Below the pieces are notes generated by a model, which saw only the letters and a program-made list of their open reading frames with translations, ran no database searches and was not told the origin of the DNA. A DNA stretch of 63,944 nt, the filler included, from Reclinomonas americana ATCC 50394 (taxonomy: Eukaryota), in the NCBI GenBank assembly GCA_048213135.1. It is 19 parts of 19 records of this genome, joined end to end, with 100 filler letters (N's around TTAATTAATTAA, not from the genome) between each part and the next. Parts side by side here need not be neighbours in the genome. Positions count along the whole stretch, not along the records: positions 27,044 to 29,309 come from AFZH01017906.1; positions 29,410 to 30,600 come from AFZH01017907.1; positions 30,701 to 32,421 come from AFZH01017908.1; 16 more parts are not named here. One strand, 5' to 3'. This document shows, one piece after another, positions 1 to 63,944 of the stretch (positions are counted from its first letter, which is position 1; each line of letters opens with the position of its first letter). Position numbers and translations under genes: made by a program.

Positions 1-564
1 TCTCTCTCTCTCTCTTTTCTTCTCTCTCTTCTTTCTCGGGTTGAGTTGAAGCTTCAACTTCCTGGCGTGTGAAGAAGTGCGTGCCGTTCAACTCCCAAGT
101 CTCTCACCCTCTCCCGCTCTCTTTTCTTTTCATCTCTGCTTTCTCAGGTTGAGGTGAAGCTTCGGCTTCAGAGTGCGGAGGCGTACGAGCAAGTGCGTGC
201 CGTTCAACTTCCACTCTCTCGCGCTCTCTCGCGCTCGCCTCTCTTATCACTTTTCTTTCTCACGTTGAGTTGACGCTTCGGCTTCGGAGCGCGATGTTGC
301 ATGAACCGAATCCCACGGCTTGAACGGTAAGACTCTCTCGCTCTTTCTCTCTCTTCACGCGTTTCACTCTCTCTCTCTCTCGCTACCTTTGTCTCAGATT
401 GACGTGCTTTCGAATACGGAAGCGTACAAACAAGCGCGTTCAGCTTCCCTCTCACTCAATCTCTCTCTCCCTCTGTCATTCCTTCCTCTTTGGCGTCTAT
501 TTCCTTGTCTCTCACTCCCTCCCTTTCTTTTCCTCTTCACCCCCTTCCCCCTCTTCGCACTCAC

Positions 565-3112
565 CCGCACGAAACGCATCGACGACCTTCTTGATCAACT
601 GCCTGGCGTTGTTATTCGTCTGCCCATAGTTCTCCGGCCACGACGCAGTCAGCACGAGACCGGCCGCCGCCAGCACCACCAGTGACAGGTCAAAGGGTGC
701 GACAGGGCCTGGTGAATCGCACAAGTTCAGCATCACTTCTCACGACTTTGGGAGGATATGAAACTCTCACGCACCAAACCACTCCTTGAAAAAGTAGGCC
801 ACGACGCCAGCCACGATTGCCACGACGCCGTTGCCAAAGGCGCCGTATGAGAATGTCGACACCAGTTGCTTGTTGGTGAAGCCGCGCTGCAACAATGCGG
901 TGAGGGAGCGAGCAAGAGAAGGAGAGACATCTTCACCCTTTCACGCACCAAATGATGCTCGTGCACCATCCACGTCTCAAACGCCGAGTACAGCAGCGAC
1001 GTGGCCGTGCCGCCGGCGATGCGACCAATCATCAGCACGGTGAAGCTGCTGAAATGCTTGGTCACGCATGCAAAGCCGTAGATGCAGCAGTACGCCACGC
1101 AGCCGAATCGACGGCCCCTGCAGCGGCGGCGGGAGTTAGCAGGGCGGGAGGAAGACGGAGGCTGGGAATGCACGCAACATGACATCCACCAGCGTGCCCG
1201 CCACCGTGCCCAGCAGCATGCTGCTGCCAAAGCCGGCGATGAAGAGCGCGCCGATCTCGCCTCGTGAGAATCCGTACAGCTTGTACAGGTCGTATACGTA
1301 GGGTCCTTGCAGCCAGTCGCCGCCTGCACGAATCAGGGAGAAGTGAGCGCCAGAGAGAGGGGAAGAGGGGATGGGGCGAGCAGTGTTGCTCTCTGCGATA
1401 TGGGTGTGACAAGTACCAGTTCTCTTGACATCCAAGTCGAAAGGTACGTGGTCACCCTCTCTATCTCTCTGCGAAGAATCCATTCCTCAAGGGCCTGCTC
1501 TCTGAATCCCGAACTCTCTCGCTCACGAAGCGTTTCCAACAAGCCCCTCTTGCCGCGTTGACCCTTCTTTCTCCACTTGGGTGACGGGGAGGAGAAGACA
1601 GAGACGGGAAGACAGGAAGGAGAGGACGCAGAACTTGTGCTTGCGGCAAGCGTGGAAGGCAGGCGACAAGCTCTCTCTCTCTCTCTCTCTGAATGTCACT
1701 CGCGATTCCTTCCCAACAATACTATCTGCCCACTCGACTCTTGGTGTTGTTCTTCACTCGGAGACGGAGAGGGAAAGACGGAGAGGAGAAGGCAGAGGGA
1801 GAAGACAGAGAGGAGAAGACAGGAAGGAGAGGATGCAGAATTTGTGCGTGCGGCAAGCGTGGTGGGCAGGTGATAGGCTTTTTGTTCTCTCGCACTCTCT
1901 CTCTGAATGTCACTCGCGATTCCTCCTCAACAATACTATTTGCCCACTCGACTCTTGGTGTTGTTCTTCACCCGGGAGACGGAGAGGGAAAGACGGAGGA
2001 GAAGGCAGAGAGGGACAGCTGACATGCTCTCTCTCTCCCTCTCACCCTCCCTCTTCCACTCGCTCTTGCTTCTCCAGCCCACCATTCTTCAAAGCTTTCC
2101 CTCGCTCCAACTCTTCCTCTCTCGTTGAATGTACTCTGTCTTCTTCCTCACTCCCACCTGCCCTCTCCAGATGCTCCCTCCCTTTCTCGTCTCTACCTGT
2201 TCTCTCTCACTCGCATTCATCGAATGCAAGAAGCCTTCTGCGACGAGAGCCAAAGAAACGAGAGCAGAACTCTGTTTTCTCTCTCGCTCCCTCCTGACTA
2301 TGTCAACTTCCTTCTTCCTGAACGCTTCTTCTTCTCTCTCATGCATGTAATGCAAGAAGCCCTCAGCGACAAGAAGGGCAGAACTCTTTCGATTTCTTCT
2401 TCTTCGTTCTCATTCTCTGACCGCAGAAAGCATTCTGCTTGAATACCTAAGAGACAGCTGCTGTTATCTATCTTCCCCTCGTCGAGCCCCTGCTCCACTC
2501 ACTCACTCTTTGCAGAAGGCGGAAGACAACCAAGATCCAAAACCCGAACACTGATCATTTTCTCAATTCCTTCCCCCCACTTTGCCCCCTTTCCCTTCCT
2601 CCTTCCCCCCCACATTACCACTCACCAAACGCCAACAAGAAGATGAGCAGATAGTTGAGCCGAAAATCCGCAAACGCCTTGTCCTGCGGATCGACCGTCG
2701 AATGCCCGCCCGGCGCCGCCTCCAACACCACCAACTCAGCCGACGACGTTACCGCCGCCGACGACGACGACGTTGACAATGCCGTCCCACCGTTCGGCGT
2801 CCCAGTCGCGGCCGCGGGAACCGCAGCGACAGTCGGCGATTCCCCAAAGCGACGCTTACTCGCGCTCGGTGACAATGGCGACGATGACGGCGTCAGTGAT
2901 GATGCTTTGGCGGGAGGCGCGAGTGTGGCGGTGCTCGCGGCGGCATTGGCCGAGGAAGGCGAGGCGAGTGGGAGTGGCTGAGGTGGAGGCGGTGAGGAGC
3001 GCAAGGCGGTGAATCCTTCGCGTCGCCGCGTGGCCGAGGCCTCCATGCGTTGCTGGTAGATCACCAGTGCGGCGCACACGCCGAGTAGTATGATGAAGAT
3101 GGCCACGTACAT
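565..3112 (-). CDS. MFSD5: MFS molybdate-anion transporter (MFSD5/MOT2 family), multi-exon, 3' end beyond window start
   Basis: ATG at 3112 with an N-terminal TM (MYVAIFIILLGVCAALVIY). Spliced exons give FRLNYLLIFLLAFGGDWLQGPYVYDLY..IGALFIAGFGSSMLLGT..GRRFGCVAYCC..GRIAGGTATSLLYSAFETWMVHEH..GPVAPFD..WPENYG, hallmark MFSD5 motifs. Intron 1 is 2625-1324. Confidence 0.92.
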
Positions 3113-4050
3113 TGTTCTCCCTGTGTGAGAGAAAACGAAGTGGAGGGCGGTTTCGCGCGCAGGACGTCGGCGACGCGTGTGCGTGGCGGCTTCTTTTTTT
3201 TTTCTTTTCGCGGTATTGGTGAGTGCTGAGGAGAGTGGTGATTGTGGTGGTTCAGTGTATGTGTGGGGAGCGCGAGATTAATCAAAAGACATCACGATAT
3301 TGTCGACGTCGATGAATAGTGGAACTTTTCGCGCTCACCTCGCACCATGCTACGTATCGCCAGGTAGCGCGTAACGCGCCCTGCACAAAGGCATGTGCTG
3401 ACTATGGCCTTCTCTGTCATGATCCTTGACAATTTCGATTTCTGGTGAACGTCGGAATGAGAAAGCACTGCGCCAGCTGCGTCTCGATTGTTTTTCTCAT
3501 GTTTTCAACTATAGCAAATGATGGAGAAGCAAACAGCGCTTGCAGAATTCGGCGAACTTGTCTCCACCGTGAGAGAAGCGACGAGCCGTGAAATTCTTGG
3601 AACGAAATTTCCGTCGCCGGCTCCTTGTAAGCCGTCTTGTAGCATGCTGTATATTGCCGAGTAGCGTACAATGTGCTGTACATGGTGGCAAGCACAGAAG
3701 CTGCTTGTTCCAGTCACTATCATCGACAACATCGATTTCTGGCGAACTTCGGAGAATGGTTGCTCTCTGAAACCTCGTTTCATCTGCTTCGTCCACGTAA
3801 CTACCACTTCAAAGGCTGAAGAAGCGAATAACACTTGCAGAATCCATCGTAGTGGTCTGCCTGTTGAGAAAACGAACGAGTCAAGCATTGCAGGAACAAA
3901 TTTGAATGCAGTGTCTGTATCGCCCTTCTCGCAACTCTCCGCGTTGTATGCTGCATGTCAGCGAGTAGCGCATGACGCGCTCTCCACGCCTGGCCTTACC
4001 AAAACGTCGAGGAGAGAGTGAAATTTACTTGCAATCATCGATCTCTGGCG

Positions 4051-7000
4051 ATGAGAAAACGCATTGCGATCGCCCTTGTCGCCTTACTCATCATAGGCAT
4101 CGCTCACGGAGAAGTCGACTATGACACTGACGATAGCAACGACCTCAACACAATCAGTGACAGCAATCATGTCACGCGCGGAGTCACCTTCTTCACGTGC
4201 CCAAAGAGCGGCGGGCGTGCACTTCGCGCGCAACGCAACGCGGTGTTGAGTTGGAAGGCGATTGGTGGGCGGGTGTTGCTGGTGGCGCCCGATGTGGACA
4301 AGGAGTGGGCGGAGAGGCTGGGAGTGGGGTGGGTGCGGTCGCGGAGGGTGTCGGAGCATGGAACGCCGTTGATGGATGAGGTGTTTGAGTTGGCGCAGAG
4401 GGTGAGTGGGTGAAAGGGAGAAGGGAGTCATGCAATTCCTTTGTCTTGTGTCATTATGAGGAGAGAGTGTCATGATAGTTGTCGTGAGGTAGGACGATGA
4501 AGTGAGAATGAGGGGTGTGAGTGAGAGTGAAGAGGAGAGCGAGTGAGCACAGCGAGTGAGAGGGTGAGAGGGAATGGAGAGCACAGAGAGTGAGAACGAA
4601 GGGCACAGTGACTGGAATAGAGAACAGTGCAGAGCTCAGCAAGTGGGAAAGAGCACAGTGAGTGGGAATGAAGGGCACAGCGAGTGAGAATGAAGAGCAC
4701 AGTGCGTGGGAAGGGCACAGCAAGTGTGAGGCACAGCAAGTGGGATTGAGGAGGAGAACGACTGGGAATGGAGAGCGAGAGGGAATGAAGAGCGCAGTTA
4801 GTGAGAATGAGGTGCGAGGCGAGAGGAAAGAAGAGCTCAGCGAGTGGGAATGGAGAGCAGAATGAGTGGGCATGGAGAGAATAGCGAGTGCGGATGGAGA
4901 GGAGAGCGAGTGGGAATGAAGAGCTCAGCGAGTGGGATTGAAGAGCACAGCGAGTGCGGATGGAGAGGAGAGCGAGTGGGAATGAAGAGCTCAGCGAGTG
5001 GGATTGAAGAGCATAGCGAGTGGGATTGGAGAGCACAGGGAGTGACGATGGAGAGCACAGAGAGTGGGAATGGAGAGCGCAGCGAGTGGGGAAGAAGAGG
5101 AGAGCGAGTGTGAGGCACAGCAAGTGGGAATGAAGGGAGGAGCGAGTGGGAATGGAGAGCACAGTGAGTGGGGATGGAGAGCACAGCAAGTGGGATTGAA
5201 GCACAGCGAGTGGGAGCGAAGAGAGAAGTGAGTGGGAACGAAGGGCACAACGAGAGGGATTGAAGAGCACAGCGAATGGGATGGAAGAGCGCAGCGAGTG
5301 GCACAGTGAGTGAGAATGAAGAGAGGAGCAAGTGGGAATGAATGGCACAGCGAGTGGGAGTGAATGGCACAACGAGTGAGAATGGAGCGCACAGTGAGTG
5401 GGATTGAAGAGCACAGCGAGTGGGATTGAAGCACAGCGAGTGGATGTAGTGCATCGAGCGGCCTTGGAGTCTGCGTGAGCTGCCTCCAACTCCTTTTTCC
5501 ACGTGCAGCGTTAAGTGAGCGCCTGCCTTCTTCATTGATCTCTGCACGCAGAAGAGCACAACTCAGAATCGCATTCATTACTGTTCTCAGCACACTGTGC
5601 ATGGTTTGAGTATCCGAGAATCTCACCTAGCTCGAAACGCACAAGTCGTGCAACGATGATATGTTTTCTGCGTAAATCCGGATTTCCACGGAGTCTTCAC
5701 ATTGTTCACTTTCTTTCCTGTTGAACCCCCTTCATTGTGTTGACTCGGATCGTTCACTGTCGAAACTCCAAGCACCATTATTTCATCGCCCTCGTTCACC
5801 TGTCCCCTTCTTCATTCTCGCCTCCGCGCGTGCAATCTTCCTCATCTCCCCCTTTCCCTCACCGTATCTTATCCTCACTTGCCCTCTCCTTTCCCCCGCT
5901 CCCACTTGCCTCATTTCCCTCATCTTTCCCTTACCTTTCCCTCTGTCTCACTTCCATTCTCTCACCCTCCCACTTGCCCTCAATTGCACTTACTCATCTC
6001 TCCTTCCTCCTACCCCCTTCCCTCCTTTCCCCCGTTCCTTCTTGCCTCACTCTTCCCTCCTTCCCCCTTCCCACCTTCCCCCCCTTCCCCCCTTCCCCCC
6101 TTCCCCCTTCCCCTCTCCCCCCTTTCCCTTATTTCCCTTATTTCCCCTTCCCAGGAGGCAACCACCGACATCATGGTCTACCTCAACGCCGACATTGTGC
6201 TCACCCCCGCATTCATGCACGCCGTCGACGCGGTGTGGCGACACGCCACGCAACACCCACCACGCGGGCAGGCCGCCGCCAACTTTCTCATGATTGGGCG
6301 GCGCACCAATGTGCGCCTGGACGAGGAGCTCGATTTCGGCGCCGAGGCGGACCATCGGGTGGGTCCGCACAGCAGTCGGCGCGGCACATGGTTGCGGCGG
6401 GTGCTGGAGGTGGTGGAGCGCACGGGCGAGTTGTACGACACGCGCGCCGTCGACTACTTTGCCTTCCGGCGCGGCTCGCTGTCGATTCGGCCGTTTGCCA
6501 TCGGCCGCATGGTGTGGGACACGTGGCTCGTGCACCACGCCTCCAACACACTCGGCTTTCTGACTGTAGTTGCGAGATTCTGCAATTGTGGGAGGTGAGG
6601 AAAGCATGTTGCTCACCAATGTTGGGGGGTGTAGGACGCGTCGGCGGTGGTGGTGGCGGTGCACCAGGCGCACGACTACTCGCACGTGAAGAATCTGCGC
6701 GGCGGCAGCAGCAAGGACGACGTCTATCGATCCATCGAGTCGGATAATAATTATGCGGTGGCGTGCGGACCGGCGGCGTTGACGAGGTACGCTTCATGGA
6801 GAGAGAGATATTGGGAGAAGAGCGACTCACCCATGTTGGATCGCAGCGCGGCGGCTCGCAGTCAGTGCGAGTCCATTCGGTACGGCTCCACGGCACACGC
6901 ACCGTGGGAGCTGTTGCACTCGTGTAGCACGGCGCAGTTGCCGAGAATATCGGCGACGGACGTGCAGGGCAACGAGAGCACTCCGTATCTGCCCACACGA

Positions 7001-7399
7001 CTCACGGCCGACATGCTGCCGTTTTGCGTCACGCGGAGGTGCGCCGTGTGTCCGATTCGCAACTTTCACGGCGGCTGCTACGAGCCACCATTCGCGCCCG
7101 TGTGTCGTGTGGCGCAAGTGAATACGGGTCCCGAGGCGTTCCGCGTGGTACGTGCTTTAATATGATTACTGTGAGGGGGAGTGGCTCACTCCGTCGTGCC
7201 ACAGCCGTACGAGTCGAGTCCACGCGTCTCCGTCGAGTACAATTATACGGCGCTCGCGGGTGTGCTGGGACTCCTCGCTGGCATCATGCTGACGCTGATT
7301 GTGATTTTGGTGCAATCGAGAAGGCGACAGGGCGGTCGTCGGCCGAGCCGCTTGTCGCCCACGGGATTTTTGACGACGCCCGACTCGAAGGAGTTGTAA
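4051..7399 (+). CDS. Putative GT-A glycosyltransferase (bacterial hypothetical GT / RAY1 N-terminal-domain-like) with signal peptide and C-terminal TM
   Basis: Signal peptide MRKRIAIALVALLIIGIAHG. Motifs TFFTCPK..QRNAVLSW..EHGTPLM..YLNADIVL..MIGRR..VDYFAF..PFAIGRMVWDTWL..DASAVVVAVHQAHDYSH. Introns 4402-6154, 6569-6634 and ~7149-7204, possibly also ~6787-6846. Last exon has TM ALAGVLGLLAGIMLTLIVILV and stops at 7399. Confidence 0.75.
4540..5445. repeat. Intronic minisatellite, ~22-nt degenerate unit (GAGCACAGCGAGTGGGAATGAA-like)
   Basis: Dozens of imperfect copies visible inside intron 1 of the glycosyltransferase gene. Confidence 0.9.
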
Positions 7400-7506
7400 T
7401 GTATGGCTTAGAAGGTGTGTTTATTGGAGAGGGAAGGGGGTGGGGAAAGGGGGAGACGGAGAGGGAAGGATGAAGGGAGAGAGAGAAAAAGAAAGAAAGA
7501 GAGAAG

Positions 7507-7830
7507 CAACGAGCAGATGACAGCTGGAGTGTCTCTGGGGTTATGAAAAAATCACTTCACTCTTTGCGAGAGTTTGTCAAATAGCGTCGCGGTCCTACGT
7601 GTGCAGAGTGAAGCCTGAATCGCGCAGTATCGCCGACTGCAGAGAGCGAGAGAGAGAGAGAGCAAGAAAGAAAGAGAGAGAAAATGCAGAGGAAGACGAG
7701 CAGATGACAGCTGGAGTGTCGCTGACTCTTATGAAAATCACTTCACTCTTTGCAAGAGTTTGTCAATTAGCGCCGCGCTCCAATTATTGCGGAGTGAAGC
7801 CTGAATCACGTAGCATCACTGACTGCAGGA
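7507..7830. repeat. Intergenic direct duplication (~190-nt period)
   Basis: GAGCAGATGACAGCTGGAGTGTC...ATCACTTCACTCTTTGC...GAGTGAAGCCTGAATC occurs at ~7511 and ~7698. Confidence 0.85.
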
Positions 7831-8669
7831 GAGAAAGAAAGAAAGAAAGAAAACAGAGCGCGAAAGCAGCTCTGTGGCCGCGCGTCCGGCATGTCACTGG
7901 CCAAAGAGCGCGACGTGCCCCAAGCACATCCTTGTCAGAAAACAACTGGCGCCCGAGACGAATAACCAAGTCAGAAGAGCGTCCTCGCGAGCTCCAAGTG
8001 AGAGCAGCAAGGAATGGCAGCAGTGTCGCACAGCGTCAGAGTGAAACTGAGGCCTGAGTCGCGAAGTATTTGCCAGTCTCACGAACAAGTCACACAGCGT
8101 TACCGTGGCTGCTCTAAAGCGAATAAGCGCAAAACAGCCACACGCGTCACGATCCAAGTCAGTGACCGACAGCCAGAGTCGCACAGCATCGCCAACCAGA
8201 AGCACACCCAAGTCGCAACAGAACTTCACCTCTTCAAGAGGCAGACAAGCGAAGAGGTGCTTCCCAGCCAGCGGCCTACAGCTTAAGTCGCGAAGTATCA
8301 CCAACAGCCAGAATCACGCCCAAGTCACAATGGCATCGAGGAAGTGCACATCATGCTGCACGAGGGTCGCATTCCCACTTCAGTAGGAGGTGCCCGGAGT
8401 CTCATTGTATCGCAGACAGCAAGAACCATCCCGTCGCCGGTGCAGGAGAGAGTGGCGACGCGATACTGAGTCACGTTCCCAGCCATACTCACTTCAAAAT
8501 CACAAAAATGTCACCGAGCAAAGTAGAACTGCAGCAGGGCCGCATGAGCTCTCGTTCCAACGGCAAGAGGAGTCAACGTCCAGAGTCACGCCCGTGCCAG
8601 AAGCCACGTGCGTGTCCATGCACCGTCACCCCCCATGAGTTCCCTTCTCCGCTACCCTTCCATTGCCGA

Positions 8670-9529
8670 TCACAATCCCCCCACAGTCTCCGCACACAAC
8701 CCGTCAAACTGCCGACACAGCTGCTCCACCAAATCCCCGCCGCCCTCGTCGCCAGCGGCCAACTCTGCCAGTCGCGCCTCCGAGTGCTCGCTGAGAAATG
8801 CCGTGCGTGCGGTGCCGAGAGCAGAGGCCACCACCGCCTTTGATGACCCTGCACTGGCACTGACATGCACGCCCACGATTCGCCGCGTGGCCAAATCGAC
8901 CTTGTGGCGCACACTGCGCGCAGTGGCCAGTCGACTGGCCTCCTGCGCAAGCTCGGCGGCCGCCCGCCGCTGCAGCTCACACCACGACACCTCCAGTGCC
9001 TCCCACAATCGCGTCACGGTGCACTGCTCGGCGCAATCCGTTTCCCACCACAGCGCGCGTTCCCAGCCGCACTCGCGCTCCGCCGGCCACTCGAATCGCT
9101 GCTCCATGCGCTCCATCACTTCGTCGTCCACGCGCTCCTCCGCGCTCGTCCGCTGTGCGTTGCGTTCGCGGCACGTGGCGGGTGGCGTGCGCAAAAAGAG
9201 CTCCAGGAAGGAGCACCCGTCGGCTGGGCAGTCGCGATGTGAGGGATGGGCTGATTGAGAATAAGTGCGCGAGTGGTCGTACCGTGCGAGCGACACAAGG
9301 CGTAGAACTCGTGACGCATGCTGGCGTAGTAAAAGTTGTCTTCGACGAGCAGCAGGCGGCGCGAGTCCTTGTCTCCCTCCTCCTCCGTGAGCAACCAGTC
9401 GCGCACTCGGTCCAGGGTGTGGGCGCGTGAGAGGTGCCAGCTGTCGCGGTCGAACGCGGCAGAGGTGTGCGTGTCGCGGTAGACGTCGTCCATGAGGAGG
9501 GCGGTGAGGGGGAGGGTGGGGTTGGAGAG
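8670..9529 (-). CDS. PSTK: O-phosphoseryl-tRNA(Sec) kinase, 5' exon (Walker A) missing in gap
   Basis: LLLVEDNFYYASMRHEFYALCRSH..FLELFLRTPPATCRERNAQR..VMERMEQRFEWP..GWE..HKVDLATRRIVG follows the PSTK pattern DDNFYYxSMRxE..CLxRNxxR. One short internal GT-AG intron; stop at 8670. Confidence 0.85.
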
Positions 9530-9751
9530 CTGGGAGGGTGGGGTCAAAGGGGGAAGGAAGGGGGAAAGGGGAAGAGGGGAGAAGGGAAGAAGAGAAGGGA
9601 AGAAGAGAAGGGAAGAAGAGAAGGGAAGAAGAGAAGGGAAGAAGAGAAGGGGAAGAGAAGGGAAGCGAAGGAGAGGGAAGGGGAAGAGAAGAGGGACGAG
9701 AAGGGGAAGCGAAGGGGGAAGAGAAGGGGGAAGAGAAGGGGGAAGAGAAGG

Positions 9752-9851
9752 NNNNNNNNNNNNNNNNNNNNNNNNNNNNNNNNNNNNNNNNNNNNTTAAT
9801 TAATTAANNNNNNNNNNNNNNNNNNNNNNNNNNNNNNNNNNNNNNNNNNNN
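9752..9851. other. Assembly gap placeholder (N run + TTAATTAATTAA + N run); first of 18 in the window
   Basis: 100-nt spacers start at 9752, 15811, 22113, 23425, 25683, 26944, 29310, 30601, 32422, 34564, 36593, 41745, 44206, 48962, 50565, 56760, 59739 and 62836. The linker gives stops in all six frames. Confidence 0.98.
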
Positions 9852-10061
9852 CGGTGGCTTTGCATTCTTCTCCTCTTTCTTCACTTCTGATGGGGGACGA
9901 CGATGCACAGCGCGCACCACACAGAACACATATTGTTCCTCGTCAGAGAGTCGCATCACTTGCTGCTCGAGAACAATCTGACTGTCTCCATCTGCGCGAG
10001 GAGGAGGAGGAGGAACAGAGGCTGAGCCACTGCCTTCACCACCACCGTCTTTGAATCCCAT
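9852..10061 (-). CDS. First exon of a third tandem copy (C) of the TRAF-ZnF/TLDc gene, remainder in gap
   Basis: MGFKDGGGEGSGSASVPPPPP..QIVLEQQVMRLS is nearly identical to exon 1 of copy A at 13061, exactly 3000 nt away. Confidence 0.8.
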
Positions 10062-10327
10062 TCTTCTGTCAACAATGACGAAGGAGAGAGATAAGAGAGG
10101 ACGCTGATATAGGACGTCTTTTTCTCCGACGTGAAGCCGCAACAACAGTCCGCGTTGTGTGGGTTCTGTGCGACAGCTCAGTTGCCATTCCTGCTTTTGA
10201 TAGAGAGGTGTGCAACGAGTGGCAAAACACATTTGCATCTATATTCGCCCAGCGTGGTGCTTGATCATGAACGATGCACGTGATATGAATGTCACTTGAA
10301 CGACCAGAGAGCACAGTGTTCTGTCGT

Positions 10328-13061
10328 TCACTCAACGAGAAACACTTCGTAGTCTGCCACTTGGAAGTCCCGCGATCCCATCAGTGTCGTGTTGTCAAAT
10401 GCTCCACCATCGGTGCTCTGGTAATGGCCAGGGTTGCTGCAGCTGCCGCTGTTGGTGTTGCAGCTGTCAGACAAGAGAAGATCATTCCCACCAAAGTCTG
10501 ATCCAAGGTCAGAGCGGTGATAAACGGCATTCTGCTTGCTACCGTCCTTCAGTGCAAAGCACCGCGCACTTGCACCACTCCACGATGCCGAGAACAAGAA
10601 GGTGGTGCAGGATGGATCGGTGCCATAGCTGCCTCCCCCAGATTGCCACGAGACAGGCGTGTACCCGCCACTCACTCGACCCGTCGACGACTTGATTACA
10701 GTCAAAGTCGCTCTGTGCGCAGTCAAACACTCGTCAGAAACCGAGTATATCACTCTTGTCTCCTCTTCCCTCAATCACTCACCCACGATTGTCACATCGC
10801 TGATGGAACGTGGCTGCGGCAAACCCATCCCGACTGCCCTTGAACAGCAACGTCAGCTTGGACACACTCCCACCACCGCCTCGCGCCTGCTGCACCCACT
10901 GCAGCACCACTCGTCCATCCGCCGCACTCAGCAAATCGCTAGTGTCCACCTTTCTCTCTGCTCGCTCACGCTCCTCTCGTTCCCTGGCCTGCCTCTCCCG
11001 CTCCTCCTGCTCTCTGGCTTGTCTCTCACGCTCCTCCTGCTCTCTGGCCAGCCGCTCTCGTTCAGCTGCCTCTCGTTCCTGAATCGCTCGTTCACGCAGC
11101 TCCAGTGGCTCGAGACGTGAAAGCAGCTGCAGATGAAAGCAAGAGAGAGAATGAGGAGAAACGCACTCGAAGGGTCCACTTACATTCACACGACAGACCT
11201 GAGCAACACCTCTTTCCAGAGCTTCGCGTATGCGCTGCTCAGCGGCGAGTAGCTCACGAGCAGCTTGACTCTCAGTTTGCCTCGCTTGCTGCTCGGTAGC
11301 CAGTTGCTGCCGGCACTCGACAAGCATCCCCACACAATCGGCCAGCTGCTCACGAGCAGCCTGACTCTCAGCTTGTCTCGCTTGTTGCTCAGCAGCCAAT
11401 CGCTCGGTGCACAAGGCCACAATCTGCGACAGCTCTCGCACTCGGCCATGAAGCTGTGCACACGAACACAACCCACATTAGCTGCATGAATGACCAGCAG
11501 CAACCGCAGCCAACTCACCTCTCGCAGTGGTCGCTCCACTCGCAACACATCGCACAGTCGCTCGTGCTCCTCCCTCTCACCAACAATACCACGCCAGACA
11601 CATCCCAGTTCACCACCACGACACACTGTGTGCTGCAGTCGGCACTCCGTTTCTGCCACCACACAACGTCAGTGTCATGATCCACCTCTCTCTCTCTCTC
11701 CATCAAACACACTCACCAAGATGCCTCTGCATCTCCGCCAGCGCACACCGCTGCTGGCATCCACGCGGACACGCGCGCATGCACCCGCTCCAACTGTGCT
11801 CCACTATCTCACTCAGCGCCATCCTCGCTCCACAACCGAGTGAACACTCGCGCAAGCAACCACTCCACTCATGCTCCGCCGTGCGATCCAGTGTCATCTG
11901 CTGTCCACATCTCTCGCACGCATACGGGCACTGCGTGAGGCCATGTGTGCGGTAATAGTCGCCGACCGTCTGTTCTCATCCACAATGAGCGGAGAGGGAG
12001 AGAGAGGGAGAGAGAGGAAAAATGAGAAGAAAGACAAGAGACTGAGAATGAGAGGAAGCGAAGAGATCGAGAGAAGATACTAAGAATGAGAGGTAGAGCA
12101 AGAGAGTAGAGGGAAAGAGAACAACAGGGCGCAAAGAACATGAGAGAATGAAACTAAGAATGAGAGGGAGGGAGAGAAAGACACCACAAGGAGGGAGAGA
12201 AAGAGGGCATGAGAGAGAACAACAATACACACATACCATGGGTGCGTGGCACAGCGGGCATGCGATCTGCATTCTCCCACTCATTGTCAGCAAACAAAGG
12301 CAGCCATCATGTGTCAAAGAGCATCATCTTCCCTAACCTTCAAGTTGCCATAGATGACCACATTCCGTCGTTGAGCCTCCTTCAGTGTGGCCAGCGATGT
12401 GACTCCATCTCCACACAGATCCGATCCCGCTTCCGTCACATGCTCACTGCCGAGACACTCGTCACAATCAGTTGCATGACACGATAGACCCTGCCTCTCT
12501 CTCCCGCACACTCACCGACAGATGAAGTGCAGCTCGTGGGCACACAACACGAAATCCGGAGCACACAGATCCTGCAAACAAGGGAAGTCATGTCACAATA
12601 AGCAAGATGAAGCAGAGCGAAGGGTGGTGGCAGGTGCGACTCATGAACAAAGACTGCACTCTCTCTTCATTTGATGAGGATGTGCACACGAAACACTGCT
12701 GCAACGTGGCGAGAGTGTGCGCATGCTGCTCTCTCCCTTTCCCCTTTACTCTCCCTCTGTCTCTCTCCCATTCTTCACTCACCAAACACACTGGACACAC
12801 ATACTCGTCCGCCATTGCCCGTGATTCTTGCACGACATGCTCCATCCACAAACGCGGAGGCTCCTTCTTCTCCTCCTTCTCCACTTCTGATGGCCGACGA
12901 CGATGCACAGCGCGCACCACACAGAACTCATATTGTTCCTCGCCAGAGAGTCGCATCACTTGCTGCTCGAGAACAATCTGACTGTCTCCATCTGTGAGAG
13001 GAGGAGGAAGAGGAACAGAGGCTGAGCCACTGCCTTCTCCGCCGCCGTCTTTGAATCCCAT
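10328..13061 (-). CDS. RING-like + TRAF-type zinc fingers + coiled coil + TLDc domain protein, copy A (complete)
   Basis: Spliced: YVCPVCLDLC..CAHELHFICR..IACPLCH..CPYACERC..H..CSLGC..H..CPRGC..MQRHLETEC..CRGGELGCVWRG..HERLC. Then an E/R/Q-rich coiled coil, then TLDc LLFKGSRDGFAAATFHQRCDNRGATLTVIKSSTGRVSGGYTPVSW..FLFS..FQVADYEVF. Confidence 0.88.
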
Positions 13062-13314
13062 TCTCAGTGATGTGAGACGAGAGATGAGAGAGGACACGGG
13101 ATGCAGGACTTCTATTCGTTTCTCCGTCGTGAAGTCGCAGCGAAGCAGGAACAACAGACTGCATTGGAGGTGATGGGGTCTGTGCGGCTGCTCGGTGGCC
13201 ATTCCTGCTCTTGATAGCGAGATGCACAACGAGCGACAAAACACACTTGCATCTTTTCGCCAGTTTGGTGCTTGATGACACCTGAGAGACCAAGAAGTAC
13301 TGTGTTCTTGTTAT

Positions 13315-15602
13315 TCACTCAACGAGGAACACTTCGTAGTCGGCCACTAGGAATTTGTACGATCCCATCAACGTCGTGTTGTCATATGCTCCACCATCAG
13401 TGCTCTCGTAATTGCCAGGGTTGCTGAAGTTGCTGCTGTCGCTGTTGCAGTTGTCAGCCACGAGGAGGTCGTGGCCACCTGCGAAGATTGGTCCATAGTC
13501 GACGCGGTGATACACGGCATTATCTCTCCTGTTGGCCTTCAGTGCAAAGCGTCGCACACTTGCACCACTCCACGATGCCGAAAACAAGAAGCTGGTGCCT
13601 GACGGGTCGGCGCCTGACTTGGACTGCCACGATACAGGCGTGTACCCGCCACACACTCGCCCCGTCGACGACTTGACCACAGTCAGCGTCGCTCTGCGCA
13701 CAGTCACCCATCCATCAGCCACCGAGCAATATGAGCTGACTCTCCTATCTCAATCACTTACCCTCGATTATCACATCGCTGATGGAATGTGGCCGCTGCG
13801 AACCCATCTCGACTGCCCTTGAACAGCAACGTCAACTTGGTCACACTACCACCACCGCCTCGTGCTTGCTGCACCCACTGCAACACCACTCGTCCATCCG
13901 CCACACTCAGCAAATCGCTGTCGACCTTCCTCTCCGCTCGCTCACGCTCATCTCGTTCCCTGGCCTCGCGCTCTCGTTCCTCTTGCTCCCTGGCTTGCCG
14001 CTCCCGTTCTTCCAGCTCTCTGGCCAGCCGCTCCCGCTCAGCCACCTCTCGCTCCTGAATCGCACGCTCACGCATCTCCAGTGGTTCGAGACGAGCAAGC
14101 AGCTGCAAAACATGCAGCGTGAGCGGAATAACTGAGCACTCGAAATCCACCGACATTCATACAACAGACCGCAGCAACACCTCTTTCGAGAGTTTCGCGC
14201 ATGCGCTGCTCCGCGGCGAGTTGCTCACGAGCAGTCTGGATTTCAGCCTGTCGCGTCTGTCGCTCATCAGCCAGTTGCTGGCTGCATTGAACAAGCCGCT
14301 CATCCGTCGACTGCAGTCGCTCCTCAACAACTTGTCTTGCTTCTCTCTCCTGGGCCACCATCTGCGACAGCTCTCGCACCCGAACATGCAGCTGTGCTCA
14401 CAAACACAACCCACATTAGCTGCATGAATGACCAGCAGCATCCGCAGCCAACTCACCTCTCGCAGCGGTCGCTCCACTCGCAGCACATCGCACACTCGCT
14501 CATGTTCCTCCCTCTCACCAATAATACCACGCCATCCACACCCTAGTTTGTCACCACGACACACTGTGCGCTGCAGTCGGCACTCCGTTTCTGCCGCAAG
14601 AGAACAATGAGACACCACGTCAGTGTCATGATATCCAACTCTCTCCTTCAAGTACACTCACCAAGATGCCTCTGCATGTCCGCCAGTGAGCACAGCTGCT
14701 GGCATCCGCGAGGACACGCGCGCATGCACCCACTCCAGCTGTGCTCCACCATTTCACTCAGTGCGATCTTCGCTCCACATGCCAGTGGACACTCGCGCAA
14801 GCATCCACTCCACGCATGCTCCGCCGTGCGATCCAGTGTCATCTGCTGTCCACATCTCTCGCACGCATACGGGCACTGCAACGGGCCATGTGTGCGGTAA
14901 TAGTCGCCCACCGTCTGTTCATCCACAATGAGCGGAGAGGGAGAGAGAGGGAGGACGATGAGATGGAAGATTAGAGAATGAGAATGAGAGGGGGTGAACG
15001 GAACGAGAGAAAGACACCAAGAATGAGAGGGAGGGCAAGAGAGGTAGAGAAAATGACAGGGTGCAAAGAATATGAGATAATGACACTGAAAATGAGAGGG
15101 AGCAAAGAGAACGAGAGAAAGACACCAAGAATGAGAGGGTGGGCAAGAGAAACAGAGAGAGAGAGAGAGTGAAATGGAGCAAAGAAAATGAGATAATGAC
15201 ACTGAGAATGAGAGGGAGCGAGAAATACACCACAACAAGAGAAGAAAGAGCACAGCAAACACACAAACCATGGGTGCGTGACAAAGCGGGCATGAGATCT
15301 GCATTCTCACATTGTCAGCAAAACAAGGCAGGCAGCATGCACAACGAGCATCATCTCCCCAACCTTCAAGTTGCCATAGATGACCACATTCCGTCGCTGA
15401 GCCTCCTTCAGTGTGGCCAGCGATGTGACTCCATCGCCACACAAATCTGACCCGGCCCCCGTCACGTGCTCACTGCCACGCCACTCGTCACAACAGTTGT
15501 GCATGACATGGAAGATCTTGTCTCTCTCCCTCTCCCGCACACTCACCGACAGATGAAGTGCAGCTCGTGGGCACACAACACGAAATCCGGAGCACACAGA
15601 TC
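13315..15602 (-). CDS. RING-like/TRAF-ZnF/coiled-coil/TLDc protein, copy B (exon 1 in gap)
   Basis: Same exon structure as copy A. TLDc ends ..HRVDYGPIFAGGHDLLVAD..FLVADYEVFLVE, stop at 13315. Confidence 0.88.
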
Positions 15603-15764
15603 CTGTTGCACAAAAGTCATGTCACAACAAGCACGATGAAGCAGGGCGAAGGGTGGTGGCAGGGCGACTCATGAACGAAGACTGTACTTTCTCTCTCTTC
15701 ATGTGATGAGGATGTACACATGAAACACTGTTGCAACGCGGCAAGAGTGCATCCTTCTCTCTCC

Positions 15765-15810
<46 letters not shown>

Positions 15811-16048
15811 NNNNNNNNNNNNNNNNNNNNNNNNNNNNNNNNNNNNNNNNNNNNTTAATTAATTAANNNNNNNNNNNNNNNNNNNNNNNNNNNNNNNNNN
15901 NNNNNNNNNNTTTTCTTTCTTCTCTCTCTCTCCTCCTCTCTCTCTCTCTCTCCTCTCTCTCTCTCCCTCTTCTCTCTCTGTTCTCTCTGTGCATGCCATC
16001 GTTTTTCCTTCTCACTTGCTTTTTCTCATCTCTTCTCTCTCTCTCTAG

Positions 16049-18816
16049 GTGCTTGAGGACTGGTCATGCGTGCAACAACGCTTGCATCGACTGGTGGAGC
16101 ATGTGCGACGCATTGTGGATGATCCGCAGTGGCCAGTGTCGGAGGCGCGTGTGCAGGTGATTGACTGGAGGGAGAGAAGAGGGAGGGAAAGGGAGGGAGG
16201 GAGGGAGAGAGAGAAGGGAGAAGGGAGAGAAGGAGAAGGAGGGGAGAGAGTGAGAGAGAGAGAGAGAGAGAGCGAGAAAGAAAGAGACAGCTCTGTTGCA
16301 GTGTTCCTCTCTCTCCTCTCTCGTTGTTGCTTCATGCAGAGAGAGAGAGAGAGGGTGAGAGAGAGAGAAAGAGAGAAAGAGGCAGCTCTGTTGCAGTGTT
16401 CCTCTCTCTCCTCTCTCGTTGATGCTTCATGCAGTCTCTCGTCCGTGAACCAAGTGTCTCTGCATGGTCATCTCCCCTGTTGCTATGTTCTTACCAGTCT
16501 CTTGCCTTCTTCTGTATACTTGTCTGTCTTCATGAATACCGTGGCTTCTTGCAGTCTTGCTTCTTCATTCTCTCAGTTTCTGGCGCTGCTTGTTTCCTTG
16601 CCCTTGTCTCCATTCCTTCGTCCTTTCTTCCGGCATGCAGAAAGAGAATGTCAAACAACAGAGTTTGATCTCTCTATCCACCGCTTCATTCTCGTGTCTT
16701 GTCTCCGTCACCATTATAATCCTTGCCTTTCTCGATTTCCCTTTGTTGTTCTCTCTCTCTTTCTCTCTCTCTCTCTCGCCACAGGACCCCTTGTCACTGC
16801 CTGTCTCTTTGCTGCTCTCACTTCCCTCGTCCTCTTTCCCTATCTCCCTCTCCCTCCCTCCCTCTCCCTCTCCCTCACCCTCCCTCTCCTCAGCTCGACT
16901 CCCTCCACCGCCAGCTCCTCAGCAACCCCGGTGCCAACGCCACCGCATGGCGCCAACTCCTTGACAACGCCCTCTCCACAGACACCGGCCTAGCGAGTCG
17001 CTTGCTTCAGACCGCCGCCCTCGACGACCCCACCGATGCCGTGTTGGATACATGCATCGACGCTCTCCGACCGCACTCAGTGTTGCAGCAGGCGGAGCGC
17101 GCGTTGTGTGCCGAGATCGGTCGTGTGCTGGCACCCGCAGTGGAGGCGCCTGACTATTCCGCGTCGTGGTCGCACGCTATGCATCGGCAGCCCATTCCTA
17201 CGGACTCAAAAGCGCCTCCATCACCGCCACCACCACCACCAGCGACATTTGCGTGCTTGTCCGGCGGTCCGTTTGCGCGGCGGCCGCCCCGTGTGGCGCG
17301 CACCGCCGACGACATTGTGCCGCTGTTGCGACAGTATGCAACGACAATTGCGACGGCAGTGGAGGCATCGCCAACGCGTGAACCCGTGCTGCCACTGGTG
17401 CGCTTGCATGTCGGTACTGCGGCGACGCACGAGACTGCCGTGGTGGAGAGGGAAGCGGTGCTGCGTGGCCCCAGGTGAGTTGGGGAGGGGGTAGGGGAGG
17501 GAGAGAGAGGGAGAGAGAGTGAGGGCACGCGAACAAATTCCTGCTGGGGTGCTCTTCTCACTTGAGCCACAATCCTTGCATGCACTTGGAAAGGAGGGTT
17601 TTGTATGCCACACAAATCCTCTTTTTTTCGCCATTCTACTCCTTTTATTTCTCTCCTTGCGGGACTGAGATAGAAAGCTCTTCTTCCGTCATGGGCAAGA
17701 TCTTTGATTCGTCGTTCTGGTCACTTGAGCCTCTCCTCGCACGCGTCTGTCGCACTCATTGTCTTCTTCATTTGTTGTCTTGCTCCCTCTCCCCCTTTTG
17801 TGACGTGAAGCTATTTGTCAGTCACACTCAACAGCTTCTGTTTTCATTCTTCTTTTCACTCTCTCTCCTCTCCAGTCTGCTCTCTCCCGAGTCGCTCGAC
17901 GTTGCGTGTGCTGTGTCGCCGGATTCGCGACAGAGAGACGTCGTACCTTCTGCACGGGCGAGCAAGCTCGTCGCCGCTGTCGGTGTGGTTGCCTGCGGGA
18001 GGTGAGGCAGAGTTCAACTTCTGGTAGTTCTTTCTCTCTCGATTCACTCCGTGTTCTGTGCGCAGTGCAAGTGCTCCGCCGCCAGGAATGTCGTGGCCGA
18101 CCAGTGAGGTGCGTTTGCTTGCAGTTGCTTGGAGCAAGACCCTCCGTCTTAGTCTCCGCGTGGTATTTGCAGTTGGCCGCCACAACAGCGAATCATATGG
18201 CTGCTGCGCTTGGCGGGGTGGCGGAAGGCAATCTCGTGCGCGTGCCACTCGATCTTCTGAGTGAGCACGCGTCGCTGGAGGAGGGACGTCCTTTAATTGC
18301 TGATGCGGCAGGTGTGTAATGGATGGAGACAGCCCTTGATCCCTCCCTTCCCTCCCTTCCCTCCCTTCTCCCTTCCCCTCACATCTCCTTTCCCTCTCTT
18401 CTCTTTCCCCTTATTCCTCCTACCTTTTTTTCTCCCTTCCCTTTTTCTCCCTTCTCCCTTCCCCTCCCTTTCGGTCTCTTTGCGCTGACACTTTTCCCGT
18501 CACCAGTGGACGCCGCCGCCTCCGCCATCACCTCGCACATCAGTGGCGAGCTGCAAAACGACTTTGCCCATCAGCTGGTCAACGCAAGAGACCAAGTCTC
18601 CCGAATGGAGTCCACCGCCCGTGAACCAGTAACCGAAGCGGAGCTGCAGACTGCGCGAGCAGCTTGTGCACAGGCCGACGACGAAGACCGCGCCATTGTG
18701 CAGCAGGTGCTTCACGCATGTCCTCCTTTTGCTGCACACAGCCACTCACTCGTCGCTCGCAGGAGACCGCGGCATTTGTGCAATGGTTGAGACAAGAGCA
18801 GCACCTTATTCCATGA
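16049..18816 (+). CDS. Hypothetical multi-exon protein (helical, 5' end in gap)
   Basis: Phase-consistent GT-AG exons VLEDWSCVQQRLHRL.., LDSLHRQLLSNPG..LRGP, SLLSPESLD.., SASAPPPGMSWPTSE, LAATTANHM.., VDAAASAITSH.., ETAAFVQWLRQEQHLIP*. No family recognised. Confidence 0.6.
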
Positions 18817-18974
18817 ATCCGTCGACCGAATCATGACAACTGGGCTGGCCTGCGAGGAGCAAGGGAGACGGATGGATCCACCAAACATGTTTCAATGTGA
18901 CGCTCCCAGTGTGCTAGAAAGAAAGATACAGCAAAGCTGCAAGGAAAGAAAGTGAAAGTCTCCCTCAGCCCCCA

Positions 18975-20365
18975 TCACCGGAAACGCAGTCGTCGGTGTG
19001 CCTCGTCGTCATCGTCGCCGTTCCACTCCACGCCACCATCGTCGTCGTCACTGGCGGTGCGAGGTGGGGCGCGCGCTGCGCTCGACGGTGTCTTGTTGAG
19101 GATGCGGTGCAGCTGCAGCTCCCGTCGCTCTCGCTCCAAATCGTTGCGCATGCGGGCGACCTCGTTGCGCTGCAAGTCCAACTGACGTGCCTCGGCCAGC
19201 AGGCGCTCGCGCTCATCGTGCAGGTGCGCCTCGCGGTCAGTCAACAGCTTCTCGCGCGCCAGGTCGAATGGCCTTTGGATATCAAGTGAGACTCTTTGCT
19301 TGCATGCAATGAGTGAGAAAGACAACGCAACGAAGAAGGCCCTCCACGATTGGCGGTACCCAGACCGCCGCCCGGTGTGCTCAAGATCTTGGCCACATCG
19401 TACGGGTCGGTGATGCCGTCGGCAGAGGACAGCATCAGCTGCAGCAGGCGCTCCTGCTCGCGGATAATAGTGACATAGTCGCCTGTTGCACAACACCTCT
19501 GTCAGTCGATTGCTAGCACTTTTCCTTCCCCCCACATGCCACGCAACGAAGTTTGCTCTGCACGGCGGGGTCGGTGACAGACGGGGAGCCGACGCCGCGC
19601 GACGCTGACATCGTGAGCACCGCCGTCAGCAGCGGATCCGAGTCGGAGCCGGAGGAACGAATGTCGCGTGCGGGTGTCACCGGCGTGGACGGCGAGGCGA
19701 GCGACGAGGAGGCGGCGGCACTTGCTCTGCTACCCTCCAGTTCTCGCACGCGGACGCGCAGCTTCTCCAGCTGCTCGTGCATGGATGATTCGCGGCTGGC
19801 CATCAGTTCGTAGGGGAGGGTGAAGACGCCGGAGGGGGTGGCCGAGCGGAGGCGTCTCGGGAGCTGCAAGGAGGGGAAGGGGAAGGGTGGGTAAAGGGAA
19901 AGGGGGAGAAGGGAAAGGGTGGGAAAGGGAAAGGGGGAGAAGGGGGAGAAGGGAAAGGGGAGGGGGAATGGAAGGTGGGGAAAAGGTGAAGCAAAAGGAG
20001 AGAAGGGAAAGAAGGAAGGGAAAGGGAGAAAGGAAAGCAGGAAGCGAAAGGGAAAGGGGGGAGACAGAAGGCAAGCAGATCGGTAGGCATACGAGCTGTC
20101 AGCTAAAGAACAACACAATCAGGTGCACAGACAGACTGACAGACATTTTGAGTTATTCAGCGAGAAAGGAAGTACAGAGAAAGGGAGGGAGAGAGAGAGA
20201 CAGAGAAGGGCGTATTTTGAAGGGAAGTCAGAAAAAAGGGACGGGGAAAGGGGGATGCGGGTGAGAAGAGGGAAGGGAGGAGTAGGGGGGAAGAAGGCAC
20301 GCAGATGTAGAAAGCACACGACTACAATAATATCAGGCGCGCAAACAGACTGATTGTCTGAGACA

Positions 20366-20398
<33 letters not shown>

Positions 20399-22041
20399 TG
20401 AGAGAAAGTAAGAAGAGAGAAAGCGAGAGAGAGAGAGAGGGTAGAAAGTCGGAGAGGGTGGAAGTGAGATTGAGCAATATGAGAGAGACGGGGAGTGGAT
20501 GAGAAGAGCTACAGACAGAAAGAGAGAAAGAGAAACAGCGACTGTCAGAGAGAGTGCAAGAGGGAATGCCTTTCGCAAGTTCCTTTTGTCTGCGCATGTC
20601 TTCTTGCCTACTTGAATACTTCCCATCTTTACAAGGAAGTGAAAATGGAGAGAGAAAGAGAAAGAGCGACAACCGGAGAGAGTGCAAGAGGCAACGTCAT
20701 TCGCAGGTTCCTTTTGTCTGTGCATGTCTTCTTGCTCACTTGAATGCTTCCCATCTTAACAAGCAAGAGAAATGGAGAGAGAAAGAGAAAGAGCGACAGC
20801 CAGAGACAGCAAAAGAGGGAATGCTTTCGCAGGCTCTTTATGTCTGTTTCGTGTCTTATTGCCTTCTTGAATGCTTCACCTCATAGCAAGCAAGTGCGAC
20901 GGACAGCGACACACAAAAGAGAGTGAGTGAAAGAGGGAATGCCTTTCGCAGGCTCTTTCTGTCTGATTTCGCATTTTTGCCTGCTGGAATATTTCCCCTC
21001 GTAGCAGAGGGAGAGAGAGTGAGGGACACAGCCAGAGAGACTGAAAGAGAGAACGGCATTCGCGGGCTCTTTCTGTCCGTATTCGAATCTTCTTGCCTAC
21101 TTGAATACTTCCCCTCTTAGCAAGCAAGTGCGATGGAGAGAGACAGACAGACAGAGAGAGATGGAGAGAGGTGGAGAAAGTCGGAGCGACAGCCGGAGAG
21201 ATTCGTCACTCGCAGCTCTTTCTTCTTCTTACTTGAATACTTCCCTTCTTAGCAAGCAAGTAAGATGATGCTGTGTATCCCTTAGTGTCGTGTCAGACTC
21301 TTTGCCTGCGTGCTATTCACCCAGCTGCTTGCGGTGTGCGTCTCTCTCTCTCCCCCCCCTCTCCCTCCCTCCATACGCAACATTGCGCACGGCCGACTTG
21401 GGCTCCAACCGCATCACCTCCTCCACCAGCAAGTCAATGTGCTCCTGCAGTTGCTGCACATCGGCCCGCAGGCTCTTGTTCTCATCAATCAGCTCGTTCT
21501 GCCGATCCTCGTAGGTGCGGACAATGTGCGTGAACATGTCGTGCTGCACGAACACACACCTCAGTCAAACATTTCAACACAAGAGGAGAGGTCATCAGAA
21601 TCACCTGCTGCGACTCAGCGCTGACCGGAATCGCCGTACCACCCAGCGATGCTCGCGGGCCGGCTGACGGCGCGCCGGAGGGCGACAGTGGCTTCGGGTT
21701 AATGACGATTTCGGAGCCGAGGTTGGCGACGACGCCGGCGGAGCCCGGGCGCATGGAGCTGCGCAGGGTGGTGGAGGAGGATGAGGTGGATTGAGAGGTG
21801 GTGCCGCTGGCGCCACGCAGGGCCGAGTTGAGGCGGTCGCGGAGGCGAGTGTATTCTTGTTCTTGCTTGCGGGCGTTGACCTTGCAGAGGGGGGAAGGGT
21901 GGGTGAGGGGGAAGGAGAGGAGAGGGGGGACGGAAGGGAAAGGGGAAGAGAGAGGAGGGAGAAAGGAGAGGGGGGAGGAGAAGGGAGAGAGAGAAATGGG
22001 GGAAAAGGGAGATGGGTGAGGGAATGAAGTACAAGGGAATG

Positions 22042-22095
<54 letters not shown>

Positions 22096-22212
22096 CGAAC
22101 GAAGAGAGAGAANNNNNNNNNNNNNNNNNNNNNNNNNNNNNNNNNNNNNNNNNNNNTTAATTAATTAANNNNNNNNNNNNNNNNNNNNNNNNNNNNNNNN
22201 NNNNNNNNNNNN

Positions 22213-22243
<31 letters not shown>

Positions 22244-23211
22244 TAACCGAAAGAGGAGAGCGAAAAGAAAGACACACAAGGAATGAAGATGCGAGTGGCA
22301 GCAAACAGCAGCGGAGACAAACAAGGATGCCAACACACAGTGGGCGACAGTGAGCACGCTTTAGAAACAGGGCAGTAAGCCTCTGGCAAACAGAACGCCA
22401 CACAGTAATGGTGGCAACGCAAACAACGCCAACAGACGGCACATCCCCCCTTTTCCTATTCGCGCACCATCGCCGTCTTATTCTTCTGCGACAAGTCATT
22501 GTTGGCAGCCACCACTCGATCAAACTTCTCCTGTGCGTCCCTGCGCTCCCGTGCGCTATCGCGCCGCAGTTCACTGCGCCCCCCGGCAATCAATGGTCAC
22601 CATCACGATCACAAGCAAACGCACACGCCACCCCCGCACGCAACTCCAACTGCGCCTTTTGCTTCTCCACCTCCCGCATCGTCAGCTCCAGCTGCTCCGA
22701 CTTGCGTTTCTGCGTGCCACAACATCATCAATCTCGCTCCCCCTCCGCACCACCCTTCGCCCTCCCAGGCCACTCACCAAGTTCCCCGACAGAGTCTCAT
22801 AGTCGCACTCGAGCTTGCGGATCTTCTCCGCCGACTGCTCGCGATACCCGAGATCCACCTGCCGCTGCTGCAATAGTGCCGCCACGCAGTCGAGCACCTG
22901 ACGCGCCTCGTAGTCCTCGAGCGGCTGTCGTGACGACGAGGAGGCCAGCACCGACGGCAGGGTGGGGAAGTTGTGCTCGCGCAGGGAGCGGTTGACGTAG
23001 GCCAGCCGCTCTTCCACCGAGTCGACGGCCAGGCGGTCGCCGCCGCCGCCGCCGCCCGTCAGTTCGGAGCGAGGGAAGACGAGGGCGGAGGAGCGGGCGC
23101 TGCGTGAGTGGGTGTGAGGAGAGAGAGGAGGAGGAGGAAAAGGAGGATGGGAGAAATGCACCTGCGAAAGGGACTGTCCTCGGGTTCGTCGTCGTAGGGA
23201 CTGCCGTCGAC
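18975..23211 (-). CDS. SSX2IP: Afadin/alpha-actinin-binding (ADIP/SSX2IP/Msd1) family coiled-coil protein, 5' end in gap
   Basis: LAYVNRSLREHNFP..VLDCVAALLQQRQVDLGYRE; DMFTHIVRTYEDRQNELIDENKSLR; GVFTLPYELM..MHEQLEKLRVR; IIREQERLLQ. These blocks appear in the order recalled for plant/animal ADIP-family proteins. Confidence 0.8.
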
Positions 23212-23385
23212 CTGAGGGAGGAGGAGGAGAGCAGTGTGAGAAGCAAGGAGAGAATGATACAGCGAGTCGTTTCGGTAACGGGCCACAGAGGACAAGAACA
23301 GAGAGAGAGAGAGAGAGAGAAGGAAAGAAGATAGAAAACGAGAGAGAGAGGAGAGAGAGGAGGGGAGGGGAGAGAGAGAGAGGAG

Positions 23386-23424
<39 letters not shown>

Positions 23425-24576
23425 NNNNNNNNNNNNNNNNNNNNNNNNNNNNNNNNNNNNNNNNNNNNTTAATTAATTAANNNNNNNNNNNNNNNNNNNN
23501 NNNNNNNNNNNNNNNNNNNNNNNNCTCACGGAAGGGCTTCTTCCCTCTGCGATCTAGCCCGGAGGACCGGAACGCTTGACGCTTACGCTGTGGTGTACCT
23601 TATGTAGCTTACTACGTAGCCGGGGTCGTCTTGCTCGTGCACATGCGGTGGGAATTTGCAATATCGATTTCGCGTCGTGATCGCGAATCGCAGCGCACTC
23701 TTCCTCCCTTCGCGATCAAGCCAGACCGCCAGAATGTGTGACGCGTACCACGTGCGGTATACAGCTCACAATGAACTTCCAAATACGAGCTTGCAGATTG
23801 CAGGTGCACTTCGAATTCGCTGGGACTGGTGACAATGTGGCCGAACAGGTGCATGGCCATTCACCTCAGGCGCGTCGAAGCAGTGACGACACAGATCGCT
23901 TGCCGTCGAAAATGTTCAGCTGCGCTGCGCGCCACGACCATTATAGCTGGTCGGCTCAAGATGGTGATCATCATACACCACGTATACGGCTGTGTTGCAG
24001 TTCGGATAAGAGAAGTTGTTGTTGTTCGATTTCGATTTCGACGCCGCAAATTCGAATCGGCTTTCGCCCTTCGAGCCGCAGAGCCTGAAATCATGACGTG
24101 TACGGCGCGCACTTCGCCGGCGTCATAACATAGCCGTGGCAGTTTTTTTGAGCGCAAGTGTATTCTTGCAAATTGATACTGAAATTGAACATGATGCCGT
24201 GCACACCATCAAGGGCCGCAGCCCTCATGAACGCAGAGCATTCTGCGGATCCACGCTCCACGCCTCAGCGGCAGCCAGCAGCGCGACAATGATCTCGTGT
24301 GCGCAAAATCACATTGGATTTGCAATAAATGGCACGAAATCGGACAAATCACGTCTCTTCTGTCGCCAACAGCGCATCCACCTCCCACACCCTTACCCCC
24401 GCACAGTGTCTGTCGTGAATCTCCACACACACACGCCTCACGCCACACGACTTCAATTTCATGACAGGAGTGATGACTGGCGTGTTTTGACAGGTGATAA
24501 ATAGAAATCCGACAGCCAACTTTCGAACACACACACTTTTTCTCTCCTGTCTCTGAGCGAAGACTTTCTCTCCTTT

Positions 24577-25527
24577 ATGTTCCACCAATCACAACAACCC
24601 TTCTGTGCGGCCATGCCACCACCGCCCACCCCACAAGGCGACCTCCTCATCGCCCGCCTCTCCGACATCTTCCACAGTGTGTTTGAGTTGAGTGAGCGCG
24701 CCGACGGTGGTGGCCGCAAGTTCCGCCGCCTGCGTCTGAAGGCCTGGCTATCGGTGAGTGCGTGCGCACACAACGTGCACATGAGTAGCAGGGGAACTGA
24801 TCTCTGTGTGTGTGCATCCACAGCAGTCAGTCGGCGGCATTCGCCTCGACAAGCACACCTGGACGACCTTCTGCAACACCATGTTCGAGTCGGCCGACAC
24901 GCGCTACCGCGTCAAGGACTGCGTGTGGGATCCACATCTCCGGCAAGTGCTCGACGAGCTGCTGCAGCCTCTCGATCGCTCACCCGCCGCCTCTCCACCA
25001 CCACTCCCCCCCTCTCCGCCGCCGGCGGCGGTGGAGTCGTTGCCGATGCAGCTGCCGCAGCAGCAGCCAGTTGTTGTGCATGAGGAGCCAGTTCCCGGGG
25101 TCTTGTATGACTGCCTCGCGTTCTGCCTCCTTATCCACACAACCCTGCTGCTGTCGGCGGCTTCTTCGGTGGCGGCTTCGCCCCTGCTGGCCATGGTGAG
25201 GTGATTGTGGTGCCGGTGGTGACGGTGACGATGCCGGAGTGGTATGCGCCGCCTGCGGAGTACAATGTGGCCGCTGCTCCGTGCGACCAGTGGGCCGAGG
25301 AGTGCACGTACGAGGACTATCCTGCGTTCTTCGCGGAGCAAGGACAGTGTGAATTCGCGGACGAGTTCCTTGACGAGGCGCCGTGTGCGTTCGGCTCGAG
25401 CGACGACGCCATGGACGTGGATGCGTGCGGCGCGTTTGATTTCGCCGAGGATGTGGGTTTCCCGGGGCATGCCTACGCCTATGCAGGCGACGACGATGTG
25501 GAGGCGAGCTATGGCTGGCCGTACTGA
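24577..25527 (+). CDS. Hypothetical protein: basic/aromatic N-terminal domain, Pro/Gln linker, acidic-aromatic C-terminal tail
   Basis: Exon 1 ends ..RKFRRLRLKAWLS|gtgagt. Exon 2 reads ..DKHTWTTFCNTMFE..CVWDPHLRQVLDELL. Last exon 25201-25527 is rich in D/E/F/Y. Second intron boundaries are uncertain. Confidence 0.55.
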
Positions 25528-27043
25528 GGTGTGTGGTGGGTGTTAATAATGAACCCGACGAATGCCAAAAGGGGGAAGGGCGAAGCAGAAAAAGGGGGAT
25601 TCAACAACAAATTCATTCACCAACAAACAAGCAACAGCTGTCTTGATGACCAAGTCCAGCCATATTCAAAACATCAACACTGNNNNNNNNNNNNNNNNNN
25701 NNNNNNNNNNNNNNNNNNNNNNNNNNTTAATTAATTAANNNNNNNNNNNNNNNNNNNNNNNNNNNNNNNNNNNNNNNNNNNNACACCAATCTTGAGGCAG
25801 CAGCAGGTTCCTTGTGTGTGTGTGTTCGCTCTCGGAGCTCCGAACAAGTCGAGAACTGCGATCTTCACCGCATGAAGAAGAGAAGAGAAAGAAAGTTTAA
25901 GTCCGACGCAATGAGATCGAGGAGGAGACAAGGACAAGGCGGTGACGAAAAGAGGCACGGGCTCTGGAGAAATCTTGGTCTCGCGTCACCGGTGCAGAGT
26001 TGAACACAGTCGCCACAGTAGTTGGCGCAACAACAAGTGAGGAGCAAGAGACACGAGGAAGGAGGGCGGGCAGGAAGGAGAAGGGCGCGCGGTGTCGAGG
26101 GAAAGGCAAAGAGAAGCAGAAAAGAGCACTGAATGCTGATAAAGGAGGAGCAAGCATGCTGCAGTGAGTCTGCAAAGAAAAGGGGAGGGAAAGAGGGATG
26201 AGTGACAGTCTTGGTCATACGCGGGCGCCGCTTGACCATTTCCGTTGTTGATTGCGCTCTTCGTCTACGACTTCAGAGAGCCCCGATCACCGCAGAAGAG
26301 TGCGGACAAGGTGGCTCGCTCTCCGAGAAGAGGAAGCCAACAGAAGCGACCCAAAAGGAGTGTCCTCGACTTAGTGTTCGCTACTCTCCTCGAACTTAGT
26401 GTTCGCTACTCTCCTCTCTAACAGCCTCTGGTGGTGATGGCGGTGGTGGTGGCGCCGAGTTGTCGAATGGCGGGGCGGGAAGGTACAAGGCGGCGAGGAA
26501 AGAGAAGGAGAGAGAGTGGGAGGGTGCAGGAGCACGAGGGGGAGAAAGATGCAAGCGCAACTCCGAGTTCGCTGTCTGTTCACTCAGCTCCTCACGTTTC
26601 CATCGCCAGCGGCAGCGGCAGCAGCCTTCCACACTCAAGCCGTTTCTTTTTTCGCGGGAGAATCTGCGCATCTCGCCGGATCGCTGATGAACCGAATCAG
26701 CGCTCTGTTTTCCCGGCTTCTCAGTGCCATCGTTGTCCCCTCTTGTCACTGGATACACAGCACACTCAGGTCACGCTCACACATGGTGCTCCATCGTCTC
26801 ATCGGAGCGGCCTCCGCACTCCGCCATTTGCCATCGAAAGGTACCCTGACATCGAGAGAGAGAGAGAGAGAGAGAGGAGGAGAGAGAGAGAGGAGGAGAG
26901 AGAGAGAGAGAGACGTGTGAGAGAGAGAGTGTGTGTGAGAGAGNNNNNNNNNNNNNNNNNNNNNNNNNNNNNNNNNNNNNNNNNNNNTTAATTAATTAAN
27001 NNNNNNNNNNNNNNNNNNNNNNNNNNNNNNNNNNNNNNNNNNN

Positions 27044-27110
<67 letters not shown>

Positions 27111-27437
27111 GTGTGAGAGAGAGAGTGTGTGTGAGAGAGTGTGAGTGTGAGGTTAAGAAGGAGAGAGTGAGAAGGTGTTTCTCTTCAACACTTCGTGACA
27201 AGAGTGCTATCACGGCACATTCTCTCCTTCCCTTCAGCTCTCTCATTCCCACTCTCTCTCCCCCACTCATCTCTCCTTCGCCACGCACCTCACCTCCGAA
27301 TATGCGCGTGTCGCCGTCCGCGCCATTTCCAGACTCTCTCTCCTCTCACGCAGCCACACTCTCACTCACACTCTCCTCCTTAAGCCTCTCACACCTTTAT
27401 CACACGCACATTCCCCTTTGCCCTCACGCGCTGTGAG

Positions 27438-30054
27438 ATGATGATGCCGATGCAGAGGAATCTCCCAAGATTCACTCTCTCACTCACTCCTTCGCCTCGT
27501 CCTCCTCTCTCAGCGCCCTTGCTCTCCGTCGGTCTGCGTTCCATGAGCTCGACTGCCGGCGATTTCCAAGTTCCGCCCGGCACACCGTGGTTCCCGCGCA
27601 GCATTGGCGAGCTGGACGAGCTCAAGTATCGCATCCTGGAGGGCGGTGATCAGCTGGAGGTGCGATCCCACACAAAGGAAGCTTTGTTTATGTTGTTGTG
27701 CTGAGCTGGGTGGTATGTGCAATCAGGCCGATCATCCCGGTTTCAACGATCCGGCATACAGGCGCCGTCGTGAGAAGATTACACAAAAGGCCATTGAGTA
27801 CAACTAGTTGCGTCCGCTGTGTGGGAGAAGGATGGCGATTGCTCCCTCTCTCTGTCGCCTTCTTCCTCCTCCTCATTCCTCTTGTCTTGCTTCTGTTCTC
27901 TGCTGTTCGTTCTCCCCGTGATCTTCGTCATCTCGTTCTCTTCCGTTCTCTGTTGCTGTCTGTTGCTCGCCCTCCTCCTCATCCTGTTATCTTGTCCTTC
28001 TTCTACTTTTCCTCCTCCTCCCTCCCTCTCTTTCCCTGCTCTTTCTCGGGTGCTCTATGTCTTCGTTTTCCTCCATTCCTGGTCGCTGTCCGCATTTCGT
28101 TTTCCCTCTCTTTCTCTCTTGGCTATTTCCCGGGTGCTCTTTTGTTCGTTATCATCATCCTCCAGCTGGCTCCATTCCGTGTCGCTCTCTGCATTTCGGG
28201 GGTTTCTCCTTTCTCTCTGTCCATATTCTTCTCCGTTCACCTCCTCACACGCTTGTCTTGGCTGTATTCTTTGTTGCTCTCTGCTGTTCGTTCTCATATC
28301 TCTCACGTGCTCTCTCGCTCGTTCTCGCTTTCTCTCGCGCGCTCTCTCTCTCTGTCTCTCTCATTTTCGTTCTCACTCGCTCTCTCGCTCTCACTCGCTC
28401 TCTCGCTCTCACTCGCTCTCTCGCTCTCAGTCGCTCTCTCGCTCTCACTCGCTCTGTCGCTCTCACTCGCTCTGTCGCTCTCACTCGCTCTGTCGCTCCC
28501 ACTCGCTCTGTCGCTCTCACTCGCTCTGTCGCTCTCACTCGCTCTGTCGCTCTCACTCGCTCTGTCGCTCTCACTCGCTCTGTCGCTCTCACTCGCTCTG
28601 TCGCTCTCACTCCCTCCCTCCCTCCATCCCTCTCCCCCTCCCTCCCTCCCTCCCTCCCTCCCTCTCATCCTTCCCCCTTCTATCCCTTCTCTCCTCTGCC
28701 TTGCAGTGGCGACAAGCTCCCGGACTGCGAGTACTCGGCCGAGGAGAACAAGGTGTGGACAGTGGTGTACGACGAGTTGATGCGGCGGTACCCGACGCAC
28801 GCGTGCGACGAGTTCCTGGAGGTGCTGCCGCTGATGCCCTACGATCGCCGGTTTATTCCGCAAATCAGCGCCATCACCTCGGTGTTGCAGCGTTGCGTCT
28901 CTCCTCCACGTACCACGAACGAGAGGACGATGTTCTCACTGCACGAGGCGCACAGCGTTGACGGGATGGACGCTGCGGCCGGTGGCGGGGCTCTTGTCGG
29001 CGCGTGACTTTATCAACGCACTAGCCTTCAAGGTGTTCCACTCGACGCAGTACATTCGACACCCGTCGGTGCCTTTCTACACCCCAGAGCCGTTGCGTTT
29101 GAGAGGGATTTTATGCTCATTCTTCGTGTCGGCGTGCGCTGTACTCCTCCTTTGACGTCGGCGTGCTCTGTACTCCTCCTTTCTCGTCGTCGGCGTGCTC
29201 TGCACTCCTCCTCCCCCACGTCGGCGTTCTCTGCACTCTTCTCTCACGTCGGCGTACTCTGCATTCTTCCCTCACGTCGGCGTGCTGTGCACTCCTCCTC
29301 CCTCACGTCNNNNNNNNNNNNNNNNNNNNNNNNNNNNNNNNNNNNNNNNNNNNTTAATTAATTAANNNNNNNNNNNNNNNNNNNNNNNNNNNNNNNNNNN
29401 NNNNNNNNNTGTCGTCGGCGTGCTCTGCACTCCTCCTCCCTCACGTCGGCGTGCTCTGCACTCCTCCTCCCTCACGTCGGCGTGCTCCACACTCCTCTCT
29501 GTCGTCGGCGTGCTCTGCACTCCTCTCTGTCGTCGGCGTGCTGTGCACTCCTCTCTGTCGTCGGCGTGCTGTGCACTCCTCTCTGTCGTCGGCGTGCTGT
29601 GCACTCCTCCTCCCTCACGTCGGCGTGCTGTGCACTCCTCCTCTCTCACGTCGGCGTGCTCTGCACTCCTCTCTGTCGTCGGCGTGCTCTGCACTCCTCT
29701 CTGTCGTCGGCGTGCTGTGCACTCCTCCCTCTCTCTGGAACTGAAAAGCCGTTCTCGTCACAGTGACATCGTGCACGAGTTCATGGGCCACGCGCCGATG
29801 TTTGGCAATCCCGAGTTTGCCGAGTTTTCGCAGACCATCGGCCTCCTCTCGCTTGGCGTGTCGGATCATGCGCTGACCCAGTTGGCACGCGTTGCGTATT
29901 CTTTATACATCCTTTGCGTTCTCCTTCCACTCCCCTCTCAATTCAACCCCTGGTGCAGTGCTACTGGTTCACTGTGGAATTCGGCCTCACCAAGCAGTCC
30001 AATGGACTGCGCGCGTACGGTGCGGGTCTCCTCTCCAGCTTTGGCGAGCTCGAG
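27438..30054 (+). CDS. PAH: Pterin-dependent aromatic amino-acid hydroxylase (phenylalanine 4-hydroxylase-like), partial
   Basis: [119 protein letters not shown], with Fe ligands H, H and E intact. Introns at 27660, 27807, 28892, 29092 and 29891. Possible last exon from 31670. Confidence 0.93.
28373..28610. repeat. Intronic 18-nt tandem repeat (TCACTCGCTCTGTCGCTC)
   Basis: About 13 near-perfect copies in PAH intron 27807-28706. Confidence 0.95.
29127..29727. repeat. Intronic minisatellite (GTCGGCGTGCTGTGCACTCCTC core, ~28-34-nt units), spans a gap
   Basis: Many copies on both sides of the 29310-29409 gap in PAH intron 29092-29763. Confidence 0.95.
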
Positions 30055-30749
30055 GTGAGCGGAGGGTGATGCAGTAAGCGGGGGAGAGAACGAGAGACAC
30101 AGGACACTGATATCGATTTTGTCTTTTGTCTGTGTCACCTGTTCGTCTTCTCTCTCCTCTCTTCTCTCTCTCTCTCTCTCTGTGAATCTTCAATTTCGCG
30201 CTTCATTCTGCGCTCCTGTCCTGCGCTTTTCTCATTCTCTGCATTGCACGATCCATGTCTTTTCTCCCACTGTTATGTCTCGATTGTTCTCTCACGTATG
30301 ATGTCGGCGTCTCTACCCACTCGCTTAGCTGCTCAACCTCATTTTGCTGCCAGTCCATGATCACTTCGCCAGGGTTCTGTGTCTGCTCTGTCGCACAACC
30401 TATATCGCTCGATGCATGTCCACTTTTCCGAGGCATGTGTTTCATTGCACACATTCCGCACAGCACTTACTTTGCTCTCGTTTCTCTCCCTCCTCTTCTC
30501 TCCTCTCCTTCCTCTATCTCCTTCCCCCTTTCCTTCCCCTTTTCCTTCCCCCTTTCCGTCCCCTTTCCTCCCCTTCTCCTTCCCCGTTCTCCTTCCCCGT
30601 NNNNNNNNNNNNNNNNNNNNNNNNNNNNNNNNNNNNNNNNNNNNTTAATTAATTAANNNNNNNNNNNNNNNNNNNNNNNNNNNNNNNNNNNNNNNNNNNN
30701 TCTCGTCTCTCTCGTCTCTCGTCTCTCTCTCTCTCGTCTCTCTCGTCTC

Positions 30750-30846
<97 letters not shown>

Positions 30847-31847
30847 CGTGGTCAAGGAATCAGCGCTGCTCACCCGTCTGCCTCTCGCCTCCTTTCACCT
30901 TGGTTGTGACAAAGGACTGTGTGTGTCCCTAACTTCTATCTTGTGCCCCTCTCGCTGCTCACCCTGTCTCCTCTCACCTCACCTTACCTCGGGGCTTGAC
31001 AAGTGGAAAGCGTGTTCCTAACTTCTATCTGGATCTCCTCTCGCTGCTTACCTTGTCTCCTCTCGCCTCATCTCACCGTGGTTGACACGTGCACCGAAAG
31101 AGGTTGTTCCTGATCTCTCTCCTGCTATCTCCCGTCTCTGTTCCGAGGCGATCTGGATGTGCTCTGGTGCTCCCGGAATTCTCTCTGTTGTCGCTCTCAT
31201 TCCCATGCTCTCACTCTGCTACGATTCGCTGGAGAGCATCCGCACGTGTTGGGTTTACTCACTCCACTTGCGTGTGCTGTCTCTCTCGTTCCGATGCTCT
31301 CTGCCTGCTCTCATTTCCGATGCTCTCTTCTTGCTCTCGTTGCTGATGCTCTCTTCATTTCTGTTCTCATTCTCTTGTCGTTGTTTGATGACGCTACTCC
31401 TGAGCGTGCTCGATGAATGCTAACTGTGCTTATGAAGAGCCAGCTGTGCTGTGCACCTCATTTCTCCTTTCATCACTCTCACTCTCATTCTCCTATCGTT
31501 CCTCGCCACTTCAGTTCTTCTTCTTGCTCTGTGTTTGAATTGTGTGCCGGTCGTGCTCTCACGCCATGTCTCCTCTCTGTCTATTCCTCTTTTCTCGCCG
31601 GTCCACATAAATTTATCTCTCGCTGCACGATCAGCTCTTCTCCAGACGTCTCACTTTCCCTCTTCGCAGATCGCGCGCCACTCGGTTACCGCCGCCGCCG
31701 CCGCCGCTGCCTCTGCCTCCACCCCGTTCTCCACCAAGCCAGCTTTGTAGTGGGACGAGTGTCAGTTCTTCCGCGCTCAGGCGGATTATTGGAGCGTATC
31801 GGAGTGTTTTGTTGTAAAGTTGTCAGCATATTCTATTCATCGCATCA

Positions 31848-34800
31848 TTATTCCGCCTCCTCTCCAACGTCCTCCTCCTCCAATTCTGCTTGCGCGCCAT
31901 CTTCCGTGGCCCGCAGCAGCACACCACGTGTGAATCGATGGTGAATCTCCGCCGGCGAGAGATCAGCCGCACATGTTTCGCACATGAATTTGTACTCGTC
32001 CAGCATCTCGGCCGTCTCGTCATCCTCGCCGATATCACAGCAGGTAAAGTGGAACCAGTCCTCGCATTTCGTGCATTGCACGCTACCTTCCTCCTCCGCC
32101 GAGTCGCAGTAGCAGTAGCGAACACGGAAATTGTGGTTGTAGCTGCCGGTGAGTCAGCACACAAATGCCCTGCGCAGTGCGACTTTCTCGCTCACGTACC
32201 GATTCATCTCATTCACACCGTTCTTGCCAGGTCGCACACAGCAGTGCACGTTGCCTGCGATAAGGAAAGCGAGTGTTAGTCGAGGCCGGCGTGGCGAAGG
32301 TGGTGTCTTCGCAGCTCTAGCATTACCACATCCTGTGCTAAGTATCTGATTTCTAGTTCTTTGTCATGGTTGCGTTTTCTTTCTTGCTATCCTTAATCTG
32401 CCTCCCCTCGCTCACCCTCTCNNNNNNNNNNNNNNNNNNNNNNNNNNNNNNNNNNNNNNNNNNNNTTAATTAATTAANNNNNNNNNNNNNNNNNNNNNNN
32501 NNNNNNNNNNNNNNNNNNNNNTTGTCGCCCTCTCTGCTTGTCACTCTCTCCTGAAGTGTACGTGTGTCTTCAATAACAGATGTTGCGTCAACAATCAGCG
32601 CCTCGCTTCCTGTTTCTCAGCATTTCTGTCGCTAATGGTTCCTCCCGAACAACTGTTCCAATCAGTCTCTCCTCCTCACTCTCTTCTTGTCTTTTCATGT
32701 TGCAGTTTGCTTGCGCCCACTCGTACTTCACAGAAACACTCCCCCGCTGTAATTACACTTCTCTCCTCCATTGTATCGCTTGTTCAGTCACTTGCGGAAC
32801 CTTCTTCGTGCTATCTCTCTCTCAGTTCTCATTTCTCTTCCTTCGTCAAGGTTACTTCCCCACCCTTACACGTTCTGTCTCCCTCCCTCTCCACTCCGGC
32901 AGCGCCTCCTGTTACTTCCTTGCCAACACTCTTGAACCGAAATCATTCCTTATAAATTCACGCCCTCTCTTCTCTCCTATCATTACTCGCTCATGCCTTT
33001 AGTTGCAGTCAGTCCAGCACTTCTTGTTTCTATTCCTTCATCAGGGTTGCTCTCTATTGTATGCCCTCGCTCACCCTCCATCACCCTTAGCGCTCCCTGC
33101 CTCATCTGCCTCCCCTTTCGCTTTTTCTCCTCCCATCCCCCTTTCTCTCAATACCCCACCTGGCAACCTCTGCGTCCCACAATCACAGCGAAAATCACTC
33201 TTGATCCCGATGGGCACACACGTATGCCCCCGATTGCGGTGACACGATTTCGCGCACGCCTTGCACACGCCGGCCAACTGGTGGTCTCGTGAGCACACCC
33301 CTGCAACCATTTCTCAAGAGTCATAAGGATAGCGCACCTGGCCGTTCTCTTTGATGCATGTGCGACACACGTAGACCAGCTGACGCACATATCCAGTGTC
33401 GTATGTGCACGTTCCTATAACGTCGTCACTGCTGTCATCAGAGTCGTCGTCATCGCCATCAACACCGTCGTCATTGCCATCTACTTCGTCGTCGTCCAGA
33501 GAATCAATCATCCACTCTGGCAGTGCGTGTGCTGGAGATGGGGTACGTGAGAGAGAATCGACAGCGAATGCAAGACATGCCATACGCACCGCTCGATAAT
33601 GGCGGCAGCACCAATACCACCCCGGTTGGAGAACAAACGGCGAGTAGTGGAGGTTCCTCACACAAGATCGCTGAGGTCATGTCGGCAATATCCGTCTTGT
33701 AGCGGAACAGCTGAGAACTCTTGATGGTGCTCCACACGTGCTGAACGAGAACTCGTTGGTGAACAACACGGATCACCTATGCCGCCACTCAAAACACGTA
33801 CCACTGTTCCATCATCCTGCGACGACATGACCATGTCATCGCCGAGGAATTGCGGCTTGCGCTCATTGTACGCGGCATGATGATCGTCCGTGCTGTCACA
33901 AGGGACGAGAAAAGTGATGAGCATCCACAAGAGAACCCCGGGAAGGTAAGATGCAGCGCACCGCCATTTTGCGCGCGTCGTATCGTAAAGATCGTAGAGC
34001 AGCAGAGCATTGCTTGTGCTCACGGCCAGTTCACGCGTGCTTTCATGCAGCGCAATGCCTGTGACTCGCGTCTGGGACAGAGACATTTCAGTGAGAGAAA
34101 AAATTATCGGCATTCAACATCCAGGCACAGGGAGTACGAGAGAGAATGACAATGTGTGCGCATGTACAAGTGCTCTCTCTCTCTCTCTCTCTGTCTCTGT
34201 GCCGGTCTCTGTCTGTCCCTTTCTCTGCCTGCCCTGTCTCTGCCTGCCCGTTTCTCTGCCAGCCCCTTTCTCTGCCTGCCCCTTTCTCAGCTGTCCCTTT
34301 CTCAACTACACAACGCTGGTCCTCCTTGTGATGAATTCGTCTCACATGCACTGTCCTTCTCTCTCTCTCTCTCTTTGCCTTTCTCTCTGCACTGTCCTCC
34401 TTCTGTTAGCTTCCGCTGTCCTCTCTCTCTCTCTCTGCCTGTCTATCTCTTTCTGCTCCTGTCTCAACTGCACAATCGCTAGTTCTCCCCGTGATTCACT
34501 CGCTTTCGTGCTATCCTTCTGTGTCACCCTCTCTCTACGTGTCTCTGTCTTCCCTTCTCAACTNNNNNNNNNNNNNNNNNNNNNNNNNNNNNNNNNNNNN
34601 NNNNNNNTTAATTAATTAANNNNNNNNNNNNNNNNNNNNNNNNNNNNNNNNNNNNNNNNNNNNGCACAGACGCTGGTCGTCTTTGTCATTTAGTCGCTCT
34701 CGCCCTTCCTTAATCTCTCTCCCCTCAATCTCTCTCTCTCCCTCCCTCCCTCCTTCCCTCCCTCCCTCCATTGCCCTCCGTCTCCCTTCCTCTCCAGGCT

Positions 34801-36501
34801 TTTCCCTTTCTCAACAGCCACCTCCTTCTGGTGCACTCTCCTACTCTCTGCATACGCACCGGAAAGACAGCTGAAAAAGGCGGCTGTGCGTCCACCACAC
34901 GCATATCCCACATGCGTATGACACTCGAGTCTTCGCCATCACCAATGCTCGACACGGTGACCAGCAGCTGATCGTCGGACGACATCTGCGGCACGCGCGA
35001 ATGAGAACACATGACTCCACGCGACAGGAGACAAACAAGCGCCTCACCTCACAGTCGGTGATCAACTCAAACTGTGGGCACTCGACGCGCCTCGGATCAG
35101 CTCCATCCTCGCGCAAATCCCACACCACGAAGCAGCCGCGACCGCCGAGCACCGCAGTCTTGGGGTGCACCCGCGAGGGGGCGATTCCGCACCACATGTA
35201 CATGCCATTGTCTGCGCGCGTGGACACGGCAGCGGACATGGGGAATGGGCCGAGATAGGCACCGTGCGACACATCGTCCACGACCAGTGCCACGGGTGCG
35301 TGACTGGAGAATGTGCTGTTTTTGGGGCACACGCGTCAGCACCTCGTCGCCACTGCTCACATCACAAAGACGCAACATGAAAAGCACCGTGCCATCGCAC
35401 GACCACGCCATTTTCTGAATCATGTTGCAAAACACCTCCGAGGTATCCTCCGGACCCATTACCCGCAATCTCTCGCTCCGCCGCCGTTGCGATTTGTCGT
35501 ACACGAACACGATGGGCATGTTGTCGGTGTCGACGGCGGCGATGAGCACGACGCCGTCTTTTCGCAGGCAGCTGACGGCAAGCGGGCCTGCGGTGGGGAA
35601 TGAGGGAGAAGGGGGAGAAGGGGGAAGGAGGGAGAAGGAGGGAGAAGGAGGGAGAAGGAGGGAGAAGGGGGAGAAAAGGGAGAAGGGGGAAAGGGAGTGA
35701 GGGAAGGGGGCAGGGGAAGGGGAAGGGTCTGCAAAAGAGAGGAGGTAAACAGAGAGATCTATGTGCAAGCAGCTGACTGCCTGTGGACCTGCAGAGAGCA
35801 ACAAAGGGAGAAGGGCAAGGAAGCAAAAGGGAAAAGAGGAAAAGGGATAGAGAGTAACGGCGGGAGGAGAAATGCTGAGCTCTCTCTCTCTCTCTCTCTG
35901 TCTGTCTCTGTCTCTCTCTCTCTCTCTCTCATCGTCATCTTCTGCCGCTCTGTGCTTGCTTCTCCTCTGCTCCTGTCCGTATGTGGGGGAGTGAGGAGTG
36001 GGGTTAACAAAAGAATGAAAACGGATGCTTGCAAGAGAGAGATGTAATTGCAAAAAGGTGCCAGCCAGAGATCTCTTGGACACCAACAGTAGAGCAGACG
36101 ACACGAGAACAAGAAATTGGGAAGGGATGAAGAACAACAGCAAGCAGAAAGCGGCGAAGGGCGAAGAAGAGCGAGTCAGTGGAGGGAGAGAACGTAAAGG
36201 AAAGAGGCAGAGAGAAGAAGGAGAATAGCAGCGGATGCGGACTGCATGCATGTCAGAAAGAGACTGAGAGAGGCGAGAGATGGGGGACGAGGGATTGCTT
36301 GACAATAAATCGAACAGTGAGTGAGAAAATGCACGGAGTGAGTGACAAGAAGAGAGCAAGAGTGAAACAGGAGAATGGTAATGGATGAGGTTGGCTTGCT
36401 TATGAGAGGAAGAAGGAGAGAGAGAAGGGATAGAAATCAGGGAGAGATAGATCGGAAAAACTCGTCATCGTTGCCTCTCTCTCTCTGTCTCCTCGCTCCT
36501 C

Positions 36502-36533
<32 letters not shown>

Positions 36534-36806
36534 GTACTCGTCTCTCTCCCTCTACTCGACTCGTACTACGTCCGTAAGTCCGTTACGTACCGNNNNNNNN
36601 NNNNNNNNNNNNNNNNNNNNNNNNNNNNNNNNNNNNTTAATTAATTAANNNNNNNNNNNNNNNNNNNNNNNNNNNNNNNNNNNNNNNNNNNNGGGAAAGG
36701 AAGGAAGGAAGAGAGAGAAGGTAAGTAAAGTAACGTAACGGAGGAGAGTAGTACGTAAACGTAACGTACTACTCGTTCGTCGTCTCTCTCTCTCTCTCTC
36801 CTCCTC

Positions 36807-36855
<49 letters not shown>

Positions 36856-37163
36856 CGCACCTGTGCAATCCTCAAAACCCTCAGTGTCCGTCAGATGGTC
36901 AAAGAGATTCGATTGCAGTCGAGTTGCAATCGTATCCGCGCTGATGAGTTCTCGTTTCCGCCATCGCCTGAGAGAGTGAGAGAGAGTGAGAGAGTGAGTG
37001 AGTGAATGTGTGTGTGCGAAAGAGTGAGAGAGTGAGTGTGAGAGAGAGTGTGTGAGTGAGTGAGTGTGCGACGCAACTTGAACGATGAGTGCACGCCAAA
37101 CGACCACACACCGCCTACTTGGTGAACAATAGAACGCGGTCTCAGGCGATCACAAGGAGGCAT
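31848..37163 (-). CDS. WD40-repeat protein fused to UBR7-type UBR-box and PHD finger
   Basis: WD-like blades: GCFVVWDLRE, SSDDQLLVTVSS..VIRMWDMR, FLGDDMVMSSQDDGTVHVWS. Spliced in frame (LSS|AHALPEWM) to an acidic linker, then CTYDTGYVRQLVYVCRTC..AGVCKACAKSCH..FRCDCG..NRYNHNFRVRYCYC..QCTKCEDWFHFTC..FMCETC. Confidence 0.8.
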
Positions 37164-37268
37164 TCTCTCTCTTGTGCTCTCTTGCTCTCTCTCTCTCTCT
37201 CTCTCTCTCGCACGCGCGTGACAATCTTGTCCTGTTTGTCGGGTTTCGTTTTGCGGAATAGAAGAGAT

Positions 37269-37968
37269 ATGGACGATCCCTCGACGCCACGTGAGTCACG
37301 TGTGAGTGCAGAGCCTGTGGACGATGTGTTGCTGAAGGTGTGGCATTGTGGGAAACGCGCACTCTCTCTCTCTCTCTCTCAGTTTCTCTTTCTCCTTCCA
37401 TACTGTGTCATCCTCACTCGCCTCTCTGTTCCTGCTCTCTCTCGCATGCTCTCTCTCTCTCTCTCTATTATCTTAGCCACGAATGTTCTTTCTCTTTCTC
37501 TCGGCACTCCACCGTTTCCCTTCCTCCTCTGTCTGTTCACTGTTTCCCTCACAGTCTGTTCTATCCCTTTTTCTCTTCTCACTTTGCTGTCTCTCTGCTC
37601 TTCCCTCTGTTTCTTTTGCAGTTGGTTTCCTTGGTCGCCCACTTGTCTCGTATTCACTCGTCATCTGTTCTTCACACTCGCAGTTCACCACTTAAAGCAC
37701 TGTTCCTTTCATCGTTCTTTCTCTCTTGTCACATCACCGTCTCTCCCTCCTCTCCTCTCTGCTTCTCTTCCTTTGCCTCCATTCTTCCGCCTCACCTCTC
37801 TTTCCTCGTTTGCAGCACGCCCTTGAGGTCCTCCGCGAAGAGGAGCAACAGCGACGACGTGGCGGCAGCGACTGGTTCCGCCTGGCGGTCTCGCTCATCT
37901 TTTTCGAGATTGGGTCGTTCTTGGGCGGCGAAGGCATGGAGTCGGCGCTGAGCAGATGGGATAAGTGA
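37269..37968 (+). CDS. Small (~73 aa) two-exon hypothetical protein with a hydrophobic helix
   Basis: MDDPSTPRESRVSAEPVDDVLLK|gtgtgg...ttgcag|HALEVLREEEQQRRRGGSDWFRLAVSLIFFEIGSFLGGEGMESALSRWDK*; phase-0 intron. Confidence 0.55.
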
Positions 37969-38289
37969 TTGTATGAGTTGCTTGTTGCTTGAAGGTTGAC
38001 GGCGGGTGGGATGAAAAGATGCCAGAGAGGCAAGCGGGGGTGGAGTACGATCGCGGAGGCATGCTAGACTGCATGGATGAGAGAGCTGTGGAATACGTAC
38101 GAGAAAGCTATGGCACAGGATTGCGGAGGCAGTCTGGACTGCATGGGTACGAGACAGCTGTGGAATACGATCCAGCACGACGACACGTCCTCTGGCGACC
38201 CAGATAGTGTATTGTGCGCGACTTTTAATAGTTAAATCAGCGAGACAGGGAGGCAAAAATCAAAAAGGAAATGGATAAAGGTTGTTGTG

Positions 38290-41200
38290 TCATGTAGGGG
38301 CGACGACATTGCGCGAGTGTTCTAGTGGTGGTGGAAGGGTGGCGGAGGCCGCGGGTGGTGATTCCGCTGCCGTTGTCGAACTTGAATTCAGCAGAGGAGT
38401 CAGGAACTGCATAAGCGCGGCGCGGACTTGATCGTGGCGGACTGGTTTCAGGAGGCGCATGTCCAACGCCGAGTCCATGCTCTCGACACTGCGTGGGAAG
38501 GCAGAGAGATAAGCTGGGGAAACTACAGGCAAAGGAGTTCACATCAAGACAGCACCTGTCGAGACTGTGGGCGGAGACAGCGACGATTGGCAGCGCTCCC
38601 ATCGGCGGACCGAGTTGACGCATTCTGCGCGCGGCTTCGTCGCCGTTCATGCGTGGCATCTGAGGAGAGGGGACGAGAAGTGAGCACTGAGATGAAAGTA
38701 CGAACGCACGTGATGGTCTCGCATTAGCTTCTATTTCCATCAAAGTCTCAAGGGTGCCTTGGTGATGGTCTGCCTTTCCTCACATTCCTTCCTCTGCGTG
38801 CAAATCCTCGTCTCTCCTTCAACGTCTGGCACTATCACTTTGCCTCACAGGGCGCCAATTTCTTCTCAACTAATGCTGCCGAAAGTGGAAAGCGTTCTGC
38901 ATCCACAGCCTTCACTGACAGAGTGCACAGCTGCCTAGTCACTGCATCATTCCCACTCTTCCAATCAACTCTCAGTCCCCATAATGCACAACAGTCCAGT
39001 AGTTGTTCCACTTAGTTTCTCTGGCCGATTCAACCTCGGGAGCGTGCAAAGTAGCGCTGATGACCACTAAATCTCTCTCACACTACACTGTCAAGAATGC
39101 CAAGCTTCGCGCTGCAATGCTGGAGCACGTGCCTTATCCACTCTCTGACTCGTGCAACGCTCTGTTTCTCTGACCTCTCCCACCGTTACATCATGCCGCT
39201 TCCCACACGCTGTCCCACCCACCACTCTGCCCCAGCGTGCAGTTCTCCACTTTCCACTCTGCGCTACACCCACATTCTGTCCCACCCGCCACTCTGCCCA
39301 AGCGTGCAATTCTCCACTTTCCCACTCTGCGCTACACCCACATTCCGTCTCACCCACCACTCTGCCCAAGCGTGCAATTCTCCACTTTCCCACTCTGCGC
39401 GACACCCACATTCTATTCCACCCACCAATCTGCCCAAGAGGGCTGTTCTCCACTTTCCCACTTTTTCCCACACTCCGCATCCCTCATCCACAAACCATTA
39501 CATCCGTAAACACCATGTCGAACGGCCACTTTTGCTGCAGCACTTCCAGAGCCTCGACTCCGTCCTCTGCCACCTCGTAGTCACAGCCCAGCTGCGACAG
39601 CATGCGGCAAATGACTGCACACAGAAGAAGAGGAGGTGTGAGACAACTTCCCTTCTCAATTTCCAAACTCTCTCAGAAACGCGACTATGTAGACATCGCT
39701 TACTTCCGCTGCTCTCTCCCATTCCCCCCCCCCATTTACCTCTCTGATTAACCCGATTGTCCTCCACCACCAGGATCCGTGGCGGTCTCTGCCACATGGT
39801 CGCCGTCACCAGAGTCCTGCGCGACGCCGGCTGGGGAGAGACACTCGGCGACGGAGTCACACTTGGCAGGTCTCCGCCGTCGACTTGCGAGTCGGTCGGA
39901 TCCACCTCGGAGAAGGCTGCCGAAGGCGCTCCCTGCTTCGGCACACGCGAGTGCTGCAGATGCGACTGCGCACGACGGAAAAGATTGCGCAATTTAGCAA
40001 GAGACGATGCACGGCGGATTAATGCGGAAGTCGACACGCAACTGTGAGCGACGTGGAGCGCAGGACCGGATGCAACGATGAATCGTCGTCCACTCCCGAC
40101 AAGGCAGACGTGATCTTCTCGCTTGTCACCGGCTTGCTGACGTAGCGAATCGTTGCAGGTGAGGAGCCTTCAGATACCAGCAGGCTGTCGATGGCCTGCA
40201 GAGAAGAGAAGGGTGAGCGAAGCAATGCTCCCTTTCCTGTGCCTCGCTCCGCTCTGCTCACTCACTGCTTCGCTCCGCTCTGCTCACTCACTGCTTCGCT
40301 CCGCTCTGCTCACTCACTGCTTCGCTCCGCTCTGCTCACTCACTGCTTCGCTACGCTCTGCTCACTCACTGCTTCGCTCCGCTCTGCTCACTCACTGCTT
40401 CACTCCACTCCGCTCACTCACTGCTTCGCTCCGCTCTGCTCACTCACTGCTTCGCTCCACTCCGCTCACTCACTGCTTCGCTCCGCTCTGCTCACTCACT
40501 GCTTCGCTCTGCTCACTCTCTCTCTCTCTCTAACCCCTCCCTCCTTCTCTCCCTCCCTCCCCACCCCTCCGCCTTTCCCTTCCCCAACTCCCACTCACAT
40601 CTCGCGCCGCGCCCGCCAACAACGGCAACACCACGAGAATCACACGCGCCGCCCTGCACAGCTCCTTCCACTGCGGCGGCTGTGCCACTGGCGGCAACGG
40701 ACTCATCTCCCCCGCACCGGTGGGGAACGCGGCGGCGACCTGCGCCGCCGACGAAATCACCGACTCCAGCATCTCCGCATCGACCAACACAAAATCCCAC
40801 GTCTTGCGCCGATCGCCGAGCAGTGGCGGCGAGCTGCCGAGACGCGGAAGCAGAATACTGTTGGCCCGCGACACACTGGTGGCCGTCGTGTCGCCGCCGC
40901 CAAAACTGTCGCTGTAGACACTGGCGGCGACCTCGGTCTTCTTGAGCATGGAGGCCAGCGCGTCCGAGTCCTGGTGCGCCGCTCGGGTGCGCTGCGAGAA
41001 GAACGACAGCGGATCTGAAATGGCCTCGACGCGCGACGGCTGGCACTGCTCCAGCCACTCGAGCATGAACTCGGCCGACGAATTCATGCGCTCCGCCCAT
41101 TGCGGGCACACGAGCAGCACCGACTTGCGCAAGAATGGATTCGGCGCCAGCTGATACATGTTTGACGACGACGAGGTGGGGGTGAGCGTCGGCGACGAAG

Positions 41201-44200
41201 GCTGCTGCTGACTGTCGATAAACATGCGCGGCGCGCCGGCAATCGGCGGCGGCGTGCCGCGTGCGGTGTCGTCCGAGGCGAGCAGCGTTTGGCGGCGCGG
41301 TCGTGACACGGAGGCTGGTTCCACTTGTCCCGGTGTGCTGGTGGTCCGCCGCAGCTCGGGTGCGTTGGCAGAGCCCGTTGACACCGAGTGCATCTTAAGG
41401 GGGAGAACAGATGAATGAGTGCTGATTTGTGAAAGAAGAAATCGCAGTAACTGAGATCACGTACCAGCGCAGAGTGGTCGCTGAGCGAGCGTGCCGTGAG
41501 TGGCACAGGCCTGGTCTGTTCCAGCGCCCATCGGGGGAACACGCAGGTGACCGTCGTGCCCTCGCTGAGCTTGCTGGAGACGTTGATTTCGCCTGCGCGG
41601 AAAGGGGGGGAAGGGAGTCAGAAAAGGGAGAGTCAAAGCGAATGGAAAAGAAGGACGTCCTCTCTTTCGCTCAATCTGCGTCTCTCTTCTCTCTTGCACT
41701 TCTTGCTGCTCCTTTACCCCTTTCTCCTCCTCTCACTGCTCTCGNNNNNNNNNNNNNNNNNNNNNNNNNNNNNNNNNNNNNNNNNNNNTTAATTAATTAA
41801 NNNNNNNNNNNNNNNNNNNNNNNNNNNNNNNNNNNNNNNNNNNNGGGGGGGGGGGGGGAAAGGGAAAGAGGGAGAGAGAGAAGAGAGTGACTGAGTACAT
41901 CTCCGCAGTGTATCCCTCCAACCGCGCAACAAACAAAAGGAACGAAGCGATGTGGTGAAGAGCGACGAAAATCAGCATAAAATAGCGAGACAATAGCAAA
42001 CGTGATACAAGGGAGAAAGAGACGGAGAGAGGGCGAAGCGAGATGGCAAATGAGAAGGGGAGCGAGGCATGTCAACGAGTGACAACAAGAAACACCGGGA
42101 GAACGGAGCGACGCGCGACAGTGAATGAGCGACAATAAGAGAGAGCAAGATACAGCGAGACAATCACAAAACACGACTCGAGAGAATAAGTGGCAGGAGA
42201 ACGGACGAAGACAGGGCGAAGCCAGACGGTGAATCAACAACAGCAAGCAACGAAGGGGAAACGAAATGACCTGGAAAAGTGTGAACCGACAAGAGAGCAA
42301 GAAACAGCGAAACAATGACAACAAACAGAATCGACTTGAGAGAGACGCAGCAAAAGGAATGACAAGAGAAGAGGAGGAGAGGGGGCGGAGCCAGACGGTG
42401 AATCAACAACAGGAAGAAAGGAAGGGGGAACGAAGTGACCTGGAAAAGTGTGAACCGACAAGAAAGCAAGAAACAGCGAAACAATGACAACAAACAGAAT
42501 CGACTTGAGAGAGACGAGAAGGCAGTACAAGGAACGACAAGAGAAGAGGAGGAGAGAGAGAGGGGAAGCGGCAAACTGAGATGATGAATGAGCGACACTG
42601 AGCAAGATTCAGCGAGAAACAAATCAAATCGATATGAGAGAGACACGAGGACAAGGCCAGGCACACTGGCACCGACAGTGACAGAGTGCCAAGACGGTGG
42701 AACACACAGCGCAAGACGGGTGGCCATAAAAAGTCACGTACCGAGGGCGGAATGATTAGGGGAACACTACTTCTATCTACGCGCACAAGCACACTCCCTT
42801 GCACAGTGTGGCGCAGCGCATTGGATACCAAGTTGATCAAAATCTGCGCAGTCGTCAGCGACACAAAACCTCCTTCCTTTCTTCATCCTTCCTTGTCGCA
42901 CAACGCACCTGGCGCAATTTTAGCCGGTCGGCAAACAACTGCCGCGGCACTTGCGGCGCCACCAGCAACAGCAGTTGCACTCTCCTCGACTCACACTCGG
43001 CACTGAACGAGTCCGCAATCTCACGAATGAGACTGTCGATGGAGAACTCCTCCGGTTGCAACAGTGTCTGTAAAAAAAGGGTCAGTGCCACCTTTTGTAA
43101 AGGTAATGACCAACGAAGGCGCACACACCTTGCCAGCCTCCATTTTCACCAGATCGAGATGCGAGTCAAGCAGCGACTGCAGATTGCAACCGCACTGCAT
43201 GGCAAGCTTGAGAAGCTGCAAGAAAGGGAAAAGGGGAAAAAGGAAAAAAGTATTAGAAAGTCCCGTTTCTCTGTTGACAACGAGTATGTTCACACCTCGG
43301 TGGCCTCGGCCGACTTTTCGACAGAGAGGTCATTCTGCAGGATTTGCAGAATGCCGAGCAAGCCATTCAATGGCGTGCGAATCTGTGTGTGTATGAGAAA
43401 GAAGGGGCGGTAAGACAAGACCAAATGAAGAAAACCGTGGTGAGAAACTAGACAAGTGGACACCGCACATCTTTGGACTCTCTCCGCCAGCACACACACG
43501 CGCGCACACATGACAGGATAGTAGTGGACGACGAGTGCGATAAGCACAGAAGAGACGAAGCGCGAGAGTTTGTGTTTTGCAGACAACCAATAAAAACGAA
43601 TCTTGCCTTCTTCTCCTTCTTTCTTTCTACACGCACCTCATGTGAGACAGCGGCGAGGAACTCGGTCTTGTCGCTCTCATGTGCGTCCTCGCGACCGCGT
43701 TGTGCTCGAGCCTTGGTCAGGGAAACAAGTGAGGACTGGGCGCGAGAGGGAGGCAGAGAGAGAGAGAGAGACATTCTGTATCTGAACCTCTGCAAGTTCG
43801 TCCGCCAGTCGCGCGTTCTCTGTCTCGTCAATGCCCATGCCGAGCATGGCGTGCAAGTCACGCGAGGTGGCAAATGGCATCTTGACAGTCTTCACAATGC
43901 TGGAGAGGCAGAGAGGCAGGAACGAATGAGCTACCTCCCATACATACATACACAAGCCAAGAGGGGTGCAAGTTACCGGCGATTTCCGTCGGCATCGCGG
44001 AGAACTGCGCGCGGAACAGTCTTGGCCGCGCCTGTGAGACTCACTTCGCGGTCGTCGGAGAGCATCTGACCACTCTCCACATTGTACTGAGGTGGTCACG
44101 GAGATGAGCAAATGGAGTAGAAACAAGAAAAAAAGGATCACTCAGCTGACCTTGCGATCCACTTGCTGCTGGAAGGCACCGGTGAGGTCTTCCACTGTTG

Positions 44201-44840
44201 TTTTGNNNNNNNNNNNNNNNNNNNNNNNNNNNNNNNNNNNNNNNNNNNNTTAATTAATTAANNNNNNNNNNNNNNNNNNNNNNNNNNNNNNNNNNNNNNN
44301 NNNNNGCCACCACCACCGCCGCCGCTATTGCTGGCACCACGCTGTCCGTGAGGGCGGCGGGGAGGAGCGGCGGGCACCACGGACAAGCTGCCGGTACGGT
44401 CGCGAGCTGACAGAGCCAGTGCGGCGGCCGCCACCGCCAGCGGCGAATGGACCGACACGCTCTCCGCCACTTGCGCCGACAGCAACGAGTGTAATGAGAA
44501 TGCGCGTCGCGCATCCGCAAAGCCCTGGTCGTCCTCGTCGCGCTCCGTGCCCGACGACCACTGGCGACTGGCAATGTGAGCGGCGGCGGTTGTGTTACTC
44601 GCTGCCGCACTCCGCGAGGCCGCAGCCACGGCCGCCGCACCCGTCAAGCGATCGCCGCCACCTCCGCAGTCTACATCATCATCATCGTCGTCGTCGTCCT
44701 CATCCTCTTGCACCACCATGTCGGTGGCGTCGTCGGTCACGGCCTCCACTTCGGCCATCGACTCGGTAACTGCACCGTCGTCCGTGTCGATGGCGTCCAG
44801 CACGCGACCGATTCGCATGCTAGCCTTGCGACGCCCATAC

Positions 44841-44872
<32 letters not shown>

Positions 44873-47444
44873 TTGCTGTGGTGGGGCGCGAGGGGATCTT
44901 GTCGCCGCCGCTGTTGTGGAAGAAGATGTTATGGTGTTGTGTCGACCGTGATGGTGGGGCGGTGGAGGGGCAGTGGCGCGTGGCGACGCGGCGGCAGACT
45001 TTTGCCCCACGGGCAGCACTGGGGTTGTTGTTGTGGCGGTGGTGGTGGTAACGGCCGACGATGCGTTGGCTGCTGCTTGTGCGGCGGCGGTGGCGTTTGG
45101 TGGGGTCGTCCAGCTGGCCAGACCGGTGGGTGAGGCCATCGAGGAGGAGGAGGTGGCGCCGAGGCTGAAGGCTGCGCAAAGGGGGAAGGGGGAAGAAGGA
45201 GAAGGGGGTGTGAGGGAGAAGGGGCGGAAGGGGAAAGGGGAGATTGGGGAAAGGGGGTGGGAGGGAAAGGGGGTGAAAGGGAAAGGGGGTGAAAGGGGAA
45301 GGGTATGGGGAAAGGGAGGTGGGAGGGAACGGAGATAAAGAGGCAAGATGAGGATGTTTTTTGGATAGTGCGCTGATTGAAGAATGGGAGGGCTGGCGAG
45401 GACGAGGGAGAAAGATTGTATGTAAGAGAGCACGATGTAATCTGACATCAAAAGGTAGAAGAAGAACGAGGACATGAAAGGCGTGTTGAGGATGTTTGTG
45501 GTCGGTGTGCACAATCAGGAGAGGAAGAGGCAAACTGAGGCGGTTTGTGGACGGTGTGCTGTTGAGAAGAGTGCGACAGGGGCTCGCGAGGGTGAGAGAG
45601 AGTGCTGAAGAAGCAGAGAGGAGGAGAAATGAGCAAGAGGCAAGTTGAGTATGTTTGTGGATGGCGTGCACATTAAGGAGAGGAAAGAGGCAAACAGAGG
45701 CGGTTTGTGGACGGTGTGCTGTTGAGTGAGACAGGGTTCGCAAGGGTGAGAGAGAGAGAGAGAGAGTTGGCCAGGATGACAGAGAGGGATGCAAACTTGA
45801 TGCCAAAAAAGAAGAAGAAGAGGGAGGACAAACGAGGAGAGGAAGAGGCATGATGCGGAGGCTTGTGGATAGTGTGTATCATGAGAAGAGCGTGAGCGTG
45901 GCTGCCAATGTTGAAAGAAAGAGAGAGAGGACACGAAGAGGCAAGATGAGGATGATTGTGGATGAGGAGAGGAAGAGGCAAGGTGAGGATGCTTGTGGAT
46001 AATGCGTAGCATGAGAAGAGCGACAGTGGGGCCGGGAAAGATATGAGAGATAGTTCTACAAAGTTGATATCAAGAGAAGCAGGAAGAGGATAAGAGGCGG
46101 GAGGAGGAGCAGTGGAAGAGGAAGAGGAAGAAGAGAAGAGAAGGGGACAATGCAGGAGAAGAGCATGGAAAGGGTGGGAGAGGAGGAGCAGAAGAGCAAG
46201 AGGAAGAAGAGCAGGGCGAGGGCGAGGGCGAGAACAGCGGAGGAGAAATGCACGGGATGGAAGCATGAGGAGTAGAAGGGGGAACAGTGGCGGGAGCAGG
46301 AGGAGAAGAAGAGAAAGAGCAAGAGGAAGATGAGCAGGGCGAGAGCGAGGGCGAGGACAGCGCAGGAGAAGAGCACGGGTTGGAAACGTGAGGAGTAGAA
46401 AGAGGAACAGTGGCGGGAGCAGGAGGAGAAGAAGGAAGAGCAAGAAGAGCAAGAAAGAAGACAGACGAGGACCACAAGCACGACAAAGAGGGATATGCGG
46501 AGCAGCAGATGAAAGTAGGCAACAAGTCAAGCAATTGCAGGCCAGCAGAGTACATGCGGAGCGACTGAGAGAGACAAAAGGGAGAAAAAAGATGCTCACA
46601 ACACGTATTGCAGAAATGCAGACACAGATCGGAAACAAACGATCAACTGACACAAGGAGGGAGACAAAGAGAGAAAAGACACACAGGAAGGAAAAGAGAA
46701 ACAGACGAGTGAGATACCACACAGTGATGCAGCACTGACAGAGCAAGCAAAACGGAAATAAGATGCACTCACACACTGCCACACACTCTCGCACTCACTT
46801 TACACAACACAATACACACACACAAAAAAAACTACACGCGCGCCTCACATGGTTAAAAAAGGAATCATCGTCCACGCGCTTTTCAACACATATCGAACCG
46901 CACAAGAGAAAAAACAAACAAAAAAACAAAGAAGTACATGAGAGAGTGGAGGAAGGAAAGAGTGTGTGTGTAAAGAGAGTGCAAAGGTCCGAGCAATAAA
47001 ACACGAGAGAAAACAAGAAAAGAAAAGAGAAATCGGCTCTCACTCTCGCACTCACAAATCGAGTATGTTTGCTCCGCTCATTGCACACACACCGACGCGC
47101 TCTCTCTCACACACACATACACAGAGCAGCGACACGAAGCATAAACAGACACAGAGAAAGAAAAAAACTGAACACGCGAAAACCCCGCGCGTTGCACTCT
47201 TCTCACTCACGCACTCACCCGAGGATGACATCACCGGCGGTTGCTGCTGCTGCTGAGCGGAAGGCGACGTTGGAGAAAACGGCCCGCGCCACACCGAGCG
47301 CGAGCGCCGCATGTGTGGCGGACGCGGACCAGCAGCCGCAGTGAGCGCAGTGACCGCGGAAGGCGGAGGAGGCGCCTCGTGTTGTTGTTGCTGGACAGGG
47401 AGAACATAGGATTCGCGCGTGCCCAGTGACGCGCATGATCCCAT
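38290..47444 (-). CDS. Hybrid sensor histidine kinase: low-complexity N-terminus, PAS/PAC, HisKA, HATPase, degenerate receiver and canonical receiver
   Basis: H-box KTEFLAAVSHEIRTPLNGLLG. N-box DRLKLRQILINLVSNALRHT. C-terminal GEINVSSKLSEGTTVTCVFP. Receiver RILVVEDNRVNQR..FDMVFTDVMMPRMNG..PIVAVSAH..LLKPV. PAC-like DADGNRRIVKTVKMPF..MLGMGIDETE. Two gaps interrupt the gene. Confidence 0.9.
39219..39465. repeat. Intronic ~55-60-nt tandem repeat (CCACTCTGCCCAAGCGTGCAATTCTCCACTTTCCCACTCTGCG..)
   Basis: 3-4 copies within a histidine kinase intron. Confidence 0.85.
40244..40517. repeat. Intronic 26-nt tandem repeat (CGCTCCGCTCTGCTCACTCACTGCTT)
   Basis: About 10 near-perfect copies in a histidine kinase intron. 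Confidence 0.95.
42220..42516. repeat. Intronic direct duplication (~170-nt period)
   Basis: GCCAGACGGTGAATCAACAACAG..TGACCTGGAAAAGTGTGAACCGACAAG..CGACTTGAGAGAGACG occurs twice. Confidence 0.85.
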
Positions 47445-48803
47445 GGTGGCGGGCCGGCTTACACACACACAACGCTGCGTGTGTGTGTCCTGCCTTGCTT
47501 CTCTCGTGCGCGCGTGTGTGTGTCGATGCAGTCGTGCTCGCGAGTCCGATTTCTGGCGGCCATTCTGTTTTTTTTTCTCGCGCGCTATCGTGTTTGCTGC
47601 TCTAACGTACGCGCATGTTGTTGTCGTGTGCTTTCGCTCTTGTTGCAAGCTGCGTGTTTTTCTTGCTTTGTTTTTTATGTATTTGCTTGTACGTGTCCGG
47701 AAGCGCGCGCGTCACTTTTTTCTCCACGACTGTGCATGTGCATGTGTGTGTGTGTCTGCATGAACTCGGGAGGCGAGCTGACGGAGTTGCGTATTTGCGA
47801 CATGAGACTCATACTTGCCAAATTGAAATATCGAAACATGCTTGTGGCTCCGACTTCGCTGCGTTGCTGTTGTGAGCACTAACAAACAAAACACTTCATT
47901 CGCCACATGGCGACATGAGCTTGGTACACCAACAATACACAAAAAAAACAAAAAACACTTCATTCTCCACATGCCAATAATGCGACAAACGCCCACAAAT
48001 CCCTTTCCGACAATGACCTTGGCACACCAACATGATAATCTTCTCCAACAGTTCATCTTTCCTTTCAGGAGGCAAAGCCAATCAAACGCGTGAAATGATT
48101 TCGTGCCTACAAACACACAGAGCTCTTCTCCAACGCAACAAGCAACAGCTGTCGTGACGATCGAGTGCAACCACGTCCACGCAGTCTGCATCCTCTTCTC
48201 CGAAAGTACATGCTTGGTTTCAGTGCGAGGAGCTTGAGGGAAACGGGGCTTTGCTGCTGCTGCAGCTGGTCTGCGTTCGAATATATCACGCGTTGCGTGT
48301 GCGACTTGCTGCAAGGCCGGGTTGCTGTTTCCCGCGCATGGGGGTGCGCGTGTGTTGTCGAATGCTGCAGCTTGCTTCCTCCTCCACACACTGCCTGTTG
48401 TGCATTGCGCGCGTTGCGCGCGTTGCAGGACGACGGGCAATGACCCCTTGAATATCCACGCTCGGAAATACGACTTGCTGGGGGGAGGGAGAAGAATAAG
48501 CGCGCGAGGAGGTGTGCATGCAACATGCAGGTTGGTGCGCGCGTGAAGGGTGAGAGGGAGAGTGGGCGTGTGAGGAAGAGAGAAGAGGATTGTTCGCAGA
48601 ACGCGCGCGAACAAAACGTCGATATCTTGACGAATGAGGTAAAGCGAAAAGAGGTAAAGGGAGGCAAAAGAGGCAAAGGGGAGGGAGGGGGGAAGGGAGG
48701 GGGAAAGGGGAGGGAGAGAGAGAGGGAGAGGGAGAGAGAAAGGAGAGGAGAGAGACACACTCCACCTCTGAAGAATCATGAACATTGGGAGAGAGAGAGA
48801 GAC

Positions 48804-48904
<101 letters not shown>

Positions 48905-49230
48905 GAGAGAGGAGGAGGAGAGAGAGAGACGAGAGAGAGAGAGAGAGAGAGGAGGAGTGTTNNNNNNNNNNNNNNNNNNNNNNNNNNNNNNNNNNNNNNN
49001 NNNNNTTAATTAATTAANNNNNNNNNNNNNNNNNNNNNNNNNNNNNNNNNNNNNNNNNNNNCTGCCACTCTCTCACACACACACTTTCTCACTCTCGCAC
49101 ACACACTCGCTCGCAAGCACTCATTCCTCTCTTGTCCCCATCTCTCTTCTCTGCAACCACAATCATCTTCTTCTTCTTCTCTCTGTCCCTCCCTCTCTCT
49201 CTCTCACTGTGTGTTTGCTTGTGCGCACAG

Positions 49231-63944: not shown

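Follow-up and report, generated by a model that had tools for sequence, protein, structure and literature searches.

GTTGCGT donors and the exon-final base in predicted introns of Reclinomonas americana

Does the kind of donor at which an intron begins depend on the last base of the preceding exon? The question is raised by a stretch of DNA from Reclinomonas americana ATCC 50394 (63,944 nt in 19 joined parts with 100-N linkers; hereafter the window), in which introns starting with the word GTTGCGT occur beside introns with ordinary donors. A first-pass annotation had proposed that the donor class is set by the exon-final base, that the two classes align as one motif, and that the first G of the intron (+1G) takes the place of the missing G at the exon end (-1G). 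The donors that it named are all present in the sequence (a slash marks the cut). They are the GTTGCGT donors CTA/GTTGCGT at 27807, AGC/GTTGCGT at 28892, GCC/GTTGCGT at 29092, CGC/GTTGCGT at 29891 and CTG/GTTGCGT at 52871; the ordinary donors GAG/GTGCGA at 27660, GAG/GTGAGC at 30055, TTG/GTGAGT at 2625(-) and AGG/GTGAGT at 4402; and, as exceptions after a base other than G, TTT/GTACGT at 51675 (FNIP), GAT/GTGAGT at 40598(-) and TCC/GTGAGT at 61099(-).

Donor class and the last base of the exon

Donors were called in DP gene models without exon-side information, and 89 introns were predicted in the window. GTTGCG donors start 12 of the 89 called introns, or 12/38 of those with a well-defined donor. 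Among these DP calls, G is found at position -1 in just one of the 12 GTT[GA][CA]G donors versus 22/26 GT[AG]NG donors (Fisher P=1.2e-5), and the earlier statement that most ordinary donors follow G holds. The difference persists against all GT[AG] donors called by DP (29/43 after G; Fisher P=5e-4), with hand-added sites included (1/15 GTTGCG vs 24/30 ordinary; P=3e-6) and among homology-verified donors alone (0/5 GTTGCGT vs 3/3 ordinary; P=0.018). In a model-free count over the window, G precedes 3/27 GTTGCGT words vs 55/177 GT[AG][AC]GT words (P=0.04). The association of donor class with the exon-final base is real in the window.

The contrast arises because G is enriched in the ordinary class. 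Within exons of the window, the neutral frequency of G is 23.8% before GT and 17.2% before GTT. The 22/26 of ordinary donors is far from the former value (P=1e-10). The 1/15 of the GTTGCG class is not significantly below either (P=0.10 and 0.24, respectively), and it differs from the 85% of ordinary donors with P=4e-11. Since the neutral value is only 17-24%, one G in 12 to 16 donors represents a lost preference for G, not a demonstrated avoidance of it. Dependence on the last exon base thus stands as a sharp difference between the classes, but not as avoidance of G by one of them. The sequence supports the view that GTTGCGT donors have no -1G preference and that the cut lies at GT in both classes.

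Donors after an exonic G include weak intron sides (GTGCTT, GTGATT, GTGCAT and GTGCTG), and the four credible ordinary donors after another base (51675, 62214(-), 40598(-) and 61099(-)) all have the full GT[AG]NGT. Perfect ordinary donors, GT[AG][ACT]GT, retain the -1G preference (16/20 after G). After a non-G base, 14 GTTGCG donors stand against 4 to 6 perfect ordinary donors. It had also been suggested that intron position is freed in this way from coding constraint. With this the counts are compatible, in that a change of -1 to G would alter the amino acid at 11 of the 14 GTTGCG donors after non-G, and 11/15 GTTGCG donors lie in phase 1 or 2, but both values are about what random exon positions give.

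GTTGCGT might be simply a frequent strong donor word in an ordinary seesaw between exon and intron sides, its link to non-G being a product of intron picking. Compensation between -1 and +5 is universal according to the accessible text of PMC11732430, the class is no different from neutral at -1, and the DP donor model, having learned from its own predictions, could be biased towards GTTGCG. However, the exon side was never used to call donors, and 10/12 DP-called GTTGCG donors are still used with their own motif score set to zero. For five GTTGCGT donors, four in a hydroxylase gene and one in an MFS_5 gene, protein homology gives confirmation, and none of the five follows G. The two strands together contain 27 copies of GTTGCGT vs 7.3 +/- 2.5 in 100 shuffles (maximum 13), and no ordinary consensus has T at +3 with GCGT displaced behind it. 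Ascertainment on top of the ordinary seesaw is thus a very unlikely source of the class.

In total, 15 GTTGCG donors are supported: 12 come from DP, 29092 rests on homology, and local scoring adds 40042(-) and 22644(-). The earlier count of 18 in 19 GTTGHG donors after A, C or T is therefore replaced by 14 in 15 GTTGCG donors after non-G, with the exception at 52871 unchanged. The MFS_5 transporter donor follows CAT (1172..1178, minus strand; intron 61 nt; delta 5.9), and the Pfam PF05631 profile runs on over the exons as 49-94, 97-151 and 153-191. DP calls place two donors after TTC (19325..19331 and 19541..19547, both minus; introns 59 and 65 nt; delta 4.2 and 5.5), the sole one after G (CTG, 52871..52877, plus; phase 0, Leu; 67 nt; delta 4.9), one after AAC (54821..54827, plus; 66 nt; delta 3.5) and a GTTGCGA after AAA (56443..56449, plus; 67 nt; delta 5.5). 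A donor after CAT at 35370..35376 (minus; 73 nt) is weak, with delta 0.1, and two more on the minus strand, after CAA at 37071..37077 (110 nt) and after CAT at 57481..57487 (63 nt), are called by DP only with the motif score (delta 0). The two likely donors from local scoring, both on the minus strand, were missed by DP. One follows ACA (40036..40042; 77 nt), with a CGCAG acceptor and open coding frames of 53 and 69 codons on its two sides, and the other follows GGA (22638..22644; 71 nt) in a coiled-coil (ADIP-like) gene. A possible 16th, after AAT (21375..21381, minus), lies where a strong open frame ends (upstream coding score 21.2) and before a GA-rich tract; local scoring found no acceptor for it.

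Two tandem TLDc/zf-UBZ paralogues, 87% identical (10200..15700, minus; paralogue alignment; Pfam TLD and zf_UBZ), allow ordinary donors to be traced by alignment. All six traced in both copies follow G, as the first-pass annotation had stated. No class switching was found between the two copies, which have no GTTGCG donor and differ just by GTATGT vs GTTTGT after G. The DP models are imperfect, in that GAG/GTGAGT is missed in both TLDc copies and a GTTGCT site is called instead, and the acceptor of the first hydroxylase intron is set at 27705 instead of 27726. Two other settings of the gene finder were rejected: without any splice signals it ran on through short introns, and when gene starts were made cheap it broke the hydroxylase gene apart.

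GTTGCGT introns in the phenylalanine-hydroxylase gene

Pfam Biopterin_H and phmmer identify coding exons one to six of an aromatic amino acid (phenylalanine) hydroxylase gene at 27543..30054 on the plus strand. These exons are 27543-27659, 27727-27806, 28707-28891, 28956-29091, 29764-29890 and 29959-30054. Intron 1 may end at either of two acceptors (27705 or 27726), and intron 4 contains a contig linker. Single exons match PF00351 with E 2e-11 and 8e-15, and the catalytic core matches solved PAH, TH and TPH chains (e.g., exon 4 vs 5jk5_A, E 2e-20). Exon-by-exon phmmer against PDB 1dmw_A gives 27-51, 54-115, 121-163, 165-205 and 208-238, with zero residues lost or gained at the joins. The four GTTGCGT junctions of the gene are residue-exact relative to the solved human PAH chain. 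As far as genomic sequence can show, GTTGCGT introns are real.

The first intron has an ordinary donor (27660..27665; DP delta 6.7). The four GTTGCGT donors follow at 27807..27813 (phase 2, TA/T, Tyr; intron 900 nt; homology), 28892..28898 (phase 1, C/CG; 64 nt; homology and DP), 29092..29098 (phase 2, CC/T, Pro; 672 nt including the linker; homology) and 29891..29897 (phase 0; 68 nt; homology and DP, motif-blind delta 3.3). The ordinary donor at 30055..30060, placed by homology in phase 0, follows the residue that matches human codon 355 in the alignment.

Intron 5 of human PAH lies at codon 170 (PMC5759169), and donor 27807 coincides with it in position and phase. Donor 28892 does so with intron 6 (codon 236), and donor 29092 agrees with intron 7 in position, phase, amino acid (Pro281) and -1 base (C). 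The ordinary donor 30055 has the position of intron 10. Donor 29891 would coincide with intron 9, which we take to lie after codon 323. Judged by these positions, three GTTGCGT introns (27807, 28892 and 29092), and presumably all four, are old introns. The occurrence of GTTGCGT introns at the positions and phases of human PAH introns is new here. Since they are old, the word would be a property of the reading system and not of a recently inserted element. A search for homologous proteins with hydroxylase exon 3 gave no candidate with enough words in common, and a metagenome scan with this exon gave one locus at 40% identity, which was of no use for orthologous introns.

The same gene bears on the position of the cut. 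If the first G were exonic, all exons would end in G, and the introns would run from TT to AGN. In 5/12 cases the downstream exon starts with G and both parses yield identical mRNA; at 29092 the protein is the same as well (Pro either way). At 27807, however, a TT-starting intron creates an in-frame TAG where the homologue has Tyr/His170. This had been pointed out before, is confirmed in the sequence, and refutes the parse at that site. The parse also requires non-GT and non-AG ends in every case, and CAG directly before the proposed acceptor is conserved in 11/12. We find it scarcely credible.

In other respects the introns of the two classes are alike. The median length is 66.5 nt in both, and both have a CTCAC/CTGAC/CTAAC branch site and a CAG acceptor. 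The base at -3 of the acceptor is C in 11/12 GTTGCG introns and 22/26 ordinary ones, and a strong branch motif is found in 9/12 vs 15/26.

Rigidity of the word and its possible readers

All 15 supported donors begin with GTTGCG, and 14/15 with GTTGCGT (the exception is GTTGCGA at 56443). The window also contains about 35 GTTGAG, about 12 GTTACG/GTTAAG and 60 GTT[GA]TG sites, none of which is supported as a donor. The ordinary donors (n=26) have G19/A7 at +3 and C15/T7/A4 at +4. From these frequencies, the chance that the ordinary motif slid by one base would give 15/15 invariance is 0.009 and 0.0003, respectively. The GTTGCG class thus varies far less than the ordinary motif would if it were merely slid. 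To align both classes as one motif is too simple, since GTGCG is found in just 10/26 ordinary donors vs an invariant shifted class. On the exon side, the base composition is A5 C6 G1 T3 at -1 and A6 C2 G3 T4 at -2, and no slid exon consensus was found at -2/-1 of these 15 donors, a sample of low power. The -2 base of ordinary donors is A7 C6 G1 T12 (n=26).

GTTGCGT equals the commonest ordinary word, G/GTGCGT, with the second G changed to T, and therefore displaced reading by the same surface is the most economical explanation. We give about an even chance to this view, in which one spliceosomal system would use two kinds of GT-AG donor and read GTTGCGT one base further in. Ordinary donors (GT[AG]N, in most cases with G at +5 and T at +6) would depend on the exon-final G. 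In GTTGCGT donors, the last base of the exon would not be read, and they could sit after A, C, T and occasionally G. One reading surface, U1 early and probably the U6 ACAGA box later, would bind ..TGCGT one base farther from the cut, with +1G in the slot held by -1G in ordinary donors. After an exon-final G, the intron word may be dispensable and decay; without that G, the full word would have to stay. The association with the exon end would then be due to selection, as a classical -1/+5 seesaw with a displaced word.

Which RNA reads GTTGCGT, and in which register, we infer as follows. The loss of -1G (1/15 vs 85%) argues for +1G in the -1 slot rather than for a bulge, and to that extent fits the proposal that +1G replaces the exonic G. 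Pairing tells against it. With the human/textbook U1 5' end, ACUUACCU, which may differ from that of R. americana U1, the mean duplex energy is -0.91 kcal/mol for the 15 GTTGCG donors vs -6.25 for the 26 ordinary ones, 25 of which pair in the canonical register. The +1G of the 15 pairs with C9 in one donor and with C8 in two, and is out of register or unpaired in 12; textbook U1 pairs negligibly in any register. A shift of textbook U1 does not explain the invariant GCGU, which is a point against displaced reading. The rigidity of the class and its lack of a slid exon consensus are further points against it, as is the excess of GTTGCG over perfect ordinary donors after non-G (14 vs 4 to 6), even though a shifted U1 should bind the latter no less strongly.

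Since GTTGCGT is also GTGCGT plus one T, +1G and one U could keep their canonical partners C8 and A7, with the surplus U of +2/+3 bulged out and GCGU in the pairs of +3 to +6. The accessible text of PMC4856993 gives 68 human sites with a predicted bulge +2/+3 and reports validation of one-base bulge registers. However, a bulge leaves C9 free for -1G, so that the preference should persist or grow, whereas 1/15 vs 22/26 is seen; the energies with textbook U1 are negligible here too. The bulged register is quite unlikely.

The same weakness of pairing speaks for a dedicated reader, namely a variant U1, another small RNA or a protein complementary to GUUGCGU (ACGCAAC), with ordinary introns left to a textbook-like U1 and the likeness of GTTGCGT to G/GTGCGT secondary. 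The 15/15 GTTGCG and 14/15 GTTGCGT, the variants of the word without support in the window, the preference for GTTGCG over perfect ordinary donors after non-G, and the absence of an exon-side consensus agree with it. But branch site, acceptor and length are as in ordinary introns, and an Rfam scan of the window gave no snRNA: it was empty at the gathering level, and at E<=1 yielded just sub-threshold miRNA-type matches on low-complexity DNA. We see a dedicated reader as a minor possibility. Its more specific form appears unlikely: two parallel 5' codes, one degenerate, exon-G-dependent and read by textbook-like U1, the other an invariant GUUGCGU read by a retuned U1-like snRNA and imposed even on introns predating the animal split. 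If true, such reading by a second RNA would add to the U1 and U11 types a third way in which donors are recognized.

Should transcripts confirm displaced reading, what has been known solely as a rarity of human 5' splice sites would turn out to define a discrete donor class in regular use by a free-living protist, with a share here of between 1/8 and 1/3 of introns. The contrast at -1 would offer a means of separating shifted from bulged registers by sequence only. The presence of the class in introns common to human PAH suggests that an old intron can switch its donor grammar via a one-base insertion, with the coding sequence untouched. Gene finders trained on ordinary donors will probably misjoin exons in the R. 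americana genome. A rigid word that hardly pairs with textbook U1 also sharpens the question of its reader.

Comparison with known systems

U12-type introns are characterized by the 5' word RTATCCTT and the branch word TCCTTAAC near the 3' end. A rigid 5' word without exon consensus, beside degenerate major-type donors, is common to them and the present class. However, the word here is GTTGCGT, and CTCAC/CTGAC/CTAAC and CAG are as in ordinary introns. U12-type identity is rejected, as the 5' word, branch site and acceptor all differ.

GTTGCGT-type donors were not found described in the accessible text of the jakobid intron and snRNA literature (PMC2834692, PMC1201135, PMC8134430), and GTTGCG appears in the splicing literature just as incidental primer-type matches. 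Compensation between exon and intron sides of 5' splice sites, or seesaw, has long been known according to the accessible text of PMC11732430 (see also PMC9803359 and PMC11842720). Here too, exon and intron strength are anti-correlated: -1G tolerates a degenerate intron side, and non-G needs the full word. The differences are that the intron-strong class is here mostly a one-base-displaced, invariant word, and that the exon-strong class has no A at -2 as a rule.

Shifted-register sites are rare in humans. The shifted (+1) register of U1 was reportedly described at atypical human 5' splice sites by Roca and Krainer in 2009, and the bulge +2/+3 register is said to come from Roca et al. in 2012. 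Both shifted and bulged registers have been proven in human cells, in the accessible text of Tan et al. (2016; PMC4856993). The bulge +2/+3 resembles the present class in its extra U right after GU, followed by a normal +3 to +6 word, but it keeps -1G paired, and -1G is found here in 1/15 vs 22/26. With the shifted register, the class shares a GU kept at the cut, the remaining word one base further into the intron (15/15 GT-T-GCG, 14 with T at +7) and a non-G exon end. The shifted-register test oligo in human cells was ACA/GUCAAGUAUA (PMC4856993, accessible text). Human sites end in ..AAGU and keep CA at -2/-1 for U1 pairing, whereas the word here is an invariant GUUGCGU without exon consensus (n=15), textbook U1 pairs negligibly, and +1G meets C9 in 1/15. 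The human sites are rare, whereas here the class accounts for 12 of the 89 called introns.

Homology-verified junctions and the intron set

The window, counted here as 18 contigs with N44-TTAATTAATTAA-N44 linkers between them, consists of intron-rich, eukaryotic DNA with a GC content of about 54%. A phenylalanine-hydroxylase-type gene, matched by Pfam Biopterin_H, has its first six coding exons at 27543-30054 (+). This gene has ordinary donors at 27660 (GAG|GTGCGA) and 30055 (GAG|GTGAGC), and four donors that begin with GTTGCGT at 27807 (after CTA), 28892 (AGC), 29092 (GCC), and 29891 (CGC), all on the plus strand. The exons were translated one by one and aligned to solved structures. On the human PAH chain 1dmw_A, they cover 27-51, 54-115, 121-163, 165-205, and 208-238. 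What is missing between these stretches is supplied exactly by the handful of end residues left unaligned, together with the codons split as TA|T, C|CG, and CC|T. Thus, all four GTTGCGT junctions are residue-exact. At a fifth GTTGCGT donor, 1178 (-) after CAT, the Pfam MFS_5 profile is continuous (49-94, 97-151, 153-191). One could instead place the first G in the exon and let the intron start with TT. At 27807 this creates a TAG, as the first-pass annotation stated. At the other three hydroxylase sites the protein does not distinguish the two readings, but introns starting with TT would demand non-GT and non-AG ends throughout. Introns 2 and 4 of this gene are full of CT-rich tandem repeats (28350-28600 and 29100-29730, +), with units of 16 nt (CTCACTCGCTCTGTCG-type) and about 38 nt, and an assembly linker lies inside the second array.

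Introns were collected over the window by a self-trained dynamic-programming gene finder (DP). It scored codon usage and the composition of introns, modelled acceptors together with branch sites, and described donors by positions +3 to +8 only. Since exon positions -3 to -1 were left out altogether, the resulting set of 89 introns in 32 strand-resolved gene models is non-circular for the -1 base. Every candidate was also given a delta, which asks whether the best parse still passes through the site once the score for its motif is zeroed. The models are imperfect: paralogue alignment revealed that GAG|GTGAGT was missed in both of two tandem duplicates. False calls have random -1 bases, so they dilute an association and do not create it. 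The duplicates, at 10200-12700 and 13200-15700 (-), encode zf-UBZ and TLDc domains. Their identity, introns included, is 87%; they differ in one donor (G|GTATGT vs. G|GTTTGT) and in one intron, by a CT-rich repeat of about 100 nt.

Local scoring added two likely GTTGCGT donors missed by DP, at 40042 (-) after ACA and 22644 (-) after GGA, and a possible one at 21381 (-) after AAT. At 21381 (-), 2625 (-), 4402 (+), and 40598 (-), strong open frames stop at good donor words, and GA-rich low-complexity tracts follow where a CT-rich intron would be usual. No acceptor could be located behind these four, so the DP composition model may overlook a purine-rich kind of intron. A further 21 DP calls begin with GTT and continue with other words; G stands at -1 in 3 of them, and many are doubtful.

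The GTTGCGT word and the last exon base

Counting both strands, GTTGCGT is found at 27 places (shuffles, 7.3 ± 2.5); GTTGCGG is found twice. For GTTGHG, the pattern used in the first-pass annotation, the figures are 145 observed vs. 121; the excess sits in GTTGCG(T), not in the broader pattern. All 15 supported donors are GTTGCG, with T at +7 in 14. Motif-blind scoring retrieved 10 of 12 GTTGCG donors and none of about 35 GTTGAG, about 12 GTTACG/GTTAAG, and 60 GTT[GA]TG sites, so GTTGHG was too broad. Ordinary donors vary (+3, G 19 and A 7; +4, C 15, T 7, and A 4; +6, T in 20/26). Only 10/26 carry GTGCG, and uniting both classes in one motif, G-(G/T)-T-G-C-G-T, was too generous.

In the DP set, G stands at -1 in 1/12 GTT[GA][CA]G donors, against 22/26 GT[AG]NG donors (Fisher P = 1.2e-5) and 29/43 of all GT[AG] donors (P = 5e-4). 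The same direction is seen with delta above 2 (1/7 vs. 21/25 ordinary donors, P = 0.0014), among homology-verified donors alone (0/5 GTTGCGT vs. 3/3 ordinary, P = 0.018), and without gene models, where G precedes 3/27 GTTGCGT and 55/177 ordinary hexamers (P = 0.04). The sole supported GTTGCG donor after G is CTG|GTTGCGT at 52871, the exception already named in the first-pass annotation. Within predicted exons, however, G precedes GT in 23.8% and GTT in 17.2% of cases. One G in 12 to 16 GTTGCG donors is therefore not below the neutral rate (P between 0.08 and 0.36), whereas the ordinary class is enriched for G (P = 1e-10 for its 22/26). Thus, the proposed dependence of donor class on the -1 base stands as an association, but not as avoidance of G: the contrast stems from enrichment in the ordinary class, and in this window the preference for a final exonic G is lost in GTTGCG donors. 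On a selective account, the intron word would be dispensable after G and would decay, so that the full GTTGCGT would survive only where the exonic G is absent; no incompatibility would be needed.

Several other sites carry the word. GTCATG|GTTGCGT at 32369 (+), at a contig end, could mark a first exon whose last codon is the start ATG; G would then precede a second GTTGCGT donor. In the gene-poor region 47650-48960, GTTGCG appears four times, counting both strands (47786, 48139 (-), 48292, and 48413), along with a GCGCGTTGCGCGCGTTGCAG repeat and a long (GA)n tract; promoter or 5′UTR introns may account for these four words. On the downstream side, the first exon base is G in 1/26 ordinary introns with G at +5 (exon G content 33%, P = 4e-4) and in 5/12 GTTGCG introns (Fisher P = 0.008, DP introns). 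In those five, H|GTTGCG..CAG|G and HG|TTGCG..CAGG| (H is A, C, or T) yield the same mRNA.

Recognition of the word

A minor-spliceosome class was considered and rejected, since GTTGCG introns match ordinary ones in median length (66.5 nt in both), C at -3 (11/12 and 22/26), and the branch word CTCAC, CTGAC, or CTAAC (9/12 and 15/26). Throughout the window, short introns carry one of these words about 10-25 nt upstream of the CAG acceptor; CTCAC was counted 367 times on both strands, some within repeats.

For human U1, PMC4856993 gives as proven both a pairing shifted by one base and a pairing in which a base at +2/+3 bulges out. A bulged U at +2/+3 would let U1 read GTTGCGT with the canonical exon-side slot free. 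This register is disfavoured because it keeps C9 of U1 available for an exonic G, and the preference should persist; G was seen in 1/15 against an expected 85% (P = 4e-11). Its absence favours the intron's own +1 G in the -1 slot, as the first-pass annotation proposed. A textbook U1 shifted one base further into the intron is a poor candidate for this pairing. With the U1 end as printed in PMC4856993, which may differ from that of R. americana, the duplexes of the 15 GTTGCG donors average -0.91 kcal/mol and follow no consistent register, against -6.25 kcal/mol for the 26 ordinary donors, 25 of them in the canonical register. For such a U1, H|GTGCGT would be an equal or better partner, yet after non-G the GTTGCG class outnumbers perfect ordinary donors by 14 to 4-6. 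Weak pairing and this excess leave one of three options: U1, with the U6 contact to the displaced GU, is non-textbook; a dedicated reader exists; or the word is not selected by pairing.

No snRNA was found within the window by Rfam. Sub-threshold Rfam matches to plant miRNA families (15929-16221, 27090-27277, 36394-36844, and 59114-59391; best 46.6 bits vs. a gathering score of 85) lie in low-complexity DNA and were taken for composition artefacts.

The first-pass annotation also proposed that the displaced word frees intron position from coding constraint. In 11 of the 14 GTTGCG donors after non-G, a G at -1 would alter the amino acid, which fits this idea, but random exon positions give about the same. 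Codon phases 0/1/2 are 4/3/8 for the 15 GTTGCG donors and 14/8/4 for ordinary ones (phase 2, P = 0.015).

Intron age and known donor behaviour

With an offset of 117 between 1dmw_A and full-length human PAH (from 6hpo_A columns), donors 27807, 28892, and 29092 fall in PAH codons 170 (phase 2), 236 (phase 1), and 281 (phase 2). In the variant table of PMC5759169, human intron 5 follows c.509, and c.510 completes the His170 codon as its third base; intron 6 separates c.706 from c.707, and intron 7 follows c.842, the second base of Pro281. Against these entries, the three donors agree exactly in position and phase, 29092 also in amino acid (Pro) and -1 base (C), and ordinary donor 30055 has the place and phase of intron 10 (c.1065/1066). 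Human intron 8 is without counterpart in the hydroxylase gene, and hydroxylase intron 1 lies 3-4 codons off human intron 4. Donor 29891 presumably corresponds to human intron 9, after codon 323. From the shared positions and phases, GTTGCGT marks ancient introns here, their exon ends fixed by the protein. The idea of the word as the terminus of a newly inserted element was rejected, given these old sites and 15 supported donors with no common sequence past +7. H|GTGCGT and H|GTTGCGT are one inserted base apart within the intron, a harmless path.

Taken together, the observation is partly confirmed and its interpretation partly supported. No description of a GTTGCGT donor class was found in open full texts. 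As in classical 5′/3′ compensation (the seesaw), the intron side depends on the exonic G at -1. What is unusual is how common the intron-strong class is here, and that it consists of a discrete and invariant word, shifted by one base.
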